From: Burkholderiaceae bacterium
Lineage (GTDB): Bacteria > Pseudomonadota > Gammaproteobacteria > Burkholderiales > Burkholderiaceae_F
Assembly (NCBI GenBank): GCA_035524275.1
Contig: DATKPC010000103.1
Coordinates: 1-55,229, forward strand
DNA length: 55,229 nucleotides
Direction of reading: 5' to 3'
In this document: positions 1-55,229 of the stretch, piece after piece
Layout: the number at the start of each line of letters is the position of its first letter
How positions within the stretch are numbered: the first letter of the stretch is position 1
Made by a program: the position numbers and the translations under genes
The notes under the pieces: model-generated
Database searches by the model: none
What the model was told of the DNA's origin: nothing
What the model saw: the letters and a program-made list of their open reading frames with translations, nothing else

Positions 1-333
1 CGAAAACACCACGAACACCTGCATCAGCACCGACAGCATGTTCTTCGTGCGCACCAGCCCACCGTAGAACAGCGCCAGCGCCGGCACCGACATCAGCAGC
101 ACCAGCGCCGTGGACGTCAGCATCCACGCCGTATCCCCCTTGTTCGGCTGCGGCGCCGGCGCTGCAGCCGCCGGGGCCGCGGCGGCCGCCGGCGTTGCAG
201 CCGGCGCCGCGGCGTCGGCTTTCGCGGGCGCCGATGCGGCAGCCGCCGGCGCCGCGTCTTCCGCCCAGGTCGGCGCGACGCCGCCGCCCAGCAGGGCAGT
301 GGCAAGCGCCAGCATGGCAATCAGTTTCTTCAT
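1..333 (-). CDS. amtB: Ammonium transporter AmtB, N-terminal part only. The gene runs off the window start. The predicted N-terminus is [31 protein letters not shown]…[27 protein letters not shown].
   Basis: Reverse-complement translation from ATG at 333 gives a signal peptide, an Ala/Pro-rich linker and the conserved first Amt TM helix ([12 protein letters not shown]…FYGGLVR). It lies immediately downstream of glnK in the classic glnK-amtB arrangement. A GAGG RBS sits upstream. Confidence 0.8.
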
Positions 334-366
334 GGGTTTTTTCCTCGAGTCCCTTGTGCGTGTGTC

Positions 367-723
<357 letters not shown>

Positions 724-1530
724 TCAGAACGACTTGCCGACGGAGACCACGACCCGCGTCGCGCCGAGATTCTTGCCGGCCGCCGGGCCCGTCGTGAAGT
801 TGTAGAACGGATCGGAGCTCTTGACGCTCGTCGCGTAGACGCCACCGGTCAGCGTCCAGCCCGACAGGTCCTTTGCGACCTTGATGTTGTAGTCGGTATA
901 GGTGCCGCCGTTGGAATTCTTCACGTCCTGGTGTCCGACGTGCGGCATCAGCGAGAAGCCGCCGCCGAGGTCGAACGTGGCCGACAGGTCGAGGTAGTAG
1001 CTGTTCTTGCTGTTCGGCGAGCCGAAGAGGTTGGTCACCGCCTGCGAGTACTTCAGCGTCGCCGGGCCCCAGGTGCCGGCGACGTACAGCTCGAAGGTGT
1101 CCGGCTTCGGATCCGGCTTGAAGCCGGACAACGGGTAGTAGTACTCCAGGCCGCCGACGTCCACGCCGATGGGGCCGGCATTGAACTTGTAGCCGCCGTA
1201 GAAATCCATCTCGATCGGCGCCGACGTGCCCTGCGTGTTGCCGGCGGCCTGCACGGCATCGCTGATCCAGCTGATGCTGGAGTCCCAGTTGCCGATGTAG
1301 AAGCCGCTGGAGTGGCCGAGGTCGAAGCCGCCGGAGACGGCCGGCTTGTGGTCCGACTGCGCGATGCCGCGGTACAGGTACTCCGACGACAGCGCGAAGT
1401 TGCCGGCGAACGTCCAGTCCGGCTTCGGGGCATCCGGCTTCGCGTCGTCCGGCTTCGCGTCGTCGGCCGCGGCGATCAAGGGGCATGCGCCGAGCGTGGC
1501 GAGCAGCGCGGCTATCAGGGTCTTGCGCAT
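724..1530 (-). CDS. TorF-family putative outer-membrane porin (TIGR02001-like), 268 aa, with a signal peptide.
   Basis: Signal peptide MRKTLIAALLATLGA plus Gly/aromatic-rich beta-strand-like repeats ending in a terminal F. It sits 18 nt upstream of glnK, the commonly seen porin-glnK-amtB arrangement in Betaproteobacteria. Confidence 0.65.
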   Translation of the reverse strand: MRKTLIAALLATLGACPLIAAADDAKPDDAKPDAPKPDWTFAGNFALSSEYLYRGIAQSDHKPAVSGGFDLGHSSGFYIGNWDSSISWISDAVQAAGNTQGTSAPIEMDFYGGYKFNAGPIGVDVGGLEYYYPLSGFKPDPKPDTFELYVAGTWGPATLKYSQAVTNLFGSPNSKNSYYLDLSATFDLGGGFSLMPHVGHQDVKNSNGGTYTDYNIKVAKDLSGWTLTGGVYATSVKSSDPFYNFTTGPAAGKNLGATRVVVSVGKSF

Positions 1531-2196
1531 GGCTGATTTCCTCTCCGTAGAAAAAGCGTAAGAACTTGGCGCCGTGGAGAATCAAGGCAAGTTGCGTACC
1601 ACACCGCGATTGCCCCGAATCGGGGCGCTCGCCGCACGAAATCGATGGCAAGTGCACCGGAGATGAAAGTCATTGCACCAACTTGGAGTACGCCATCGCG
1701 GGACCGTGGGATGCGCGGTCGGAAATCTCGGATGTGCGGAGCGCCCGAGTCGCGCAGCGACGATAGGACGCCCCAAGCGCGTGCGTCGGGAAACGCCGGA
1801 GTCGCCGGGGTCTAGGGTGACTTGCCGCTGGCGGGCGACGACGCGCGGACTGGTTTCGGGCTGGCCGATGCCGCCACGTCCGCGCGATTCCAGCGGCCGC
1901 CAACGAGCCTCGGGTTGAGCGTCGCGGTGCCCGCCAAACGACGGGCCTGTGCCGTCACGCGGTCGACGATCGCCTGCGGGTCGGCCTGCTGCGCATGGAG
2001 GAGCGCGAGGTGGCTGACCGAACCCGGCTCGTGCGCCTTGCGCGCGCGTTCCAGGCTTCGTTCGGCGGCGCGCTCGGCGCCGCGTTGGATTTTTCGCTCG
2101 CCGCGGCCTAACCTCCGGCAGCGCGTTCGGCGCCGAGCTGCCCGCAAGTGGCGGCAAGCGTCATCCGGCCTGGCGCCGGCCCTAGGAGACGACACG

Positions 2197-4479
2197 ATGA
2201 CGGAAGAGACGCTGCGCGACGCCGCGCTGGAGTACCACCGGCAGCCGACCCACGGAAAGATCTCGGTCGTGCCGACGAAGCCGATGGCCACGCAACGCGA
2301 CCTGTCGCTCGCGTACTCGCCCGGCGTCGCGGAAGCGTGCCATGCGATCGTCCGCGACCCCGGCGAGGCTCATGCGCTGACGGCGCGCGGCAACCTCGTC
2401 GCGGTGGTGACGAACGGGACGGCCGTCCTCGGCCTCGGCAACATCGGCCCGCTCGCCGGCAAGCCGGTGATGGAAGGCAAGGCCTGCCTCTTCAAGAAAT
2501 TCGCGAACATCGACGTCTTCGACATCGAGATCGCGGAGAAGGACCCGGATCGCCTCGTCGACATCGTCGCCAGCCTCGAGCCGACGTTCGGCGGCATCAA
2601 CCTGGAGGACATCAAGGCCCCGGAGTGCTTCTATATCGAGCGCAAGCTGCGCGAGCGGATGAAGGTGCCGGTCTTCCACGACGACCAGCACGGCACCGCG
2701 ATCGTCGCCGCCGCGGCGGTTCTCAATGGACTGCGGCTCGTCGGCAAGGACATCGGCGCCGCATCGCTCGTCTGTTCCGGTGCCGGCGCCGCGGCGCTCG
2801 CGTGCCTCGACCTGCTCGTCAGCCTCGGACTGCGGCGCGAGAACGTGCTCGTCGTCGACAGCAAGGGCGTGCTGGTCCTCGGCCGCGAGGGGATGGACCA
2901 CAGCAAGGAGCGCTACGCGCGCGAGACGTCGAAGCGCGCCCTCGCCGACTGCCTGCCGGGCGCCGACATCTTCCTCGGCCTGTCGACGGCGCGCGCGTTG
3001 TCCGCCGAGATGGTGAAGGGCATGGCGCGGGACCCGATCATCCTCGCGATGGCCAACCCGGAGCCGGAGATCATGCCGGACCTGGCGCGGGCGGCGCGGC
3101 CGGACGCGATCATCGGTACCGGGCGCTCCGACTATCCGAACCAGGTCAACAACGTGCTGTGCTTCCCGTTCATCTTCCGCGGCGCGCTGGACGTCGGCGC
3201 GACGACGATCAACGAGGAGATGAAGCTGGCGGTCGTGAGGGCGCTGGCCGACCTGGCGCACGCCGAGATTCCCGACGAGGTCGCGACCGCCTATCACGCC
3301 GAAGGCTTGCGCTTCGGGCCGGAATACCTGATCCCGAAGCCGTTCGATCCGCGCTTGATCGACCGGATCGCGCCTGCGGTGGCGCGCGCGGCGATGGACA
3401 GCGGCGTCGCGACGCGCCCCATCGCCGACTTCGAGGCGTACCGCGCGCAGCTGCGCCGCTTCATCTACCAGTCCGGCAGCACGATGGAGCCGGTGTTCCA
3501 TCACGCGAAGCGGACACTGAAGCGCGTCATCTATGCGGAGGGCGAGGAGGAGCGCGTGCTGCGCGCCGCCCAGGTCGTGATCGACGAGCGGCTGGCGCGT
3601 CCGATCCTTGTCGGGCGCCGCGACGTCGTCCAGGCGCGCATCGAGCGCTATGGGCTGCGGATGCGCCTCGATCGCGACTGCGAATGCGTCAACGTCGACG
3701 ACGACCCGCGCTACCGCGAGACCTGGAGCGAGTACTACGCCCTGTGCAAGCGCAAGGGCGTGTCGCGCGCACTGGCGCAGACCGAGACCCGGACGCGCTC
3801 GACGCTGATCGGCGCGATGCTGGTCCACCGCGGCGACGCCGATGCGATGCTGTGCGGCACGGTCGGCGTGTTCGGCGACCACCTGAAGTACGTGCGCAAC
3901 GTGATCGGGCTGCGTCCCGGCGCCTCGACGCTGGCGACGATGCAGATGCTGATCCTGCCGCAGCGCCAGCTCTTCATCTGCGACACGCACGTCAACGTCG
4001 ACCCCGGCGCGGCGCAGGTCGCGGAAATGACGATGCTCGCCGCCGAGGCGGTGCGCCGCTTCGGCCTGCAGCCGAGCGTCGCGCTCGTCTCGCATTCGAA
4101 TTTCGGCAGTTCGGAGGCGCCGTCGGCGCAGAAGATGCGCGATGCGCTCGAACTCGTCCGCGCGCGGCGGCCGGATTTCGCGGTCGACGGCGAGATGCAG
4201 GCCGACGCCGCGCTGTCGCGCACGGTGATGTCGGAAGTCCTCGCCGACTCGGCGCTGACGAGCGAGGCGAACCTGCTGATCATGCCGAACGTCGACGCGG
4301 CGAACATCACCTACAACGTGCTGCGGGTCACCGCCGGCGGCGGGATCACCGTCGGCGGCATCCTGCTTGGCGCGCGCCGCCCGGTGCATATCCTGACGCC
4401 GGCGGCCACGGTGCGCCGCATCGTCAACATGTCGGCCGTCGCGGCCGTGGAAGCCGCGGCGCTCGGCGACCGGAATTAG
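2197..4479 (+). CDS. maeB: NADP-dependent malic enzyme, 760 aa (malic enzyme domain plus C-terminal phosphate-acetyltransferase-like domain).
   Basis: Starts [24 protein letters not shown]. Carries typical MaeB N-terminal malic-enzyme motifs and a PTA-like C-terminal half. An AGGAGA RBS lies 8 nt upstream. The track ORF is longer (from 1822), but homology begins at this ATG. Confidence 0.9.
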
Positions 4480-4551
4480 GCGGCGGGGCGAGGGGGAGGG
4501 AGCGGGCCGAGGCGTCGAGACCCGGATCGCCACCCGGCCGCTCCGCCCTCC

Positions 4552-7140
4552 TCACGCGCCCGTGCCGTCCTGCGTCCAGGCCGGATGCGCTCCCGGCAGC
4601 GTCCACACCAGGAAGTGCAGCATCGACAGCGCGACCGGATCGTTCAACAGCGCGGCCTGTTGCGCAGGCTTCAACGCGGCGGGCCCGGCGCACGCGGCAT
4701 CGACGACGAGTTCGCGCCGCCGATCGGCATAGGCCCGTCCCTGGCGCACGCGGACGATCGCGGCCGCGCAGGCGACCGCATTGGCCAGCGGATCCGCGAC
4801 GGCCGCGACGAATCCGGGCGGCGGCGGCGTGCGCGCCGTCGCGGCGTACGTGTCGGCGAGTTCGCGCGGCGGGTGGGATTCTTCCGGGATCACGAAGACG
4901 CCCGCGGAGCGCGCGCGCGCGCCGAGCGTCACGCGGCTCGTCCAGACGTCGACCGCGATCGAGACCATCATCGAGCCGGCCACCGGCAGCAGCCACCACA
5001 GGAACGACGGATTGAGCCAGTAGACGAGCGACGCCCAGCCGAGGCCGAGCAGCGAATGCAGCCCGTGGTGGTGCAGCGAATCGCGCCAGCGCGTCTCGGT
5101 GTCCTCGCGCGGCGGCGACTTCCATTGGATCGACCACCCGAGCAGCGCCGCGACGACGAATCGCGTGTGGAAGAGCATCCGGATCGGCGCCAGCAGCGCG
5201 GAGAAGACGGACTCCACGGCGGCGCTCGCGGCGAGCCGCAGGCGGCCGCCGAACTGCGGCGCGATGCGGCGATCGAAGGCGAGCAGCGCGACGCTGAGCA
5301 CCTTCGGCAGGAACAGCAGCAGCGCGGTCGTCCCGAACAGCGCGACGGCCCATTCCGGATGCCATTCGGGCCACATCGGGAAGAGCTGGTTCGGCTGCGT
5401 GAAGTAGCGCGGCGGCACCAGCGTGTGCTGCGCCAGCAGCACGGTCGAGAGGATCAGGAACGCGAACCATAATGGCGCCGAGACGTAGGCGAGCAGCCCC
5501 GTCACGAACACGGCGCGATGCGCCGGATGCAGGCCGCGCGCGCGCAGCAGCCGGAAATTCATCAGGTTGCCCTGGCACCAGCGCCGGTCGCGCTTGAGCT
5601 CGTCGGTGAGGTTCGGCGGCATCTCCTCGAAGCTCCCCGGCAGGTCGTAGGCGATCCACACCGCCCAACCGGCGCGCCGCATCAGCGCGGCCTCGACGAA
5701 GTCGTGCGACAGGATCTCGCCCGACAGCGCGCCGTCGCCCGGCAGGCGCCCGAGCGCGCAATGCTGCGTGAACGGCGCGACCCGGATGATCGCGTTGTGT
5801 CCCCAGTAGTGCGACTCGCCGAGTTGCCAGGCGTGCAGCCCGGCCGTGAAGATCGGTCCGTAGACCCGCGTGGCGAACTGCTGGATCCGCGCGAACAGCG
5901 TCCCGCGGCCCGCGGCGCGCGGCGCAGTCTGGATGATCCCGGCGTCCGGATGCGCCTCCATCAGCTGCACGAGATGCGCCAGGCAGTCGCCGCTCATCAC
6001 GCTGTCGGCGTCCAGCACGACCATGTAGCGGTAGGCCGCGCCCCAGCGCCGGCAGAAGTCCGCGACGTTGCCGCTCTTGCGCTTGATGCGCAGCTGTCGG
6101 CGCCGGTAGAACAGGCGTCCGAGGCCCCCGATGTCGCGGCACAGCTTCAGCCACCCGTCGACCTCGGCGACGCGGATGTCGGGGTCCGACGTGTCGCTGA
6201 GGATGAAGAAGTCGAAGTGCGCAAGCTGTCCGCAGCGCTCGAGCGATTCGTAGGTCGCCCGCAGGCCGGCATAGACGCGCGGCACGAACTCGTTGCAGAT
6301 CGGCATGATCACCGCGGTTCGCGCCGCCGGGTCGATCGGCGGCAGGTCGGCGAGGTCGCGCGTGATCGCGTAGCGGTCGTCGAAGAGCGTCAGCAGCGCG
6401 AAGCCCATCAGCGCGGTCCAGAATCCCGCCGAGATCCACGCGAACAGCAGCGCGAACAGCGCCAGCAGCGCGATCTCCAGCCACTCGGACCCGTGGTAGG
6501 GCAGCACCGCCGCCATGAAGTTCGTCGCGATCCACGTCTGCGCGATGATCAGCGCGACGAGGACCGCGCGGCGCACGCTGCCGGCGAGGTGCCAGCGGCT
6601 CCGCGGCAGCGCGGGCGGCGCGCCCGGGTCGGCGGCGCGCATCGCGGCAAAAGGCGCGGCCGGCGTCCCGGCCTGCGCCGCGCGCCTTGCGGCGCGGCGC
6701 GTCGCGATCCAGTCGACGAGCGGAACGCGCGGCAGCCCCGGGAACGGCCAGTGGCGCGGGGCCATCGACGTGCGCCGGATCGCCGGGGCGGTCGCCAGCC
6801 GCCAGTTGCCGAGCTTGTCGCGCGCCCGGGCGTCGTCCAGCCCCTGGCACGCGAGTTCGAGGCGCGCGCCGAGCGAGGCGTGCGCCGCGTCGTCGCCGTG
6901 CGCGGTTCCGTCGTCGTCGCCGCGCGCGGTTCCGTCGTCGCCGGCGAGCAGCCGGTGCAGCGTCGCCATCTGCGCGGCGGCGCCGGCGGCTTCGCGCGCC
7001 TGCGCGAGAAGCCGCGCGCGCCGCTCCGCCGCCAGCGGCAGGCGCTGCACGTAGGCTTCGAGGTCGACGCGCCGGCCATCGTGCCCGGCCTGGGCGGCGG
7101 CGCCTTCCTGCGCCTTCACGCGATCCACGATGCACGCCAC
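4552..7140 (-). CDS. opgH: Glucans biosynthesis glucosyltransferase H (OpgH/MdoH), 862 aa.
   Basis: GT2 core (DADS…, QGN…RW-type motifs: VVLDADSVM, RWCQGNLMN) flanked by multiple TM helices. The N-terminal cytoplasmic region is alignable to E. coli OpgH. It is immediately downstream of opgG. Confidence 0.9.
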   Translation of the reverse strand: MACIVDRVKAQEGAAAQAGHDGRRVDLEAYVQRLPLAAERRARLLAQAREAAGAAAQMATLHRLLAGDDGTARGDDDGTAHGDDAAHASLGARLELACQGLDDARARDKLGNWRLATAPAIRRTSMAPRHWPFPGLPRVPLVDWIATRRAARRAAQAGTPAAPFAAMRAADPGAPPALPRSRWHLAGSVRRAVLVALIIAQTWIATNFMAAVLPYHGSEWLEIALLALFALLFAWISAGFWTALMGFALLTLFDDRYAITRDLADLPPIDPAARTAVIMPICNEFVPRVYAGLRATYESLERCGQLAHFDFFILSDTSDPDIRVAEVDGWLKLCRDIGGLGRLFYRRRQLRIKRKSGNVADFCRRWGAAYRYMVVLDADSVMSGDCLAHLVQLMEAHPDAGIIQTAPRAAGRGTLFARIQQFATRVYGPIFTAGLHAWQLGESHYWGHNAIIRVAPFTQHCALGRLPGDGALSGEILSHDFVEAALMRRAGWAVWIAYDLPGSFEEMPPNLTDELKRDRRWCQGNLMNFRLLRARGLHPAHRAVFVTGLLAYVSAPLWFAFLILSTVLLAQHTLVPPRYFTQPNQLFPMWPEWHPEWAVALFGTTALLLFLPKVLSVALLAFDRRIAPQFGGRLRLAASAAVESVFSALLAPIRMLFHTRFVVAALLGWSIQWKSPPREDTETRWRDSLHHHGLHSLLGLGWASLVYWLNPSFLWWLLPVAGSMMVSIAVDVWTSRVTLGARARSAGVFVIPEESHPPRELADTYAATARTPPPPGFVAAVADPLANAVACAAAIVRVRQGRAYADRRRELVVDAACAGPAALKPAQQAALLNDPVALSMLHFLVWTLPGAHPAWTQDGTGA

Positions 7141-7174
7141 CTCGTGCGTGGCGACGGCGACGCGATGCGCCGCG

Positions 7175-8716
7175 TCAGTCCGGCGGCAGGATATAGCTCC
7201 ATGTCTCCGAGATCGTATCGATGCCGCTGCGCAGGAACGCGCGCAGTTCCACCGGTTTCTGTTCGTCGGCGCGCCGCACGCGCAACGTCATCCGCACGCC
7301 CCCGGTGACGCCATTGCGCTCGACGCGGCTTTCGATTATCTCGCCGTTCGCGTCGGCCCAGGTGCTGGGGTTCAGCGCGGCCTCGTCGACCTGCTTCAGC
7401 GCCGGTCCCTCGAAATCGATCGTGAACACGGTGCTCGGCCGCTCCTTGGCCGCTGCCGGCTGCTCGTCGGCCAGCGTGTGCCCGAAGCCGCGCCGGCTCT
7501 GCATGACCCACGATGACGGCGGATGACGCTCGGCCGCCTTCTGCCACAGCAGCCGGTACTCGAACTCGTAGGGTTCGCGCGGATGCGGCGGCGTGTCCGG
7601 CATCCAGTACGCGACGACGTTGTCGTTGGTTTCGTCGGGCGACGGGATCTGGACCAGTTCGACGCGACCGCTGCCCCAGGCGCCCTTCGGCTCGACCCAC
7701 ACCGAAGGCCGCAGGTCGTAGCGCGCGTCGAGCTCCTCGTAGCTCGAAAAACGGCGGTCGCGCTGCATCAGTCCGAAGCCGAGCGGGTTGGTCTGCGCGA
7801 ACGAGGTCACCAGCAGGCGCTTGGGGTTCACGAGCGGCCGCCAGATCCATTCGCCGGTCCCGGCCTGGATCGACAGGCCCTGCGAGTCGTGGACCTCGGG
7901 GCGGTAGTCCTCGCGGACGGAACGCTGGTTGGTGCCGAAATAGAACATGCTCGTGAGCGGAGCCAGCCCGAGCTTGGTGACGTTTTCGCGCAGGAAGATG
8001 CGGGCGCGGATCTCCATGACGAGATCGTCCCCGGGCTTCAGCACGAAGCGGTAGGCGCCGGCCGCGCGCGGCGAATCGAGCAGCGCGTAGATGACGAGTT
8101 CCTTCGCCCCCGGCGCCGGACGCTCGATCCAGAACTCGTTGAAGCGCGGGAATTCCTCGCCGGAGATGAGCGCGGTGTCGATCGCGAGTCCGCGCGCGGA
8201 GGCGCCGTAGACCTGGCCCTTGCCGAGCGCACGGAAATAGCTGGCGCCCAGGAACGCGACGATCTCGTCCTTGTACGTCGGCTTGTTGATCGGGTAGTGG
8301 ACGCGGAAGCCCGCGTAGCCGAGGTCGTGCCACTGCGACGGATCGAGCTGGCGGTTCGAGCCGTAGCTGAAGGCGGTCGGATCGAAGCGGATCGGCTTCA
8401 CCGTGTCGGCGTTGACCTCGTTGATCTTCACCGGATCCGCGAAATAGCGCCCGGGATGGAAGAACTCCAGCTCGAACGGCAGCCCGCCGCCGCGCCACCA
8501 CGCGCGCTCCGGCTTGTAGCGGATCTCGCGGTACTGCTCGTAGGCGAGATCGCGCAGCGCGTCAGGCAGCTTCGCCTCCGGCTTCCGGTACGGCTGGTTC
8601 GACAGCGCGCGCGCGCGTTCGACGACCTGGTCGAAGCCGAACGCCGATGCGACGACCGGGACGGCGACGAGCGTGGCAATCAGCGGGGCGAGGAGCGCAG
8701 CCGTGGGGAGTCGCAT
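7175..8716 (-). CDS. opgG: Glucans biosynthesis protein G (OpgG/MdoG), periplasmic, ~513 aa from MRLPTAALLAPLIATLVAVPVVASA.
   Basis: Signal peptide followed by the conserved MdoG family sequence. The opgGH operon order is conserved. The track ORF extends 38 codons further upstream, but the signal peptide begins at this Met. Confidence 0.88.
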   Translation of the reverse strand: MRLPTAALLAPLIATLVAVPVVASAFGFDQVVERARALSNQPYRKPEAKLPDALRDLAYEQYREIRYKPERAWWRGGGLPFELEFFHPGRYFADPVKINEVNADTVKPIRFDPTAFSYGSNRQLDPSQWHDLGYAGFRVHYPINKPTYKDEIVAFLGASYFRALGKGQVYGASARGLAIDTALISGEEFPRFNEFWIERPAPGAKELVIYALLDSPRAAGAYRFVLKPGDDLVMEIRARIFLRENVTKLGLAPLTSMFYFGTNQRSVREDYRPEVHDSQGLSIQAGTGEWIWRPLVNPKRLLVTSFAQTNPLGFGLMQRDRRFSSYEELDARYDLRPSVWVEPKGAWGSGRVELVQIPSPDETNDNVVAYWMPDTPPHPREPYEFEYRLLWQKAAERHPPSSWVMQSRRGFGHTLADEQPAAAKERPSTVFTIDFEGPALKQVDEAALNPSTWADANGEIIESRVERNGVTGGVRMTLRVRRADEQKPVELRAFLRSGIDTISETWSYILPPD

Positions 8717-8921
8717 CGGGAAGGGAGTGTCGTTTGAACGCGGAGCCTGCCGCTGCCGCGCGGCAGATGCAGCGGGCCGAGGATTGTAGGTCCTCGCCCG
8801 ACCGATTGCTGCAACGCGATCGATTCGCATCGTCGTAGCGCCTATGCGTTAAGCCATCCGGCCGGCCCTCGGCCTCGAGGCCGCATTCCCGCCGGAGCGA
8901 CTACCGCGTTCGACCCATCCG

Positions 8922-10190
8922 GTGCGTCGCTGGCCGGGGTTCGACGCGGGGGAACGGGCTAACCTGCGGCGCGTGCAACTCGATTTCCTGCCGTCGTGGC
9001 CCCCGGTCTGGCCGAGCATGGTCGCCCTCGGCGTCCTGGCCTTCCTTTCGCTTGCGCTCGGCGAATTCGCGGCGCGCGTGCTGCGCCTGCCGCGGATGCT
9101 GGGCTACCTGGCGGCCGGCGCGCTGTTCGGGGCCGGCGGGCAGGTGCTCGACGGCCTGCAGATCGAAGGCCCGCCGCGGCGCACGCTCGACCTGGCGCTG
9201 GATTTCGCGACCGCCTTCGTGCTGTTCGACCTCGGCCATCGGGTCTCGTTCGGCTGGCTTCGGCGCAATCCGGCGCTGATCGCCTCGAGCCTCGCGGAGT
9301 CGACGGCGACGTTCCTGCTGGGCTTCGCGTCGCTGCGGTGGTGCGGGCTCGCGACGCTGCCGGCCGCGCTGCTGGGGGCCGTCTCGATCGCGACCTCGCC
9401 CGCGATCGTCCTGTCGATCACGCGCGAGCTGCGGACGCAGGGCCAGGTGACCGAGCGCACGCTGCTCCTCACCGCGCTCAACTGCATCTACGCGATCGTC
9501 GTCTCGACGCTGATGCTGGCGTGGGCCCACTTGCAGTACCGCGGGACGCTCGGCGCCTACGTGCTGCAGCCGCTGTATCTCGTCATCGGGTCGGCCGTGC
9601 TCGCGGCGGTCGCGGCGCGCATCCTCGTCGCGGTACTGGCCACGGCGGTCGAGCGCGATCGCGGCGCGCAGATCATGACGATGCTGGCGCTCGTCGCGAT
9701 CGTCTTCGGCGTCGCGCAGGCGCTGCGGCTGTCGCATCTGCTCACGCTCCTGGCGTGCGGCGCGTTCGTCCACATGTTCGACCGGCGGCGCCGGCTCGCC
9801 GGGACGGAATTCGGGGTGATGTCGTCGTTCGTTCTCGTGCTGTTCTTCGCGTTGTCGGCGGCCACCGCCGACTTCGACGCGACCACGCTCGCCTGGGGGC
9901 CGGCGCTCGTCCTGGTCGCCGTGCGGATCGCCTGCAAGGTCGGTGGCGTCGCCGCGTTCGCCCGCCTGAGCGGCGTGCGGACGCGACAAGGGATCTGGAA
10001 CGGCGTCGCGCTGGCGCCGATGTCGACGTTGGCGCTGCTGCTGGCGCGCCAGGTCGGCCTGGCCGACGCCAAGCTGGGCGCGCAGATGCAGTCGGTCCTC
10101 GTCGTCGCCGTCGTCGTGCTGCAGGTCGGCGGCGCGCTGGCGCTCACCCGCGCGTTGCGGGCCACCGGGGAGGCCCGCGGCACGCCATGA
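8922..10190 (+). CDS. Cation:proton antiporter (CPA1/CPA2, Na+/H+ exchanger family) membrane protein, ~390-422 aa.
   Basis: About 11-12 predicted TM helices, with an MLGYLAAGALFG-type N-terminal helix typical of Na+/H+ exchanger family proteins. The alternative start is Met at 9018. The stop overlaps the ybdK start (ATGA). Confidence 0.7.
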   Translation: MRRWPGFDAGERANLRRVQLDFLPSWPPVWPSMVALGVLAFLSLALGEFAARVLRLPRMLGYLAAGALFGAGGQVLDGLQIEGPPRRTLDLALDFATAFVLFDLGHRVSFGWLRRNPALIASSLAESTATFLLGFASLRWCGLATLPAALLGAVSIATSPAIVLSITRELRTQGQVTERTLLLTALNCIYAIVVSTLMLAWAHLQYRGTLGAYVLQPLYLVIGSAVLAAVAARILVAVLATAVERDRGAQIMTMLALVAIVFGVAQALRLSHLLTLLACGAFVHMFDRRRRLAGTEFGVMSSFVLVLFFALSAATADFDATTLAWGPALVLVAVRIACKVGGVAAFARLSGVRTRQGIWNGVALAPMSTLALLLARQVGLADAKLGAQMQSVLVVAVVVLQVGGALALTRALRATGEARGTP

Positions 10191-11335
10191 CCGAATCCCT
10201 GGAATTCAAGCGTTCGAACGCGCTGTCGATGGGCGTCGAACTGGAGCTGCAGGTCGTCGACCGGCGCACCGGCGACCTGACCCGTGGCGCGCCGGACCTG
10301 ATCGCGCTGCTGGCGCGCAAGCCGGTGCCGGGCGAGGTGAAGCCGGAGATCACCGAAAGCATGATCGAGGTCAGCACTTCGGTGCATTCGGCCTACGGCC
10401 CGCTGCTGCAGGAACTGCAGGCGATCCGCTCGGCGCTGACCGCCGCCGCCGACACGCTCGACCTGCACGTCGGCGGCGGCGGCACGCACCCGTTCCAGCG
10501 CTGGTACGAGCGGCAGATCTACGACCGCCCGCGCTTCCGCCACGTCGCCGGCCTCTACGGCTACCTGGCGAAGCAGTTCACCGTGTTCGGTCAGCACGTG
10601 CACATCGGCGTCGAGGACGGCGACCGCGCGCTGAAGCTGCTGCATGCGCTGGCGCGCTATGTCCCGCATTTCATCGCGCTTGCCGCGTGCAGCCCGTACT
10701 ACCAGGGTTCCGATACGGCGTTCGACTGCTCGCGCCTCAATACGGTGTTCGCGTTCCCGCTGAGCGGCCGCGCGCCCTTCGTCACCGACTGGGAGGGCTT
10801 CGAGCGCTACTTCGGCAAGCTGCGCGCGCTCGGCGTCGTCGAGAGCATGAAGGACTTCTACTGGGACATCCGACCGAAGCCGGAGTACGGGACGATCGAG
10901 GTTCGCGTCTTCGACACGCCGCTCACGGTCGACCGTGCGGCCCAGCTGGCGGCCTACGTCCAGGCGATCTGCGCGTTCCTGGCCGACCAGCGCGTCTTCC
11001 CGCAGTCGGAAGACATCTACCTCACGTATTCATACAACCGCTTCCAGGCCTGCCGCTTTGGCCTCGAGGGCCAGCTGATCGATCCGCTCGCCGGCAGTGT
11101 CGTGGCCGTGCACCAGGACGTCATCGCGACGGTGGAGCGCATTCGCCCCTACGCGCGCGCACTGCAATCCGATGCCGCGCTCGACGCGATCGAGCGGATC
11201 GCGCGCGGTGGTGGCAACCATGCGCGCTGGCAACGCAGCGTCTTCCAGCGCACGCGCTCGCTGGCGGAGCTGGTCGGCGAGAGCTGCGAGGCGTGGCGGC
11301 GCGTCGACGCCACCGACGGCATCGCCAAGGGCTAG
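10187..11335 (+). CDS. ybdK: Carboxylate-amine ligase YbdK (glutamate-cysteine ligase family 2), 382 aa.
   Basis: MTESLEFKRSNALSMGVELELQVVD… is the hallmark GCS2/YbdK N-terminus. The family is conserved across the full length. Confidence 0.85.
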   Translation: MTESLEFKRSNALSMGVELELQVVDRRTGDLTRGAPDLIALLARKPVPGEVKPEITESMIEVSTSVHSAYGPLLQELQAIRSALTAAADTLDLHVGGGGTHPFQRWYERQIYDRPRFRHVAGLYGYLAKQFTVFGQHVHIGVEDGDRALKLLHALARYVPHFIALAACSPYYQGSDTAFDCSRLNTVFAFPLSGRAPFVTDWEGFERYFGKLRALGVVESMKDFYWDIRPKPEYGTIEVRVFDTPLTVDRAAQLAAYVQAICAFLADQRVFPQSEDIYLTYSYNRFQACRFGLEGQLIDPLAGSVVAVHQDVIATVERIRPYARALQSDAALDAIERIARGGGNHARWQRSVFQRTRSLAELVGESCEAWRRVDATDGIAKG

Positions 11336-11379
11336 CGCGTTCGCCTGGCGGCGACAAGCCGCGCGCCGCACGTCGAAAA

Positions 11380-12078
11380 CTACGGCGTGCCGGATTCCGA
11401 GGCGGCGTCGCCGCGCGCCGGATTGCCGGCCAGCGGCGGGAGCGGCGCGGCGAAGCGGGTCGTCTCCGCGTCGCGCCAGCAGATGCCCGTGTGCAGCCGC
11501 AGCAGCGCGACCCAGTCCTTGAGCCAGAGTTCCGCCGAAGACTGCGAGCCGTAGGCCACGACGCTCGTCAGGCTCAGCGCGAAGCCGAGCGCGAGCGGGT
11601 TGACCCGCGGATGCGGACGGCCGACGTAGCGCCACGCGAAGATCGAGAACGCGGCGAGCCCGATCGCCAGGCCGATCACGACCTCGGCTTCCGAATGCAT
11701 GTGCAGCACGACGCGTGACGTCGCGACGAGTGCGACCAGCGCGACCCAGCCGCCGAGCCACAGCGGACGCAGCACGCGCGGCGTGTGGGTCGCGAGCACG
11801 AGCGCGATCGTGCCGTAGACGATCGTCGAGCCGCCGACGTGCCCGCTCGGGCTGCGCACCAGCAGCCGCCACGTGGCGCCACACGACAGCAGCGTCAGCT
11901 TGAGGACCGCCAGCGTCGCGAGGCAAAGCACGAGCGCGCCGAGGAAGGCGGCCGCGGCGGCGCGCGATTCGGAGCGCCACAACGTGAACGCGACGACCAC
12001 CGACAGCGGCAGCAGCAGGTCGAGGTCGCCGAAATTCGTGACGAGTCGAAGGAAGTGGATCAGCATCGGGAGGAACAT
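11380..12078 (-). CDS. PAP2-family (phosphatidic acid phosphatase type 2 / lipid phosphatase) membrane protein, ~232 aa.
   Basis: Multi-TM protein with PAP2-like KxxxxxxRP…SGH…SRxxxxxHxxxD-type signature fragments (RSPSGHVGGS…SRVVLHMHSEAEV). The track ORF (351 aa) has an Arg-rich N-terminal extension that is probably not translated. The start is assigned at MFLPMLIHF. Confidence 0.55.
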   Translation of the reverse strand: MFLPMLIHFLRLVTNFGDLDLLLPLSVVVAFTLWRSESRAAAAAFLGALVLCLATLAVLKLTLLSCGATWRLLVRSPSGHVGGSTIVYGTIALVLATHTPRVLRPLWLGGWVALVALVATSRVVLHMHSEAEVVIGLAIGLAAFSIFAWRYVGRPHPRVNPLALGFALSLTSVVAYGSQSSAELWLKDWVALLRLHTGICWRDAETTRFAAPLPPLAGNPARGDAASESGTP

Positions 12079-12260
12079 TAGCCACGCGCGGCTTCCGCAG
12101 CGCACCAAAGGATACCGCATTTGTGTTATTCGGGGGTGATCGAGCCGGCCCCCGGCCGGATGTTCGGATCGCGCCGCGATCCGGCGCGGCGATTCGACGA
12201 CACAATTCCGGTGACGCCGAGCCGGACGTCCAGATGCCTGAGCAAGCCCGTGGAAACGCC

Positions 12261-13784
12261 ATGAGCCTTGAAGTCGAAGTCGACCGGATCCTCGACGCGG
12301 TCGGGGTCGATGCATCGCGCCGTCGCGGCGGGTCCCTCGCGGTGACCTCGCCGATCGACGGCAGCGCGATCGGCGCCGTGGCGCCGGCGACGCCCGCGGA
12401 TGTCGAGGCCGCGCTGCAGGCCGCGAGCGCGGCATTTCTCGACTGGCGGACGGTGCCGGCGCCGCGGCGCGGAGAACTGGTGCGCCGGTTCGGCGACGAA
12501 CTGCGCCGCGCGAAGCGCGATCTGGGCCTGCTGGTCACGCTCGAGACCGGAAAGATCGTCTCCGAGGGCCTCGGCGAGGTCCAGGAGATGATCGACATCT
12601 GCGATTTCGCGGTCGGCCTTTCGCGCCAGCTGCACGGGCTGACGATCGCCTCCGAGCGGCGCTCGCACCGGATGATGGAGACGTGGCACCCGCTCGGCGT
12701 CTGCGGCGTCGTCTCGGCATTCAATTTCCCGGTCGCCGTCTGGGCGTGGAACGCCGCGCTCGCGCTCGTCTGCGGCGATCCCGTCGTCTGGAAGCCGTCG
12801 GAGAAGACGCCGCTCACGGCGCTCGCCGTCGATGCGCTGCTGCGCCGCGCGATCGCGAGCTTCGCTGGCGACGCGGATGCGGTTCCGCCCGGCTTGGCGG
12901 CGCTGCTGGTCGGCGGCCGCGAGGTCGCCGCGCAACTCGTCGACGATCCGCGCGTCGCGCTCGTCTCGGCGACCGGCTCCACCGCGATGGGGCGTGCGGT
13001 CGGGCCGCGCGTCGCGGCGCGCTTCGGCCGGTCGCTGCTCGAACTGGGCGGCAACAACGCCGGCATCGTCCGCCCGTCGGCCGATCTCGACCTGGCGCTG
13101 CGGGCGATCGCCTTCGCCGCGATGGGAACGGCCGGGCAGCGCTGCACGACGCTGCGCCGGCTGTTCGTGGCCGGCGGCATCTACGACCAGTTCATGCCGC
13201 GACTGAAGCGCGCCTTCGCGACGGTCCGGGTCGGGGATCCGCGTGAGGCGGCGACGCTCGTCGGCCCGCTGATCGATCGCGCCGCCGGCGTCGCGATGCA
13301 GGCGGCGCTGGACGAGGCGCGCGCCCTCGGCGGTCAGGTGACCGGCGGCGAGCCGGTCGATCGGGGCGGGCGCGGAACGTACGCGCGGCCGGCGCTCGTG
13401 GAGCTGCCGGCGCAGTGCGGGCCGATGCTGCGCGAGACGTTCGCGCCGATCCTCTACGTCGTGCGCGAGGACGACCTCGAGCGGTCGATCGCGGCGCAGA
13501 ACGCCGTCGGCGCCGGGCTGTCGTCGTGCATCTTCACGCGCGACCTGCGCGAGGCGGAGCGTTTCCTGTCGGCGGCCGGGTCCGACTGCGGCATCGCGAA
13601 CGTCAATATCGGGCCTTCCGGCGCCGAGATCGGCGGCGCCTTCGGCGGCGAGAAGGAGACCGGTGGCGGCCGCGAGTCGGGTTCCGACGCCTGGAAGGCC
13701 TACATGCGGCGCGCGACGAATACGATCAACTACGGCGACGCGCTGCCGCTGGCGCAGGGCGTGCGGTTCGACGTCGAAGGCTGA
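12261..13784 (+). CDS. amaB: Aldehyde dehydrogenase, ALDH7 / piperideine-6-carboxylate (alpha-aminoadipic semialdehyde) dehydrogenase-like, 507 aa.
   Basis: ETWHPLGVCGVVSAFNFPVAVWAWNAALALVCGDPVVWKPSEKTPL closely resembles the antiquitin/AmaB signature. The catalytic ELGGNNAG and the …CTTLRRL Cys are present. Confidence 0.8.
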   Translation: MSLEVEVDRILDAVGVDASRRRGGSLAVTSPIDGSAIGAVAPATPADVEAALQAASAAFLDWRTVPAPRRGELVRRFGDELRRAKRDLGLLVTLETGKIVSEGLGEVQEMIDICDFAVGLSRQLHGLTIASERRSHRMMETWHPLGVCGVVSAFNFPVAVWAWNAALALVCGDPVVWKPSEKTPLTALAVDALLRRAIASFAGDADAVPPGLAALLVGGREVAAQLVDDPRVALVSATGSTAMGRAVGPRVAARFGRSLLELGGNNAGIVRPSADLDLALRAIAFAAMGTAGQRCTTLRRLFVAGGIYDQFMPRLKRAFATVRVGDPREAATLVGPLIDRAAGVAMQAALDEARALGGQVTGGEPVDRGGRGTYARPALVELPAQCGPMLRETFAPILYVVREDDLERSIAAQNAVGAGLSSCIFTRDLREAERFLSAAGSDCGIANVNIGPSGAEIGGAFGGEKETGGGRESGSDAWKAYMRRATNTINYGDALPLAQGVRFDVEG

Positions 13785-13848
13785 CGCGACGGCGGCGACG
13801 CCGTGGTCCGAGCCCAGGGAACGCAGCGCGAGGAGACCGGACGTGGAC

Positions 13849-14601
13849 ATGCGGACCGCAAGCGGTAGCCCGCTTTACCTGCTCGAGCGCAGCGACGTCG
13901 GCCTCGTGCAGCTCGATCGCGAACTGAAGGTCATCGCGATGAACAGCTTCGCGCGGCGCACGCTGCCGGTCGAGGACATGCAGCCGTTCGAGAAGATCGT
14001 GCTGTCGTTCCATCCGGAGCGTTCGCGCGCGAAGGTCCGGTTCCTGCTGGACCAGGCCGAATGCCCGGTCAGCAACCCGCCGCCGATGACGATGATCATC
14101 AACATCCCGGAACGGGTGCTGCTCGTCAAGGTGACGAAGCTCTCCGACCTGCGCGGCGACACGACCGGCTACGCGCTCGTGTTCTACGACATCACCGACG
14201 CGGTCCTGCGCGAGGCCGCGGGGGTCACGCGGGCCGAAGCGAAGCGCCAGCTGCTGAAGATCCCGACCGTCACGCAGAATCGCATCGTGCTCGTCGACGC
14301 GGCCAACGTGCGTTATGTCCGCGCCGAGGGCCACTACACGTGGGTCTACACCGCGCAGGGGGCGAGCTTCTGCAACCTCGCGATCAGCGACCTCGAGGGC
14401 CGCCTCGACAGCGGCTCTTTCCTGCGCATCCACCGCAGCTACGTCGCGAACCTCGACTACGCGGAACAGATAGTCCGCGATGACGGAAAGGTATTGCTGA
14501 AGCTTTCCGGCAGTGACGACCCGGCGCTGCCCGTCGCGCGGACCAGCGTCGCCCGCCTCCTGGCCCATCTCGGCATCGCCGAAACACCGCTCGAGCGCTG
14601 A
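13849..14601 (+). CDS. One-component transcriptional regulator: N-terminal PAS-like sensor domain plus C-terminal LytTR DNA-binding domain, 250 aa.
   Basis: The C-terminal half (IVLVDAANVRYVRAEGHYTWVYTAQGASF…FLRIHRSYVANLDY) is a canonical LytTR domain. The N-terminal ~120 aa has a PAS-like fold signature. An AGGAGA sits upstream. Confidence 0.72.
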   Translation: MRTASGSPLYLLERSDVGLVQLDRELKVIAMNSFARRTLPVEDMQPFEKIVLSFHPERSRAKVRFLLDQAECPVSNPPPMTMIINIPERVLLVKVTKLSDLRGDTTGYALVFYDITDAVLREAAGVTRAEAKRQLLKIPTVTQNRIVLVDAANVRYVRAEGHYTWVYTAQGASFCNLAISDLEGRLDSGSFLRIHRSYVANLDYAEQIVRDDGKVLLKLSGSDDPALPVARTSVARLLAHLGIAETPLER

Positions 14602-14786
14602 ACCCCCGGCTCGCGGGTACGGCCCGCGGCAGCGGGCTGCCGTTCGTGCGCAATGAGACGCGTTTCGTGCGGCCGGCCGCCTTGTTGCGGCGCACTCTCA
14701 CTAAGTTCGCCACGAACGACGCCGTCGCCGCGGCGCCGCGCGCGCGGCGTCGGGATCGACGCAAGAACACGGAGGAGGCAGTCGAG

Positions 14787-15653
14787 ATGATTCCCGCGGG
14801 GTTCGAGTACCACGCCCCGAGGTCGGTCGACGCGGCCCTGAAGCTGCTCGGCGACCTCGGGCCCGACGCGAAGCTGCTGGCGGGCGGCCACAGCCTGCTG
14901 CCGATGATGAAGCTGCGGTTCGCGCAGCCTTCGCACCTCGTCGATCTCGGCCGCATCGCGGAACTGCGCGGCATCGCGCACGTCGGCGACGAGATCCGGA
15001 TCGGTGCGATGACGACCGAGAACGACCTGCTGCGTTCCGCGCTGCTTGCCGAAAAGGTGCCGCTGCTCGTCGAGGGCGCCGGCTGGATCGCGGATCCGCA
15101 GGTCCGCTACAAGGGGACCATCGGCGGCGACATCTCGCACGGCGATCCGGGCAACGACCACCCGGCGCTGATGCTGGCGCTGGACGCGTCGTTCGTCCTG
15201 GCGGGCCCGTCGGGCGAGCGCGTCGTCAAGGCCGACGGCTATTTCCTCGGCCTCTACGCGACGCTGCTGGAGCCGGGCGAGATCCTGACGCAGGTGCGCG
15301 TGCCGATCCCGCCCGCCGGCAGCGGCTGGTCCTACCAGAAGCTCAAGCGCAAGACCGGCGACTTCGCGACCGCGGCGACCGCGGTGCAGCTGCAGCTGGC
15401 CGGCGGAAGGATCGCCAAGGTCGGCATCGGACTGACGAACGTCGGCGCGACCGCGCTGAAGGCGCGTGCGGCCGAAGACTTCCTGGCTGGCAGGGCCCTC
15501 GACGAAACGGCGCTGCGCGAGGCGGCCCGCCTCGCGATGTCGATCTGCGAGCCGATGGCCGACCTGCGCGGCGACGCCGAGTACAAGACCGCGATGTGCG
15601 GCGAGATGACGCGGCGGGCGCTGCAGGCCGCGCACCAGCGCGCCCGCGCGTAG
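14787..15653 (+). CDS. coxM: Molybdo-flavoprotein (CO dehydrogenase / xanthine dehydrogenase family) FAD-binding medium subunit, 288 aa.
   Basis: [21 protein letters not shown]… is the FAD-binding PCMH domain of CoxM/CutM. A GGAGGAGG RBS lies 8 nt upstream. Confidence 0.88.
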
Positions 15654-15670
15654 GAAGCGAGGAAACGACG

Positions 15671-16156
15671 ATGTCGACGACGCAGAAAGTCACGTTCACC
15701 CTCAACGGCAAGCCGGTGACGACGGACGTGGAGCCGCGCGAGCTGCTGATCCACACGTTGCGCGAGAAGCTGGCGCACACCGGGCCGCACATCGGCTGCG
15801 AGACCTCGCATTGCGGCGCCTGCACGGTCGACCTCGACGGCATGTCGGTGAAGGCCTGCACCGTGCTGACCGTCCAGTGCGACGGCGGCGCGATGCTGAC
15901 GGTCGAGGGGCTCGAGCAGGGCGGCGCGCTGCACGCGATCCAGCAGGCGTTCCACGAGGAGCACGGGTTGCAGTGCGGGTACTGCACGCCGGGGATGATC
16001 ACGCGCGCCTACCGCCTGCTGAAGGAGAACCCGGACCCGTCGGAGCAGGAGATCCGCTTCGGCCTGGCCGGCAACCTCTGCCGCTGCACCGGCTACCAGA
16101 ACATCGTGAAGGCGGTCCAGTCCGCCGCGCGCAGGCTCGCGGCGATGCCCGCGTAG
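15671..16156 (+). CDS. coxS: [2Fe-2S] iron-sulfur small subunit of the Mo-hydroxylase (CoxS/CutS), 161 aa.
   Basis: Two 2Fe-2S motifs ([11 protein letters not shown]… and CGYCTPGMI…CRCTGYQNI). Confidence 0.9.
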
Positions 16157-16208
16157 CGGCCCGTCGCCGCGGCGCTCGACCCCACCTTCCACGTATCGGA
16201 GAACCCCG

Positions 16209-18614
<2,406 letters not shown>

Positions 18615-18630
18615 GCGGCGGCGCGACGCG

Positions 18631-19290
18631 ATGAAAGTGGAACTCGAGCGCAGCTATCCGATGCCGGGGTCGGCCGACGCCGCCTGGACGCTGCTGCAGG
18701 ATATCGAAGGCGTGGCCGCCTGCATGCCCGGGGCGCGGATCACCGAGCGGATCGACGCGCAGCGCTACAAGGGCACGGTGTCGGTCCGGTTCGGCCCCGC
18801 CAGCATGTCGTTCCGCGGCGAGGTCGAGGTGAGCGGGATCGATCCGGCCGGCCGCGCGCTGCGCCTCGCGGGCAAGGGAACCGACACGACGGGCGGCTCG
18901 GCGGCATCGATGGAGCTGCAGGCCCGCGTCGTGCCGGTCGACGCGTCGAGCTGCACGCTGGTCGGCACGAGCGAGATGACGATGAGCGGCAAGGCCGCGA
19001 CGTTCGGCGGCCGCATGGCGGGCTCGGTCGCGGACCAGGTGCTGAAGCAGTTCGCCGCGAACTTCGCCGCGAAGCTGCAGGCGCTGCCGCCGGCGCCGCC
19101 GGCGGCCGTCGACACGACGCCCATCGCGTCGTCGCCCATCGCGACGTCGCCGAATGCGGCCGCGCCCGCGCCGGCGCCCGCCGTGGCGCCCTCGCAGGGG
19201 CCCGCGCCGGCGCCGATGAACGGCCTCGCGCTGGCCTGGGCGATCATCAGGGACTGGCTGCGCTCGCTCTTCGCATCGAAGCCGACATGA
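18631..19290 (+). CDS. coxG: CoxG-like SRPBCC-family accessory protein with a C-terminal Pro/Ala linker and a hydrophobic membrane anchor, 219 aa.
   Basis: MKVELERSYPMPGSADAAWTLLQDIEGVAACMPGA… is the typical CoxG N-terminus. Its start overlaps the coxL stop region, and its stop overlaps the coxD start (ATGA). Confidence 0.78.
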   Translation: MKVELERSYPMPGSADAAWTLLQDIEGVAACMPGARITERIDAQRYKGTVSVRFGPASMSFRGEVEVSGIDPAGRALRLAGKGTDTTGGSAASMELQARVVPVDASSCTLVGTSEMTMSGKAATFGGRMAGSVADQVLKQFAANFAAKLQALPPAPPAAVDTTPIASSPIATSPNAAAPAPAPAVAPSQGPAPAPMNGLALAWAIIRDWLRSLFASKPT

Positions 19291-20180
19291 GCGACGCCCG
19301 CGGCGACGAGATCGCCGCGTTCCGGCGCGATCTCGCGGTCGCCGGCTACATCGCGGAGCCGGCCCTCGTCGCGGCGCTGCTGCTGATGCAGGACCTCGGT
19401 CGACCGCTGCTGCTGGAGGGCGACGCCGGCGTCGGCAAGACCGAAGTCGCGAAGGTCCTGGCGGCGCGGCGCGACACGCGGCTGATCCGGCTCCAGTGCT
19501 ACGAAGGGCTCGACGCGCATTCGGCGATCTATGAATGGAACTACCAGCGGCAGCTGCTCGCGATCAAGCTGCTGGAGCACGACGACCGCGGCATGCCGCA
19601 GAAGGAGCAGGACATCTTCTCGGAGCGCTACCTGCTGGCGCGGCCGCTGCTGGAGGCGATACGCTGCGCGGTGCCCCCGGTCCTGCTGATCGACGAGGTC
19701 GACCGCGCCGACGAGGCGTTCGAGGCGTACCTGCTGGAGATCCTGTCGGACTTCCAGCTGTCGATCCCGGAACTCGGGACGGTCCGGGCGACGACGCGGC
19801 CGCTCGTCGTCATCACGTCCAACGGCACGCGCGAGCTTTCCGACGCGCTGCGGCGCCGCTGCCTGTACCAGTACATCGACTATCCGGACTACGAGAAGGA
19901 ACTCGCGATCGTCCGCGCCAAGGCGCCCGATGCCGGGCCGGACCTGGCGCGCCAGGTCGTCGCGTTCGTCCAGGGCGTGCGCCGGATGGAACTGCAGAAG
20001 CGCCCCGGCATCGCCGAGACGCTCGACTGGACCGCGGCGCTGCTGCGGCTCGGGGTCTCGACGATCGATGTCGACGGTGCCGAGCGCATCCTGCAGACGC
20101 TGGCTGCCCTCGTGAAGACGCGCGACGATCGCGCCGCGTTTCCGCGCGAGGTCGTCGCGCGCCTGGCGGCGGCATGCTGA
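19287..20180 (+). CDS. coxD: MoxR-type AAA+ ATPase CoxD, 297 aa.
   Basis: Walker A GDAGVGKT, Walker B LLIDEVDRA, MoxR-family architecture. Confidence 0.85.
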   Translation: MSDARGDEIAAFRRDLAVAGYIAEPALVAALLLMQDLGRPLLLEGDAGVGKTEVAKVLAARRDTRLIRLQCYEGLDAHSAIYEWNYQRQLLAIKLLEHDDRGMPQKEQDIFSERYLLARPLLEAIRCAVPPVLLIDEVDRADEAFEAYLLEILSDFQLSIPELGTVRATTRPLVVITSNGTRELSDALRRRCLYQYIDYPDYEKELAIVRAKAPDAGPDLARQVVAFVQGVRRMELQKRPGIAETLDWTAALLRLGVSTIDVDGAERILQTLAALVKTRDDRAAFPREVVARLAAAC

Positions 20181-21331
20181 AGCCGGGGCCTGCCGTGGCC
20201 CCGCTCGACGCGCGCCTTTCCGCCCGCCTCGCGGGATTCGCCGGTTTCCTGAGGGCGAACGGCTTCGCGATCGGCGGCGGCGACGCGACGGACGTCGTGC
20301 GGGCCGCGCGTGCCGCGGGCGTCCTCGATCGGGACGTGCTGCGCTGGAATCTCAAGGCGCTGCTGTGCGGCCGAAGCGAGGAGTGGCGCCGCTACGATGC
20401 GCTGTTCGATGCCTGGTTCCTGCCGCCGAACCGCTGGCAGGCGCCGCAGCGCCGCGCGGTCGACGACGTTCGCCGCGACGGGCTCGACGCGGATGCCGGC
20501 GTCGAGCCCGCCGGCGGCGACTCGCCGCCGCGCGACGACGACGCACGGCCGCGACGTGCCGCGAGCGCGCGCCATCGCGACGGGACCGCGGACTTCCGCG
20601 ACCTCGCGGCGCGCGAGCACGCGGTCGACGTCGAGATGCTGATGCGGCGCTTCGCGCGGCAGGTCAAGCGGATCCGCCTGCGCCGCGACTCGATGGCGCC
20701 GCGCGGACGGCGCCTCGCGCTGCCGACGACGATCCGCCGCAGCATCGCGAGCGGCGGGACGCCGCTGCGTCTCGCGTGGACCGACCGCCGGCGGGTGCAG
20801 CCGCGCCTCGTCTGGCTGATCGACGTCAGCCGCTCGATGGCGCCCTACAGCTTCTTCCACCTGCGCCTGGCACGCGCGCTGGCGGCCGAGCGCAGCGATG
20901 TCCACAGTTTCATCTTCCATACGCGGGTGACCGCGGTCTCGCAGGCGCTGCACGACCCGGACCCGTGGCGGGCCCAGGAGCGCCTGCACCTCGTCGCGCA
21001 GGGGTGGGCCGGCGGAACGCGAATCGGCGACAGCCTGGCGGAGTTCAACCGCGCGCACGCCCCGCGGCTCGTCCACCGGCGCACCGCGGTGATCATCGTC
21101 AGCGACGGCTACGACACCGGGGATCCGGCGCGGCTCGCGGCCGCGTTGCAGCAGCTGCGCCGCCGCGCCCGGCGGATCGCGTGGATCAATCCGCTCGCCG
21201 GGCGCCCCGGCTGGGAGCCGACCTGCCTGGGCATGCAGGCGGCGCTGCCGCACCTGGACGTGCTCGCCGCTGGCGCCGACCTGGCGTCGATCCGCGCGGC
21301 GCTGCCGCGGCTGATCGAGGGTTTGCGCTGA
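20174..21331 (+). CDS. coxE: VWA-domain protein CoxE, 385 aa.
   Basis: C-terminal VWA/MIDAS-like region (WLIDVSRSMAPYS…IVSDGYDTG) typical of CoxE/VWA partners of MoxR ATPases. The start overlaps the coxD stop. Confidence 0.78.
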   Translation: MLKPGPAVAPLDARLSARLAGFAGFLRANGFAIGGGDATDVVRAARAAGVLDRDVLRWNLKALLCGRSEEWRRYDALFDAWFLPPNRWQAPQRRAVDDVRRDGLDADAGVEPAGGDSPPRDDDARPRRAASARHRDGTADFRDLAAREHAVDVEMLMRRFARQVKRIRLRRDSMAPRGRRLALPTTIRRSIASGGTPLRLAWTDRRRVQPRLVWLIDVSRSMAPYSFFHLRLARALAAERSDVHSFIFHTRVTAVSQALHDPDPWRAQERLHLVAQGWAGGTRIGDSLAEFNRAHAPRLVHRRTAVIIVSDGYDTGDPARLAAALQQLRRRARRIAWINPLAGRPGWEPTCLGMQAALPHLDVLAAGADLASIRAALPRLIEGLR

Positions 21332-21393
21332 CATGTCGACGGACCGGCGCGGCGCAGCCGCGCGGACCCCGGACGGCGCGGAGGATTGACCGG

Positions 21394-22092
21394 ATGGGTT
21401 GCCTGCTGAAGGGGAATCGCGGCCTGTACAGCCGGATGACGATCGGCGCCGTCCTGCTTGCAGCCGGCGCGGGGTCGCGGCTGGGCGGCCGACCGAAGGC
21501 GCTGCTGGAGCTGGGCGGCGTGCCGCTGATCCTGCGGCAGCTGGTCGCGCTGTCCGGCGCCGGGGTCGACGAGGTCGCCGTCGTCCTCGGCCACCACGCC
21601 GACGCGATCGAAGCCGCGGTCCGCCCGTTTCCGATCACGCTGGCGCGCAATCCGGCGCCCGACGACGGACAGGCCGGGTCGGTCCGCGTCGGGCTGCAGG
21701 CGCTTTCGCCGGCGCTCGATGCGGTGATCGTCGCGCTCGCCGACCAGCCGCTGATCGACGCGCAAGACATCACGGCGCTCATCGGCGCCTTCAAGAAGCG
21801 CGGCGAGGCGGCCATGGTCGTGCCGAGCGTCCGCGATCCGGCCGGCGCGAACGTCCCCGGCAACCCGATCATCTTCGACGCGGCGTTGCGCGACGCCTGG
21901 CTCGGCGGTGCCGCGGACCTCGCGTGCCGCCGCTGGCGCGCCGCGAACCCGGACAAGGTCGGCTGGTTCGAGACGGACAACACGCGCTACCGGATCGACA
22001 TCGACGCGCCGCAGGACCTGGATCGCTTCGCGGAACTGACCGGACATCGCCTCGCCTGGCCGCCGGCATGGACGGCCGCGAAGAGCGGCTGA
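21394..22092 (+). CDS. MobA/MocA-like nucleotidyltransferase (molybdenum cofactor cytidylyl/guanylyltransferase), ~232 aa.
   Basis: AVLLAAGAGSRLGGRPKALLELGG…ADQPLI is the typical MobA-like NTP-transferase signature. GGAGG sits 10 nt upstream of the chosen ATG. It follows the cox genes, as is common. Confidence 0.72.
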   Translation: MGCLLKGNRGLYSRMTIGAVLLAAGAGSRLGGRPKALLELGGVPLILRQLVALSGAGVDEVAVVLGHHADAIEAAVRPFPITLARNPAPDDGQAGSVRVGLQALSPALDAVIVALADQPLIDAQDITALIGAFKKRGEAAMVVPSVRDPAGANVPGNPIIFDAALRDAWLGGAADLACRRWRAANPDKVGWFETDNTRYRIDIDAPQDLDRFAELTGHRLAWPPAWTAAKSG

Positions 22093-22099
22093 CGACGAC

Positions 22100-23287
22100 G
22101 TGGCGGCGCTGCCGGCATCGACCCTCCCGCTGTCGCGCGCCTGCGCCTGGGCGCTGCTCGTCGGTGGCTGGATCGGGATCGGCAGCCTCGCGCTTCAACT
22201 CGCGCCGAGTGCCTGGCTCGCCTTCGGGCTGGTCGCCGCGTGGCTCGTCGGTCTCGGCGCGGCGGCGCGGCTCGGGACGCGCCGCGGCATGCCATCGTCG
22301 GTCCGCGCGGTGGCGCTGGTCGCCGCGACGGGCGCCACCGCCGCGTCGCTCCTTGCCGCGGTCGAGGGCGGCGGCGTCGTGGCGCTGCTGGTGGCGATCG
22401 TCGGCTGGGCGGCGATGACCGCACTGGCATCCGGTGTCGTGCGCGGCCTGCGGCTGGCACGGTCGACCGCCCCGGCACCGCCGGTGGCCGCGGCGACCGT
22501 GGGAGCGCTTGCGGCGGCTGCCGCGATCGGCGATCCGGGACAGTTCGCGGCGCTCGGCGAACGCCTCGCGCTGTTCGTCGGAGCCGGCGGCCTGCTTCTC
22601 CTGGTCCTGCAGCGCGGGATCGTCGACAGTCCGCGAGGCGCGGGCTGCCGTGCCGGACTGTTCGACTGCTCGCTGCCGGCGTGGCCACCGGGTGCCTGGG
22701 GCGAACCGCAGCAGTGGCCGGCGCTGTTCGCCGGCCTCGGGATGCTGCCGATGATGGCCGCGTTGCCGCTGATGGCCGAATGGTGCCGCGCGCGTTCCGT
22801 GCCGCCCCAGGCGCTCGTCGTGCTGCACGTCGCCTCGATGTTCGTTCCGGCCCTGCTGGCGCGGCGCGCGATCGCCGTGGCGACGCCGCGCGCGCTGGCG
22901 GTCGCGTGCACCGTGCTGCTGGTGGCCGGTGCCGCGTGCGCCGTGCGATGGGCGGCACCGTTCGACCTGCTGGCGCCCGCCGCGCTGCAGGGCGCCGCCT
23001 GGGGAATGGCGTGGAGCGGCCAGCTCTGGTCGCCGACGCGGCGCGCGCGCCAGGGGGCTTCGCCGCTGCGCGCCGCGATCGGCTACGCGGCCTGCACGCT
23101 GGCCTACGGCGCGATCGTCGACCGCTTCGGGCCCGCGGGCATCGTCGGCGTCCACGTCGCGCTCGCCGTGGCCGCGTCCTGCGCCTGGGTGCTGGTCGCG
23201 ATCGCGGTCGCCGCGCGGCGCGGCGCGCGGGCCGGCGACCGGCCGACGGCGCCGGATGCGCCGATCATGCCGCCGCCGGGCGCGTAG
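22100..23287 (+). CDS. Hypothetical polytopic inner-membrane protein (~12 TM, possibly MFS-like), 395 aa, with a GTG start per the ORF track.
   Basis: Long ORF with a regular succession of hydrophobic helices. No recognisable MFS signature motifs were identified. It lies directly downstream of the mocA-like gene. Confidence 0.45.
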   Translation: MAALPASTLPLSRACAWALLVGGWIGIGSLALQLAPSAWLAFGLVAAWLVGLGAAARLGTRRGMPSSVRAVALVAATGATAASLLAAVEGGGVVALLVAIVGWAAMTALASGVVRGLRLARSTAPAPPVAAATVGALAAAAAIGDPGQFAALGERLALFVGAGGLLLLVLQRGIVDSPRGAGCRAGLFDCSLPAWPPGAWGEPQQWPALFAGLGMLPMMAALPLMAEWCRARSVPPQALVVLHVASMFVPALLARRAIAVATPRALAVACTVLLVAGAACAVRWAAPFDLLAPAALQGAAWGMAWSGQLWSPTRRARQGASPLRAAIGYAACTLAYGAIVDRFGPAGIVGVHVALAVAASCAWVLVAIAVAARRGARAGDRPTAPDAPIMPPPGA

Positions 23288-23325
23288 TATCCGAAGCGGC
23301 TGCGTTTCCGCGGCGCGCCCACGGC

Positions 23326-24150
23326 ATGAAGATCCTCCTGCTGTCCGATCTGCACCTGGAGTTCGCGGGCAACCGCGACTTCGTTCCCGCGCCCGCGGCG
23401 GTCGACGCCTGCGACGTCATCGTGCTGGCCGGCGACATCCACAACGGGCCCCTCGGCATCGAATGGGCGGCGCGCGCCTTCCCGCGGCGCCCGGTCGTCT
23501 ACGTCGCCGGCAACCACGAGTACTACGAATCGGACTGGGCGTCGACACGCGCGGCGTTGCGGACGGCCGCCGCCGCCAGCGCCAACGTGCGGCTGCTGGA
23601 CGACGGCGTCACGCTCGTGGGCGGCGTCCGCTTCCTCGGCGCGACGCTGTGGACGGACTTCGCGCTTTTCGGTGCCGCCGAGCGCGCCCGCTGCGAGGCG
23701 GCGGCGACGGAGTTCATCGCCGACTTTCGCCTGATCCGTCGCGCGCCCGAGGCCGCCGCTTCGGATGCGGCCGCCGCCGCTCCGGTCAGCCTGCCGCTGT
23801 TCACGACCGGCGATTCGATCCGGCTCCACGAGGCCTCGCGGGCGTTCCTGGAGGCGGAACTCGCGCGGCCGTTCGCCGGACCGACCGTCGTCGTGACGCA
23901 TCACCTGCCGTCGGCGCGCTCGAATGCGGAGCGGTTCCGCACGCTGGCGACCTCGGCCGCGTTCGCGAGCGTCCTCGACGACCTCGTCGTGCGCGGCCGC
24001 GCGGCCGCGTGGCTGCATGGCCATACGCACGACAGCTTCGACTACCGGCTCGGTGCCACGCGGATCGTCTGCAACCCGATGGGCTATCCGCGCCGCAGCG
24101 GTGGCAAGGAGAACGCGAACTTCGATCCGGGGCTGATCGTCGAGGTGTAG
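23326..24150 (+). CDS. Calcineurin-like metallophosphoesterase, 274 aa.
   Basis: MKILLLSDLHLEF…GDIHNGP…GNHEYY…GHTHDSFD are the diagnostic metallophosphoesterase motifs (D-X-H, GD, GNHE, GHxH). Confidence 0.78.
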   Translation: MKILLLSDLHLEFAGNRDFVPAPAAVDACDVIVLAGDIHNGPLGIEWAARAFPRRPVVYVAGNHEYYESDWASTRAALRTAAAASANVRLLDDGVTLVGGVRFLGATLWTDFALFGAAERARCEAAATEFIADFRLIRRAPEAAASDAAAAAPVSLPLFTTGDSIRLHEASRAFLEAELARPFAGPTVVVTHHLPSARSNAERFRTLATSAAFASVLDDLVVRGRAAAWLHGHTHDSFDYRLGATRIVCNPMGYPRRSGGKENANFDPGLIVEV

Positions 24151-24172
24151 CGGCCCGCGCCGCCGGACGACA

Positions 24173-24790
24173 TCAGTCCGGCGACGACGTGTCGCCACCT
24201 TCCCACGGCGGCGCGACCTCGCCGGCACCGGCGTCGCCGGCCGTGCGCGGCCACGGGTCGTGGTCATCGAGGCCGAGGATGTAGTCCGCCTCCAGGTCGC
24301 CGACGTAGTACTGGTCGTTGATGAACGGCGATGCGCCCCACTGCGGCGGCCACATCCGCCAGACGCGCCTCGGCATCCGCGCGAAGAGCATCGCCGCCGT
24401 CACGGTCGCCTCGCGATAGCCGAGCGTCGGCGTCGGGCGGCGCGGGCGCGTCCGCAGCCAGTCGTAGGCGAGCACCGCCCGGCGGCAGTACTGGTACCCC
24501 GCGAGGACGAGGCCGAGGCGCGTGACGCGGCTGCCGCCATCCTCGTCGCCGAGCGTGGCGCGGCGCTCGACCGGACCGAGGCAGACCAGGCGCGCGACGG
24601 CCATCTCCTGCGCGCGGGCCCAGTCCAGGAAATTGACGCAGCGCTCGCGCGTTCGAAGCATGTCGTTCAGCTGCGCGATGCGGCTGCGCGAGAGGCCGAG
24701 GTCGATGAATTCGCGCGCGTGCCCGATCGCCTCGTGGCGATAGACCTCGAGGCGCGCATCGGCACCGTCGTCCACGCTGGAAGGAAGCAT
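24173..24790 (-). CDS. Hypothetical protein, 205 aa, no recognised domain.
   Basis: ORF co-directional with, and 87 nt downstream of, the sensor kinase gene. Composition is plausible but not distinguishable from background in this GC-rich DNA. Confidence 0.35.
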   Translation of the reverse strand: MLPSSVDDGADARLEVYRHEAIGHAREFIDLGLSRSRIAQLNDMLRTRERCVNFLDWARAQEMAVARLVCLGPVERRATLGDEDGGSRVTRLGLVLAGYQYCRRAVLAYDWLRTRPRRPTPTLGYREATVTAAMLFARMPRRVWRMWPPQWGASPFINDQYYVGDLEADYILGLDDHDPWPRTAGDAGAGEVAPPWEGGDTSSPD

Positions 24791-24876
24791 CCCGGCCCTC
24801 GGTGCCCCGCGCCCGGATGCACATCGTTGCGTTGCCCGTCGGGCGGCGGCACCCGATTAGAACTCCGCCGGCGGGC

Positions 24877-28050
<3,174 letters not shown>

Positions 28051-28210
28051 GTTGCGCGATCGCTCGTCCGACAGGGCAAGGCCATGCGCTTGCCCCTGAG
28101 TCTGTCAAGGTTACCCCGGACGTCTGGGCCGTGATCGGCCGGCGTCCGGGGTTTTAGCCTCCCTTTTGTTCCGCGGGGTTCGCGTCGTGGCGCGCTGCAC
28201 CGCAGCGACG

Positions 28211-28762
28211 TTACCCGCCGCCGCGCGCCGCCTCGGCGTCGGCACGTCCGGTGTGGCGGGTTGATACCGCCGCCAGGATGCCGCGCAGCAGGTCGCGCGG
28301 CGGCGGCGGGCAGCCGGGAATCGCGACGTCGACCGGGATCACGTGGGCGATCCGCCCGCGGCAGGCGTAGCTCTCGCCGAACACGCCGCCATCGCAGCCG
28401 CAGTCGCCGACGGCGACCACCAGCACGGGCTGCGGCGCCGCATCGTAGGTCCGGCGCAGCGCGGCCTCCATGTGGCGCGAGACCGGCCCGGTCACCAGGA
28501 GCATGTCGGCGTGCCGCGGGCTCGCGACGAAGCGGATCCCGAGGCCTTCGAGGTTGTAGTACGGATTGTTCAGCGCGTGGATCTCGAGCTCGCAGCCGTT
28601 GCACGAGCCGGCGTCGACCTGCCGGATCGAGAGCGCGCGGCCGACGATGGCGAGCAGCTCGCCGCGGATCCGCGCCTCGTCGCGCCGCCAGGCCTCGTTC
28701 GCCTCCGGCGCGGGCTCGGTCACCAGCCCGACGCGGGCCACCTGTCGCAACAGCTGCCACAT
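28211..28762 (-). CDS. NuoB / HycG-like small subunit of a group-4 [NiFe]-hydrogenase-related complex, 183 aa, retaining [4Fe-4S] ligands.
   Basis: SCNGCE…GDCGCDGG…PGCPP motifs are the NuoB-family proximal-cluster ligands. The start ATG overlaps the stop of the large-subunit gene (TGATG). Confidence 0.8.
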   Translation of the reverse strand: MWQLLRQVARVGLVTEPAPEANEAWRRDEARIRGELLAIVGRALSIRQVDAGSCNGCELEIHALNNPYYNLEGLGIRFVASPRHADMLLVTGPVSRHMEAALRRTYDAAPQPVLVVAVGDCGCDGGVFGESYACRGRIAHVIPVDVAIPGCPPPPRDLLRGILAAVSTRHTGRADAEAARGGG

Positions 28763-30324
28763 CAGAGATCGTGTCCGGAATAGCTGAGGTTGAAGGATTT
28801 GTTGATCAGCGGGAAGTCGGGGACGATGTTGTCGATCACCGCATGCTCCAGCACCGGCCAGTTGCGCCACGACGGATCGCTGAGGTGGCAGCGCCGGATC
28901 GCTCCCGACGGCGCGAGTTGAAGCGCGACGAGGATCTCGCCGCGCCAGCCCTCGACCCATCCGGCGCCGGCGCCGGCGCGCCCGATGTCGCCGACCGTCG
29001 CGAGCCGCGCGCCCTGCGGCAGCCCGCGCGCGATGTCGCGAATCAGCTGCAGCGACGATCGCAGCTCCGCGAACCGGACTTCGGCGCGGGCCGCGACGTC
29101 GCCGGCCGCGGCACTCGCGGCGCGCACCGCGAGCCGGTCGTAGGGCGGATGCGGATGGTCCGCGCGCAGGTCGCGCGCGATGCCGCTCGCGCGCCCCGCC
29201 AGCCCACAGAGGCCCAGCCGGGTCGCCAGCGGCGTCGCGACGCGACCGGTGCCGATGAACCGGTCCTGCAGCCCCGGATGCTCCTCGAAGATCGCATGCA
29301 GCCGCTCGACCTGCGGCTCCAGCGCATCGCATTGGGCGGCGAGGCGAGCGGCGGCGGCGGCGTCGAGGTCGACGCAGGTGCCGCCCGGCACGATGCGGTC
29401 CATCAGCAGCCGATGCCCGAACAGTTCGCCGTTGAGGCGCAGCCAGTCCTCCCTGAGCCGCGAGAATTGGGCCAGGCCGAACGCCAGCGCGACGTCGTTG
29501 GCCAGCGCGCCGAGGTCGCCGAGGTGGTTGGCAACCCGCTCGCGCTCCAGCAGCAGGCCGCGCAGCCAGGCGGCGCGATCCGGGACGGCGACGCCGGTCG
29601 CCGCCTCCAGCGCCATGCAGGTGGCCCACGCGTAGGCCACCGTCGAGTCGCCGCAGGCGCGCCCCGCGATGCGGTGCGCATCGAGCGGCGCGGTGCGTTC
29701 CATCAGCTGCTCGATTCCCTTGTGCACGTAGCCGAGGCGTTCTTCGAGCCGCAGGACCTTTTCGCCGACGACCGAGAACCGGAAATGACCCGGCTCGATG
29801 ATGCCGGCATGCACCGGCCCGACCGCGATCTCGTGGACGCCGTCGCCTTCGACGGTGACGAAGCGGTAGGGCTCCGGCTTCGCCGCCGGGACCGGCGCTG
29901 ATGACTCGCCTTCGCCGCGGCGCAGCGGGAAATAGCCGGCGGGCCACGCGTCATGCCGCAGCCAGGGCCGCTGGTCGGCGCTGCCGGCGGCGACGACGCC
30001 GGCCAGGTCGCGCGCCGCGCGCTGCATCCGGAGCGCCGCTGGGAAAAGCCGTGACACGTCCGGGTAGTCCGGATGCGAGGGCGCGAGCGCGAGCGTGATC
30101 CACGCGAGGCCGCCGGCGAACGCATAGGCCGCATGGACCGCCGGATCGCCTCCTTCCGTCGTTCCGCCCCACAGCGCGACGAGGCGTCCGCTGGCGCGGG
30201 CCGCTTCGGCCGCCGCCGTCCACTCCGCGGCGTCGACCGTGGCGCGCCCGATCGGCAGCGGCGCGTCCGTCGCCTCGAGCGCGATCGCGAGGCCGTCGAT
30301 GCGGTCGAAGCGGGGCGCCGGCAT
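28762..30324 (-). CDS. Fused NuoC-NuoD-like large subunit (HycE/HyfG-like) lacking the NiFe-binding cysteines, 520 aa.
   Basis: N-terminal NuoC-like domain, then a NuoD/hydrogenase large-subunit domain (GPVHAGIIEPGHFRF…LEERLGYVHKGIE). The L1 motif is RACGDS (hydrogenases RxCGxC). The C-terminal L2 is DPSWRNW (hydrogenases DPCxxC). Only 1 of 4 Ni-Fe Cys ligands remains. GGAGG lies 8 nt upstream. The start overlaps the hyfF-like stop. Confidence 0.85.
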   Translation of the reverse strand: MPAPRFDRIDGLAIALEATDAPLPIGRATVDAAEWTAAAEAARASGRLVALWGGTTEGGDPAVHAAYAFAGGLAWITLALAPSHPDYPDVSRLFPAALRMQRAARDLAGVVAAGSADQRPWLRHDAWPAGYFPLRRGEGESSAPVPAAKPEPYRFVTVEGDGVHEIAVGPVHAGIIEPGHFRFSVVGEKVLRLEERLGYVHKGIEQLMERTAPLDAHRIAGRACGDSTVAYAWATCMALEAATGVAVPDRAAWLRGLLLERERVANHLGDLGALANDVALAFGLAQFSRLREDWLRLNGELFGHRLLMDRIVPGGTCVDLDAAAAARLAAQCDALEPQVERLHAIFEEHPGLQDRFIGTGRVATPLATRLGLCGLAGRASGIARDLRADHPHPPYDRLAVRAASAAAGDVAARAEVRFAELRSSLQLIRDIARGLPQGARLATVGDIGRAGAGAGWVEGWRGEILVALQLAPSGAIRRCHLSDPSWRNWPVLEHAVIDNIVPDFPLINKSFNLSYSGHDL

Positions 30325-31790
30325 CAGGAACCTCCGATCAGCTGCGCGGCGCTGCGCCACCATGCGCCGAGGTACGGCGGGACGTAGAGTCCCAGCATCA
30401 GCGCGAGGCCGAGGTGGACGAAGATCGGCAGCAGCGCCGGCGCGTGCGGCAACGCGCGAACGCTGGGCTCGCCGAAGGCCATTTCCTGCACCTTCGAGAA
30501 CACCGCCGCGAACGCGACCGCGAGCGCGAGCAGCAGCAGCGGCGCCGCCCACGGCAGCTCGCGCATCGTGGTCGTCAGGATCAGGAACTCGCTCGCGAAG
30601 ACGCCGAAGGGCGGCATGCCGAGGATCGCGACGGTGCCGACGACGAGCCCCCAGCCGACGGTCGGGTTCGACTTCACGAGGCCGCGGATGGACTCCATCA
30701 GCTGCGTTCCGGCCTTCTGCGCCGCATGTCCGGCCGCGAAGAAGATCGACGACTTGACCAGCGAATGCACGGTCATGTGCAGCAGGCCGGCGAACGTCGC
30801 GACCGGGCCGCCGATCCCGAAGGCGAACGTCATCAGGCCCATGTGCTCGATCGACGAGTACGCGAAGAGCCGCTTGATGTCGCGCTGTCGCATCAGGAAG
30901 AACGACGCGCTGACGACCGACAGCAGTCCGAAGCCGACCATCAGGCTGCCGGCGAGGTGGTTGTGCAGCGCGCCGTCGGCAAGGACCTTGCTGCGCAGCA
31001 CCGCATAGAGCGCGACGTTCAGCAGGAGCCCGGAGAGGACCGCGGAGATCGGCGTCGGGCCTTCGGCGTGGGCATCCGGCAGCCAGTTGTGCACCGGGAC
31101 GAGGCCGACCTTCGTGCCGTAGCCGAGCATCAGGAAGACGAACGCGAGCGAAAGGATGTTCGGTTCCAGGCGGTCCTTGACGGCCTCCAGGTTGCTCCAC
31201 AGCAGCGCGCCGCCGCCGGGCCCGATGACCCGCTCGGCGGCGAGGAACAGCAGGATCGTCCCGAACAGCGCCTGCGCGATGCCGACCCCGCAGAGGATGA
31301 AGTATTTCCACGCGGCTTCGAGGCTGGCGGCGGTCCGGTAGACGCTCACCAGCAGCACGGTCGCCAGCGTCGCGGCCTCCATGGCGACCCACAGGATGCC
31401 GACGTTGTTCGTCGTCAGCGCCAGCAGCATCGTGAACGTGAAGAGCTGGTACATGCTGTGGTAGAGGCGCATCCGCGGCGGCGTCATGCGCCCGTGGTCC
31501 TGCTCGATGCGCATGTAGGGGATCGAGAACAGCGCCGTCGTCAGGCCGACGAAGGCGGTCAGCGCGACCAGGAAGACGTTGAGCGGGTCGATCAGGAAGG
31601 CCTGCCCGAAATGGAAGCCCGGGCCGTCGGCGACGACGCGCGCGACGAGCGCCGCGGCGGCCGCCAGCGTCGCGGCGCTGAAGCCGGCGTTGACGGCCGC
31701 AGCGGCGCGGCGCGCGCCGATCACGCCGAGCGTCGCGGCGCCGGCGAGCGGGATGGCGAGGAGGACGGCGAGGCCGTCGATCTCATTCAT
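30324..31790 (-). CDS. NuoN/NuoM-like antiporter-type membrane subunit (HyfF-like), 488 aa.
   Basis: About 14 TM helices with conserved complex-I antiporter-like core motifs (…WLPDAHAEGPTPISA…). Confidence 0.82.
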   Translation of the reverse strand: MNEIDGLAVLLAIPLAGAATLGVIGARRAAAAVNAGFSAATLAAAAALVARVVADGPGFHFGQAFLIDPLNVFLVALTAFVGLTTALFSIPYMRIEQDHGRMTPPRMRLYHSMYQLFTFTMLLALTTNNVGILWVAMEAATLATVLLVSVYRTAASLEAAWKYFILCGVGIAQALFGTILLFLAAERVIGPGGGALLWSNLEAVKDRLEPNILSLAFVFLMLGYGTKVGLVPVHNWLPDAHAEGPTPISAVLSGLLLNVALYAVLRSKVLADGALHNHLAGSLMVGFGLLSVVSASFFLMRQRDIKRLFAYSSIEHMGLMTFAFGIGGPVATFAGLLHMTVHSLVKSSIFFAAGHAAQKAGTQLMESIRGLVKSNPTVGWGLVVGTVAILGMPPFGVFASEFLILTTTMRELPWAAPLLLLALAVAFAAVFSKVQEMAFGEPSVRALPHAPALLPIFVHLGLALMLGLYVPPYLGAWWRSAAQLIGGS

Positions 31791-32400
31791 CCTTCAGCCT
31801 CTCGAGGTGCTGGATGTCGAGGCTGTCGAACTGTTCGCGGATCTGGAACATGAAGACGCCGAGGATCAGCAGCCCGACGAGGACGTCGAGCGCGATGCCG
31901 AGCTCGACGACCATCGGCATGCCGTAGGTCGCCGCGGTGGCGGCGAAGAACAGCGCGTTTTCCATCGACAGGAAGCCGATCACCTGCGGCACCGCCTTCG
32001 CCCGCGTGATCATCATCATGAACGACAGCAGCACGCACGCCAGCGCGATGCCGAGCGAGCCGCCGGCCACCGACGAGGTCAGGCGGGCGATCGGCGCCGC
32101 GAGGTTGAAGGAGAAGACGACGAGCACGATCCCGATCAGCATCGTCGTCGGGATGTTGATGAGGGTCTCGACGTCCCACTTGACGTCGAGGCGGTCGATC
32201 AGCCGGTGCAGCGCCACCGGCAGCGCGACGACCTTCAGCAGCAGCGTGACGAGCGCCGAGAAGAACAGGTGCGGCTGTCCGGTCGCGCGCGCGACGAGCG
32301 CGGTGGCCAGCGCCAGCGCCAGGCCCTGCAGCGTGAAGAGCCGGATCAGCAGCAGCACGCGGCGCTGCGACAGCATCGCGAAGGCGAGCAGCAGCAGCAC
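31783..32400 (-). CDS. HyfE-like small membrane subunit of hydrogenase-4-type complexes, 205 aa.
   Basis: Six predicted TM helices. Size and position (between the NuoH-like and NuoN-like genes) match hyfE in hyf operons. Confidence 0.65.
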   Translation of the reverse strand: MLLLLAFAMLSQRRVLLLIRLFTLQGLALALATALVARATGQPHLFFSALVTLLLKVVALPVALHRLIDRLDVKWDVETLINIPTTMLIGIVLVVFSFNLAAPIARLTSSVAGGSLGIALACVLLSFMMMITRAKAVPQVIGFLSMENALFFAATAATYGMPMVVELGIALDVLVGLLILGVFMFQIREQFDSLDIQHLERLKDE

Positions 32401-32443
32401 CGCGGCGAGCAGGTTGATCAGCTGGGGCAGCAGCGCGTCGATC

Positions 32444-33397
32444 TCAGGCTCCCAGCAGCAGGTGGACCAGCATCCCGAGCACCGCGAGCAGGAACGCGGT
32501 GGCGAGGAACTCCGGGACGCGGAAGACGCGCATCTTGGCGCTCGTCGCCTCGACCAGCGCGAGCGCGGCGCCGCCGATCGCGAGCTTCAGCAGCAGCACC
32601 GGGATCGCGAGCACGAGGGCCAGCGGCTCGCCGGCCTCGGCGACGCCCCACGGGAAGAACAGCGCCAGCCCGATGCACGAGTACGCGAAGAGCTTGAGGC
32701 TCGCGGCCCACTCCAGCAGCGCCAGGTGGCGCCCCGAGTACTCCAGGACCAGCGCCTCGTGGATCATCGTGAGCTCGAGGTGCGTCGACGGATTGTCGAC
32801 CGGGACCCGGGCGTTTTCCGCCAGCGACACCATCGTGAAGGCGACGCCGGCGAACGCCAGGCTGGGATAGATCGCGAACTCGCGGTGCGCGAGCGACCCG
32901 ACGATCTGGGTCAGCGACGTCGATTGCGTGATCAGCGACGCGGAGAACAGCACCGTGAGCAGCGCCGGTTCGGCCAGGAAGCCGACCAGCATCTCGCGCC
33001 GCGCGCCGAGCGTGCCGAACGCCGTGCCGATGTCCATCGCGGCGAGCGATATGCACATGCGCGCGACGCTGAAGAGCCCGACGAGCGCGATGGCGTCGGC
33101 CGCCGGCGCCAGCGGCAGATCGGTCGACAGCGTCGGCACGATCCCGCAGGACAGCGCCATGCAGCCGAAGACGACGTACGGCGCGCCGCGGAACAGCGGC
33201 GAGGCGTTGTCGGCGACGACCGCCTCGCGCGCGAACAGCTTGCGCAGCGTCCGGTACGGCTGCAGCAGGCTCGGCGCCGAGCGGTTCAGCAGCCACGCGC
33301 GGCACTGGTTGACCCACCCGCTGAGCAGCGGCGCGAGCAGCAGCGCGAGCGACAGCTCGAGCAGCTGCGCCGCGGCGCCGGTCCAGCTCAGTCCCAT
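32444..33397 (-). CDS. NuoH-like membrane subunit (HycD/HyfC-like), 317 aa.
   Basis: Starts MGLSWTGAAAQLLELSLALLLAPLLSGWVNQ…, typical of the HycD/NuoH family. Its start overlaps the stop of the preceding NuoL-like gene by 8 nt. The track ORF (1088 aa) has a long Arg-rich spurious N-terminal extension. Confidence 0.85.
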   Translation of the reverse strand: MGLSWTGAAAQLLELSLALLLAPLLSGWVNQCRAWLLNRSAPSLLQPYRTLRKLFAREAVVADNASPLFRGAPYVVFGCMALSCGIVPTLSTDLPLAPAADAIALVGLFSVARMCISLAAMDIGTAFGTLGARREMLVGFLAEPALLTVLFSASLITQSTSLTQIVGSLAHREFAIYPSLAFAGVAFTMVSLAENARVPVDNPSTHLELTMIHEALVLEYSGRHLALLEWAASLKLFAYSCIGLALFFPWGVAEAGEPLALVLAIPVLLLKLAIGGAALALVEATSAKMRVFRVPEFLATAFLLAVLGMLVHLLLGA

Positions 33398-35394
33398 GAT
33401 CGGATCACCATCAGCATCGCGAGCAGCGTCAGGAAGCTGTAGAGCAGGTAGACCGAGATGCGGCCCTGCTGCAGCGCGGAGAACCGGCGGGCGATGCGCT
33501 CGACCACGGCGGCGATCGGCAGGTACAACGCGTGCCAGGCATGGTCCTCGATCGTCACGCGATAGCGCGGCTGCGCGTCGAACGGCGTCGGCAGGACGCG
33601 CTCGAGGCGGAAGAACGGCTCGAAGATCTGCCGGATCGGCTGCCCGAAGCCCTCGGCGGTGTCCTGCATGCGCGCGCCGAGCGCCCCGAAGCCGCAGTCC
33701 CACGGCGCGCTGCGCCGCAGCTTTTCGTGGAAGGCCCGGCGCACGACGAGCCAGGCCGCCGCGCAGCCGCCGCCGACGACGACGAGAAAGACGAGCGGCC
33801 CGTAGCTGGCGCGCGCAACCGAGGTGGGCACGAGCAGCAGCCAGCCGTGCGCGCGTGCCGCCTCGCCGATGCCGGATCCGACGAGCACGCGGGTCACCGG
33901 GTCGATCGCCGCGATCAGCGGGACCGGGAAGAGGCCCACCGCGAGCCCGCAGGCGACGAGCCAGGCGAGACCGGCGCGTTCCCACGGCCGGGCGTCGCGA
34001 GCCTGTGCCAGTGCCGGCTCGCGCGGCTGGCCGAGGAAGACGACGCCGAAGAACTTCACCATCACGTAGCCGGCCAGCGCCGAGACGAGCGCCACCGCGG
34101 CGGCCCCGACGGGCACGAGCATGCTCAGGTACGCCGGTGGCAGCTGCGGGCTGAAGAGGAAACCCTGCAGCAGCAGCCACTCGGAGACGAAGCCGCCGAG
34201 CGGCGGCAGGCCGGCGCTCGCCAGCGCGCCGAACAGCATCGTCCAGGCGACCCACGGCATCGGCCGCACGAGCCCGCCGAGCCGGCCGAGGTTGCGCTCG
34301 CCGGTCGCATGCAGCACCGAGCCGGTGCCGAGGAACAGCAGGCTCTTGAACAGCGCATGGCTGGCGACGTGGTAGAGCGCGGCCGTGAGCGCGAGCGCGG
34401 CCGGGACGACCATGCCATGGGCCTTGAAGAGGATCGCGAGCCCGATGCCGGCGAGCAGCAGGCCGATGTTCTCGATCGAGGAATAGGCGAGCAGCCGCTT
34501 CATGTCGGTCTGCACCGCGCTGAACAGCACGCCGAAGATCGCCGTCAGGAGCCCGAGCGCGAGCAGCAGCGCGCCCCACCACCAGGGCTGCATCGGGAGC
34601 ACGTCGAACGTGATTCGCAGCAGCCCGTAGATCGCCGTCTTCAGCATCACGGCGCTCATCAGCGCCGAGACCGGCGACGGCGCCGCCGGGTGCGCTTCGG
34701 GCAGCCAGACGTGCAGCGGCACGGCGCCGGCCTTCGCGCCGAAGCCGGCGAGCGCGAGCAGGAACGCGGCGCCCGCCCAGGCCGGCGCGAGCTGCTGCGC
34801 CCGCAGGTTGGCGAACGTGTAGTCGCCGGTGTTGGCCTGCAGGACACCGAAGCACAGCAGCAGCGCGATCGCGCCGACGTGCGCCATCAGCAGGTAAAGG
34901 AAGCCGGCGCGCCGGATCTCGGCGATCCGGTGGTTCGCGATGACGAGGAAGTAGGACGAAAGCGCCATGGCCTCCCACAGCACCATGAACGCGAAGGCGT
35001 CGTCGGCGACGAGCAGCAGCGCCATGCTGGCGAGGAACGCGTGGTATTCGAGGCACAGCAGGCCCGGCGGCGTGCCTTCGCCGTGGCGGAAGTAGCCGGC
35101 CGCGAACGCCGAAATGCCCACCGTGGTTACGCCGAGCACGGCGAGGAAGAACGCCGAAAGGCTGTCGAGCCGCAGGTGGAACGGCAGCTGCGGCAGCCCG
35201 ATCGGCAGCACCGCGACCTCCGGCGTCGCGAAGATCGCCGACCCGGCGACGACGGCCAGCGCGAGGCCGCCCGCGGCGCCGAGCGGGAAGAGGACCTGCG
35301 CGACGATGCGGAAGCGGCGCAGCCACGCCAGCCCGAGGAACCCGATCACCAGCCATGCGGCGGCGATCGCGAGGATCCAGTCGAGGTGGAGCAC
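33388..35394 (-). CDS. NuoL-like antiporter-type membrane subunit (HyfB/HycC-like), 668 aa, GTG start.
   Basis: About 16-17 TM helices with conserved NuoL/HyfB core (…WLPEAHPAAPSPVSALMSAVMLK…). It is the first structural gene of the operon. Confidence 0.85.
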   Translation of the reverse strand: MLHLDWILAIAAAWLVIGFLGLAWLRRFRIVAQVLFPLGAAGGLALAVVAGSAIFATPEVAVLPIGLPQLPFHLRLDSLSAFFLAVLGVTTVGISAFAAGYFRHGEGTPPGLLCLEYHAFLASMALLLVADDAFAFMVLWEAMALSSYFLVIANHRIAEIRRAGFLYLLMAHVGAIALLLCFGVLQANTGDYTFANLRAQQLAPAWAGAAFLLALAGFGAKAGAVPLHVWLPEAHPAAPSPVSALMSAVMLKTAIYGLLRITFDVLPMQPWWWGALLLALGLLTAIFGVLFSAVQTDMKRLLAYSSIENIGLLLAGIGLAILFKAHGMVVPAALALTAALYHVASHALFKSLLFLGTGSVLHATGERNLGRLGGLVRPMPWVAWTMLFGALASAGLPPLGGFVSEWLLLQGFLFSPQLPPAYLSMLVPVGAAAVALVSALAGYVMVKFFGVVFLGQPREPALAQARDARPWERAGLAWLVACGLAVGLFPVPLIAAIDPVTRVLVGSGIGEAARAHGWLLLVPTSVARASYGPLVFLVVVGGGCAAAWLVVRRAFHEKLRRSAPWDCGFGALGARMQDTAEGFGQPIRQIFEPFFRLERVLPTPFDAQPRYRVTIEDHAWHALYLPIAAVVERIARRFSALQQGRISVYLLYSFLTLLAMLMVIRSWD

Positions 35395-35421
35395 GGCCGA
35401 CGCCTGCGGGAAGCCGGCGCC

Positions 35422-35622
35422 TCAGCGCGGGCGCGCGCCGCGCGCCGCGCTCGCGAGCCACGCCGGCAGCTTGCGGCCGTCGGCGTGGGCCACGATGTAT
35501 TCGCGGATCAGCTGGCGCACGACCTGCGACGGCGTGAGGTCCTGCGCGGCGCAGATCTCCTCGAAGAGCTGCTTCTTCCGCGGATCGATGAGGAGTGTCA
35601 GCCGGGCGGTCTTGTTTTCCAT
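35422..35622 (-). CDS. Small ribbon-helix-helix (CopG/Arc/MetJ-like) DNA-binding protein, 66 aa.
   Basis: MENKTARLTLLIDPRKKQLFEEICAAQDLTPSQVVRQLIREYI has a beta-strand/helix/helix pattern typical of RHH regulators. It is encoded immediately upstream of, and co-directional with, the hydrogenase-like operon. The track ORF is 28 codons longer. Confidence 0.55.
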   Translation of the reverse strand: MENKTARLTLLIDPRKKQLFEEICAAQDLTPSQVVRQLIREYIVAHADGRKLPAWLASAARGARPR

Positions 35623-35632
35623 CGGAGGTCTT

Positions 35633-35680
35633 CGGGCGGTCGGGCGGTCGGGAAAGCGTCGGGCGGTCGGGAAAGCGTGT
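35633..35680. promoter_or_regulatory. Tandem direct repeats (GTCGGGCGGTCGGGAAAGC ×2 plus a partial third) in the divergent promoter region between the RHH gene and the arginase gene.
   Basis: Seen directly: …ttcgggcggtcgggcggtcgggaaagcgtcgggcggtcgggaaagcgtg… It is a candidate operator array for the RHH protein (inference). Confidence 0.4.
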
Positions 35681-35781
35681 GCACCGCATGGTAATGATAT
35701 TTTCATTCAAGGCAAATAGGATGCGACTACCTGGCGCCGCGCCCCTGGCCGGCCGCGGGCGTTCCGGGTTACATTGCGCCG

Positions 35782-36702
35782 ATGAAACGTCCCGTGAGCC
35801 TGATCGGGGCGCCGACCGACATCGGCGCCGGCGTGCGCGGCGCGTCGATGGGCCCCGAGGCGCTGCGGGTCGCGAGCATCGGGCCGCTGCTGGAGGCCCT
35901 GGGCCTCGACGTCGTCGATCGCGGCAATCTCTCCGGCCCGACGAATCCCTGGCTTCCCGCGGTCGATGGCTACCGCCACCTGCCGCAGGTCGCCGAGTGG
36001 GCGCTCGCGGTCCACGACGCCGTGCTTGCCGAGCTGCGGCTCGGCCGGCTGCCGCTGCTCCTCGGCGGCGACCACTGCCTCGGGATCGGATCGATCGCCG
36101 CGGTGGCGCGGCATTGCCGCGACGCCGGGCGCAAGCTGCGCGTGCTATGGCTCGACGCGCACGCCGACTTCAATACGAGCCAGCTCACGCCGAGCGGCAA
36201 TATCCATGGCATGCCGGTGGCGATCCTCTGCGGGCACGGGCCGCGGCCGCTCGTCGAGCTCGGCGGCACGGTGCCGGCGCTGCATCCGTCGTGGGTCCGG
36301 CAGATCGGGATCCGCAGCGTCGATCCCGGCGAGAAGCACTTCGTCCACGAAGTCGACCTCGAGGTGTTCGACATGCGCTTCATCGACGAGATGGGCATGC
36401 GACACGCGATGGAACTCGCGCTGGCGACGATGGACCACGGAACGCACCTTCACGTGAGCTTCGACGTCGACTTCCTCGATCCGGACGTCGCGCCCGGGGT
36501 CGGCACCACGGTTCGCGGCGGGCCGACCTACCGCGAGGCGCAACTGTGCATGGAGATGATCGCCGACACCGGGCTCCTCGGGTCGCTCGACGTCGTCGAG
36601 CTCAACCCGGCGCTCGACCTGCGGAACCGCACCGCCGAAGTGGCGGTCGATCTCGTGCAGAGCCTGTTCGGGAAGTCGACGCTGCTGAGGAAGCGCAGGT
36701 AG
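35782..36702 (+). CDS. rocF: Arginase (ureohydrolase family), 306 aa.
   Basis: GGDHCLGIGSIAAVA…DAHADFNT…SFDVDFLDP Mn-binding motifs. Closest to arginase rather than agmatinase by overall pattern. Confidence 0.85.
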   Translation: MKRPVSLIGAPTDIGAGVRGASMGPEALRVASIGPLLEALGLDVVDRGNLSGPTNPWLPAVDGYRHLPQVAEWALAVHDAVLAELRLGRLPLLLGGDHCLGIGSIAAVARHCRDAGRKLRVLWLDAHADFNTSQLTPSGNIHGMPVAILCGHGPRPLVELGGTVPALHPSWVRQIGIRSVDPGEKHFVHEVDLEVFDMRFIDEMGMRHAMELALATMDHGTHLHVSFDVDFLDPDVAPGVGTTVRGGPTYREAQLCMEMIADTGLLGSLDVVELNPALDLRNRTAEVAVDLVQSLFGKSTLLRKRR

Positions 36703-36736
36703 GGGGTCGCGGCGCATGGGCGACCTGCGGCGACCG

Positions 36737-36869
36737 CCCTCTCCCCCCACCCCTCTCCCGCGTCGCGGGCGAGGGGAGTTCGGCCGTCGAGAATTGAAAC
36801 GTCGTCCCAATGGCGGACGACGAGACTCCCCTCGCCCGCGAAGCGGGAGAGGGGTGGGGGGAGAGGGCC
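36737..36869. repeat. REP/MITE-like palindromic element, copy 1: two ~43-bp inverted arms (CCCTCTCCCCCCACCCCTCTCCCGCGTCGCGGGCGAGGGGAG / reverse complement) flanking a ~46-bp spacer.
   Basis: Arms are near-perfect reverse complements of each other. The element lies between convergent genes (arginase / DUF3014). A second copy is at 41622..41756. Confidence 0.7.
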
Positions 36870-36890
36870 CGACACGCCCCCGCGCCACCG

Positions 36891-37742
36891 CTAGCCCGCC
36901 GGCTTCTCCTTCGCCACGGCGCCGCGGATCTCGCGCAGTTTCTGCTTGACCATCGCTTCGTTGGCGCCGCCGATCCGCATCATGATCTTCTGTCCGGCGG
37001 AGCGCGCCTCGAGCTGCGGGTCGGCGTACTCGAACATCGCGTGCGGCGCGACGAGCGCGACGGGCGGCACGACGTCGGGCGCCGCGAGCAGGTCGTCGAG
37101 CACTTCGACGAGCCTGTCGTTGAAGTACCCGTGCGGATAGCCGAGGTCGCGATACGCCTGCTGAAACAGCGGATAGAAGCGGATGTAGGCCGCGACGAGC
37201 TTGCCGGTATCCAGTGTCGATGCGATCTTCGCGTAGGTCGCGTACCGCGCGGCGTTTTCCGCGCCGACATACGTCGCGTCGCCGTTCTGCGCGACGACGA
37301 AGCGGCCGCCGACGGGTCGAACGGGCCAGGTGTCGACGACGGCGCGTGCCCGCGGCAGGTTGTCGAGCGTCGCGACGATCCGGTGGATCACCTGGTCCGG
37401 CTTCAGGAAGCCGTGCAGCGCGTGCGCACCGAAGACGCCGCCGAGCGCCTCCGCGATCGCCGCATCGCTCTGGTCGAGGCCCGGCAGCGCCGCGGCGGCC
37501 GGGGGCACTTCGATCGGATGCTGGATCGGCGCCTCGGCCGGCGCGGCGGCGGGCGGCGGCGCCTCCGCGGCCGGCGCCGCTGGCGGTGCCGGTGGCGCGA
37601 CCGCCACCGGCGCCGGGGCCGGCTGCCGCTGCAGCCAGTAGTACCAGCCACCGAGCCCGCCGGCGGCAGCAATGATCAGGACCCACCAGACGGCCGGCTT
37701 CTCGATCAGGCGTTCCATGCGCTGCTCCTCCATCCTCGTCAT
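36891..37742 (-). CDS. DUF3014-like protein with an N-terminal TM anchor and a Pro/Ala-rich linker, 283 aa.
   Basis: N-terminal hydrophobic helix (PAVWWVLIIAAAGGLGGWYYW), a PA-rich low-complexity stretch, then a conserved C-terminal domain. The start could be any of three in-frame Met (37742, 37733, 37718). Confidence 0.55.
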   Translation of the reverse strand: MTRMEEQRMERLIEKPAVWWVLIIAAAGGLGGWYYWLQRQPAPAPVAVAPPAPPAAPAAEAPPPAAAPAEAPIQHPIEVPPAAAALPGLDQSDAAIAEALGGVFGAHALHGFLKPDQVIHRIVATLDNLPRARAVVDTWPVRPVGGRFVVAQNGDATYVGAENAARYATYAKIASTLDTGKLVAAYIRFYPLFQQAYRDLGYPHGYFNDRLVEVLDDLLAAPDVVPPVALVAPHAMFEYADPQLEARSAGQKIMMRIGGANEAMVKQKLREIRGAVAKEKPAG

Positions 37743-37775
37743 TCCCGGCCGCGCGCGACGTCGCCGCGACCGCCC

Positions 37776-38651
37776 TTATCGCCGATGCGCGACGGCGGTC
37801 CGGATCGCGGCCACGGTCTCGCTCACGATCCGGTCCGCGCCGACGCGGCCGAGTTCCGCGCTCGCGCGGCTCGGATCACCATAGACCCCGTCGGCGCGCC
37901 CGGGTTTCGGCGTCCGCTGCAGCATGTCGCTGCGCACCGAGCCGGGGTCGACCGCCAGTTGCAGCGACGTGTCGGCGAGGCCGGCGTGTGTCCCGATCTC
38001 GGCGCTGCCGTAGCCCTGCGAACGCAGCCAGTCGGCGAACGCCGCGTCGCTCGCCCGGTAGTACGCGGCAGGCGCATGCGCGAACGCGGCGCGCGGACCC
38101 GGCGACGCGCGCCAGGCGCGATTGAGGCGCTCGGCGACGCGCTCGAGGTCGGCCTGGTAGCCGCCGTGGTCGCCGAGGAACACGACGTCGAGGAATCCGG
38201 CCGACTTCAGGCTGCGGCCCGCCGCCTCGAGCGTGCGCTCGAACACGTCGTCCGGAACGCTCAGTGTCCCCGGGAAGCGCATGTGGGCTGCGGGCGGTTC
38301 GATCGAGCCCTCCGGAACGTACGCGATCACCGGGGCGACGATCGCATTGCCGAGGTCGCGCGCGATGCGCTCCGAGAGAACCTTGACGCGCGCATTGTGC
38401 TTGCCGAGCGCTATCGCCGGCCCGCTCTGCTCGGTGCCGCCGACCGGCACGATGGCCGTCGTCGCGCCGGCGGCGATTCGTGCGCGCAGCTCGGTCCAGG
38501 TCAGGTCCTCCAGCAGCACGCTGGCGCCCGGCAGAGGCGCTGCCGGATCGGCCGTGCGCGTCGCCGAACCCGCGCCGAATGTCGCGCACGCCCCGCCGAT
38601 CGCAAGCGCGGCCGCCGCGAGGCCTGCGGCCGCGCCACGTCGAATTCGCAT
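37776..38651 (-). CDS. Creatininase-family (creatinine amidohydrolase-like) protein with a signal peptide, ~291 aa.
   Basis: Signal peptide MRIRRGAAAGLAAAALAIGGACA, then a creatininase-fold signature (…PVGGTEQSGPAIALGKHN…GDHGGY…). The track ORF includes a 34-codon Arg-rich leader that is probably untranslated. Confidence 0.65.
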   Translation of the reverse strand: MRIRRGAAAGLAAAALAIGGACATFGAGSATRTADPAAPLPGASVLLEDLTWTELRARIAAGATTAIVPVGGTEQSGPAIALGKHNARVKVLSERIARDLGNAIVAPVIAYVPEGSIEPPAAHMRFPGTLSVPDDVFERTLEAAGRSLKSAGFLDVVFLGDHGGYQADLERVAERLNRAWRASPGPRAAFAHAPAAYYRASDAAFADWLRSQGYGSAEIGTHAGLADTSLQLAVDPGSVRSDMLQRTPKPGRADGVYGDPSRASAELGRVGADRIVSETVAAIRTAVAHRR

Positions 38652-38851
38652 GCGACCGATTCTACCGGCGGGTCCGCGCGGCCTCGCCGGCGCCGCGGGC
38701 GGGGCGAGACCCGCTCCGCGGTCCGCCGCGCGTCGTCGACCCGGCGCCGTCAACCGGCTCGGGCCCCCTGCGTTAAAGTTAGCACTGCTTGGGGGACGTC
38801 AAAGGCAGACGAACCGAGGCACCAACTCGACTAACTCCAGAGAGAGAGACG

Positions 38852-39343
38852 ATGAAACCGATTACCAAGTCATGGGTCCTGGCTGCCGCGGGCCTGCTGT
38901 TTGCCGCTGCGAGCCACGCCGCGACCGCGACCGCGCCTACGGACGCGCCGGCGGGAACCACGGCATTATGCAAAGACGGTACCTACTTCTCGGGCGAAAC
39001 GAAGAAGGGCGCTTGCTCGGGCCATAAGGGCATCAAGGACTGGTACGGCGCGACGAAGGCCGCCACGGCGGCGCCGGCTGCCGCCGCGGCAGCCCCGGCT
39101 GCGGCTGCAGCGCCGGCCGCGGCTGCTGCGCCCGCCGCCACGAAGACGTCGACGAAGACCGCGATGCCGGCCCAGGCCGCTCCGGGCGGCGGACCGGGCC
39201 TCGTGTGGGTCAACACGAGCACGAAGGTCTACCACTGCAACGGCGACAAGTGGTATGGCAAGACGAAGGCCGGCGAGTACATGTCCGAGGGCGATGCGAA
39301 GGGCAAGGGCTTCCACGCCGCCGCCGGCAAGGCCTGCAGCTGA
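38852..39343 (+). CDS. Secreted DUF3761-like small protein with a poly-Ala/Pro linker, 163 aa.
   Basis: Signal peptide MKPITKSWVLAAAGLLFAAASHA. CKDGTYFSGETKKGACSGHKGIKDWYG matches the DUF3761 C-x-DGTYS-x-GACS-HGG pattern. A second Cys-pair module (VYHCNGDKWYG…GKAC) follows an AAPAAAAA repeat linker. Confidence 0.65.
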   Translation: MKPITKSWVLAAAGLLFAAASHAATATAPTDAPAGTTALCKDGTYFSGETKKGACSGHKGIKDWYGATKAATAAPAAAAAAPAAAAAPAAAAAPAATKTSTKTAMPAQAAPGGGPGLVWVNTSTKVYHCNGDKWYGKTKAGEYMSEGDAKGKGFHAAAGKACS

Positions 39344-39381
39344 TCGTTCGCTGATGTCCGGCGCGCCCAGGGCGCGCTGGA

Positions 39382-39422
39382 GCCCCGCCGCGCTTCCGGC
39401 CGGCGGGGCTTTTCCTTTTTTG
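39382..39422 (+). terminator. Rho-independent terminator: GC-rich hairpin (GCCCCGCCG…CGGCGGGGC) followed by TTTTCCTTTTTT.
   Basis: Seen directly 40 nt downstream of the DUF3761 gene stop. It is preceded by a second palindrome, GGCGCGCCCAGGGCGCGC (39360..39378). Confidence 0.75.
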
Positions 39423-39551
39423 GCGGCTTAAGGGCGCCTTTTCCCGTCGATTGCCCGCGCCTTGCCGGCGTATCGTCACCTCGAATCTCCCCCAGGCGGG
39501 GGCCGAGCGTTTCCCGACGCCCGCGACGTGCTCGTATCCGGACGCCCCCCG

Positions 39552-40934
39552 ATGGGAACCCTCCAGCTGTTGCGCTTCGCCCGCAAGACATCCCCGGCGC
39601 AAGACTCACCGGCGCCCGCGGGCGATCGCGCGGCGCAGGCGCCCAGGAGCCCGATCGCGATCGAACCGATCATGCGCGACCTCGCGTTGCAGGCGACCGG
39701 GCTTGCGCGCGAGGCCGCGGAGATTCGCGGCTCGGTCGAGGATGTGGCGGCCGTCGCGCGCGCCGAGGTCGACGCGTTCGAGCGGCTCGGCGGCGAGATC
39801 GGGGAGATGATCGATGCCAACGCGGCGATCGCCGCGTCGGTGGCCGCCAGCAAGCTGTCGGCGCAGGCCGCGCACGCGGCCGTCGAGCGCGTCGCCGCCG
39901 ACGTCACCGGGGCGCTGGACTCGCTGCGCGCGGTGGCGGAGGTCGCCGACGAGATCACCCGGATCGCGCTGCAGACGCGGCTTGTCGCGTTCAACGCGGC
40001 CGTCGAGGCCAAGCATGCGGGCGAGGCCGGGCGCGGATTTGCCGTCGTGGCCGAGGCCGTCAAGGACCTTTCGCAGAAGGTCGAGGCGTCGTCGAAGACG
40101 ATCGGGCGCACGGTGCTTCAGCTGGACCAGCGTATCGGCGAACTGGCGCGCAACATCCGCGAGAGCGGCGTGCTGGGCGACGGGCAGCCGACGTTCCACC
40201 GGGCCTTCGGTGATGTCGTCGACGCGACGGCCGCGATCGGCGCGGCGACCGAGCGCAACCAGGAAAAATGCGGAGCGACGCGGGCGTCGCTCGACGACCT
40301 GCAGCGGCAGGTCGATGGCACCCGGCGCGCGCTCGAGGATGCGCGCAACCGCACCGAGTCCTTCCTCAGCGCGAGCGAGTTCCTGATCCAGATGTCGGCC
40401 GACTGCGGTGCCAGCACGGCCGACTCGCCCTTCATCGACAAGGTCGTGGCCGCCGCGGCGGAGGTCTCGCAGCTTTTCGAGCGCGCGGTCGCGGACGGCG
40501 CGATCTCGCTCGAGGACCTTTTCGACACCGATTACCGGCCGGTTTCCGGAACGCAGCCGCAGCAGCACATGACGAAGTTCGTCGCGCTGACGGATCGCGT
40601 GCTGCCGCCGATCCAGGAAGCGATGCTGTCGTTTTCCGACAAGGTCGTGTTCTGCGCAGCGGTCGATCGGAACGGCTACCTGCCGACCCACAACCGCAAG
40701 TTTTCGAAGACCCCAGGCGCCGACCCGGTGTGGAACGCGGCGAACTGCCGCAATCGCCGGATTTTCAACGACCGAACCGGGCTCGCGGCCGGGCAGAACC
40801 AGCACCGCTTCCTGCTGCAAACCTACCGCCGCGACATGGGCGGTGGCACCTACAAGCTGATGAAGGACATCTCGGCGCCGATCCAGGTCCAGGGTCGGCA
40901 CTGGGGTGGCCTGCGCATCGGCTACGCGTACTAG
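39552..40934 (+). CDS. Soluble (no TM) methyl-accepting chemotaxis protein-like transducer with a C-terminal ~200-aa uncharacterised sensory domain, ~460 aa.
   Basis: Canonical MCP signalling hairpin (EITRIALQTRLVAFNAAVEAKHAGEAGRGFAVVAEAVKDLSQK). No hydrophobic segments. The C-terminal domain (…DRNGYLPTHNRKF…LQTYRRDMGGGTYKLMKDISAPIQVQGRHWGGLRIGY) follows the signalling domain. The alternative start is Met at 39672. Confidence 0.75.
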   Translation: MGTLQLLRFARKTSPAQDSPAPAGDRAAQAPRSPIAIEPIMRDLALQATGLAREAAEIRGSVEDVAAVARAEVDAFERLGGEIGEMIDANAAIAASVAASKLSAQAAHAAVERVAADVTGALDSLRAVAEVADEITRIALQTRLVAFNAAVEAKHAGEAGRGFAVVAEAVKDLSQKVEASSKTIGRTVLQLDQRIGELARNIRESGVLGDGQPTFHRAFGDVVDATAAIGAATERNQEKCGATRASLDDLQRQVDGTRRALEDARNRTESFLSASEFLIQMSADCGASTADSPFIDKVVAAAAEVSQLFERAVADGAISLEDLFDTDYRPVSGTQPQQHMTKFVALTDRVLPPIQEAMLSFSDKVVFCAAVDRNGYLPTHNRKFSKTPGADPVWNAANCRNRRIFNDRTGLAAGQNQHRFLLQTYRRDMGGGTYKLMKDISAPIQVQGRHWGGLRIGYAY

Positions 40935-41039
40935 CCCGCGTTCGCACGGACCGCGCCACCCGGCGAGCGTCGCTCGCCGTGATCCGCTCGGCTTACGGCT
41001 AATCCCTCCGCCAGGGGGTAGGGTATTACCCCACTTTAC

Positions 41040-41200
41040 GGGGTCATCCCCCAATCTTGTATATCAATAGGTGAAATTGATAGCCAAATTCATCCCAAAT
41101 CGACCGTTCATCGGCTTCGGTTGCCATCCATGTGGGATGAGATACCATATGTCTGCTAGTACTGCCGGACTAATCCAACCCATCGCGGACACGTATTTCT
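41040..41200. other. Short low-GC (~45-50%) non-coding island with local stem-loops, of unknown nature.
   Basis: The sequence ccccaatcttgtatatcaataggtgaaattgatagccaaattcatcccaaatcg… contrasts sharply with the ~70% GC flanks. It contains TCAAT/ATTGA and TCATCCCA/TGGGATGA inverted repeats. No convincing ORF is present; the 87-aa track ORF on the minus strand has atypical composition. Confidence 0.35.
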
Positions 41201-41299
41201 GGGATGAGGCGGGAATCACGGCGCTGTGACGACCTTCGGGCGCGCAGGCGAACGGGATGGGGCGACTCGCCACCTGAACGTAGATCGGAGGGAATGGCG

Positions 41300-41608
41300 A
41301 TGGTCCACCGGGCGTTGCTCGCCGCAATGTTGATCACGGCGTGTTCTTGGGCCACCAGTTCGGCGACTCCAAGCACGACGCCCGTCGCGGCGGCTCCCGT
41401 CCCGGCGGCCACCGGCGGCGCGGCCGACCTCGCGCTGGCCGGCGAGCGTGCCGCGACGGCACGCCCGCTGGAAGGCGGCGTCGCGTCGAAGGCCGCGATC
41501 GACCGCGAAACCCCCGCCGAGGCTCCGCGGGAATGGGTGCTGGTCGTCGCCGGCGCTTTCCTGATCATCGCGGTTTCCCGCCGCCGCCGCCGCTCGCATT
41601 CGGCGTAG
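41300..41608 (+). CDS. Small secreted Ala/Pro-rich protein with a C-terminal sorting-signal-like tail (P-R-E-W, hydrophobic helix, RRRRR), possibly a PEP-CTERM-like exosortase substrate, ~102 aa.
   Basis: N-terminal signal peptide (MVHRALLAAMLITACSWA), a low-complexity ATPSTTPVAAAP region, and the C-terminus …APREWVLVVAGAFLIIAVSRRRRRSHSA. GGAGGG lies 9 nt upstream of the chosen ATG. Confidence 0.5.
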   Translation: MVHRALLAAMLITACSWATSSATPSTTPVAAAPVPAATGGAADLALAGERAATARPLEGGVASKAAIDRETPAEAPREWVLVVAGAFLIIAVSRRRRRSHSA

Positions 41609-41621
41609 GCGAGTCGGCGCG

Positions 41622-41756
41622 ACCCTCTCCCCCGGCCCCTCTCCCGCTTCGCGGGCGAGGGGAGTTTCGTCGTCGCAATGGCCCACACGGCCTCAACGGC
41701 TGACGCCGTGGCTCCCCTCGCCCGCGAAGCGGGAGAGGGGCCGGGGGAGAGGGCGC
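41622..41756. repeat. REP/MITE-like palindromic element, copy 2, with the same inverted arms as copy 1 (CCCTCTCCCCCGGCCCCTCTCCCGCTTCGCGGGCGAGGGGAG) and a different ~47-bp spacer.
   Basis: Arms are >90% identical to copy 1 at 36737..36869. It also sits between convergent genes (the small PEP-CTERM-like ORF and flotillin). Confidence 0.7.
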
Positions 41757-41795
41757 CCGCCCCGCCCGGCCTTCTCCCTGCCTCACCAACGCAAG

Positions 41796-43769
41796 CTACG
41801 ACGCGTCGCGCGCTTTCGCGGCCGCCGGCGGCTCGCGCCGCACCTGCGCCAGCAGCGCGCCGAGGAACGCATTGACGATGCCGCTTGAGGCGCCGGCTCC
41901 CTGCGGATCGCCGGCCGCGCCGCCGCCGACCTGGACCTGCGGCACGACGGCGATATGGCCCTTCTCGATCGCCTCCGCGAATCGCAGCGCGACTTCCTTC
42001 GACAACTGGTATTGCGGCCCGCCGAAGGCGTCGACCTTGGCCTTCGTCGCCTGCGCCTCGGCCAGGCCGATCGATGCGACCCGCGCCGCCTCGCCCTCGC
42101 CTTCCAGCCGCGTCTTCGCGGCGATGGCGCGCGCGGTGATCTCGACCGATTCCGCGTCCTTGCGCGTCTTCGCGAGCGAGGCCGACCCCTCGTTCTCGCG
42201 GATCATGATCGCCAGCGTCGACTCGGTGATCGCCGTCTGCTGCTTCGCCTCCGCCTCGCGCTCGCGGAACGAGCGCTCCTGCAGCGCGGCCTGCTCCAGC
42301 AGCTTGAACGTCTCGACCTTCTCCCGCGCGACCTGGCGGCTCCTCAACTGGTCGAGGATCTGCTCGATCCCGGCGCCCCCCGCAGGGTTCGGCGTTCCGA
42401 TCAGGACCTCCTGCAGTTCCAGGTTGTAGTTGAGGAACTTCTCGCGCATCTCGCGGCTCGCGCGGTCCTGGATGTCGGAGCGTTCCTGCAGCAGCTCGAT
42501 CAGCGTCTTCGTCTGCCCGATGTTCTTGAAATAGGCCGACACCATCGGGTCGAGCGTCTGCTCGACGAGCTTCTTGATGTCGCCGAAGCGCTGCACGACG
42601 AGCGGCGCCTTCCGGTAGTCGATGTGGACGACGACCGACAGCGGCAGCGTCGGCTCGAACGCGTCCTTCGTGATCAGGCTGACCTCCATCAGGTTCTCGT
42701 CGAACTTGTGCTCGCCGGTCTGGCCCTTCGCCCATTTCAGGATGAAGTTCGTCGTCGGCACCAGGGTGATCACGCCGGCATACGTGTTGAACGCGTACTT
42801 GCCGGGCAGCAGCGGCTCCTGCCAGACCCCGCGGCAGCCCTTGGCGACGAGCTCGCCATGGCGATAGTCCGCGCCGCTGGTGTCCTCGCCCGGGCGCCCG
42901 GTGAAGGACACCACGACGCCGACGAAGCCGATCGGGATCACGGTCTTTTGGATGAACTCGACCGTCGCGAAGAGCCGGTTGACGTAGTACGTGCCTTCGA
43001 CGAGCACCTGGTACTGCCGGCCGCGTCGCCCGGCGCCGGCGAGGAAGGCCTCCGGATTCTGGAAGCTGTTGTGGAACGTCGCCGCGTTGGTCGGATCGTC
43101 GCCGACGGTCGGCGCAATGATCTCGCCCGGGCTCAGCGCCGGCCCGTCGTGAACCGTGACGACGCCGATCTTGTCGTCGCTGTCGCGGATGATGACCCCT
43201 TCGAAGCCGTCGCGGTCCGCGATCAGCGCCTGCATCTGTCGCAGGATCGCGGCTTCGTTGTCGGCGATCCGCAGCGAATAGATCGAGGCGTCGGTGACGA
43301 TGACGAACTGCGCAAGGTTGATCGCATAGGTCCCTTCGCGCAGCACCTTGCGCTGCGGGCCCTTCTGGCCGCCCTTCGCGAGGAACGCGCGAACGTCCTG
43401 GAACTCGTCGGCGGCGCGGTTGGACGCGAGCGTCTGCCCCGGCGCAAGCGGCTGGCCGTCACGCGCGAAGACGTAGCCGATCTTGCCCTGCGGGATCGTG
43501 ACCAGCGACGCGACGTGCACGCGGTACTGCAGCGGCGCGAAGACGTGGAAACCGCCGCGCAGCACGTCGGGCTGGAATCCGGCTTCGCCTCGCAGCGCGA
43601 TGAAGCCGCCGCGGATCGAGCCGCCGGCGCTCCACAATTTCTCGACGATGCCGATCCGGCTGTTGCCGATGTAGCGGACCGAGCCGCTCAGGCGCAGCAA
43701 CGCGAGCAGCAGCGCCAGCGCCACGAGCGACGGCACGGCGATCGAGGCGAGCTTGAAAAGCGAGTCCAT
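41796..43769 (-). CDS. Flotillin-family (SPFH/Band-7, YqiK-like) inner-membrane protein, 657 aa.
   Basis: N-terminal TM helix, SPFH domain, then a long coiled-coil region rich in E/A/K/Q repeats (…EAEAKQQTAITEST…) typical of bacterial flotillins. Confidence 0.82.
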   Translation of the reverse strand: MDSLFKLASIAVPSLVALALLLALLRLSGSVRYIGNSRIGIVEKLWSAGGSIRGGFIALRGEAGFQPDVLRGGFHVFAPLQYRVHVASLVTIPQGKIGYVFARDGQPLAPGQTLASNRAADEFQDVRAFLAKGGQKGPQRKVLREGTYAINLAQFVIVTDASIYSLRIADNEAAILRQMQALIADRDGFEGVIIRDSDDKIGVVTVHDGPALSPGEIIAPTVGDDPTNAATFHNSFQNPEAFLAGAGRRGRQYQVLVEGTYYVNRLFATVEFIQKTVIPIGFVGVVVSFTGRPGEDTSGADYRHGELVAKGCRGVWQEPLLPGKYAFNTYAGVITLVPTTNFILKWAKGQTGEHKFDENLMEVSLITKDAFEPTLPLSVVVHIDYRKAPLVVQRFGDIKKLVEQTLDPMVSAYFKNIGQTKTLIELLQERSDIQDRASREMREKFLNYNLELQEVLIGTPNPAGGAGIEQILDQLRSRQVAREKVETFKLLEQAALQERSFREREAEAKQQTAITESTLAIMIRENEGSASLAKTRKDAESVEITARAIAAKTRLEGEGEAARVASIGLAEAQATKAKVDAFGGPQYQLSKEVALRFAEAIEKGHIAVVPQVQVGGGAAGDPQGAGASSGIVNAFLGALLAQVRREPPAAAKARDAS

Positions 43770-43918
43770 GTGAGGGGCGCTCCCGGATCGACCCCATTCT
43801 GGGGATGGACCACTCTACGCGCGGGCGCCGTCAAGATGGCGTAAAAAAAACTTGGCCGGCATGGGTTCCCCGACCCATGCCGGCCGCGACGCTCAGGCGG
43901 GCGCCGGGGCGCCGCGGA

Positions 43919-44407
43919 TCAGAGCGGCGGAATGCGCAGCACCTGCCCCGGATAGATGCGGTCCGGGCTGCTCAGCATCGGCCGGTTCGCCTCGAAGATC
44001 GCCGGATACTTGTTCGCGTCGCCGTATTCGCTCTTCGAGATCTTCGACAGCGTGTCGCCGCTGACGACCGTGTAGTAGCGGGCCTCGGCGGTCGCCGCCT
44101 CGACCGTCAACTGGTCGTCGACGGACGCGACGCCGGTCACGTTGCCGCAGCACAGGACGATCTTTTCCTTCGTTGCCTGGTCGGACGCGACACCGGAGAC
44201 GGTCGCCACGCCGGTCGCGCCGTCGAACCCGACCTGCAGGTCCTGCGCCGACAGGTTCTGCGTCGCGATGTAGTTCTTGATCCCGTCCGCGGCCGCCTGG
44301 TTCAGTTGCGCGAGCTTGTCCTGCGCGCCGCTGGACGCGGCCGCTTCGACATCCTTGTGCGCGAAAAGCTTCTCGCCGGCTTCCTTCACGAAACTCAAGA
44401 GTCCCAT
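43919..44407 (-). CDS. BON plus LysM domain protein (YgaU/Kbp-like potassium-binding protein), 162 aa.
   Basis: The N-terminal BON domain and C-terminal LysM (YTVVSGDTLSKISKSEYGDANKYPAIFEANRPMLSSPDRIYPGQVLRIP) are nearly diagnostic of the YgaU family. Confidence 0.8.
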   Translation of the reverse strand: MGLLSFVKEAGEKLFAHKDVEAAASSGAQDKLAQLNQAAADGIKNYIATQNLSAQDLQVGFDGATGVATVSGVASDQATKEKIVLCCGNVTGVASVDDQLTVEAATAEARYYTVVSGDTLSKISKSEYGDANKYPAIFEANRPMLSSPDRIYPGQVLRIPPL

Positions 44408-44583
44408 GGCTCCCTCCTTAGGAATGATTTCCTTTGATCGAAGTCCGCGGTGTCGCCGCGGACGGCTGCGCGGACGATAACGGATCTGCTGCGCCGCGAC
44501 AGCGCGCGCTCAGGCGAGGACGACGCCAGCGCGTCGCGCAAATGCGTAGCGTGGGCGAACCCCGCCGCCGTCGAATCGCAGGT

Positions 44584-45447
44584 TCAGCGGCCGATCCGGT
44601 CCGCTGCGCCCAGCTCGATCGAACTCCATTCGACGAGGCCGACATAGCCGTCGGCTGCCGCGACGACGAGCGTGCGCGGGCTGCCGACATGGACGACCGT
44701 GCCCGGGGCGGCCCGTGGCGCGTCGGTCCACCCGACAGCGCGGCGCACATGGACGACGCTGCCGTTGATCGTGGCCTGCGTCTCCAGCAGCCCGAACGCC
44801 CGGACCTGGCGCAGGATCTCCGCGACCGTGCGGCCGAAGTCGAGCGTGCGGTCGCTCTCGCTCCAGCGCTTCCAGTAGCTCGCCGCGAACGGATCCTGCG
44901 GAACCGCGTCGTTCCATGCGCGCTCGAAGTCGCGCGCCACCTCGCCGGCGAGGCGGTCGACCGCGAGCTGGATCTTCAGGTCGAGGCTCTCATGGCACTC
45001 GTCGGGCGCGAGCGGAAACCGCGACGTCGCCAGCACGGGCCCGGCGTCGAACGCGTGTTCGATGCGATGGCAACTGACGCCCCAGGTCGCATGCTGGTCC
45101 AGGATCGCGCGCACCGCGGGGTAAGGGCCACGGCCGACGGGAAGCGGCGAGGGATGGAAATTGATCGCGAATCGCAGGTGCGGGTGCCACGCGCCGATGC
45201 GCCAGTTGTACCCGGCGACAACCAGCGCATCGCAGCCGCGACGGCCGAGGTCGGCGAGATCCTCCTCGACGATCGGCGACAGCTGCACCGGCAATCCGAG
45301 CCCCATCGCCCGCGCGACGAGCGCGCGATTGAAGTCGACGCGCTCGTCGGTCGGCGTCGAGTACAGCTTGACCGGTGTCCAGCCGGCACCGACGAAGGCT
45401 TCGAAGACCCCGCGGTGCCGGTCGGCGGCCGCCAGCGCGAATCGCAT
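44584..45447 (-). CDS. Formyltransferase-family protein (Fmt / ArnA-N-terminal-like), ~288 aa.
   Basis: Formyl-transferase core with …NFHPSPLPVGRGPYPAVRAIL… (the HxSLLPxxRG-type motif) and a C-terminal Fmt-like beta-barrel domain. The track ORF (566 aa) carries a long Arg/His-rich spurious N-terminal extension that overlaps the DUF3443 gene in another frame. Confidence 0.65.
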   Translation of the reverse strand: MRFALAAADRHRGVFEAFVGAGWTPVKLYSTPTDERVDFNRALVARAMGLGLPVQLSPIVEEDLADLGRRGCDALVVAGYNWRIGAWHPHLRFAINFHPSPLPVGRGPYPAVRAILDQHATWGVSCHRIEHAFDAGPVLATSRFPLAPDECHESLDLKIQLAVDRLAGEVARDFERAWNDAVPQDPFAASYWKRWSESDRTLDFGRTVAEILRQVRAFGLLETQATINGSVVHVRRAVGWTDAPRAAPGTVVHVGSPRTLVVAAADGYVGLVEWSSIELGAADRIGR

Positions 45448-45482
45448 CGGGTGCCGGCGCGAAGGCCGCCTCTGCGCGCCGC

Positions 45483-46799
45483 TCAGAAGGCCCAGTAGGG
45501 GCCGTTGCCGCTCGGCGTCGCGGAATTCTCGAACGCCGTGTAGATCGTGCGTCCGTAGAAGAACGGCAGCCCGTAGTCGACGCCGCCGATCCCGGTCAGG
45601 CCGGCGCCCGCGTCGGAGGCGCCGAGGTCGGCGAACGCGGTGCTGGTGCCATTGCTCGCAAACTCGGCGTGCGCATTGGCGATCGTGATCGTCACGGTGC
45701 CGGAATTGCCCGGATAGGTTCCGGTCGACGGGTTGTAGCCTTCGTTCGTGACGCCGCTGATCGTCGTGGTCGCGGTCGGGCAATAGAAGCCCGGTGTCAG
45801 CGTATCGCTGCTCGAGCAGCTGGCGATCGTCGAATCCGGCAGGAAATAGAGGTTCGAGCCGCTGTCGACGAAGCTTGCATCGGTATATGACGTGCCCTTG
45901 TAGATCGTCGTGAAGTTGCCGGAGTTCGGATTCACGTCGTAGACCGTCGTGCCGGACGTCACGGCATTGTTGGTTTGCGTCCCGATCCCGAAGGTCATCG
46001 TTCCGCTGATGCCGCTGCCGACGCCGCCGGTGCCGAGCGACGGCAGCGCCAGGATGACGCCGTTGTTGTCGGTCGCGAACGACGCGACGGGATTCGAAAC
46101 CTGCTGTGCCGGCGGCACGGTCGACGGCGTGCAGGTCGTCGACGTGCAGCCGTAGTAGGTGCCGGCGACCGCGACCGCCTGGTTGCAGGCCGCGCCGCAA
46201 TCCTGCAGGAAGATGCCGACGCCGAGCAGGCCGTTGGACTGCAGGTCGCCTGTCGTCTTGGCTTCGCTGCCGCTGGTGGAGCAACCGCTGGGCACCGCGA
46301 GGGTCGGGTCGCCGATGACCTGCATCGGCAGCGACTTGGCGGTTTCATTGCCGACCTTCAGGTCGATCGTGCGCACCGAACCCCAGGTGTAGAAGCTGCC
46401 GAACTGGACGCACTCGTAGAGGTTGCCGCCGACGGGCGCGCTGGCGGCCGGCAGGCCGAGGCTCGTGTTGAGCACCGACGAGAGGATCCGCAGCCCGTAG
46501 CTGCCGGTGTCGACCGTGACGTGGTCGATCGTCTGGCAGGTCGTCGTGCCCGGCACGCAGATCGTGACCGAGACGTAGGGAATGTTGAACGCGCCGTTGG
46601 TCGGCCCGCCGTCGATCGTGATGGCGACCTGGTTGCTCGCGAGCGTGCCGCCGGAACTGCTCCCACCGGAGCTGCTGCTGGAACTGCCGCCGCTGGAGGA
46701 GCCGCCCGTCGTCGTCGACGAGCCGCCGCTGCCGCCGCAACCGGCGACGGCGAGCAGCGCCGCCATCGCGCCGGTGAAGAAGAGTCGCTTCAACATCAT
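45483..46799 (-). CDS. DUF3443-like lipoprotein, 438 aa, with a lipobox (LLAVAGC) and a Gly/Ser-rich linker.
   Basis: Signal peptide plus lipobox Cys, a GGSSSGGSSSSSSGGSSSGG linker, and a Thr/Ser/Gly-rich beta-rich body with conserved Cys pairs and the C-terminal GLPFFYGR motif. Confidence 0.65.
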   Translation of the reverse strand: MMLKRLFFTGAMAALLAVAGCGGSGGSSTTTGGSSSGGSSSSSSGGSSSGGTLASNQVAITIDGGPTNGAFNIPYVSVTICVPGTTTCQTIDHVTVDTGSYGLRILSSVLNTSLGLPAASAPVGGNLYECVQFGSFYTWGSVRTIDLKVGNETAKSLPMQVIGDPTLAVPSGCSTSGSEAKTTGDLQSNGLLGVGIFLQDCGAACNQAVAVAGTYYGCTSTTCTPSTVPPAQQVSNPVASFATDNNGVILALPSLGTGGVGSGISGTMTFGIGTQTNNAVTSGTTVYDVNPNSGNFTTIYKGTSYTDASFVDSGSNLYFLPDSTIASCSSSDTLTPGFYCPTATTTISGVTNEGYNPSTGTYPGNSGTVTITIANAHAEFASNGTSTAFADLGASDAGAGLTGIGGVDYGLPFFYGRTIYTAFENSATPSGNGPYWAF

Positions 46800-46836
46800 G
46801 GATGGGGCCTTTCGCGTTGCGGTCCGGAGCCGCGCA

Positions 46837-47340
46837 TCAGCGGATCGTGTCGATGGAGACGCCCGCGGGGACGGCGTCCGGCAGGTAGGCGCGGCCGCGG
46901 AAGGCTCGCAGGTGTCCGGTCGACTCGACGACGAGTCCCGGCTCGGTCACCGTCAGGTGCGCGTGGCCCGCCTGCAACCGATGCGTCGAGCCGGTGAAGG
47001 TCGCGAAGTGCGCGCCGAGCAGCCGGCGCAGATCGGGCATGAATGGACCCTGCCACGCGACACCATAGACGACGCCGGCGGGCGAGACGAATTCGCGCAC
47101 GGTCGTCCCGCGGTCCGACGTCATCTCGTGGACCGCGAAGCCTTCGCGCGGCGTGACCTGGACGGCCGCCGCCGCCCGCATCGCGGTGCCGTCGGCCTGC
47201 ACGCTGGCCGCGTCGCCACCGAGCGTCGCGCGCGACGGCGTCGGCAGCAGCACCGCGAGGCCAAGCGCCGGCAACAGCGCCCGGAGGCCGGCCGCGCGAC
47301 GCGCGGTACGTGGGGTGGCTCGCTTCGATCTCAATGTCAT
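46837..47340 (-). CDS. DUF2844-like secreted protein, 167 aa, the usual partner of DUF3443.
   Basis: Signal peptide (LRALLPALGLAVLLPTPSRA). Family resemblance (…VHEMTSDRGTTVREFVSPAGVVYGVAWQGP…). It is encoded immediately upstream of the DUF3443 gene in the same orientation. Confidence 0.6.
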   Translation of the reverse strand: MTLRSKRATPRTARRAAGLRALLPALGLAVLLPTPSRATLGGDAASVQADGTAMRAAAAVQVTPREGFAVHEMTSDRGTTVREFVSPAGVVYGVAWQGPFMPDLRRLLGAHFATFTGSTHRLQAGHAHLTVTEPGLVVESTGHLRAFRGRAYLPDAVPAGVSIDTIR

Positions 47341-47622
47341 CGCGGGTTCTCGATGGATGTTCGTGGCCCGGCAACCGGCAGGGCCGTCATCGTGGTCGCC
47401 GGCGCCAGCGGGCTGGAGTCAAGACACCGGACTCCAGCCCGCCGGACCGCCGACGTCGGTTGCGCAGGTTGCACGCGGAATTCGAAAGAAAGTTTGGACG
47501 ATGCAGGAACTGCGAAACGCGGTCGGCGCGGCGTCGATTCGGCCCCACCGCGCCGGCCGCTTCGGTCGATGCGCCGCGCCCACATGGCTTGACCCCGATG
47601 CTATGTCAGCGCCGACGACGCT

Positions 47623-47663
47623 ACGTTACACGGCGACGCGAAAAGTGCAACGTCGTGTAACGT
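47623..47663. promoter_or_regulatory. 13-bp inverted repeat ACGTTACACG(G)CGACG – N12 – CGTCGTGTAACGT in the promoter region of the DUF2844/DUF3443 operon.
   Basis: Seen directly. It sits ~290 nt upstream of the DUF2844 start and just downstream of the convergent dppF end. Candidate operator (inference). Confidence 0.4.
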
Positions 47664-47779
47664 CGACCGCATGGGCGCGCCGCGTCGATGCGTTCATGCG
47701 CAAGGATGACGGCATCGACGCCGCGCGCTCGACGTGGGCGATCCCCCTGGGCATTCGCCCGCCGGCCTTGTCGCCGAAT

Positions 47780-48769
47780 TCATCGGTTCAGCTCGAGCGC
47801 GAGATGGCATGCAACCTGCTGGTCGTCGAGCGGCTGCAGCGCCGGCGGCTCCGCGCGGCAGCGCTCGACCGCATGCGGGCAACGGGCATGGAACGCGCAG
47901 CCTCGCGGCGGCGCGAGCGGCGAGGGCAGCTCGCCGCGAACGATCGATCCGGGCCCCGGGCGCGCCGCGTCGAGTCGTGGCGTCGCGGCGAGCAGCGCGC
48001 GCGTGTACGGGTGCGCCGGGCGCGCGAAGATCCGGTCGCGCGCGCCGGACTCGACGACACGGCCGAGATACATCACCAGGATGCGCTCGGCGATGTGACG
48101 CACGACGTGCAGGTTGTGCGAGATGAAGAGATAGGCGACCGCGGTGTCGCGCTGCAGGTCCATCAGCAGGTTCAGCACCTGCGCCTGGACGGAGACGTCG
48201 AGCGCGGACACCGGCTCGTCGGCGACGACGAGTCGCGGCGACAGCATCAGCGCGCGCGCGATCGCGATCCGCTGCCGCTGGCCGCCGGAGAACATGTGCG
48301 GATAACGGCCCGCCTGGTCCGGCCGCAGCCCGACGCGCGCCATCATCGCGAGCGCCGCGTCGCGCCGCTCGCCGGCGGCCAGCGTCGTGTTGATCGCCAG
48401 CGGCTCGGCGAGCAGGGCGGCGATCGTCTTGCGCGGATTGAGCTGCGCATACGGGTTCTGGAAGACCATCGAGACCTGCGGTCGCAGCGCGCGTCGCTCC
48501 CGCGGCCCGGCCGTCGCCAGCTCGACGCCGCCGAGCGTCAGCGTGCCGGCCGTCGGTCGCTCGATCATCGTCACGAGCCGCGCCAGCGTCGACTTGCCGC
48601 AGCCGGACTCGCCGACGACCGCGAGGGTGCGCCCCGACTCCAGCGTGAACGAGATCCCATCGAGCGCGCGGACAACGGCCTTGGGTGCCAGCCAGCCGCG
48701 CGACACCGCGTAGTGGCGCACCAGGCCCTGCGCCTGCAGCAGCGGCGCCTGGCTCGCCGCCTCAGGCAT
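47780..48769 (-). CDS. dppF: Peptide/nickel ABC transporter ATP-binding protein (DppF/OppF-like), 329 aa.
   Basis: Walker [10 protein letters not shown], signature LSGGQRQR, Walker B LVVADEP, and the C-terminal oligopeptide-ABC extension with a Cys cluster. Confidence 0.85.
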
Positions 48770-49787
48770 CGTTCGCACCCGGGCGCGCGAGCGGGAAATG
48801 GCAGCGCACCTCCCGGCCGTCGGCGCACAGGACCGCCGGATCGACGTCGCGGCAGCGCTGCACCGCATGCGCGCAGCGCGGCGACAGCAGGCAGCCGCGC
48901 GGCCGGTCGTCGCGCCCCGGCACGACGCCGGGCAACGCCTGCAGCCGCGCGCGGCCGACGTTGTGCTCCGGCAGCGCGTCGAGCAGCGCCCGCGTATACG
49001 GGTGGCGCGGCGCGTCGAACAGCGCGGCGGCCGGACCGGCCTCGACGATGCGCCCGGCGTACATCACCACGACGCGATGCGCCGCCTGCGCGACGAGCGC
49101 GAGGTCGTGGCTGATCAGGATCATCGCCATGCGCTCGCGCGCCTGCAGCTGCATCAGCAGGTCGAGGATCTGCGCCTGGACGGTGACGTCGAGCGCGGTG
49201 GTCGGCTCGTCGGCGATCAGCAGCCGCGGGCGGCACGCGACGGCCATCGCGATCATCACCCGCTGCGCCATCCCGCCCGACAGCTGGTGCGGATAGGCGT
49301 CGAGCCGCGCCTCGGCGTCCGCGATCCCGACCTGCCGCAGCAGTTGCAGCGCGCGCTCGCGGCGCGCGCGAGCGCTCGCGCGTTCCGCGCTGCTGCCGTG
49401 CGCCCGCAGCACCTCGGTCAACTGGAACGCGACCGTGAAGCACGGATTGAGGCTCGCGAGAGGATCCTGGAAGATCATCGCGAGGTCCTTGCCGACGAGC
49501 GCGCGCCGCTCGCGTTCGCCGACCGCGAGCAGGTCGACGCCGGCAAACCGCAGCCGCCGCGCGGCGATGCGTGCCGGCGGGTCCACGAGGCCCATCGTCG
49601 CCAGTGCCGCGACGCTCTTGCCGGAGCCCGATTCGCCGACGACGCCCACGACCTCGCCTTCGTCGACGTGCAACGCGAGATCGTCGACCGCGACCAGCGG
49701 CGACGCGGCGGGCCCGAATTCGACGCGCAGCGCGTCGATCTGCAGCAGCGGATCCGGGGTGCGTGTCGTCGTGGTCGCCGCCGTCAT
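48762..49787 (-). CDS. dppD: Peptide/nickel ABC transporter ATP-binding protein (DppD/OppD-like), ~341 aa.
   Basis: Walker A GESGSGKS, signature LSGGMAQR, Walker [10 protein letters not shown]. The start is at [24 protein letters not shown]. The track ORF has a 13-codon extension. Confidence 0.85.
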
Positions 49788-49797
49788 GCCCGTCGCC

Positions 49798-50709
49798 TCA
49801 GCGCCGCAGCCGCGGGTCGAGCGCATCGCGCAGGCCGTCGCCCATCAGGTTGAATCCAAGGACCGTGACGAGGATCGCCAGTCCCGGTTCGGTGACGACC
49901 CACGGCGCGCGCTGGATGAACTCGAGCGCGCCGGCGAGCATCGATCCCCACTCCGGGGTCGGCGGCTGCGCGCCGAGGCCGAGGAAGCCGAGCGCGGCGG
50001 CATCGAGGATCGCCGACGAGAAGCCGAGCGTCGACTGCACGATCAGCGGTGCGACGCAATTGGGCAGCAGTGTCGAGAACATCAGCCGCCACGGGCCGGC
50101 CCCGGCGATGCGCGAGGACGTCACGTAGTCCTTCGCGATCTCCTCCAGCACGGCGGCGCGCGTCAGCCGCACCATGTGCGGCAGCAGCACGATCGCGATC
50201 GCGATCGTCGCGTTCGCGAGACCGGGCCCGAGGATCGCGACGACGGCGATCGCGAGCAGCAGGCTCGGCAGCGCGAGCATCACATCCATCAGGCGCATCA
50301 CGGCGACCTGCGTCCAACCGCCGAACGTCCCGGCCACGAGCCCGAGCGGTACGCCGACGAGCAGCGACAGCGCGACCGAGACGAATCCGATCGCGAGCGA
50401 CAGCCGGGTCCCGTGGATCAGGCGCGACAGCATGTCACGGCCGAGTTCGTCGGTCCCGAGCAGGTAGGCGCGTGTTCCGTCGGCGCGCCACGCCGGCGGC
50501 GTCAGCGCCGCGTCGCGAGCCTGCTCGATCGGCGAATGCGGCGCGATCAGGTCGGCGCCGAGCGCCGCGAGCAGGAGCGTCGCGATGATCGCCATGCCGA
50601 CGAGCGCGCCGCGGCCGGCGCGAAACGCGTTCCACGCTTCGTGCCAGGAGCCACCTGCGCCGGTCCCGGCGGCCTGCACGTCCTCGATCGCCGACGCGCC
50701 GTCAGACAT
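49798..50709 (-). CDS. dppC: ABC transporter permease DppC/OppC-like, 303 aa.
   Basis: BPD_transp_1 fold with EAA-like loop; family OppC. The start overlaps the dppB stop. Confidence 0.85.
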
Positions 50710-51709
50710 GCCGGATCCGCGGATTGATGACGCCGTAGAGCGCGTCGACGAGCAGGTTGACGCCGACGACGAGCGACGCGATCAGCAGCAGCCCGCCCTG
50801 GACGACCGGGTAGTCGCGCGACTGGACCCCGTGGATCAGCCAGTTCCCGATCCCCGGCCAGGAAAAGATCGTCTCGGTCAGGATCGCCCCCGACAGCAGC
50901 AGCCCGACCTGCAGCCCGATGACGGTGACGACCGGGATCAGCGCATTGCGCAGCGCATGGACGAGGATCACGCGCCGCATCGGCAGCCCCTTGGCGCGCG
51001 CGGTGCGCACGTAGTCCTCGCGCAGCACCTCGAGCATCGACGAGCGCGTCATCCGCGCGATGACGGCGAGCGGAACCGTGCCCAGCACGATCGACGGCAG
51101 CACCAGGTGCGAGGCCGCGGACCGCAGCGCGCCCGGAGCGTCGGAACGCCACGCGTCGAGCAGCATCAGGCCGGTCGCCGCGGGCACGTCGTACTGCACC
51201 GCGATGCGCCCGGAGACCGGCGTCCAGCCCAGGTCCACCGAGAAGAACAGGATCAGCAGCAGCGCCCACCAGAAGATCGGCATCGAGTAGCCGGCGAGCG
51301 AGGCGCCCATCACGAGATAGTCGGCCATCCGGTTGCGGTTCAAGGCCGCGATGATGCCGGCCGGCAGCCCGACGGCGACCGCGACCAGCATCGCGAACAG
51401 CGCCAGTTCGAGCGTCGCCGGGAACAGCGCGAGGAACTCGTCGAGCACCGGCTGGTGCGTCGTGAGCGAGGTGCCCAGGTCGCCGCGGAGCACCTGGACG
51501 ACGTAGCTCGCGTATTGCGCCGGCAGCGGCCGGTCGAGGCCGAACTCGTGCAGCAGGCGCTCGCGGCGTGCCGGATCCATCCCGCGTTCCCCGGACAGGT
51601 TCTCGACCGGATCGCCCGGGATCAGGTGGATCAGCGAGAACGCGACGAGCGTGATCCCAATGAACGTCGGCACGACGAGCGCGAGGCGCCGCAACAGGAA
51701 CCGGAGCAT
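50702..51709 (-). CDS. dppB: ABC transporter permease DppB/OppB-like, 335 aa.
   Basis: MLRFLLRRLALVVPTFIGITLVAFSLIHLIPGDP is the canonical DppB N-terminus. Confidence 0.88.
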   Translation of the reverse strand: MLRFLLRRLALVVPTFIGITLVAFSLIHLIPGDPVENLSGERGMDPARRERLLHEFGLDRPLPAQYASYVVQVLRGDLGTSLTTHQPVLDEFLALFPATLELALFAMLVAVAVGLPAGIIAALNRNRMADYLVMGASLAGYSMPIFWWALLLILFFSVDLGWTPVSGRIAVQYDVPAATGLMLLDAWRSDAPGALRSAASHLVLPSIVLGTVPLAVIARMTRSSMLEVLREDYVRTARAKGLPMRRVILVHALRNALIPVVTVIGLQVGLLLSGAILTETIFSWPGIGNWLIHGVQSRDYPVVQGGLLLIASLVVGVNLLVDALYGVINPRIRHV

Positions 51710-51722
51710 CGGGCGCCGCGCG

Positions 51723-53339
51723 CTACTTCAGGTCGACGCCGGAGAAGTCGTGCTTCGCCGTGACGTCCATCTTGTAGCCGACGACCTCGTTGCGGATCGG
51801 CTCGAAGCGGACCGAGTGCGCGATCGGGATCCACGGCGCCTCGTCATGGAAGACCTGCTGTGCGCGCTCGTAGAGCCTGGCGCGCTCGGCCTGCTGCGGC
51901 AGCGTCGCGGCGCGCGTGATGAGGTCGTTGAATTCCTTGTTGCACCAGCGCGAGGAATTGCCGCCACCCTTCACCGCATCGCAGCCCAGCAGCGGCATGA
52001 AGAAGTTGTCCGGGTCGCCGTTGTCGCCGGACCACCCGTACATCAGGATCGCATGCTCGCCGTTCTTCGCCCGCTTGCTGTATTCGGCCCATTCGTAGGT
52101 CACGAGCCGGGCCTTGACGCCGATCTTCGCCCAGTCGGCCTGGATCATCTCCGCCATCCGCTTGCCGTCGGGGTTGTACGGCCGCGTCACCGGGAGGTAC
52201 CACAGGTCGACGTCGAAGCCGTTCGGCAGCCCCGCCTGTGCCAGCAGCGCGCGAGCGCGCTGCGGATCGTGCGGATAGTCGCTGACCTGGTTCGCGTAGC
52301 CCCACAGGATCGGCGGGATCGGATTCTTCGCCGGCGTGCCGTTGCCCTGGTAGACGGCCTTGATGATCGCGTCCTTGTCGACGGCGAGGTTCAGCGCCTG
52401 GCGCACGAGCTTGTTGTCGAACGGCTTCTTCGTCACGTTGAACGCGATGTAGCCGACGTTCAGGCCTTCCTGCTTCAGCACCGTAAGCGCCGGATCCTTC
52501 TGCATGTCGGCGACATCGGCCGGCTTCGGATAGGCCATCACGTGGCATTCGCCGGTCTTGAGCTTCGCGTAGCGCGCGGTCGCGTCGCGCACGATCGAGT
52601 AGACCAGCGTGTCGATCTTCGGGCGGCCGCCCCAATAGGCGTCGAACGCCTTGTAGCGGATCGTGGCGTCCTTCTGGTAGGAGAGGAACGCGAACGGACC
52701 GGTGCCGATCGGCACATTGTCCGCCGCCTGCGGCTTGCCGCGCGCGAGCATCGTCTCGAAATACTCCTTCGAAAGGATCGACGCGAAATCCATCGCGAGG
52801 TCCGCGAGGAACGGGGCCTGCGGCGACTTCAGCACGAAGCGGACGGTCGCGTCGTCGACCTTCTCGACGCGCTCGACGATGTCCTTCATGCCCATGTCGT
52901 CGTAGTACGCGAACGTCTCGCCGGCCGTGAGCTTGTGGAACGGATGGTTCTCGTCGGCCATCCGCGACCAGCTGAAGACGACGTCGTCGGCGTTGAAGTC
53001 GCGCGTCGGCTTGAAGTCGGCGTTGGCGTGGAACTTGACGCCCGGCCTCAGCTTGAACGTGTAGGTCTTGCCGTCGGCGGAGATCGTCCACGACTGCGCA
53101 AGGCCCGGGACGATCCGCGTCGATCCCAGCTCGAACTGCACGAGGCGGTTGAAGACCGGCACCGACGACGCGTCGAATGTCGTCCCGAGCGAGAAGAACT
53201 GCGGCTGGAAGCCCTGCGGGCTTCCCTCGGAACAGTAGACCAGCGTGCCCTTGGCGGCCGCATGGCCGGCGACGAGGGCGAGGAGCAGCGCGGCGCCGGC
53301 GCGCGCGGCCGGCAGGAAAAATGGGCTTCGGTCGTTCAC
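51723..53339 (-). CDS. dppA: Periplasmic dipeptide/oligopeptide-binding protein (SBP family 5, DppA-like), 538 aa, with a GTG start and a signal peptide.
   Basis: Signal peptide (…FFLPAARAGAALLLALVAGHAAA), then the family-5 SBP sequence. The track ORF is fused to a 460-codon Arg-rich spurious upstream extension. The start is placed at the in-frame GTG preceding the signal peptide. Confidence 0.8.
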   Translation of the reverse strand: MNDRSPFFLPAARAGAALLLALVAGHAAAKGTLVYCSEGSPQGFQPQFFSLGTTFDASSVPVFNRLVQFELGSTRIVPGLAQSWTISADGKTYTFKLRPGVKFHANADFKPTRDFNADDVVFSWSRMADENHPFHKLTAGETFAYYDDMGMKDIVERVEKVDDATVRFVLKSPQAPFLADLAMDFASILSKEYFETMLARGKPQAADNVPIGTGPFAFLSYQKDATIRYKAFDAYWGGRPKIDTLVYSIVRDATARYAKLKTGECHVMAYPKPADVADMQKDPALTVLKQEGLNVGYIAFNVTKKPFDNKLVRQALNLAVDKDAIIKAVYQGNGTPAKNPIPPILWGYANQVSDYPHDPQRARALLAQAGLPNGFDVDLWYLPVTRPYNPDGKRMAEMIQADWAKIGVKARLVTYEWAEYSKRAKNGEHAILMYGWSGDNGDPDNFFMPLLGCDAVKGGGNSSRWCNKEFNDLITRAATLPQQAERARLYERAQQVFHDEAPWIPIAHSVRFEPIRNEVVGYKMDVTAKHDFSGVDLK

Positions 53340-53386
53340 GTCGGGTTCCGTGGTTGCGCGGAACCCGCATCGTAGCGTGCGGCCGC

Positions 53387-54664
53387 CTACGAAGCCGCGG
53401 CCGCCGCGTGTCGCGGATGCGCCTCGCGGATCGGCAGGTTGACGAGCGCCGCGCCGACCGCGAGGAGCATGTCCGCATACCACATGGCATGGTAGTCGCC
53501 GAGGCGCACCAGCGCGATGCCGCCGAGCCAGGCGCCGAAGAACCCGCCGACCTGGTGCGAGAACAGCGTCAGCCCGAAGAGCGTCGCCAGGTAGCGCGTC
53601 CCGAACAGCTTGCCGACGAGGCCCGCCGTCGGCGGCACGGTCGACAGCCAGGAGACGCCGAGCGCGGCGGCAAGGACGTAGAACGTCAGCGCGGTCTTCG
53701 GTGCCGCGAGGTAGAGCGCGATGATGACGGCGCGCGACAGGTAGACCCAGAAGAGGAGCCACTTGAGGCGATGCCGGCTGCCCAGCGAACCGATCCCCAG
53801 GCTGCCGGCGATGTTGGCGAGGCCGACGACCGCGATCGACCCGGCCGCAACGCCCGCATCCAGCCCGCAGAGGCTGACCTCCGTCGGCAGGTGCGTCACG
53901 AGAAAGGCGATGTGGAAGCCGCAGGTGAAGAATCCGGCGTGCAGGCACCAGTAGCTCGGCTCCCGCAGCGCGTCGGCGAGCTGCGCCTTCAGGCCGCGGC
54001 CTGCCCCGGCCTGGCGGGCCGCGTCCCCGGCGGAGCCTGCGGCGGGGAGCCGGGCGGCGCCTTGAAGGCGCCCGGCGAGCGGCAGCGTCGACAGCGCGAT
54101 CGCGGCCATCGCCAGCATCGCGTTGACCCAGCCGGCGGTTGCGATCAGCGCCTGGTTCAGTGGCGCGAAGACGAACTGCCCCATGCTGCCGCCGGCATTG
54201 ATGAACCCGGACGCGAACGCGCGGCGATCCGGCGGCAATTGCTGCGCCGTCGCCCCGATGAGGATCGAGAAGCTGCCGGCCCCGGCCCCCGCGGCAGTCA
54301 GCAGGCCCAGCGTGGCCACGAGGCCGAATTCGCTGCGCACGAACGGCGTCGCGGCGGTCCCGGCCGCCATGATCAGGCCGCCGGCGACAATCACGCGCCG
54401 CGACCCGTAGCGATCGGCCAGTGCGCCGAACACCGGTTGCGACGCGCCCCACATCAGCTGGCCGACGGCCATCGCGAGGCTGATGCCGGCGATCCCGAGC
54501 CCCGTCGCGGTATTGAGCGGCGAGACGTAAAGGCCGAGCGACTGGCGCACGCCCATCGTGACCATCAGGATCGCCGCGGCCGTCAGGAGCAGCGGCCAGG
54601 TGCTGGCCGACACCGGGTTCTCGCGCGCCGGCCCCGTGTTCGCGCGGTGGGTCGTCGAGTTCAT
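53387..54664 (-). CDS. MFS transporter, 425 aa.
   Basis: 12 TM helices with MFS motifs (…GALADRYGSRRV…). The start at MNSTTHRANTGP overlaps the marR stop (ATGA). The track ORF carries a spurious 176-codon upstream extension. Confidence 0.78.
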   Translation of the reverse strand: MNSTTHRANTGPARENPVSASTWPLLLTAAAILMVTMGVRQSLGLYVSPLNTATGLGIAGISLAMAVGQLMWGASQPVFGALADRYGSRRVIVAGGLIMAAGTAATPFVRSEFGLVATLGLLTAAGAGAGSFSILIGATAQQLPPDRRAFASGFINAGGSMGQFVFAPLNQALIATAGWVNAMLAMAAIALSTLPLAGRLQGAARLPAAGSAGDAARQAGAGRGLKAQLADALREPSYWCLHAGFFTCGFHIAFLVTHLPTEVSLCGLDAGVAAGSIAVVGLANIAGSLGIGSLGSRHRLKWLLFWVYLSRAVIIALYLAAPKTALTFYVLAAALGVSWLSTVPPTAGLVGKLFGTRYLATLFGLTLFSHQVGGFFGAWLGGIALVRLGDYHAMWYADMLLAVGAALVNLPIREAHPRHAAAAAS

Positions 54665-55134
54665 CGCGACGCCTGCGCGGCGGCCAGCGGGCGCAGCCGC
54701 TCCAGGTAGATGTCGACGTCGGCATGCAGCCGTGCCACCTGGCTCGTGCCCAGCGTCTGCTCGATCGCGTCCTGCGCCGCGCGCCAGGACGCCCGGGCCA
54801 CGCGCCATTTGGACAGCCCGGCCGCCGTCAGGCGCGCGACGCGATTGCGCCCTTGGGCGCCGGGCACGAGCTCGACCCAGCCGGCATCGACGAGCGGACC
54901 GAGATTCCGCGACAGCGTCGTGCGGTCCATGTCGATCGCGTCGGCGAGCGCCGACAGCGTCGGCGAGGCGAGGCGATGGATCTGCGCCATCAGCGAGTAT
55001 TGCGTCACGCGGAGCCCGCACGGCGCCAGCGCGTGGTCGTAGTGCGCCGTCACCCGGCGCGTCAGGCGCCGCAGCTGGCTGCAGGTGCAACCGTGGCCGC
55101 GAGCGTCGGCGGCGAGGGTCGGGGGGGTCGGCAT
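54661..55134 (-). CDS. MarR-family transcriptional regulator, 157 aa.
   Basis: Winged-helix MarR signature (…LRVTQYSLMAQIHRLASPTLSALADAIDMDRTTLSRNLGPLVDAGWVEL…). It is translationally coupled to the downstream MFS gene. Confidence 0.8.
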   Translation of the reverse strand: MPTPPTLAADARGHGCTCSQLRRLTRRVTAHYDHALAPCGLRVTQYSLMAQIHRLASPTLSALADAIDMDRTTLSRNLGPLVDAGWVELVPGAQGRNRVARLTAAGLSKWRVARASWRAAQDAIEQTLGTSQVARLHADVDIYLERLRPLAAAQASR

Positions 55135-55229
55135 GGCGCGCGGCTCCGGCGATTCGGGATTTTCCGGCCAGTATAGTGCATATGCACGACACGGGCGTCA
55201 GCGCGTGCCTGCGCCGGCCGTCTCCCCCA

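Follow-up and report, generated by a model that had tools for sequence, protein, structure and literature searches.

Three characterised CO dehydrogenases with solved structures are the closest described relatives of the system analysed here: the enzyme of O. (Afipia) carboxidovorans OM5, encoded by the CoxBCMSLDEFGHIK cluster of plasmid pHCG3 (PDB 1N5W), CutMSL of H. pseudoflava (PDB 1FFU/1FFV) and the Mo-CODH of M. smegmatis (PDB 8UEM). The ring of Phe390 in the active-site loop points at the copper, presumably to position the substrate (PMC6334162). CoxD serves as a sulfuration chaperone for the Mo site, and CoxF of O. carboxidovorans has been proposed as the copper supplier (PMC4240915). 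All members of the actinobacterial clade, the active M. smegmatis enzyme among them, carry the exchange Arg387Ala (PMC12202499). The loop variant AYRCSLR is one of six form I motifs in a 2026 survey, which states that it 'may be less functional' (PMC13203968), and a second 2026 survey widened the form I signature to (A/S)YRCS(F/L)R (PMC13240472).

We analysed a 55,229-nt stretch of a Burkholderiaceae MAG (the window) that carries a cox cluster with this variant loop. An exact-sequence look-up showed its CoxL to be identical to NCBI HUN93481.1. With the protein deposited and the motif surveyed, the novelty of the enzyme is low: AYRCSLR is the mark of a large group of Burkholderiales from soil and freshwater that had been catalogued before, and the cluster is mostly ordinary. 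The F-to-L variant is likewise in the literature, and the details new here are the accompanying substitutions Leu565Ala, Tyr568Trp and Pro265Gly of the clade, the regulator upstream of coxM, the loss of in-cluster coxF from the crown group and the MFS-fold gene that ends the operon.

Gene content and organization of the locus

The Mo-CODH cluster coxM-S-L-G-D-E-mocA occupies positions 14787-22092 of the plus strand with all frames intact (Table 1). The preliminary description of this DNA had named the same genes, at the same coordinates, and had closed the cluster at mocA; a conserved membrane-protein gene beginning 7 nt past mocA prolongs the operon. The order M-S-L-G-D-E is kept in 80 species loci and is the same in the F-type Aquabacterium cluster. 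Purifying selection acts on the whole set, with dN/dS of 0.08-0.09 in coxL and 0.09-0.39 in each accessory gene. What we observed directly is which genes are present, the families to which they belong, their conservation across the clade and the purifying selection on them; we consider it highly probable that the region is a complete operon encoding an aerobic Mo-Cu CO dehydrogenase of form I that is functional.

Table 1. Features of the cox locus, in positions of the window
Feature	Position	Strand	Evidence or remark
PAS-LytTR transcription regulator	13843..14601	+	Pfam PAS_4 + LytTR; probable cox regulator
TTCGTGC direct repeat pair, candidate LytTR operator	14643..14670	+	spacer alignment
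coxM, FAD-binding medium subunit, 288 aa	14787..15653	+	Pfam FAD_binding_5 + CO_deh_flav_C
coxS, small subunit, two [2Fe-2S] clusters, 161 aa	15671..16156	+	Pfam Fer2 + Fer2_2
coxL, form I large subunit, 801 aa	16209..18614	+	Pfam hammerhead + MoCoBD_1/2; TIGR02416
Active-site loop AYRCSLR, CoxL residues 381-387	17349..17369	+	
AGTW segment (Ala555...Trp558) within GTYGSRST cofactor-contact loop of CoxL	17871..17882	+	
coxG, SRPBCC-fold quinone carrier	18631..19290	+	Pfam PF06240 COXG
coxD, MoxR-type AAA+ ATPase	19287..20180	+	Pfam AAA_5
coxE, von Willebrand A-domain maturation protein	20174..21331	+	Pfam VWA_CoxE, E 6e-56
mocA-like cytidylyltransferase gene	21436..22092	+	Pfam NTP_transf_3
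12-helix MFS-fold membrane-protein gene, unannotated	22100..23287	+	AlphaFold2, Foldseek, CcoA/CalT-type motifs

Of the genes for maturation and coupling, the 55 kb window has coxD, coxE and coxG but not coxF. The absence of a coxF/XdhC-like gene, noted earlier, was upheld when two CoxF orthologues of related loci were run by tblastn against the whole window (best E = 0.5). Of 65 related loci that could be assessed, 25 have a coxF/XdhC gene within the cluster, and 24 of these belong to the AYRCSLR clade; in basal relatives the gene is often a fusion with a YHS copper-binding domain. The crown group that includes the window has lost the in-cluster gene that these basal relatives retain. CoxG carries a Pro/Ala-rich linker followed by a C-terminal amphipathic or hydrophobic tail; the gene had been identified correctly, but its role goes beyond the membrane anchor first assigned to it, CoxG now being described as a quinone-extracting carrier (PMC12202499). 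The mocA-like protein scores 101 bits against TIGR03310, under the 186-bit cutoff, and all related loci of sufficient length have its gene within the cluster, where it follows coxE or precedes coxM. Its product is probably a MocA-like molybdenum cofactor cytidylyltransferase making the MCD form of the cofactor.

The LytTR domain of the upstream regulator is 28-29% identical to those of CoxC (E 5e-12) and CoxH (E 4e-9) from O. carboxidovorans, and at least 30 related loci, as well as the F-type Aquabacterium cluster, have the PAS-LytTR gene immediately before coxM. The protein is the counterpart of the MHYT-LytTR proteins CoxC and CoxH and a probable cox regulator. Of the earlier statement that coxB, C, H, I and K are all wanting, the part on CoxB, CoxI and CoxK stands; that on CoxC and CoxH gives way to this related regulator. 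TTCGTGC repeats lie at 14643-14649 and 14664-14670, 21 bp apart. When the regulator-coxM spacers of 11 loci are aligned, conservation is strongest, apart from the ribosome-binding site, in these repeats and in a short TTGCTGCA-like stretch downstream of them; relatives have three boxes that recur about every 21 bp. The repeats are a candidate operator to which the LytTR domain could bind.

From these components we infer CO oxidation along the following path. CoxL would hold the MCD-molybdenum cofactor and copper on Cys384 and convert CO to CO2; electrons would leave CoxL by way of the two [2Fe-2S] clusters in CoxS and reach the FAD in CoxM, and CoxG would hand them to the respiratory quinone. 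MocA would produce the cofactor in its cytosine dinucleotide form, the AAA+ protein CoxD and the VWA protein CoxE would mature the CuSMoO2 centre, and the PAS-LytTR protein probably governs transcription via the TTCGTGC repeats.

Identity and phylogenetic placement of CoxL

CoxL scores 1368.6 bits against TIGR02416, the NCBIfam equivalog model of form I (cutoff 991.15), and in all other Mo-hydroxylase models the subunits of the cluster fall below the cutoff of the model. Among solved structures it matches the three characterised CO dehydrogenases best (1FFV, 1297 bits; 1N5W, 1186 bits; 8UEM, 1016 bits). In the alignment with the O. carboxidovorans protein, Gln236 falls on Gln240, Cys384 on Cys388 and Glu754 on Glu763; the Mo-oxo-contacting Gln lies in TTQAPH and the catalytic Glu in GAKGVAE. 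A library clustered at 50% identity represents form I by one full-length AYRCSFR sequence, 75% identical to CoxL, and fragments; the next families in it are 42-46% identical and carry the loop AYRGAGR. The candidate assignment to form II CoxL-like enzymes or other Mo hydroxylases was rejected on the loop AYRCSLR, the order M-S-L and the identity of at most 46% to the nearest AYRGAGR representatives. Some related loci contain second clusters of about 40% identity with AYRGAGR loops (L024, L055 and L070), and the form II-like clusters beside cox in L024 and L070 have the order S-L-M.

The large-subunit tree was built by neighbour joining, a distance method, with 200 bootstraps. The L-type clade, which is nested among proven CO oxidisers, is monophyletic in 200/200 replicates, and in 80% of them it joins P0121 and the sequences of the H. 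pseudoflava type; O. carboxidovorans and then M. smegmatis fall outside this group. The Leu clade spans Comamonadaceae, other Burkholderiales and Steroidobacteraceae.

These results bear on most of what the preliminary description had said of the enzyme. It had proposed such a phylogeny, which now places CoxL inside the form I radiation, away from the xanthine, nicotinate and 4-hydroxybenzoyl-CoA-type enzymes that it had named as the contrary outcome. The copper-ligand Cys and the conserved Glu that it wanted checked are both present, and the loop stays AYRCSLR, with the Cys kept and Phe changed to Leu as it had read, and does not become AYRGAGR-like. Its rule that M-S-L marks form I and S-L-M the others agrees with the second clusters of the related loci. 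The evidence supports the first of its two options, namely that this is a true CO dehydrogenase of form I from an unusual subclade: the TIGR02416 score is above cutoff, the protein belongs to a clade with 100% bootstrap that is nested within proteobacterial form I, and the next families in sequence are AYRGAGR enzymes of 42-46% identity.

Substitutions in the active-site loop and pocket

The loop segment VAYRCSLRVTEAVY (CoxL residues 380-393) contains the Cu-ligating Cys384 (codon TGC), equivalent to Cys388 of O. carboxidovorans, and Leu386 (codon CTG), which stands where that enzyme has Phe390; the classical form I signature AYXCSFR, with Phe at position 6, is therefore not matched. Leu occupies this position in 81/81 loci, encoded by CTG, TTG, CTA, CTC or CTT, three of these five codons being a single step from a Phe codon, and in 120/120 of the closest protein clusters (119 AYRCSLR and one AYRCSLL). 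The change is not a private mutation but a fixed, selected state of the clade.

A scan for clade substitutions found 30 changes fixed in the L clade and missing from F-type sequences, several of them in or beside the cofactor-contact motifs (the Cys loop, GGGFG and GTYGSRST). They include, in O. carboxidovorans numbering, the three exchanges Leu565Ala, Tyr568Trp and Pro265Gly. Position 568 is Trp in 100% of the L clade and Tyr in 122/122 F-type sequences, as well as in M. smegmatis CoxL and quinoline oxidoreductase. Since Leu is fixed throughout the clade together with these three exchanges, we read the changes as a remodelled, working gas pocket rather than a defect, and Arg387Ala, present in the active M. 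smegmatis enzyme, provides a precedent for a clade-specific change in the Cys loop that is compatible with activity. Loss of Phe390 together with Tyr568Trp could alter the specificity or kinetics of CoxL.

A membrane-protein gene at the end of the operon

Searches of Pfam and NCBIfam, MFS models included, gave no match to the gene that follows mocA. The AlphaFold2 model of its product (pLDDT 84, pTM 0.84) has a 12-helix MFS fold, and its top Foldseek matches are MdfA, NorA and VMAT (TM ~0.6, probability 1.0). The pattern M215xxxM219-x9-C229-x13-H243xxxM247 is found in 119/120 members of the family; in the model the M215xxxM219 part lies in helix 203-231 and H243xxxM247 in helix 236-260. M215 and H243 are 28 residues apart, the spacing of M233 and H261 in CcoA (PMC8406296). 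All genomic contexts inspected for the family are cox clusters. Judged by model and motifs, this last gene of the operon is a candidate copper supplier for the CuSMoO2 site.

Alternative explanations

It is extremely improbable that the enzyme is a different Mo hydroxylase, acting for instance on N-heterocycles or aldehydes, which merely keeps the Cys loop, as the preliminary description had offered for its second option. The subunits do match glyceraldehyde dehydrogenase and xanthine dehydrogenase models, but always below cutoff, whereas TIGR02416 is far exceeded; quinoline oxidoreductase reaches 462 bits against 1297 for CutL, the nesting of the AYRCSLR clade in form I contradicts this reading phylogenetically, and CoxD and CoxE, required solely for the CuSMoO2 site, are conserved along with CoxG. 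We regard as very improbable a decaying or poorly functional CO dehydrogenase that is damaged by the Leu and, having lost coxF, has no copper. The survey remark on reduced function would agree with it, as would the lack of an XdhC/CoxF gene in the window and within 10 kb in 40 related loci, but coxL and all accessory genes are under strong purifying selection, Leu persists despite synonymous codon turnover with Phe one step away for three of its five codons, 456 species-level matches are spread over several families, and every reading frame is intact.

A functional shift, in which the exchanges Phe390Leu, Tyr568Trp, Leu565Ala and Pro265Gly give the Mo-Cu enzyme another preferred substrate or markedly different kinetics and leave CO at best a side substrate, seems unlikely. 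The clade-fixed substitutions near cofactor-contact motifs point in this direction, as do the long stem branch of the L clade and the absence of Trp568 from the three characterised CO dehydrogenases and quinoline oxidoreductase. The clade nevertheless keeps the Cys that binds copper, both catalytic residues (Glu and Gln) and the whole CuSMoO2 maturation set; Asp343Asn, Gly374Ala and Tyr633His are common to the clade and the active M. smegmatis enzyme; and identity to H. pseudoflava CutL (71% for the clade, 69% for O. carboxidovorans CoxL) gives no evidence of special acceleration. We put forward only tentatively, as a doubtful proposal, that the AYRCSLR clade is a functional type of Mo-Cu CO dehydrogenase in its own right, with a rebuilt pocket (Leu for the Cu-facing Phe, and Trp568), whose crown group obtains copper through a dedicated CcoA-like MFS importer, the last gene of the cox operon, instead of a cluster-encoded CoxF. 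If true, this would be the first CalT-type importer tied to a cuproenzyme besides cbb3 oxidase.

Comparison with known systems

H. pseudoflava CutMSL and its relatives, such as that of Aquabacterium sp. OR-4, share family, subunits and the catalytic Cys, Gln and Glu with the window, and the Aquabacterium-type layout is the same: a LytTR regulator, coxM-S-L-G-D-E, mocA and an MFS-like gene. CutL is 71% identical to the window CoxL over gap-free columns. The H. pseudoflava type differs in its AYRCSFR loop and in 29 further substitutions specific to the window's clade, including Tyr568Trp, and the Aquabacterium cluster has an XdhC/CoxF gene between coxE and mocA that the window lacks. Identity to O. 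carboxidovorans is 63% in CoxS, 59% in CoxD, 53% in CoxM, 38% in CoxE and 29% in CoxG, and about 65-66% in CoxL. Its gene order is L-D-E-F-G in place of L-G-D-E, and its CoxF, CoxI, CoxB and DMT-type CoxK are missing from the window, where a PAS domain replaces the MHYT sensors, the LytTR domain matches CoxC and CoxH, and the mocA and MFS-fold genes lie inside the operon. The M. smegmatis enzyme, of the actinobacterial AYACSFR clade, is an active form I enzyme about 60% identical to the window CoxL; it carries the clade-wide Arg387Ala in its loop and retains Phe390, Tyr568, Leu565 and Pro265, but has Asn343, Ala374 and His633 in common with the window's clade.

CcoA of Rhodobacter capsulatus (CcoA/CalT) and the MFS-fold protein have in common the 12-helix fold, MxxxM in helix 7, a Cys after that helix and HxxxM in helix 8. 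The five motif residues are in CcoA register, 18 positions earlier (PMC8406296, PMC6362234), a likeness of motifs and fold. The window protein has an additional invariant GCRAGLFDC loop between its halves, and its gene is tied to cox genes, whereas CcoA is tied to those of cbb3 oxidase.

Organization of the cox gene cluster

Codon-usage gene calling, translation of open reading frames and Pfam/NCBIfam scans place a single co-directional run of genes, from coxM to a mocA-like gene, on the forward strand of the window (G+C about 70%). The limits of this run are identical to those proposed in the preliminary description (14787-22092), and the active-site loop had also been read correctly: residues 380-393 of CoxL are VAYRCSLRVTEAVY, with Cys384 and Leu386 lying within AYRCSLR. 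The order coxM-S-L-G-D-E is kept in all of the best 80 loci among 456 relatives. The mocA gene follows coxE in the window and in a Comamonadaceae-like branch, and precedes coxM in a branch of Steroidobacteraceae and Usitatibacter. The cluster of Aquabacterium sp. OR-4, whose CoxL is of the F type (loop AYRCSFR, as in H. pseudoflava CutL and O. carboxidovorans CoxL) and not of the L type (AYRCSLR), is arranged alike: a LytTR regulator, M-S-L-G-D-E, XdhC and mocA, followed by a membrane protein. This shared arrangement marks the layout as betaproteobacterial rather than specific to the leucine clade. A metallophosphoesterase gene (23326-24150) was considered as a cluster member and dropped, being conserved in no related locus.

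Features of the cox cluster and its surroundings in the window
Feature	Position	Strand	Remark
PAS-LytTR protein gene	13843-14601		domain scan
TTCGTGC direct repeats	14643-14670		21-bp period
coxM	14787-15653	+
coxS	15671-16156	+
coxL	16209-18614	+
AYRCSLR codons	17349-17369		within coxL
coxG	18631-19290	+
coxD	19287-20180	+
coxE	20174-21331	+
mocA-like cytidylyltransferase gene	21436-22092	+
MFS gene	22100-23287	+	395 aa; starts 7 nt after mocA; annotated only 'hypothetical'
Sensor histidine kinase gene	24877-28050	-	1057 aa, multi-domain
Hyf/Hyc-like membrane complex	28211-35394	-	six genes
Hyf-like large subunit	28762-30363		within the complex

The PAS-LytTR gene upstream of coxM is conserved in many relatives. 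Between it and coxM lie the TTCGTGC direct repeats, which, besides the ribosome-binding site, are the main conserved blocks of the spacer in 11 loci (the window compared with L007, L008, L010, L024, L029, L031, L035, L040, L063 and L070); three boxes are present in the relatives and two are clear in the window. They are a candidate LytTR operator. A scan of 13600-24400 for sigma-70 promoters and terminators returned nothing above the shuffled background.

Further downstream, a sensor histidine kinase gene, with kinase motifs recognised by eye in the C-terminal half of its product, lies between the cox operon and a membrane complex related to group 4 [NiFe] hydrogenases. The large subunit of this complex has CGDS at the position of the N-terminal CxxC nickel-iron ligands and ends in ...NLSYSGHDL in place of DPCxxC; because the ligand motifs are replaced, the complex is probably of the Ehr type, devoid of a NiFe site. 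In three related loci (L024 1-2458, L055 1830-4597, L070 11-3718) another Mo-hydroxylase cluster, in divergent orientation, lies a few kb upstream of the AYRCSLR cluster. It encodes a CoxL-like protein with 39-43% identity and an AYRGAGR loop, and the order S-L-M is observed in L024 and L070.

CoxL belongs to form I

CoxL scores 1368.6 bits against NCBIfam TIGR02416, the equivalog model of the aerobic CO dehydrogenase large subunit (cutoff 991), and falls under the cutoffs of the glyceraldehyde, xanthine, 4-hydroxybenzoyl-CoA and aldehyde oxidoreductase models. Among solved structures it best matches the three Mo-Cu CO dehydrogenases that have been characterised, namely CutL of H. pseudoflava (1297 bits) and the CoxL proteins of O. 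carboxidovorans (1186 bits) and M. smegmatis (1016 bits), with quinoline oxidoreductase far behind at 462 bits. The copper-ligand cysteine and the conserved glutamate are both in place: in the alignment with O. carboxidovorans CoxL, Cys384 corresponds to Cys388, Glu754 to Glu763 and Gln236 to Gln240. In a 50%-identity library, form I consists of a single full-length sequence, with the loop AYRCSFR and 75% identity to CoxL, and of fragments; since the whole form collapses to a single representative, the library is uninformative on the Leu/Phe boundary. Identity drops to 42-46% for the next matches, and where their loop is recognisable it is of the AYRGAGR type. The exact protein, from a MAG contig, has the NCBI accession HUN93481.1 and the annotation 'aerobic carbon-monoxide dehydrogenase large subunit [Burkholderiaceae bacterium]'.

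In neighbour-joining trees, all 121 L-type sequences fall into a single clade that contains no F-type member. A bootstrap tree by the same method (39 taxa, rooted on M. smegmatis, 200 resamplings) supports the L clade and the H. pseudoflava-type clade at 100% each, and at 80% a group that unites both with the form I representative P0121 and leaves O. carboxidovorans outside. Over gap-free columns, the CoxL of the window is 71% identical to that of H. pseudoflava and 66% to that of O. carboxidovorans, the latter two being 69% identical to each other; identity is at least 80% within the L clade and at most 77% between L and F types. Tree placement and identities together indicate that the L clade is an old, ordinary proteobacterial branch of form I, and it is bracketed by enzymes known to oxidise CO.

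Leucine in the active-site loop

A large share of atmospheric CO is removed by aerobic CO dehydrogenases, and the AYXCSFR motif is the basis on which surveys count CO oxidisers. The leucine of the window is a clade character and not a private change. It is present in all of the 120 closest protein clusters, at 85-92% identity (119 AYRCSLR, one AYRCSLL), and the best 80 of the 456 loci from a one-genome-per-species scan all have AYRCSLR; these represent Ramlibacter, Caenimonas, Variovorax, Rivibacter, Hylemonella, Curvibacter, Polaromonas, Rubrivivax, Methylibium, Steroidobacteraceae, Usitatibacter and Casimicrobiaceae. Five leucine codons are in use in 81 sequences (CTG 68, TTG 8, CTA 2, CTC 2, CTT 1); three of the five lie one step from a phenylalanine codon, and phenylalanine occurs in none of the 81. 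Of the 120 sequences closest to H. pseudoflava CutL, 113 have AYRCSFR, five have SYRCSFR and one has no recognisable motif, which leaves a single AYRCSLR protein, P0374. This protein is 85% identical to CutL and is encoded on two soil metagenome contigs (L081 10001-12400 and L082 8042-10441). Its leucine is an independent occurrence, because P0374 is nested in the F-type clade and carries no other L-clade substitution.

The variant is already on record in two 2026 surveys: AYRCSLR is one of six motifs in 707 form I CoxLs in one (PMC13203968), and the other defines form I as (A/S)YRCS(F/L)R (PMC13240472). Our literature search turned up no AYRCSLR enzyme that had been tested biochemically or physiologically, and nothing decisive on CO oxidation by Ramlibacter or Variovorax with such an enzyme. 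AYRCSLR is not noise: in a clade that is populous in soil and freshwater it is fixed and under selection, which supports keeping such sequences in counts of CO oxidisers, as two recent surveys did without evidence.

Clade-fixed substitutions and the substrate pocket

Thirty positions define the L clade, each with one residue in at least 97% of the clade and at most 3% of 122 F-type sequences. In O. carboxidovorans numbering, Phe390Leu is among them, together with Tyr568Trp and Leu565Ala, which turn PYGLGTYGSRST into PYGAGTWGSRST, with Pro265Gly immediately ahead of the GGGFG motif, and with Asp343Asn, Ala346Val, Asp347Ser, Pro348Ala, His357Ser, Gly374Ala, Tyr209Asn and Tyr633His. The active M. 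smegmatis enzyme has Asn343, Ala374 and His633 as in the L clade but, unlike it, retains Phe390, Tyr568, Leu565 and Pro265; quinoline oxidoreductase has tyrosine at the 568 position, in contrast to the tryptophan of the L clade. Residue 568, which we take to align with Ala1078 of bovine xanthine oxidase, would lie in the pocket wall; the literature search found nothing decisive on Tyr568. Published modelling puts the Phe390 ring before the copper, with presumed roles in positioning the substrate and in shaping the water site (PMC6334162, PMC9310835). The substitutions suggest a coordinated remodelling of the pocket, with a smaller residue at 390 and a larger one at 568.

The region is best read as an operon for a form I Mo-Cu CO dehydrogenase, most probably a functional one, and each of the other readings is less likely. 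A change of the loop across a whole clade has a precedent in Arg387Ala, which is universal in the actinobacterial clade and leaves activity intact (PMC12202499). A functionally shifted enzyme, which the pocket changes might reflect, is unlikely. Decay of the enzyme is very improbable. One survey remarks that AYRCSLR 'may be less functional', dropping the motif having cost it only 3 of 235 genomes (PMC13203968); against decay, coxL has a dN/dS of 0.08-0.09 in comparison with three relatives, and the accessory genes have 0.09-0.39. Least probable of all is a different hydroxylase that keeps the Cys loop: CoxL lies within form I and not with xanthine-, nicotinate- or 4-hydroxybenzoyl-CoA-type enzymes, and the loop reads AYRCSLR, not an AYRGAGR-like sequence. 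If the pocket changes tune affinity or specificity, the L clade would offer a natural experiment on what Phe390 does.

Candidate genes for copper supply

Copper delivery to CO dehydrogenase is a poorly understood step. The 12-helix membrane protein encoded after mocA has no Pfam or NCBIfam match, even with 40 family members scanned at E up to 1, and only 479 relatives in a large collection. Its AlphaFold2 model, built with 40 homologues (pLDDT 84, pTM 0.84), resembles the MFS transporters MdfA, NorA and VMAT (TM about 0.6). Met215, Met218, Cys229, His243 and Met247 are invariant in the family, Met219 is nearly so, and a GCRAGLFDC loop between the two halves of the protein is invariant as well. 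The pattern M-x3-M-x9-C-x13-H-x3-M is found in 119 of 120 members and falls on helices 7 and 8 of the model. In the MFS copper importer CcoA, helix 7 contains Met233xxxMet237, the loop after it Cys247, and helix 8 His261xxxMet265 (PMC8406296), each of the five positions being offset by exactly 18 residues from its counterpart in the protein of the window; the pair of MxxxM and HxxxM has been described as a reliable predictor of copper import (PMC6362234). All inspected contexts of the family are at the 3' end of a cox cluster. We hypothesise that the protein may be a copper importer like CalT, serving CO dehydrogenase. The gene was also considered as a counterpart of O. carboxidovorans CoxB or CoxK and rejected, with no blastp similarity and CoxK belonging to the DMT family.

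A coxF/XdhC-like gene had been reported missing, and none was found in the 55-kb window. Of the 65 related loci whose length allows a judgement, 25 have an XdhC gene right after coxE and 40 have mocA there instead. The XdhC-bearing loci belong to the AYRCSLR clade in 24 cases, chiefly basal branches plus a few crown lineages, and the remaining one is the F-type Aquabacterium locus; the in-cluster gene has been lost in the crown group of the window. Within the L clade, the MFS gene is present in none of 24 loci with an in-cluster XdhC versus 22 of 40 without it, a contrast confounded by phylogeny, and the Aquabacterium cluster carries both genes.

The XdhC proteins of the related loci are orthologues of CoxF (35-39% identity) and not of CoxI. 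In L001 (15056-15985), L002, L003, L073 and L078 the CoxF orthologue after coxE (XdhC_CoxI plus XdhC_C) has a C-terminal YHS domain, which tblastn alignments reach in about 15 further loci (e.g. L038, L045, L068); a second XdhC type (L052, L069, L077) has a Cys-rich tail, CCGH or CCSD, in place of YHS. CoxF has been proposed as a copper supplier (PMC4240915), and the C-terminal YHS of many CoxF orthologues, a putative copper-binding module, fits that proposal. The MFS protein with its CcoA motifs and the XdhC-YHS fusions of the relatives are concrete candidates for the copper-delivery step.

Comparison with known systems

The operon is readily recognised as that of a form I CO dehydrogenase and is already annotated, and the finding is sound but largely ordinary; of most interest to a specialist are the pocket substitutions fixed together and the candidate copper-supply genes. 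Compared with the pHCG3 cluster of O. carboxidovorans, identity is 53% for CoxM, 63% for CoxS, 65% for CoxL, 59% for CoxD, 38% for CoxE and 29% for CoxG, and the regulator of the window matches the LytTR domains of CoxC and CoxH (E 5e-12 and 4e-9). CoxG combines an SRPBCC domain with a linker rich in Pro and Ala and with a C-terminal tail, and in this domain make-up it matches the quinone-extracting carrier of M. smegmatis (PMC12202499).

What the first reader, a model, noticed from the sequence alone, without database searches (positions are those of the whole stretch)
28211..35680. Six-gene operon for an Ehr-type (energy-converting hydrogenase-related) membrane complex with no NiFe-site ligands, no ferredoxin subunit and no electron-input module
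The minus-strand operon encodes, in order:
- an RHH regulator
- a NuoL-like subunit (668 aa)
- a NuoH-like subunit (317 aa)
- a HyfE-like subunit (205 aa)
- a NuoN/M-like subunit (488 aa)
- a fused NuoC-NuoD-like large subunit (520 aa)
- a NuoB-like small subunit (183 aa)

Adjacent genes overlap by 1-8 nt (TGATG/ATGA), consistent with translational coupling.

This is the membrane arm plus Q-module skeleton of group-4 [NiFe] hydrogenases (Hyc/Hyf/Ech). The HycF/NuoI-type 2×[4Fe-4S] ferredoxin subunit is missing, and so are HycB/HyfA-type electron-transfer subunits, formate dehydrogenase and hyp maturation genes.

The large subunit cannot bind a NiFe centre (see the separate finding below). The small subunit keeps all four Cys of the proximal [4Fe-4S] cluster (SCNGCE / GDCGCDGG / GCPP).

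This combination matches the poorly characterised Ehr complexes, proposed as evolutionary links between group-4 hydrogenases and complex I. Their substrate, electron donor and physiological role are unknown, so this is a strong candidate for the undescribed system in this window. Its proximity (~5 kb) to a Mo-CO-dehydrogenase cluster and a large sensor kinase is suggestive.
Basis: partly seen in the sequence, partly recalled or inferred. Interest (0 to 1): 0.88.

Follow-up and report, generated by a model that had tools for sequence, protein, structure and literature searches.

The report
Hyq/Ehr hydrogenase-like membrane complex operon

Summary
On the minus strand, 28211-35622 carries a small RHH_9 regulator followed by HyfB-, HycD-, HyfE-, HyfF-, HycE(NuoC-NuoD)- and HycG(NuoB)-like genes, all intact. 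No HycF/NuoI, HycB, formate dehydrogenase or hyp gene lies in the operon or elsewhere in the 55-kb window.

The large subunit lacks three of the four [NiFe] cysteines, and the fourth is not conserved in relatives. The small subunit keeps all four [4Fe-4S] cysteines, which are invariant in about 78 related loci.

- The same six genes, in the same order, are the Azorhizobium caulinodans hyqBCEFGI "endo-hydrogenase" operon (2009, 2012).
- They are also the Ehr / "group-4f-like" complexes reported in Nitrospira, Methylocystis and others.
- More than 598 species genomes carry the family.
- NCBIfam equivalog models name two of the subunits.

The cox cluster and the sensor kinase are not conserved neighbours. 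The only recurrent neighbour genes are small regulators.

My best reading is a redox-coupled proton-translocating complex. Its lone [4Fe-4S] cluster would serve a remodelled, invariant Asp/Ser/Glu pocket and take electrons from a partner encoded elsewhere. It is not a [NiFe] hydrogenase. The substrate remains unknown.

Verdict: new member of a known, uncharacterised kind.

The parts
35422..35622 (-). Small ribbon-helix-helix regulator (RHH_9), first gene of the operon. The mechanical ORF extends to the ATG at 35706, but homologues and the Pfam match start at Met29 = 35622.
   Evidence: PF19839 E=8e-33, residues 29-89. The Burkholderia homologue starts METKTARLTVLIDP. An RHH gene lies within 700 nt upstream of hyfB in 14 of 63 related loci by tblastn, and 18 loci fall in the RHH cluster.
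35640..35677 (-). Two tandem copies of the 19-nt unit CGCTTTCCCGACCGCCCGA in the leader between an AT-rich promoter-like stretch and the RHH start. Candidate operator; function not tested.
   Evidence: Direct reading and exact match positions.
33388..35394 (-). HyqB/HyfB: antiporter-like (NuoL/HycC-type) membrane subunit, 668 aa, with the HycC-type C-terminal extension.
   Evidence: NF005086, 891 bits against cutoff 667. PDB best hit HycC 7z0s_C, 2e-62, over residues 12-605. TM5 Glu141, TM7 Lys221 and TM12 Lys350 are conserved in related loci.
32444..33397 (-). HyqC/HycD: NuoH-like membrane subunit, 317 aa. Its ATG overlaps the hyfB stop by 10 nt.
   Evidence: PF00146 E=9e-33. PDB best hit HycD 7z0s_D, 9e-39, then MbhM 5e-14; complex I NuoH-type (NdhA, 7wff_A) only 2e-4. 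Frame found.
31783..32400 (-). HyqE/HyfE-like small membrane subunit, 205 aa from the GTG. The true start may lie about 14 codons upstream.
   Evidence: NF008556 'hydrogenase 4 membrane subunit' E=8e-20, below cutoff. No PDB or Pfam match. Present at this position in 73 related loci.
30324..31790 (-). HyqF/HyfF: second antiporter-like subunit (NuoM/N, MbhH/MbsH-type), 488 aa.
   Evidence: NF005045, 864 bits against cutoff 543. PDB best hits MbsH 6u8y_H 8.5e-36 and MbhH 6cfw_H 1.9e-28. Glu138, Lys227 and Lys346 are invariant; the TM8 position is an invariant Asn258 where MbhH/MbsH have Lys.
28762..30324 (-). HyqG: fused NuoC-NuoD / HycE-like 'large subunit', 520 aa, without a NiFe site. Motifs are RACGDSTVAY (L1 position) and NKSFNLSYSGHDL at the C-terminus (L2 position).
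   Evidence: PDB best hit HycE 7z0s_E, 4e-60, with residue alignment. AF2 model pLDDT 85, pTM 0.88. Foldseek top hit 7z0s_E, TM 0.85, then E. coli NuoCD.
28211..28762 (-). HyqI: NuoB/HycG/MbhJ-like small subunit, 183 aa, with the four Cys of one [4Fe-4S] cluster (C54, C57, C121, C151) and no ferredoxin domain.
   Evidence: PF01058 E=4e-30. PDB best hits MbhJ 8e-36 and HycG 3e-34, with the Cys aligned. The four Cys are present in every related locus whose alignment covers the position (78/78, 78/78, 77/77, 75/75).

Best explanation
Identity (about 0.95). This is a complete RHH-hyqBCEFGI-type operon. It encodes a six-subunit membrane complex of the Ehr family, which is also called Hyq in rhizobia and 'group-4f-like' in hydrogenase surveys.

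The shown features are:
- Its anatomy is that of formate hydrogenlyase / hydrogenase-4 stripped of HycF/HyfH, HycB/HyfA and the extra antiporter HyfD.
- The NiFe cysteines are replaced.
- The single [4Fe-4S] site of the small subunit and the Glu/Lys channel residues of both antiporter-like subunits are kept under strong selection.

Inferred mechanism (about 0.35-0.4). It works as a redox-coupled proton (or cation) translocating oxidoreductase, not as a [NiFe] hydrogenase.
- A separately encoded soluble carrier, ferredoxin- or flavodoxin-like, docks on HyqI. In FHL and complex I that surface is covered by HycF/NuoI.
- The carrier exchanges electrons with the lone [4Fe-4S] cluster.
- The cluster serves a substrate bound in the former NiFe/quinone pocket of HyqG. 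This pocket is now lined by an invariant polar/acidic set: Ser/Cys224, Asp226, Ser/Thr227, Glu177, Asp483, Asn512 and Ser514.
- Charge changes in the pocket are passed through the conserved beta1-beta2 loop (GPVHAGIIEPGHFRF) and HyqC/HyqE to HyqB and HyqF, which move protons.
- The reaction could run either way: energy-conserving, or pmf-driven reduction of a low-potential acceptor.

The substrate is unknown.
For: - Family assignments and full-length matches of all six subunits.
- The nearest solved homologues are the FHL subunits: HycC 2e-62, HycD 9e-39, HycE 4e-60 and HycG 3e-34. The fold match to HycE has TM 0.85.
- The order L-H-E-N-CD-B is kept in all 82 related loci long enough to show it. 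These come from Beta-, Gamma- and Alphaproteobacteria, Acidobacteria and Nitrospirota, and no ferredoxin gene is inserted.
- In the small subunit, C54, C57, C121 and C151 are present in every locus whose alignment covers them.
- In the large subunit, the ligand positions are Ser/Ala, Ser/Thr, Ser and Gly, while D226, D483 and E177 are invariant in 82/82 and N512 in 81/82.
- Among 93 sequences (92 representatives of 50%-identity clusters plus the window protein), the changes travel together. The Cys set, together with Ser483, Ala484 and the C-terminal Arg, is swapped for Ser/Gly, Asp483, Pro484 and Leu.
- Antiporter TM5 Glu, TM7 Lys and TM12 Lys are invariant in both HyqB and HyqF.
- A sister Ehr subtype and a Cys-containing relative carry a 2x[4Fe-4S] ferredoxin domain fused to the small subunit. 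This shows that electron entry through that face is normal for the lineage.
- Literature: Ehr complexes lack NiFe ligands and are not induced by H2 in Nitrospira (PMC12342949).
Against: - No partner is identified. No redox gene is a conserved neighbour.
- Genetics in Azorhizobium tie the orthologous operon to H2 output (PMC3357923), which this model does not explain directly.
- The pocket residues are inferred from alignment to HycE, not from a structure of this complex. The AF2 monomer is low-confidence (pLDDT <50) for residues 151-200, which hold the beta1-beta2 loop.
- Quinone use is doubtful. The complex I quinone ligands Nqo4 His38 and Tyr87 align to Ile176 and Gly225. Complex I's tandem CC motif is GC here, with a hydrogenase-type CxxC.
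Confidence: 0.6

Rival explanations
1. It is a true 'endo-hydrogenase', a cytoplasm-facing, bidirectional H2:quinone oxidoreductase with a non-canonical catalytic site, as proposed for Azorhizobium caulinodans Hyq.
For: - The gene set and order are the same as hyqBCEFGI, and each subunit is 40-58% identical to the Rhizobium hyq-like operon.
- In A. caulinodans, deleting hyq slows diazotrophic growth (PMC2650096).
- The deletion also removes about 80% of microaerobic H2 evolution. High H2 output persists in a nifK hupSL mutant (PMC3357923).
Against: - Three of the four NiFe Cys and the C-terminal Arg are absent, and the fourth Cys is not conserved.
- The three Cys that the Hyq authors found conserved in alphaproteobacterial HyqG (258, 491, 497) are Ala275, Ile507 and Leu513 here. 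At the two positions counted across relatives, most have Ile at 507 and Leu at 513; at 275, most of 19 close relatives have Gly.
- The complex I quinone ligands and the tandem-Cys motif are absent.
- There are no hyp genes in the window.
- No enzyme has ever been purified.
- Nitrospira Ehr is not induced by H2 (PMC12342949), and no H2 evolution was detected in Methylocystis under the oxic conditions tested (bioRxiv 10.1101/2025.08.29.672306).
Confidence: 0.15
2. It is essentially a pH- or ion-homeostasis device: an Mrp-like cation/proton translocator. The peripheral arm and its FeS cluster would be structural or regulatory (for example redox gating) rather than catalytic.
For: - There is no input module and no conserved redox neighbour.
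- It has two Mrp/antiporter-like subunits with intact channel residues.
- The orthologous ehfA-F genes of Methylocystis are among the genes most induced at pH 5, log2FC +4.2 to 4.5 (bioRxiv 10.1101/2025.08.29.672306).
Against: - The four cluster Cys and the pocket residues D226, D483, E177 and N512 are strictly invariant across phyla. That is more than a scaffold would need.
- All known relatives that retain a NuoB-NuoD module are redox enzymes.
- Acid induction is also compatible with a proton-consuming or proton-pumping redox reaction.
Confidence: 0.12
3. It is the membrane partner of the neighbouring Mo-CO-dehydrogenase: CO-derived electrons would enter the complex, with the sensor kinase regulating both.
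For: A coxMSLG-DEF-like cluster lies at 14.6-22.1 kb. A dCache-PAS-GAF histidine kinase lies directly downstream of the operon at 24877-28050.
Against: - The cox genes are on the opposite strand. Four other genes lie between them and the operon: an unassigned 395-aa ORF, a phosphoesterase, a 205-aa unknown and the kinase.
- No cox-like gene family appears among the families shared by four or more of the 82 related loci within 5 kb of the operon. The kinase gives one partial match.
- Aerobic Cox enzymes deliver electrons at high potential to the quinone or cytochrome pool and need no such partner (established knowledge).
Confidence: 0.03
4. It is a decaying remnant of a group-4 hydrogenase operon with no function.
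For: The catalytic ligands and accessory genes are lost.
Against: - All six ORFs are intact and full-length against their homologues.
- At least 598 species genomes keep the same six genes in the same order.
- There are 60 invariant columns across large subunits 35-67% identical to the window protein.
- The replacement residues themselves are invariant.
Confidence: 0.02

Closest known systems
Azorhizobium caulinodans Hyq 'endo-hydrogenase' (hyqRBCEFGI; Ng et al. 2009 PMC2650096; Sprecher et al. 2012 PMC3357923) and its rhizobial orthologues
   Same: - It has the same six structural genes in the same order, preceded by a small regulator gene.
- HyqG is a fused NuoC-NuoD protein lacking both CxxC motifs, and HyqI has four conserved Cys.
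- There is no HyfA, HyfD or HyfH equivalent.
- Against the Rhizobium ruizarguesonis pRlX2 operon, identities are: large subunit 48.5%, small 58%, HyfF-like 55%, HycD-like 50%, HyfB-like 46% and HyfE-like 40%.
   Different: - The regulator here is an RHH_9 protein, not the about 104-aa HTH protein seen in the Rhizobium hyq-like operon.
- No sigma-54/NifA-type promoter lies upstream.
- The three Cys conserved in alphaproteobacterial HyqG are Ala275, Ile507 and Leu513 here.
- The host is a Burkholderiales-like organism with no nif context in the window.
[quoted passage not shown] 2013, as reported in Nitrospira, Margulisbacteria and M. tuberculosis (PMC10284858, PMC12342949, PMC6349859, PMC6728331)
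   Same: [quoted passage not shown]
- It lacks the NiFe-binding cysteines.
- It has antiporter-like subunits.
- Its function is unknown.
   Different: Ehr is a loose umbrella term. Some Ehr subtypes carry a ferredoxin domain on the small subunit, and some sit next to formate dehydrogenase genes (PMC6349859). This operon has neither.
Group 4f [NiFe]-hydrogenases (Ehf), the cysteine-bearing sister sequences
   Same: - They are 35-43% identical over the full length.
- They share the beta1-beta2 loop GP[IV]HAGIIEPGHFRF and an almost identical C-terminal frame, PDFPLINKSF-L-Y---D-.
   Different: - They keep RxCGxCxxSH and NKSFELCYxCxDR; here the motifs are RACGDSTVAY and NKSFNLSYSGHDL.
- The one relative examined has a 274-aa small subunit with a (faint) Pfam ferredoxin-domain hit.
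E. coli formate hydrogenlyase (Hyc, PDB 7z0s) and hydrogenase-4 (Hyf)
   Same: - It is the best solved-structure match for HyqB, HyqC and HyqG, and second best for HyqI.
- The small subunit has the hydrogenase-type CxxC motif.
   Different: - This operon has no HycF/HyfH, HycB/HyfA, FdhF, HycH/HycI or Hyp genes.
- It has no NiFe ligands.
- It has no C-terminal extension for protease processing.
- It has the extra HyfE- and HyfF-like subunits, as in Hyf but not Hyc.
Respiratory complex I (Nuo/Nqo) and photosynthetic NDH-1
   Same: - It shares homologous NuoB, C, D, H and L/M/N modules.
- The antiporter Glu/Lys residues are conserved.
   Different: - There are no NuoE/F/G, NuoI or recognisable NuoA/J/K genes.
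- The quinone ligands Nqo4 His38 and Tyr87 align to Ile176 and Gly225.
- The tandem Cys of cluster N2 is absent.
Pyrococcus furiosus MBS/MBX (PDB 6u8y)
   Same: - It is a precedent for a group-4-hydrogenase-derived complex that lost H2 chemistry and uses the proximal cluster for another substrate.
- MbsH is the best solved match for HyqF.
   Different: MBS has 13 subunits, including a NuoI-like ferredoxin subunit and an Mrp module. Its large subunit is only a distant match here (6u8y_L, 1.5e-16).

Membership tests
[NiFe]-hydrogenase, group 4 | Four Cys ligands of the NiFe centre (L1 RxCGxCxxxH, L2 DPCxxCxxR/H) | tested here: not met
   The window has RACGDSTVAY and NKSFNLSYSGHDL, so only the first L1 Cys is present. 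In 82 relatives that position is Ser 73, Ala 5, Cys 3 and Val 1, and the other three positions are never Cys.
[NiFe]-hydrogenase, group 4 | Small subunit with a proximal [4Fe-4S] cluster (CxxC...GxC...GCPP) | tested here: met
   C54, C57, C121 and C151 align to the MbhJ/HycG ligands and are invariant in relatives.
[NiFe]-hydrogenase, group 4 | Hyp maturation genes (hypA-F) in the genome | tested here: inconclusive
   None is found among the genes of the 55-kb window. The rest of the genome could not be searched.
Formate hydrogenlyase / hydrogenase-4 (Hyc/Hyf) | HycF/HyfH 2x[4Fe-4S] subunit, HycB/HyfA and a formate dehydrogenase partner | tested here: not met
   There is no such gene in the operon, whose boundaries are the divergent arginase-family gene at 35782 and the kinase at 28050, nor in the window. 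None is inserted in the 82 related operons.
Ehr (energy-converting hydrogenase-related complex) | Homologous to group-4 hydrogenase subunits but lacking the residues that bind Ni and Fe (definition as given in PMC6349859, PMC10284858) | tested here: met
   The window sequence falls in a clade with 0-1 Cys in an NJ tree of 93 sequences, 92 representatives plus the window (no support values, no outgroup).
Ehr (energy-converting hydrogenase-related complex) | Antiporter-like (Mrp/NuoL-type) membrane subunits in the same operon | tested here: met
   HyfB- and HyfF-like genes, PF00361 E=3e-56 and 2e-51.
Hyq endo-hydrogenase (A. caulinodans hyqRBCEFGI) | Six structural genes in the order B-C-E-F-G-I behind a small regulator gene | tested here: met
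   The order is RHH, HyfB, HycD, HyfE, HyfF, HycE-like, HycG-like. It is collinear with the Rhizobium hyq-like operon. The regulator families differ: RHH here, HTH in Rhizobium.
Hyq endo-hydrogenase (A. caulinodans hyqRBCEFGI) | [quoted passage not shown] | tested here: not met
   The Rhizobium orthologue has GAICND and FPLCNKSFNCSYSG. The window has GALAND and FPLINKSFNLSYSG. In relatives, position 507 is Ile 63 / Cys 18 and position 513 is Leu 62 / Cys 3.
Hyq endo-hydrogenase (A. caulinodans hyqRBCEFGI) | NifA / sigma-54 dependent expression (member of the nif regulon) | tested here: not met
   There is no TGGCAC-N5-TTGCW-like site (up to 2 mismatches) between 35400 and 35800, and matches in the whole window are at chance level. 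Expression itself is not testable here.
Hyq endo-hydrogenase (A. caulinodans hyqRBCEFGI) | Hyq-dependent H2 uptake or evolution in vivo | not testable with these tools
   This needs mutants and gas measurements in a cultured carrier.
Respiratory complex I | Quinone-binding Tyr and His of NuoD (Nqo4 Y87, H38) and the tandem-Cys ligation of cluster N2 | tested here: not met
   Nqo4 H38 aligns to Ile176 and Y87 to Gly225. NDUFS7 'CC' aligns to 'GC'.
Respiratory complex I | NuoI plus the NADH-oxidising module NuoE/F/G | tested here: not met
   These genes are absent from the operon and the window.

The most novel reading that the evidence does not exclude
The invariant Asp226/Asp483/Glu177/Asn512/Ser pocket that replaced the NiFe site, one electron-transfer step from a lone [4Fe-4S] cluster, may be a new kind of catalytic site. 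One possibility is a cysteine-free H2-converting centre, which would vindicate the Azorhizobium genetics. Another is a site for some other small hydrophilic substrate whose turnover drives, or is driven by, proton translocation without any dedicated electron-input module.
Probability: 0.12. Interest if true: 0.85.

Novelty: new member of a known kind. Interest (0 to 1): 0.3.

Why it matters
Ehr/Hyq complexes are among the most widespread complex-I relatives with no assigned reaction. They occur in Burkholderiales, iron and sulfur oxidisers, methanotrophs, Nitrospira, acidobacteria and rhizobia, and a related operon occurs in M. tuberculosis. They sit at the evolutionary junction between hydrogenases and complex I.

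Knowing their substrate would fill a real gap in bacterial bioenergetics. It would also settle a 15-year-old disagreement between the genetic claim of an 'endo-hydrogenase' and the sequence argument that no NiFe site exists.

This window does not open that question further. It adds one more uncultured member.

What the comparison here does add:
- A sharper definition of the family signature: an invariant Asp/Ser/Glu pocket together with an invariant FeS site.
- The finding that no electron donor is genomically linked.
- The finding that the cysteines once proposed for Hyq catalysis are not conserved.

Tried and rejected
1. **Link to cox and the sensor kinase.** I searched 82 related loci by tblastn with the window's neighbours, and clustered all flank ORFs de novo. 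No conservation was found, so the link is rejected.

2. **A conserved electron donor next to the operon.** The recurrent neighbour families are:
   - RHH (14-18 loci)
   - sigma-54 response regulators (15)
   - a spermidine-synthase-like methyltransferase fold (about 14)
   - SulP (8)
   - TauE (7)
   - DUF1275/YoaK
   - branched-chain 2-oxoacid dehydrogenase, only in Burkholderia/Paraburkholderia (3)

   None is general.

3. **The polyamine idea.** It rested on the arginase-family gene here and the spermidine-synthase-like genes elsewhere. The arginase gene is unique to this window, so I left this as a remark only.

4. **A sigma-54 promoter as in hyq.** None was found.

5. **Consensus promoter and terminator scan of the operon.** There were no sigma-70 hits, and the terminator-like hits were inside genes or on the other strand. 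The scan was uninformative.

6. **NJ tree of representatives.** It is star-like, without an outgroup or support values. I used it only to show that the window's nearest clade has no Cys-bearing member, not to infer polarity.

7. **AF2 monomer.** I could not measure distances in the pocket.

8. **Wasted literature searches.** Two were too broad and gave nothing useful.

Full report
**What is there**

The window has about 71% G+C, so mechanical ORF lists are full of shadow frames. Using third-position G+C and translation, the minus strand between 35622 and 28211 carries seven real genes.
- RHH: 35422-35622. The mechanical ORF runs to 35706.
- HyfB-like: 33388-35394, 668 aa.
- HycD/NuoH-like: 32444-33397, 317 aa. 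It was not listed as a separate ORF because its frame stays open far upstream.
- HyfE-like: 31783-32400, 205 aa.
- HyfF-like: 30324-31790, 488 aa.
- Fused NuoC-NuoD/HycE-like: 28762-30324, 520 aa.
- NuoB/HycG-like: 28211-28762, 183 aa.

Pfam and NCBIfam confirm each assignment. Two subunits pass curated NCBIfam equivalog cutoffs over their whole length: 'hydrogenase 4 subunit B' (NF005086, 891 bits against 667) and 'hydrogenase 4 subunit F' (NF005045, 864 bits against 543). Curated models for exactly this kind of protein therefore already exist.

The gene junctions are a 10-nt overlap, a 43-nt gap, an 8-nt overlap, a 1-nt overlap and a 1-nt overlap. A 27-nt gap follows the RHH gene.

The operon is bounded upstream by a divergently transcribed arginase-family gene (35782-36702). 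Downstream, after 160 nt, lies a dCache-PAS-GAF-PAS histidine kinase gene (24877-28050).

The other genes of the window are:
- malic enzyme, OPG synthesis genes, a Na+/H+ exchanger, GCS2, PAP2 and an aldehyde dehydrogenase;
- a PAS-LytTR regulator and coxMSLG-DEF-like genes;
- DUF3014, a creatininase-family gene and an MCP;
- a Band-7 protein, BON-LysM and a DUF3443/DUF2844 pair;
- a peptide ABC transporter, an MFS transporter and a MarR regulator.

None of these genes is a hyp, HycF/NuoI-like, HycB-like or formate dehydrogenase gene.

**The cofactor sites**

The best solved homologue of the large subunit is E. coli HycE (7z0s_E, E=4e-60).
- HycE RVCGICGFAH aligns with RACGDSTVAY.
- HycE DPCYSC aligns with NLSYSG.
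- So Cys224 remains, while the other three ligand positions are Ser227, Ser514 and Gly517.

The AF2 model has mean pLDDT 85 and pTM 0.88. Its best PDB match is HycE (TM 0.85), followed by E. coli NuoCD.

Aligned to T. thermophilus Nqo4, the quinone ligands His38 and Tyr87 fall on Ile176 and Gly225.

The small subunit aligns best with MbhJ and HycG, and all four cluster cysteines are in place. Complex I subunits show 'CC' where this protein has 'GC' preceded by a hydrogenase-type CxxC. HycD is by far the best match for the NuoH-like subunit (9e-39, against 2e-4 for a complex I-type NuoH homologue, NdhA). HycC is the best match for the HyfB-like subunit (2e-62). The complex is therefore hydrogenase-like rather than complex-I-like in detail, but it has no NiFe site.

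**How general this is**

The exact large subunit is in ENA on one metagenome contig. The nearest relatives, at about 67% identity, are from Caldimonas, Ideonella, Piscinibacter, Ramlibacter and Rhodoferax MAGs.
- The exhaustive search of 50%-identity representatives gave 955 clusters at E<=1e-30.
- Of 93 sequences (92 full-length representatives plus the window protein), 17 carry three or four NiFe cysteines (RxCGxCxxSH ... NKSFELCYxCxDR). The other 76 carry none or one.
- The window falls in a clade with no Cys-bearing member. That tree has no outgroup or support values, so I draw no conclusion on polarity.
- The switch is concerted. The Cys set, Ser483, Ala484 and the terminal Arg are replaced together by Ser/Gly, Asp483, Pro484 and Leu.

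The 80 loci kept span the following groups:
- Burkholderiales, Gallionella, Thiobacillus, Rhodocyclaceae and Acidithiobacillus;
- Steroidobacter, Rhodanobacter and Methylobacter;
- Acidobacteria, Nitrospirota and an alphaproteobacterium.

Every locus with enough sequence has the same order L-H-E-N-CD-B, with nothing inserted.

Across these loci and two plasmid loci:
- The four small-subunit cysteines are present in every locus whose alignment covers them (78/78, 78/78, 77/77, 75/75).
- Large-subunit position 224 is Ser 73, Ala 5, Cys 3 and Val 1.
- Position 227 is Ser 67 and Thr 13; position 514 is Ser 73; position 517 is Gly 80.
- Asp226, Asp483 and Glu177 are invariant (82/82), and Asn512 is present in 81/82.

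The TM5 Glu, TM7 Lys and TM12 Lys of both antiporter-like subunits are conserved. HyfF has an invariant Asn258 at the TM8 position where MbhH and MbsH have Lys.

This is strong purifying selection on an FeS site, on a remodelled pocket and on the proton channels. That is what one expects of a working redox-coupled ion translocator, not of a relic.

**Neighbourhood**

I used tblastn with the window's own neighbours and those of a Burkholderia plasmid, then clustered all ORFs within 5 kb of the operon de novo. No conserved redox partner appears.
- An RHH gene just upstream, more often divergent than co-oriented: 14 of 63 loci by tblastn, and 18 loci in one cluster.
- Sigma-54-dependent response regulators: 15 loci.
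- A spermidine-synthase-fold protein: about 14.
- SulP: 8. TauE: 7.
- DUF1275/YoaK: Burkholderia, Paraburkholderia and Rhizobium.
- Branched-chain 2-oxoacid dehydrogenase genes: Burkholderia and Paraburkholderia only.

The cox cluster, arginase gene, DUF3014, creatininase and the 205-aa unknown are unique to this window. The kinase gives one partial match.

**What is already known**

Homologous operons on Burkholderia, Paraburkholderia, Variovorax, Cupriavidus and Rhizobium replicons are annotated hyfB / NuoH / formate hydrogenlyase / hydrogenase 4 subunit F / NuoC / NuoB.

The Rhizobium operon is collinear with the window's. Per-subunit identities are 40-58%. Its large subunit is 504 aa, with GRTSGDSTVAY ... 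FPLCNKSFNCSYSGHDL. [quoted passage not shown]

The authors of those papers reported the following:
- The operon is NifA/sigma-54 dependent.
- Its deletion slows diazotrophic growth (PMC2650096).
- Its deletion removes about 80% of microaerobic H2 evolution, and a nifK hupSL mutant still evolves H2 (PMC3357923).
- They themselves judged a binuclear NiFe site 'uncertain, if not unlikely'.

Others call the same kind of complex Ehr. They place it next to group 4f hydrogenases and state that its function is unknown and that a hydrogenase role is unlikely (PMC10284858; PMC12342949, which also notes no induction by H2 in Nitrospira moscoviensis; PMC6349859; PMC6728331 for M. tuberculosis).

A 2025-26 preprint reports that the 'group 4f' ehfA-F genes of Methylocystis, whose large-subunit motif ends in ...AARVS, are among the most strongly induced genes at pH 5. 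No H2 evolution was detected under the oxic conditions used (bioRxiv 10.1101/2025.08.29.672306).

In the window protein, the three 'Hyq' cysteines are Ala275, Ile507 and Leu513. In most relatives position 507 is Ile and position 513 is Leu, and at position 275 most of 19 close relatives have Gly. They cannot be a general catalytic site.

**How it most likely works**

These points are shown:
- The complex has FHL-like architecture minus the ferredoxin subunits.
- It has one conserved [4Fe-4S] site.
- It has a conserved, Cys-free polar/acidic pocket at the former NiFe position.
- It has intact antiporter channels.
- It has no linked donor.

The mechanism is inferred. With a single cluster there is only one way through: a carrier docking on the small subunit, then the cluster, then the pocket.

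A sister Ehr subtype lies in tandem with the Hyq-type operon in Variovorax, Methylibium, Aquabacterium and a Nitrospirota MAG. In the Variovorax copy examined, a 2x[4Fe-4S] ferredoxin domain is fused to the small subunit. The Cys-bearing relative P0160 has a 274-aa small subunit with a faint Pfam ferredoxin-domain hit. This supports electron entry at that face of the small subunit. The window's type would then rely on a free carrier.

Coupling to HyqB and HyqF would go through the strictly conserved GPVHAGIIEPGHFRF loop and HyqC/HyqE, as in FHL, MBH and complex I.

I put about 0.95 on the identity and about 0.35-0.4 on this mechanism. The rivals are:
- a non-canonical H2-converting enzyme (0.15);
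- an ion or pH-homeostasis device with a non-catalytic cluster (0.12);
- a CO-dehydrogenase partner (0.03);
- a relic (0.02).

**Verdict**

It is a further member of a family that has been named, annotated and partly studied genetically, not an undescribed system. The scientific question behind it, what these complexes do, remains open and interesting. This window from an uncultured bacterium does not make it more testable than the many cultured carriers already do.

Noticed in passing
window 35640-35677 (minus strand): Two exact tandem copies of the 19-nt unit CGCTTTCCCGACCGCCCGA, followed by a partial copy. They lie between an AT-rich promoter-like stretch (TTGCCT...N16...TACCAT) and the probable RHH start at 35622. 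This may be the operator of the RHH repressor.
   Followed up: partly
window 32400-32446 (minus strand): The HyfE-like ORF starts at the GTG at 32400, leaving a 43-nt gap. The upstream in-frame peptide (IDALLPQLINLLAA) is conserved in homologues that start earlier (e.g. L017 VSVLPLHSQLINLLAA). There is no ATG/GTG/TTG there, so a non-canonical start (ATC or CTG) right after the hycD-like stop is possible.
   Followed up: partly
L002 1-5398; also L006 40-2929, L014 197-3743, L068 152-4419: A second, paralogous Ehr-type operon lies directly upstream of the Hyq-type operon in four genomes. In the Variovorax copy (L002), the only one examined, the large subunit is also Cys-less (SIVGDSSVAY ... FPLCNKSFDLSYCGNDL). 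Its 250-aa small subunit has an N-terminal 2x[4Fe-4S] ferredoxin domain fused to the NuoB-like domain.
   Followed up: partly
window 30324-31790 (HyfF-like, residue 258): The TM8 position that is Lys in MbhH and MbsH (and in the window's HyfB-like subunit) is Asn258 here. It is Asn in all 76 related loci that could be read.
   Followed up: partly
window 16209-18614 (+): The CoxL-like large subunit of the Mo-hydroxylase cluster has the active-site loop VAYRCSLR. This resembles the form-I CO-dehydrogenase signature AYxCSFR (recalled from memory, not checked here), with Leu in place of Phe. The cluster also has CoxM, S, G, D, E and a MobA-like gene.
   Followed up: no
L001 16034-21973; L019 12149-18079; L015 16391-19479: In Burkholderia and Paraburkholderia replicons, the operon lies next to a branched-chain 2-oxoacid dehydrogenase cluster. 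In the two Burkholderia loci, a small hypothetical gene and a DUF2909 twin-TM gene lie between the operon and that cluster. In Methylocystis, the orthologous ehf genes and BCKDH are co-induced at pH 5 (bioRxiv 10.1101/2025.08.29.672306). This may be a lineage-specific functional link.
   Followed up: partly
window 35782-36702 (+); L001 4512-7492, L002 7729-8463 and 16666-17424, and about 10 other loci: An arginase/agmatinase-family gene is divergent from the operon in the window. In about 14 other loci, a spermidine-synthase-fold gene (some annotated as fused MFS/spermidine synthase) sits next to the operon. Both point loosely to polyamine metabolism, but the arginase gene is unique to this window.
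   Followed up: partly
window 28114-28151 (minus strand): A 9-bp G+C-rich inverted repeat (CCCCGGACG ... CGTCCGGGG, 20-nt loop) lies 60 nt after the hyqI stop, with no T-run. It is followed by a TTGACA hexamer ahead of the kinase gene. This is a possible operon end; the consensus terminator scan did not call it.
   Followed up: no
window 45483-47340 (minus strand): A lipoprotein-like DUF3443 protein (438 aa, E=8e-117) lies next to a DUF2844 protein (167 aa, E=4e-39). This is a pair of unknown function, unrelated to the finding.
   Followed up: no
window 24173-24790 (minus strand): A 205-aa ORF downstream of the histidine kinase has a coding-like composition but no Pfam match and no homologue in any of the 82 related loci.
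   Followed up: no

Follow-up and report, generated by a model that had tools for sequence, protein, structure and literature searches.

Ehr complexes and related operons

Energy-converting/Ech-hydrogenase-related (Ehr) complexes form a family described since 2005, with the gene cluster GSU0739-45 of Geobacter sulfurreducens as the reference case (Coppi 2005; Marreiros et al. 2013, BBA 1827:198). So far as these accounts characterize them, they resemble group 4 hydrogenases, lack NiFe-binding motifs, contain antiporter-like membrane subunits and have an uncharacterized role. All Ehr subunits have been detected as protein in G. sulfurreducens, and they are abundant in Geobacter proteomes. The complexes represent a design intermediate between hydrogenases and complex I, and annotation routinely mislabels them as hydrogenase 3/4, formate hydrogenlyase or NuoC, so that H2 metabolism is over-predicted from genomes and metagenomes. 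Operons of the composition hyfBCEFGI, found in Nitrospira, Acidithiobacillus and Sulfobacillus, are likewise usually annotated as group 4 hydrogenase or formate hydrogenlyase. The large subunit of the Sulfobacillus operon lacks the binding motifs, and the Nitrospira operon has been re-classified as Ehr.

The operon analysed here is a further member of the Ehr family and not a new type of system. It is probable (roughly 0.6) that the gene of interest encodes the large subunit of a six-subunit, Ehr-type membrane complex, descended from group 4 [NiFe] hydrogenases, that carries no Ni-Fe, performs no H2 chemistry and couples redox reactions to ion translocation. An earlier note on this DNA had also proposed an Ehr-like protein devoid of H2 chemistry, in agreement with the published features of the class.

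Organization of the operon

The window (the whole stretch of DNA analysed, 55,229 nucleotides) contains six tightly packed genes in the order hyfB-C-E-F-G-I-like, the fifth of which encodes the large subunit. They are listed below in the direction of transcription, preceded by a small upstream gene.

35422 to 35622, minus strand: small ribbon-helix-helix gene, 66 aa, RHH_9 (Pfam PF19839, E=2.7e-33)
33388 to 35394, minus strand: HyfB/NuoL-like antiporter-like subunit, 668 aa, with an ND3-like C-terminal extension (Pfam Proton_antipo_M, 2.9e-56)
32444 to 33397, minus strand: HyfC/HycD/NuoH-like membrane anchor, 317 aa (Pfam NADHdh, 9.3e-33)
31783 to 32400, minus strand: HyfE-like small membrane subunit, 205 aa (NCBIfam PRK11492 'hydrogenase 4 membrane subunit', 7.8e-20, below cutoff)
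30324 to 31790, minus strand: HyfF/NuoN-M-like antiporter-like subunit, 488 aa (Pfam Proton_antipo_M, 1.6e-51)
28762 to 30324, minus strand: large subunit, EhrL-like, a fusion of NuoC-like (residues ~1-150) and NuoD/HycE-like (residues ~165-520) parts without NiFe ligands (Pfam, HycE match, AF2 fold)
28211 to 28762, minus strand: NuoB/HycG-like small subunit, 183 aa, with four cysteines for one [4Fe-4S] cluster (Pfam Oxidored_q6, 4e-30)

All six reading frames of the operon are intact, with overlapping stops and starts that point to translational coupling, and the same six genes occur in the same order in 80 genomes (Burkholderiales, Rhodocyclales and others). Both large antiporter-like subunits exceed their NCBIfam cutoffs, the HyfB-like one for PRK06521 'hydrogenase 4 subunit B' (891 bits; cutoff 667) and the HyfF-like one for PRK06458.1-5 'hydrogenase 4 subunit F' (864 bits; cutoff 543). 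Of 64 family sequences, 57-64 retain residues E141/K221, H235, K252, H342, H346, K350, E405 and the ND3-loop C567 of the former, and E138/K227, H241, H338, H342, K346 and E401 of the latter are invariant (73/73). The membrane anchor is 33% identical to HycD and retains an E-channel of R113, E135, E143, E194, E208 and E214 (invariant, 52/52). The HyfE-like subunit has a weak BLAST match to E. coli HyfE and is conserved in every locus covering that position. The functional HycD and HycC residues named in PMC9474812 map onto conserved residues of these membrane subunits.

The small subunit is 43% identical to HycG. Its cysteines C54, C57, C121 and C151 align with the cluster ligands of HycG and NuoB, each being invariant in the 63-64 sequences with a residue at that position. 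An intact N2-type cluster motif had been claimed for this protein: the four ligands are indeed kept, but their spacing is that of a hydrogenase, since the motif SCNGCE is CxxC as in HycG, whereas E. coli NuoB has adjacent cysteines there and cluster N2 of complex I is defined by tandem Cys-Cys ligation (PMC9474812).

The RHH_9 gene, a candidate regulator, precedes the first gene of the operon by 28 nt. In 23 of 80 related loci tblastn places it immediately before hyfB, transcribed either with hyfB or away from it. No FNR-like or sigma-54-like consensus was found upstream of hyfB in 59 loci, the operon ends carry neither sigma-70-like sites nor convincing terminators, and Rfam yielded no matches within the window. 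A PAS/GAF histidine kinase encoded downstream was considered as an operon-linked sensor and rejected, as it is not kept beside the operon elsewhere. With respect to redox partners, the window encodes no homologue of HycF, HyfH or NuoI, and tblastn detected none of NuoI, NuoA, NuoJ or NuoK. No conserved partner occurs in the 10-kb flanks of 80 loci, where only housekeeping neighbours recur (metG, scpA, nadB and an apbC-like gene) and a small 2x[4Fe-4S] ferredoxin gene is present in 7. Genes resembling hyp or hycI are absent among the scanned window ORFs and the recurrent flanking genes, and may lie elsewhere in the genome.

Domains and fold of the large subunit

The large subunit is encoded, as previously read, by a single ORF, here placed on the minus strand (520 aa; ATG at 30324, TGA at 28764-28762). 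GGAGG lies 8 nt 5' of the start codon, which shares 1 nt with the stop codon of the preceding gene; the stop codon in turn shares 1 nt with the start of the small-subunit gene. Pfam domains Complex1_30kDa (residues 29-136), NiFeSe_Hases (202-268) and Complex1_49kDa (288-439) bear out the earlier description of a NuoC/NuoD-like fusion. No curated NCBIfam cutoff is passed. The best sequence match is HycE (7z0s_E; 4e-60, 31% identity), which is nearer than E. coli NuoCD (23%). The protein is at most 68% identical to any other in the databases, bar one identical ENA entry. The AF2 monomer model (pTM 0.85 overall) superposes on 7z0s_E with a TM score of 0.79 and on E. coli NuoCD with 0.71-0.76. As the pocket falls in segments of pLDDT <50 (residues 153-202 and 493-520), where wrong-looking helix replaces expected strands, only this global fold comparison is used.

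Remodelling of the former NiFe site

The elements of the large subunit that surround the former metal site are as follows.

29779 to 29811, minus strand: beta1-beta2 loop H172-AGIIEPGHF-R182, of hydrogenase type with Glu177 retained (aligned to HycE H188...D192/E193)
29644 to 29661, minus strand: former L1 motif R222-A-C224-G225-D226-S227, R-x-C-G-x-C in hydrogenases (alignments, 120 homologues)
28843 to 28878, minus strand: conserved element ahead of L2, D483-PSWRNWPVLE-H494 (aligns with AATYANWPTLRY of HycE and TPSFAHLQQIPA of NuoCD)
28765 to 28794, minus strand: true L2 equivalent and C-terminus, F511-N512-L-S514-Y-S-G517-H-D-L520, [DE]-[PL]-C-x-x-C-x-D-R in hydrogenases (alignments)

Independent HMMER and MAFFT alignments place L1 (G221-R-A-C224-G-D226-S227) opposite R-V-C241-G-I-C244 of HycE, and the last ten residues, FNLSYSGHDL, opposite L-D529-P-C531-Y-S-C534-T-D-R537. 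It follows from these alignments that three of the four NiFe cysteines are missing, as had been proposed, with C224 the only one left. However, the earlier note had located L2 in the segment DPSWRNW, which is a misplacement: DPSWRNWPVLEH (residues 483-494) was rejected as L2 because it stands opposite AATYANWPTLRY of HycE and TPSFAHLQQIPA of E. coli NuoCD, ahead of L2, and by these alignments it is a conserved element common to hydrogenases and NuoD. The true L2 is the extreme C-terminus. Both of its cysteines are gone, as stated, but they are replaced by serine and glycine (Cys531 to Ser514, Cys534 to Gly517) and not by serine and asparagine; in addition, D529 has become Asn512 and R537 has become Leu520. 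The protein ends at L520 without a C-terminal extension, its stop overlapping the next ATG.

The loss of cysteines is not a frameshift artefact, a possibility that had been left to check. All six frames of the entire window lack both R.CG.C...H and [DEN][PL]C..C..[HR], and together with the stop/start overlap and a C-terminus identical throughout the family, this rules out an L2 in an alternative frame. The C-terminus SYSG-x-DL-stop is present in 120/120 close homologues and, as part of the signature R-x-[SAC]-G-D-[ST] plus NLSY[SA]G-x-DL-stop, in relatives down to ~31-35% identity. The family consensus is RVSGDS at L1 and NLSYSGHDL at L2. The orphan cysteine to which attention had been drawn is real in this protein but without family-wide significance: of 120 close homologues, 103 have Ser and 17 have Cys at position 224, which varies among S, A and C over the whole Cys-less clade. 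Asp226, by comparison, does not vary in the close homologues, occurs in 90% of the Cys-less clade as a whole and is found in none of the Cys-bearing relatives.

Much of the surrounding site is retained. Glu177 lies within a hydrogenase-type HAGIIEPGHFRF loop, two residues longer than that of NuoCD, and the Glu of this loop has a role in proton relay (PMC9474812). H172 is invariant and E177 nearly so (>=90%) in the Cys-less alignment, and both are common to true hydrogenases. The relay around the former active site comprises E177, H172, R461, N266/H267, E420 and R378, all invariant in close homologues, with the core ones persisting in relatives at 31-55% identity. The canopy Arg461 is kept, and the canopy Asp (HycE D529), described as strictly conserved in PMC9474812, is Asn512. 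On sequence comparison, the metal site is rebuilt by very local change: Cys to Ser, Ser and Gly, a new and almost universal Asp226 flanked by the two former L1 cysteine positions, Asp to Asn512 and Arg to Leu520.

Conservation and distribution of the Cys-less clade

Homologue searches returned at least 8000 candidates. More than 100 columns, those of the rebuilt site among them, are invariant in the 120 close homologues (62-68% identity). In a neighbour-joining tree of representatives the query lies deep inside a cohesive Cys-less clade beside Cys-bearing relatives, which fall between that clade and HycE/HyfG. Asp226, Ser514 and Gly517 are the only positions that separate 72 Cys-less from 19 Cys-bearing relatives, and 35 other positions are conserved in both. 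The clade is large and old, with members also from Binatia and Actinobacteria. Ehr complexes are widespread, with hosts that include Burkholderiales, Rhodocyclales (among them Accumulibacter), Gallionella, Nitrospira, Geobacter, Binatia and Actinobacteria. A profile built from 64 diverse Cys-less relatives matched only generically named betaproteobacterial proteins, and a cluster look-up returned taxa (Binatia, Ca. Aquicultor) and no functional names. The invariant columns, the persistent signature and the shape of the tree indicate that the large subunit is under selection and not decaying.

Proposed function and alternative explanations

The operon probably produces a functional, non-hydrogenase complex that couples redox reactions to ion translocation. 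The operon includes no gene for a NuoI/HycF ferredoxin subunit. The [4Fe-4S] cluster would receive its electrons directly, either from a soluble carrier of low potential or from a dehydrogenase that attaches loosely. These electrons would then drive a proton-coupled reaction in, or gated by, a polar carboxylate-lined pocket, in which Asp226 and Glu177 would lie almost exactly where complex I has its Tyr/His quinone ligands. The change in charge and protonation would be relayed via the E-channel to H+/Na+ translocation; alternatively, the complex may run in the reverse direction, with an ion gradient powering uphill electron transfer. Quinone is the leading candidate for the acceptor. More tentatively, and with rather low confidence, the former NiFe pocket may be a newly built proton-coupled active or ion-binding site created by the three clade-defining substitutions, with the proton relay of hydrogenases retained, and not an empty relic. 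Ehr would represent a second, independent route from a hydrogenase to an oxidoreductase for quinone (or another small acceptor) or to a pmf-driven ferredoxin reductase, without NuoI, and the lack of a NuoI-type subunit would mean that the cluster is addressed directly by its redox partner.

A pocket for quinone or another substrate may exist at the former NiFe site. That it binds quinone in the manner of NuoD/NDUFS2, with the small-subunit cluster acting as N2, is quite unlikely. Consistent with this idea are the NuoCD fold (TM 0.71-0.76), the canopy Arg/Lys position, the H267/E420/R378 proton path and the E-channel, all common with complex I, and the respiratory lifestyle of the hosts. However, the His/Tyr ligands for which a check had been proposed are absent: where NuoD has its Tyr (Y87 of T. 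thermophilus Nqo4; the Y of R-I-E-Y in E. coli) there is the invariant Gly225, and where it has the beta1-beta2-loop His (Nqo4 H38/NDUFS2 H95) there is Glu177, in the longer hydrogenase-type loop. The quinone reading is weakened by this absence and by the CxxC ligation in place of tandem cysteines; Asn512 in place of the canopy Asp, the failure to detect NuoI, NuoA, NuoJ and NuoK by tblastn and the closer match to HycE also speak against it. A similarly unlikely reading is that of an Mrp-like, non-catalytic cation/proton antiporter, in which the peripheral arm would serve as a redox/O2/NO sensor or survive as a vestigial cap and the state of the [4Fe-4S] cluster would gate antiport with no net electron throughput. 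It would account for the lack of any electron-input module, NuoI-like subunit or partner gene conserved with the operon, for the intact antiporter residues, and for membrane subunits that are more conserved across loci (70-85% identity) than the large subunit (58-67%). A mere cap, however, would not be expected to conserve relay residues, canopy residues and Asp226 as catalytic relatives do.

Two further explanations are very improbable. A decaying or pseudogenized group 4 hydrogenase, non-functional after loss of its ligands, would fit the absent cysteines, and a 2026 paper treats Ehr (Geobacter KN400) as 'already nonfunctional'. This reading is effectively refuted by the conservation pattern: close homologues show no variation at residues of the catalytic periphery, the cluster and the channels, and the core ones are kept at 31-55% identity. 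The six frames are also intact in an operon recurring in 80 genomes, and Ehr proteins are abundant in Geobacter proteomes. The protein could instead still be a hydrogenase, its unconventional metal site formed by Cys224, Asp226, Ser and Glu ligands, given the one cysteine present here and the retention of Arg461 and a hydrogenase-type beta1-beta2 loop. Against this, Cys224 is Ser in most close homologues, R537 of HycE is replaced by Leu520 with no C-terminal extension following, and no hycI/hyp-like gene was seen among the scanned window ORFs or recurrent flanks. Asp226 moreover stands at the position of the gas-tunnel gate (Val74) in the Desulfovibrio fructosovorans hydrogenase. A redox-coupled, ion-translocating Ehr complex remains the preferred reading.

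Three elements are new here: the corrected motif map, in which L2 is the C-terminal NLSYSG-x-DL and not DPSW.NW; the compact diagnostic signature R-x-[SAC]-G-D-[ST] plus NLSY[SA]G-x-DL-stop; and the finding that the difference from sister hydrogenases is confined to the metal site. They are useful for annotation and for the choice of mutagenesis targets, and do not by themselves reveal function.

Comparison with known systems

The MBS/Mbx complexes of Pyrococcus furiosus have a much larger set of Mrp-type subunits, along with a NuoI-like subunit that binds ferredoxin. As with the complex proposed here, MBS/Mbx (PDB 6U8Y) descends from group 4 hydrogenases, has lost hydrogenase chemistry and couples redox reactions to ion translocation, but it is distant in sequence (1.5e-16) and has other pocket residues. 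A NuoI-like subunit is present in every solved member of the superfamily (PMC9474812) and missing from the operon here, which weighs against the mechanism proposed above. With NuoCD/NuoB of complex I (E. coli; T. thermophilus Nqo4/Nqo6) the system shares the fold, a metal-free former NiFe pocket beside a [4Fe-4S] cluster, and a peripheral arm atop a NuoH-like subunit and antiporter-like pumps; it differs in lacking the Tyr/His ligands, the Cys-Cys ligation and NuoI, A, J, K, E, F and G.

E. coli HycE (PDB 7Z0S) and Hyf share the NuoC and NuoD fusion, the beta1-beta2-loop Glu, the canopy Arg and the H/E/R proton path, together with the E-channel and the ND3-like extension with its conserved Cys. 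In contrast, the family consensus differs from HycE in all four NiFe ligands, in the canopy Asp (Asn) and in the terminal Arg (Leu), and lacks the cleaved C-terminal tail of HycE. The Hyd-3/Hyf genes HycB/HycF/FdhF and HyfA/D/H/J/R and the maturation genes are absent here: whereas E. coli hydrogenase 4 is encoded by hyfABCDEFGHIJR with a catalytic HyfG, only homologues of B, C, E, F, G and I are present. The hyf-like operons hyfBCEFGI of Nitrospira, Acidithiobacillus and Sulfobacillus have the same gene names and order; some lie near formate dehydrogenase or carbonic anhydrase genes, and no such conserved partner accompanies the operon here. The match is fullest with the Ehr complexes themselves, from which nothing defining differs in this betaproteobacterial-type operon, with Geobacter EhrL/EhrS compared by description. 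Both have group 4-like large and small subunits without the L1/L2 cysteine motifs, joined to NuoL-like, NuoH-like and HyfE-like subunits and a second antiporter-like subunit.

Identity of the large-subunit gene

The large-subunit gene (28762-30324, minus) runs from ATG at 30324 to TGA at 28764-28762 and specifies a 520-aa protein. A GGAGG is found 8 nt 5' of the ATG, which shares one base with the stop of the preceding gene (TGATG), and a one-base overlap likewise joins its own stop to the small-subunit ATG. It belongs to a tightly packed operon of six genes on one strand.

Operon genes
35394-33388, minus: HyfB/NuoL-like subunit (gene 1)
33397-32444, minus: HyfC/HycD/NuoH-like subunit (gene 2)
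32400-31783, minus: HyfE-like subunit (gene 3)
31790-30324, minus: HyfF-like antiporter subunit (gene 4)
30324-28762, minus: large subunit (gene 5)
28762-28211, minus: NuoB/HycG-like small subunit (gene 6)

The reading of this protein as a fused NuoC/NuoD-like large subunit was borne out by its Pfam domains (Complex1_30kDa of NuoC type, residues 29-136; NiFeSe_Hases, 202-268; Complex1_49kDa, 288-439), by sequence matches to solved structures, of which E. coli HycE is the best (7z0s_E, E=4e-60), followed by Nqo4, NdhH and MbhL at 1e-22 to 1e-25, and by an AlphaFold2 model (pLDDT 80, pTM 0.85) that superposes best on HycE (TM 0.79) and then on E. coli NuoCD (0.71-0.76). It scores below every curated NCBIfam cutoff for NuoD, NuoCD and hydrogenase large subunits, and its homologues are variously named "NADH-quinone oxidoreductase subunit C", "Ni,Fe-hydrogenase III large subunit" and "formate hydrogenlyase subunit 5" in databases. 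The G+C content of the window (~70-75%) generates many very long spurious ORFs, antisense or out of frame and up to 1110 aa, for example at 24802-28134 (+), 28211-29947 (-) and 32444-35710 (-); ORF length by itself is misleading here, and true frames were told apart by GC3 > 0.85.

Loss of the NiFe ligands

At L1, the first NiFe-ligating cysteine motif of hydrogenases, both HMMER and MAFFT (with E. coli HycE, HyfG and NuoCD) set G221-R-A-C224-G-D226-S227 against R-V-C241-G-I-C244 of HycE, the formate hydrogenlyase (FHL) reference, in agreement with the earlier note. That note also held that both cysteines of L2 are gone, which stands, but it placed the motif at DPSWRNW with Ser and Asn as replacements; C-terminal alignment moves L2 to the extreme C-terminus and makes the replacements Ser and Gly. 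The segment DPSWRNWPVLEH (residues 483-494) pairs with AATYANWPTLRY of HycE and TPSFAHLQQIPA of NuoCD, and the nearest true hydrogenases carry SASYANWPV in its place; as aligned, it is a conserved superfamily-wide element ahead of L2.

L2 region in the large subunit and its relatives
Query: K-S-F-N512-L-S514-Y-S-G517-H-D-L520-stop (extreme C-terminus)
HycE: G-S-L-D529-P-C531-Y-S-C534-T-D-R537
Nearest true hydrogenases: KSF-ELCY[AS]C-x-DR

The canopy Asp (HycE D529) and terminal Arg (HycE R537) are also replaced, by N512 and L520, and the query has no C-terminal tail, where HycE and HyfG have a 32-residue extension. No canonical L1 or L2 pattern occurs in any frame of the window, which excludes a frameshift that would restore L2. 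The L1 and C-terminal L2 alignments thus confirm that the NiFe ligands are lost, and on this evidence the large subunit cannot bind a canonical NiFe centre. The retained cysteine, to which the earlier note had attached meaning, carries none: in 103 of 120 homologues (62-68% identity) position 224 is Ser, in the other 17 it is Cys, and it switches among Ser, Ala and Cys in more distant representatives. Invariant in the same 120 sequences are R222, G225, D226, W233, N512, Y515, G517 and D519.

Evolutionary setting

Scanning 1.84 billion cluster representatives yielded at least 955 relatives below 1e-30; full-length sequences from the best 150 of these were aligned. A large set (~31-58% identity) carries R-x-[SAC]-G-D-[ST] plus NKSF-NLSY[SA]G-x-DL-stop, and a smaller set ERxCGxC plus ELCY[AS]C-x-DR. 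Neighbour-joining with NuoCD as the root gathers the sequences without L1/L2 cysteines (Cys-less) into one cohesive group, with the query deep within it and the Cys-bearing relatives between this group and HycE/HyfG. The sister group of the Cys-less clade is reported in published work as group 4f. Distant Cys-less relatives occur in Binatia and Candidatus Aquicultor (Actinobacteria).

Positions at which one residue reached at least 85% in 72 Cys-less sequences and at most 15% in 19 Cys-bearing ones numbered only three, D226 (HycE I243), S514 (C531) and G517 (C534), while 35 others are conserved in both sets. The remodelling is therefore ancient, extremely local and kept by selection. The alignments mark the gene as a member of the Ehr class (group-4-hydrogenase-like complexes without NiFe motifs) that is intact and under selection, and the metal site is the only part of its pocket to depart from the sister hydrogenases. 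In the Desulfovibrio fructosovorans enzyme the gas-tunnel gate (Val74) lies between the L1 cysteines; the new Asp at this position thus points towards the former metal site.

Pocket and energy-coupling residues

The residues give no support to the likeness to NuoD that the earlier note had proposed for the pocket; the likeness to Ehr proteins holds. The ligand Tyr of Nqo4 (Y87, in R-M-D-Y) and of E. coli NuoCD (R-I-E-Y) pairs with the invariant Gly225. PMC9474812 equates the loop His (Nqo4 H38 / NDUFS2 H95) structurally with the loop Glu of hydrogenases, and the counterpart in the query is Glu177, inside a hydrogenase-type loop, HAGIIEPGHFRF. The His/Tyr quinone ligands of NuoD are therefore absent, and the carboxylates D226 and E177 occupy nearly their two places.

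The structural study of E. coli FHL (PMC9474812) names functional residues, and these were located across the complex.

HycE residues and their large-subunit equivalents
H188 = H172: beta1-beta2 loop His
E193 = E177: beta1-beta2 loop Glu
S283 / H284 = N266 / H267: canopy and proton path
R395 = R378: proton path
E437 = E420: proton path
R478 = R461: canopy Arg

In the small subunit, C54, C57, C121 and C151 are invariant (63-64 sequences with a residue there) and match the ligand positions of cluster G1 in HycG and N2 in NuoB. What had been called an intact N2-type motif is accordingly preserved in its four cysteines, but not in spacing, which follows the CxxC of hydrogenases and not the tandem Cys-Cys seen in complex I. 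R113, E135, E143, E194, E208 and E214 of the NuoH-like subunit, equivalent to HycD R108, E130, E138, E189, E203 and E206, show no variation across 52 sequences; the HycD E199 position varies (A/E/D/S). Both antiporter-like subunits retain the paired Glu of TM5 and Lys of TM7, the central His/Lys residues and the Glu of TM12, and the HyfB-like subunit keeps the ND3-loop Cys. Judged by its residues, the large subunit retains its [4Fe-4S] partner, a proton relay and the full ion-translocation arm, a pattern of conservation that is that of a working energy-coupling machine.

Distribution and genomic context

Eighty loci on one-genome-per-species contigs share the identical six genes in identical order; hosts include Ramlibacter, Rhodoferax, Polaromonas, Caldimonas, Ideonella, Methylibium, Accumulibacter, Aromatoleum, Georgfuchsia and Lysobacteraceae, among others. 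Cultured bacteria that carry the operon include Ramlibacter alkalitolerans KACC 19305, Aromatoleum toluvorans Td21, Azoarcus sp. KH32C and G. sulfurreducens. Identity to the window's proteins is 65-85% for membrane subunits and only 58-67% for the large subunit; taken by subunit, it is 70-87% for HyfC-like and 66-80% for HyfE/F-like proteins. That the 'catalytic' subunit is the less conserved is unusual for an enzyme with its chemistry there.

Flanking genes that recur across the 80 loci, as assigned from their sequences, are metG, scpA, nadB and apbC-like genes; no dehydrogenase or maturation gene recurs in these flanks. A small 2x[4Fe-4S] ferredoxin-like gene, weakly similar to HycF/NuoI, lies in the operon flanks of seven loci. 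It is too rare to be counted as a subunit, but may give a clue to the electron donor.

Flanking 2x[4Fe-4S] ferredoxin-like genes, by locus
L009: 16590-16883
L053: 869-1159
L059: 2189-2497
L063: 2936-3154
L064: 17810-18940
L065: 860-1150
L066: 2624-2920

Within the 55-kb window, tblastn with E. coli queries found no HycF, HyfH or NuoI homologue. The first operon gene is preceded, at a distance of 28 nt, by a gene for a 66-aa ribbon-helix-helix protein (Pfam RHH_9, E=2.7e-33). Homologues of this protein lie directly 5' of hyfB in 23 of the 80 loci, co-directional or divergent. It is a candidate dedicated regulator of the Ehr operon; no mention of such a neighbour was found in the literature consulted. 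A 1057-aa sensor histidine kinase is encoded on the operon strand, starting 161 nt 3' of the small-subunit gene, but was not found beside the operon in the other genomes compared, so this linkage is probably local. Some 8-10 kb from the operon is a molybdenum hydroxylase cluster of aerobic type, from the CO dehydrogenase / xanthine dehydrogenase family (14646-20180, plus).

Other genes in the window
1822-4479, plus: malic enzyme-phosphotransacetylase fusion (MaeB-type)
4552-8830, minus: periplasmic glucan synthesis genes (MdoG homologue and family-2 glycosyltransferase, probably MdoH-like)
8922-10190, plus: Na+/H+ exchanger family protein
14646-15653, plus: molybdenum hydroxylase FAD subunit
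15596-16156, plus: probable small Fe-S subunit ORF of the same cluster
16209-18614, plus: Mo-cofactor large subunit
19287-20180, plus: AAA/MoxR-type ATPase of the same cluster
24877-28050, minus: sensor histidine kinase (Cache-like N-terminus, PAS, GAF, PAS, HisKA, HATPase_c)
35422-35622, minus: ribbon-helix-helix (RHH_9) gene

Proposed function and alternatives

The Ehr complex would be a redox-coupled ion-translocating enzyme, with chemistry at, or gated by, the polar carboxylate-lined pocket. A NuoI-type subunit and a conserved partner are both lacking, so the [4Fe-4S] cluster probably interacts directly either with a ubiquitous carrier in solution (ferredoxin or flavodoxin) or with a dehydrogenase that binds only loosely. 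Quinone is a plausible acceptor for respiratory hosts, without support from NuoD-type ligands.

A redox-sensing Mrp-like antiporter is a possible alternative to such an enzyme. An unconventional hydrogenase is very unlikely; Pfam scans of the window's other large ORFs revealed no hyp- or hycI-like genes. Ehr has been taken as non-functional in one recent paper (PMC13194489), but a relic complex is ruled out by the conservation pattern and is rejected here.

Comparison with known complexes

Ehr stands for Ech-hydrogenase-related (Coppi 2005; G. sulfurreducens GSU0739-45) and for energy-converting hydrogenase-related (Marreiros et al. 2013). Its role "has never been investigated" (PMC7894505), and the literature search turned up neither biochemical nor structural work on any Ehr complex. 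Every Ehr subunit has been detected in Geobacter proteomes, at higher levels on formate (PMC7894505), and an FDH-Ehr association has been hypothesised in Margulisbacteria (PMC6349859). A six-gene cluster of Sulfobacillus with nuoH, nuoL, hyfE and hyfB homologues is without NiFe motifs (PMC4378227), and the hyfBCEFGI operon of Nitrospira and Acidithiobacillus has been described as a putative group 4 hydrogenase. To this already known family the window gene adds one member. With it come a corrected motif map, a compact signature for Ehr large subunits, and the finding that changes at just three positions, D226, S514 and G517, define the clade. In the membrane arm, HycD, HyfC and NuoH all have Glu at the HycD Glu201 position (ND1-type loop); the window family has an invariant His (H206 in the HyfC-like subunit at 32444-33397; 52 of 52 family sequences).

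Follow-up and report, generated by a model that had tools for sequence, protein, structure and literature searches.

The question raised by this locus is what a small ribbon-helix-helix (RHH) protein does at the head of a hydrogenase-like operon, and through which DNA sequence it might act. The window, a whole stretch of 55,229 nucleotides from a Burkholderiaceae bacterium, contains on its minus strand a gene for a 66-residue RHH protein directly upstream of such an operon, with a divergent arginase gene on the other side of a 159-nucleotide intergenic spacer (Table 1). The preliminary description of the window had read this arrangement as an autoregulatory switch, in which the RHH protein binds perfect 19-bp tandem repeats in a promoter shared with the arginase gene. 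The RHH gene, its neighbours and the non-coding DNA in front of it were therefore compared with those of related loci.

Table 1 Positions of the features discussed, numbered from the first nucleotide of the window.
Feature	Position	Strand	Remark
NuoB-like small subunit	28211–28762	−	part of the Ehr-like operon
NuoCD-like large subunit (fused NuoC/D-like), 520 aa	28762–30324	−	part of the Ehr-like operon; without CxxC
HyfF-like subunit	30324–31790	−	part of the Ehr-like operon
HyfE-like subunit	31783–32400	−	part of the Ehr-like operon
HyfC/NuoH-like subunit	32444–33394	−	part of the Ehr-like operon, 28211–33394
EhrB / HyfB-like antiporter-type subunit	33388–35394	−	NCBIfam NF005086 "hydrogenase 4 subunit B", E = 4e-268
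RHH_9 (PF19839) gene, 66 aa	35422–35622	−	predicted DNA-binding protein; first cistron of the operon
Extra 8-nt unit TCGGGCGG	35632–35639	.	"partial third copy"; period-8 row of the tandem-repeat search
Two perfect tandem copies of GTCGGGCGGTCGGGAAAGC	35639–35676	.	copies at 35639–35657 and 35658–35676
AT-rich operator-like array ATTTGCCT TGA ATGAAAAT ATC ATTACCAT	35686–35717	−	conserved; AT-N4-AT units
Putative −10-like hexamer TACCAT	35688–35693	−	16 nt after the −35-like hexamer; aligns with TAACAT in relatives
Putative −35-like hexamer TTGCCT	35710–35715	−	matched in the alignment by a conserved TTGCTT in class-a loci
Arginase gene, divergent	35782–36702	+	TIGR01229, E = 4e-81

The 66-residue open reading frame is a genuine and strongly conserved RHH gene. 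Its product (MENKTARLTLLIDPRKKQLFEEICAAQDLTPSQVVRQLIREYIVAHADGRKLPAWLASAARGARPR, with the N-terminal start MENKTARLTLLIDPRKK) matches the Pfam family RHH_9 (PF19839) with an E-value of 2.7e-33 and a score of 114.1 bits (gathering threshold 23.4); the match begins at residue 1 and covers positions 1–61 of the 65 in the profile. Similarity to the RHH_1/CopG family is sub-threshold (E = 0.023). The protein has 3757 homologues in the database, and the best 120 of these are 61–95 residues long, 73–100% identical to it, and all carry PF19839. An alignment of 24 homologues drawn from these matches has 31 invariant columns. The invariant residues include T5, A6, R7, T9 and L11 in the predicted DNA-reading strand, and therefore a conserved DNA target is predicted. 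By annotation the gene belongs to a known but uncharacterised Pfam family; a literature search found no paper on PF19839 or RHH_9, or on a link between RHH/CopG proteins and hyf-like operons, and a search for hyf genes in Thiobacillus returned nothing relevant. A 94-residue extended reading frame starting at 35706 was rejected, because its upstream ATG lies within the conserved operator motif described below and upstream of the predicted transcription start; the Pfam match begins at Met29 of this longer frame, so that the extension adds nothing. The start codon of the 66-residue frame is not preceded by a recognisable Shine-Dalgarno sequence (CCGAAGACCTCCG-ATG).

In the AlphaFold2 model of the RHH_9 monomer (pLDDT 83), residues 1–13 are extended and residues 14–27 and 31–45 form helices, which corresponds to the order of an N-terminal strand and two helices in the ribbon-helix-helix fold. 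Proteins of this (MetJ/Arc) superfamily are obligate dimers that place their paired strands in the major groove; the model is of the monomer, and DSSP assigns no strand to it. The model includes an additional C-terminal helix of residues 54–62 past the RHH core, and a conserved R-x-L-P-x-W-L motif is also positioned outside the core; the motif and the extra helix are candidates for binding a signal or a partner. In a Foldseek comparison with the Protein Data Bank (PDB), the best matches of the model are ORF56, the DNA-binding domain of CopA(SO), CopG and Arc. The top six matches are all RHH proteins with target-normalised TM-scores of 0.69–0.85, and all of them are repressors or antitoxin DNA-binding domains. 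The Foldseek E-values are weak (at least 0.27), which is to be expected when the fold spans only about 45 residues. ORF56 from the Sulfolobus plasmid pRN1 (PDB 2k9i) is matched with a probability of 0.96 and 29% identity over 48 columns. It is also the sole RHH match by sequence in the PDB and NCBIfam, with all of these matches below threshold (17.7 bits against 50 in NCBIfam). It differs from RHH_9 in its origin from an archaeal plasmid, in lacking the C-terminal extension, and in having no link to Ehr or SulP genes. A sequence search of the PDB with the RHH_9 family profile found no solved structure close by sequence. The top matches of that search, TALE repeat proteins, were rejected as sums of weak repeats, each with an individual E-value above 400.

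The hydrogenase-like operon consists of six genes and encodes a group-4-hydrogenase or complex-I-like subunit set, as in an Ehr complex. Ehr complexes, a widespread group of unknown function related to complex I and to the group-4 hydrogenases, are defined by a large subunit that lacks the NiFe-binding CxxC motifs (PMC10284858). The 520-residue large subunit encoded in the window has no CxxC motif; the corresponding sites read RACGDSTVAY near the N-terminus and DPSWRNW near the C-terminus. The label Ehr is therefore justified, and the large subunit, as judged from these sites, cannot bind NiFe. The stop codon of the RHH_9 gene is separated from the GTG start codon of ehrB by 27 nucleotides, and the RHH_9 gene is probably co-transcribed with the Ehr genes. 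A gene for a PAS/GAF histidine kinase follows the operon.

More than 571 loci encode relatives of RHH_9 in a scan of one genome per species, and the best 80 of them were analysed. These belong mostly to Betaproteobacteria, with additional loci from Allochromatium and Competibacteraceae; they are the closest relatives, and the frequencies given here may differ in the family as a whole. Locus arrangements were typed by tblastn with the proteins of the window, and neighbouring genes were also identified by Pfam; this procedure replaced a single-linkage clustering of neighbouring reading frames, in which spurious overlapping frames in the GC-rich DNA blurred the clusters. The Ehr operon adjoins the RHH_9 gene in 50 of the 80 loci. 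The RHH_9 gene is located directly upstream of ehrB and co-directional with it in 30 loci (median gap 28 nucleotides), is divergent from ehrB in 15, and is positioned downstream of the gene for the Ehr small subunit in five. The other 30 loci lack Ehr within 6 kb of the RHH_9 gene; in 26 of these, a gene for a DauA-like SulP transporter (Sulfate_transp and STAS domains) is immediately divergent from RHH_9 or downstream of it. The SulP gene adjoins RHH_9 in 32 loci altogether. At least one of Ehr and SulP is adjacent in 76 loci, and both are in six. The four exceptions comprise two truncated contigs, one locus beside an HNH endonuclease gene, and one beside an IS1595-type transposase gene. Since the same protein travels alternatively with each of them, Ehr and the DauA-like SulP transporter may be functionally connected. 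In one Rhodocyclaceae contig, a DabA gene and three antiporter-like genes are located beside the SulP gene.

The association of the RHH gene with Ehr is thus conserved, and the gene most often leads the operon. The preliminary description was right that the gene leads the hydrogenase-like operon; its remark that this is not a standard arrangement is contradicted by the related loci, as a place beside Ehr is the commonest one for RHH_9 in this clade. The arginase gene, by contrast, was not found by tblastn near RHH_9 in any of the 80 related loci and is present only in three other contigs of the same species (L087–L089). The arginase neighbour is peculiar to the species, and the sharing of the promoter region with it is a lineage-specific juxtaposition.

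The conserved non-coding companion of the RHH_9 gene is an AT-rich array. Its minus-strand reading ATTTGCCT-TGA-ATGAAAAT-ATC-ATTACCAT spans positions 35717–35688 and is composed of three AT-N4-AT units, one every 11 bp; positions 35686–35709 form the 24-nucleotide core site. Expectation-maximization (EM) motif finding identified the 24-nucleotide model in 78 of 81 regions upstream of RHH_9 genes, whatever the neighbouring genes. The core site scores 21.0 bits with the derived position weight matrix and is the sole site of at least 12 bits in the 55 kb of the window. Sites scoring at least 16 bits number 103 in the 818 kb of related loci, and 101 of them are located no more than 140 nucleotides upstream of an RHH_9 start codon; the matrix was trained on these upstream regions and then used to score them, and the independent observation is the absence of sites elsewhere. 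Conserved AT dinucleotides occur in the aligned sites at motif positions −7/−6, 4/5, 10/11, 15/16 and 21/22, with frequencies of 82–100%. Autocorrelation within the AT-rich blocks reaches 0.47 at a lag of 11 and 0.42 at a lag of 22, compared with a background of about 0.25, and the Tandem Repeats Finder (TRF) independently detects period-11 arrays in eight loci. The element varies among loci in the number of repeat units and in their orientation: some loci contain clean inverted repeats (ATGTTAAT-N3-ATTAACAT), and others direct repeats. An ArgR-type box serving the arginase gene was considered and rejected, since the element accompanies RHH_9 in loci that have no arginase gene.

The AT-rich element is 11-bp-periodic, partly dyad-symmetric and specific to RHH_9 upstream regions, and it overlaps the putative promoter hexamers listed in Table 1. 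The hexamers are weak. Motif positions 17–22 have the consensus TAWMAT, with A21 present in 100% and T22 in 96% of the sites, and some of the conserved AT-rich columns are simply −10 and −35 positions. A strict sigma-70 scan called no promoter, and therefore the promoter assignment rests on the comparative alignment; a terminator scan gave one weak terminator-like hairpin. Transcription is predicted from the positions of the hexamers to start near 35680–35682 on the minus strand, which would give an untranslated leader of about 59 nucleotides.

We consider it probable that RHH_9 is a multimeric autorepressor of the Ehr operon that acts via the AT-rich array, and that the 19-bp repeat is a duplication in the leader without a conserved role. 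The assignment of the array to RHH_9 itself is suggested by two observations in combination: the residues of the predicted DNA-reading strand are invariant, and the array is the only conserved non-coding partner of the gene. In the proposed mechanism, RHH_9 dimers would occupy successive 11-bp units, each about one helical turn long, on the same face of the DNA. Because the array overlaps the −35-like and −10-like hexamers, the bound protein would exclude RNA polymerase. Its effect on transcription is expected to be repression rather than activation. Occlusion of the promoter would control the RHH_9 gene together with the co-transcribed six-gene, NiFe-less Ehr operon. In other loci, the control would extend to the genes transcribed with RHH_9 or divergently from it, whether they encode Ehr or SulP.

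It is possible, although rather unlikely, that the AT-rich element is instead the site of another regulator, for example of the Fur/Zur family, or a plain conserved promoter, or both, in which case RHH_9 would be non-autoregulatory or would have other targets. The half-sites AATGTTA and TAACATT, and the EM consensus TGATAAT...ATTATCA, resemble the half-sites of Zur and Fur boxes when compared with the known box consensus, and several conserved AT-rich columns coincide with −10 and −35 positions. However, the spacing within the element is 2 nucleotides longer than that in Fur and Zur boxes, and its period is 11 bp rather than 6. Furthermore, the element stays with the RHH_9 gene in four distinct gene neighbourhoods and is found essentially nowhere else in about 870 kb, a distribution more in keeping with a local autoregulator than with a global one.

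The same comparison separates the AT-rich element from the GC-rich repeat on which the preliminary description had centred. The repeat had been described correctly as two tandem copies with a partial third. The two copies of GTCGGGCGGTCGGGAAAGC are 100% identical (TRF score 80), and together with the extra unit they form the layout A-AB-AB, in which A is TCGGGCGG and B is TCGGGAAAGCG. A search of the window for the 19-mer with up to three mismatches returned the two copies only, against 0.06 hits expected, and none of 100 shuffled controls contained two or more hits. The intergenic region is identical in the three other assemblies of the same species, which derive from separate samples, and therefore the repeat is not an assembly artefact. 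It is very unlikely, however, that the repeats are an operator for RHH dimers of dimers within a switch shared with the arginase promoter. Tandem sites are frequent among RHH proteins, and the repeats are real, perfect, fixed in four assemblies and located 17–55 nucleotides upstream of the RHH start codon. Against this, the 19-mer is missing from all 84 other related loci despite the invariance of the predicted DNA-contacting strand; allowing up to four mismatches yields only three unrelated hits. A different, conserved repeat array lies directly beside the repeats, the arginase gene is not a conserved neighbour, and short tandem duplications abound in the GC-rich window, which contains about 22 arrays scoring at least 50, so that the mere presence of a repeat is no sign of function. 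The preliminary description had named the persistence of the repeats in loci lacking the reading frame as one outcome that would speak against it; the pattern found is the reverse, with the frame conserved and the repeats present in none of the 84 loci.

The position of the repeats argues in the same direction. The conserved promoter-like element is upstream of them and, counted from the predicted transcription start, they occupy about +5 to +43 within the predicted 5′ leader. The AT-rich motif starts 87 nucleotides upstream of the ATG in the window, compared with a median of 63.5 nucleotides in the co-directional loci (class a) and 55 in two of the nearest relatives (L003 and L006). The leader of the window is about 30 nucleotides longer than in the nearest co-directional relatives (L003, L006 and L033), and in a MAFFT alignment the relatives have a gap of about 30 nucleotides exactly at the 19-bp repeats. 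One 19-nucleotide copy and one 8-nucleotide unit add up to 27 nucleotides, which accounts for the excess. Because the 19-mer is absent from the 84 loci and the leader is lengthened, the repeat looks like a recent, species-specific duplication of the slippage type in the predicted 5′ leader. A single-copy form of the leader was sought in the nearest different species (P0002 = L085 and P0003 = L090), where the genes have the divergent arrangement and the leader is unalignable. The leader RNA is C-rich and less structured than its shuffled counterparts (z = +2.8). A riboswitch or attenuator was dropped as a reading of the leader in view of this folding score. An Rfam scan of positions 35300–35900 found no family; its lone hit, to a snoRNA, is sub-threshold and meaningless. 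The duplication is fixed in the four assemblies and could act locally, on translation or on the length of the leader. Of the switch put forward in the preliminary description, autoregulation through a tandem-repeat operator remains plausible, and the identification of the 19-bp repeats as that operator probably does not hold.

It is very unlikely that RHH_9 is not primarily a transcription factor and is instead the remnant of an antitoxin or a small protein that partners the Ehr complex or the STAS domain of SulP. In favour of such a reading, some sources annotate its homologues as RelB/DinJ-type antitoxins, the reading frame has a weak, sub-threshold RelB hit (13.4 bits against 22.4), the conserved R-x-L-P-x-W-L motif and extra helix past the RHH core could serve a partner, and the gene is tightly linked to genes for membrane proteins. 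Against it, no toxin-like small reading frame was found as a conserved neighbour across the 80 loci, as a type II antitoxin would have, the RHH family match is strong with DNA-binding RHH proteins as structural neighbours, and a conserved, repeat-structured cis-element precedes the gene.

The proposed autorepression by RHH_9 through the AT-rich array has close parallels, and the simplest model is that its control logic follows that of Arc, Mnt, CopG and MetJ. Like CopG of pMV158, Arc and Mnt, RHH_9 is a small strand-helix-helix protein in the range of about 45–66 residues, and CopG and Arc superpose on its model with root-mean-square deviations of 1.1–2.5 Å over 42–48 columns. On their operators, Arc, Mnt and CopG assemble along a single face of the DNA as dimers of dimers; the predicted operator of RHH_9 likewise overlaps the putative promoter of its own gene, and its subsites follow one another at a distance of one helical turn. 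Unlike these plasmid or phage modules, RHH_9 is encoded on the chromosome and heads a respiratory-complex-like operon, its candidate sites contain three to four AT-N4-AT units that recur at intervals of 11 bp, and the protein has a conserved C-terminal extension with the R-x-L-P-x-W-L motif and the helix of residues 54–62. MetJ is an RHH repressor that reads tandem met-boxes, direct repeats whose number varies between promoters. Short repeats in tandem, in numbers that differ between loci, likewise make up the candidate site of RHH_9; however, the unit is 8 bp long in MetJ and 11 bp in the AT-rich element, and no co-repressor is indicated for RHH_9.

Other likenesses concern the regulated operon. 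NikR also ties an RHH DNA-binding domain to hydrogenase-type physiology, and it carries a C-terminal nickel-binding domain. By contrast, the 66 residues of RHH_9 include no nickel-binding domain, the reading frame has no match to a NikR family in Pfam or NCBIfam, and the Ehr large subunit is predicted not to bind NiFe. HyfR and FhlA, which serve the hyf and hyc operons of Escherichia coli, resemble RHH_9 in being dedicated regulators within or beside a Hyf-type operon. They are large, sigma-54-dependent, formate-responsive activators, whereas the regulator proposed here is a 66-residue RHH protein at the 5′ end of an operon of the Ehr type. The association of RHH_9 with Ehr and SulP and its 11-bp operator appear to be previously undescribed.

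An RHH protein with a recognisable operator that travels with Ehr offers a concrete route to learning when Ehr is expressed. The relevant target for binding and reporter work is the AT-rich segment at positions 35686–35717 rather than the eye-catching GC-rich repeat beside it. A broader proposal, which is doubtful and is put forward tentatively, is that RHH_9 is a dedicated, autoregulated local regulator that brings three kinds of membrane module under one theme of control, namely Ehr, DauA-like SulP and, in Rhodocyclales, clusters of DabA and antiporter subunits, across Betaproteobacteria and some Gammaproteobacteria. In Acidithiobacillus caldus, hyfBCEFG clusters neighbour genes for carbon fixation and for a beta-carbonic anhydrase (PMC3826726). 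This context, together with the SulP and DabA neighbours of RHH_9, is a speculative lead towards a role of Ehr in inorganic-carbon, anion or pH physiology. If the broader proposal is true, RHH_9 and its operator would provide an experimental handle on the inducing signal, and Ehr complexes would belong to anion, inorganic-carbon or pH homeostasis and not to hydrogen metabolism.

Where no Ehr operon (the hydrogenase-related, NiFe-less six-gene operon) is adjacent, the ribbon-helix-helix gene RHH_9 adjoins the gene of a SulP transporter of ~560 amino acids with Sulfate_transp and STAS domains. A SulP gene adjoins RHH_9 in 32 of the 80 closest of the related genome loci (numbered L), and Ehr and SulP occur together in six loci. 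The SulP gene lies downstream of RHH_9 in L013, L018, L022, L026, and L057, is divergent from it in L016, L029, L036, L040, L044, L064, and others, and is convergent with it in L046, L051, and L061. The top NCBIfam match of the transporter is DauA, which falls below the threshold, with BicA weaker still. Ehr and SulP are both absent in only two full-length loci, L002 and L019. There, RHH_9 adjoins an HNH endonuclease or IS1595-type transposase gene, which suggests that these are rearranged or mobilised copies.

The Thiobacillus genomes appear to contain two RHH_9 paralogues (L069 and L073 versus L046, L051, and L072) on either side of the Ehr operon, the first divergent from the gene of the HyfB-like first subunit, EhrB, and the second ~1.4 kb downstream of that of the small subunit. 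Each paralogue has a separate AT-rich element, the conserved array that is the candidate RHH_9 operator. Some loci form a group in which metG, the gene of methionyl-tRNA synthetase (confirmed by Pfam for L013 and L026 only), ends ~55–60 nucleotides ahead of the start of RHH_9, which places the putative operator directly after metG. In L071, the heptamer CGCCCAT is repeated ten times in tandem ~60–130 nucleotides upstream of RHH_9, directly upstream of the putative AT-rich operator; the array is a further example of a lineage-specific simple repeat in an intergenic region of this kind.

The L081 locus, which belongs to the same contig as L005, contains, ~1–2 kb from RHH_9 and adjoining a SulP/STAS fragment, a gene for DabA (PF10070) with three Proton_antipo_M genes after it. 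A gene ~30% identical to EhrB occupies the same relative position in eight other Rhodocyclales loci; DabA is confirmed in the L081 contig only. Metagenomic contig L084 carries a CRISPR-Cas locus of type II, with a Cas9 fragment, Cas1, and Cas2, ~5 kb upstream of an RHH_9-Ehr operon; its proximity is probably incidental.

The Ehr large subunit contains six cysteines and lacks a CxxC motif. The NuoB-like small subunit retains C54, C57, C121, and C151, the set of four cysteines that is typical of the proximal 4Fe-4S cluster.

The helix-loop-helix junction of RHH_9, LFEEICAAQDLTPSQVV (residues 19–35), is similar to the junction of TALE repeats, LLPVLCQAHGLTPEQVV, which makes the summed E-values for TALE structures spuriously low. 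Every single match is insignificant; therefore, the likeness is probably a product of chance or a convergent helix-capping motif.

Table: Coordinates of features in the window and in related loci.
Feature	Sequence	Positions	Strand
RHH_9 helix-loop-helix junction	window	35518-35568	-
Ehr large subunit	window	28762-30324	-
NuoB-like small subunit	window	28211-28762	
PAS/GAF/HisKA sensor kinase	window	24877-28050	-
DUF3014 and creatininase-family genes	window	36891-38753	-
HNH or IS1595-type gene	L002	4464-5054	
HNH or IS1595-type gene	L019	6250-6783	
CRISPR-Cas locus	L084	1-2710	
GAF/PAS protein	L085	9227-13393	
DabA/Proton_antipo_M cluster	L081	275-6340	
metG	L013	96-2174	
metG	L026	24-2003	
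metG	L008, L018, L022, L027, L048, L052, L057, L060		

The DUF3014 and creatininase-family genes adjoin the arginase gene and together look like a small cluster for the metabolism of guanidino-type nitrogen compounds, unrelated to the Ehr locus of other species. In the window, the gene of a large PAS/GAF/HisKA sensor kinase lies after the Ehr operon, and in L085, from the nearest other species, the gene of a 1388-residue-long GAF/PAS protein is convergent to RHH_9. These proteins could provide a second layer of control.
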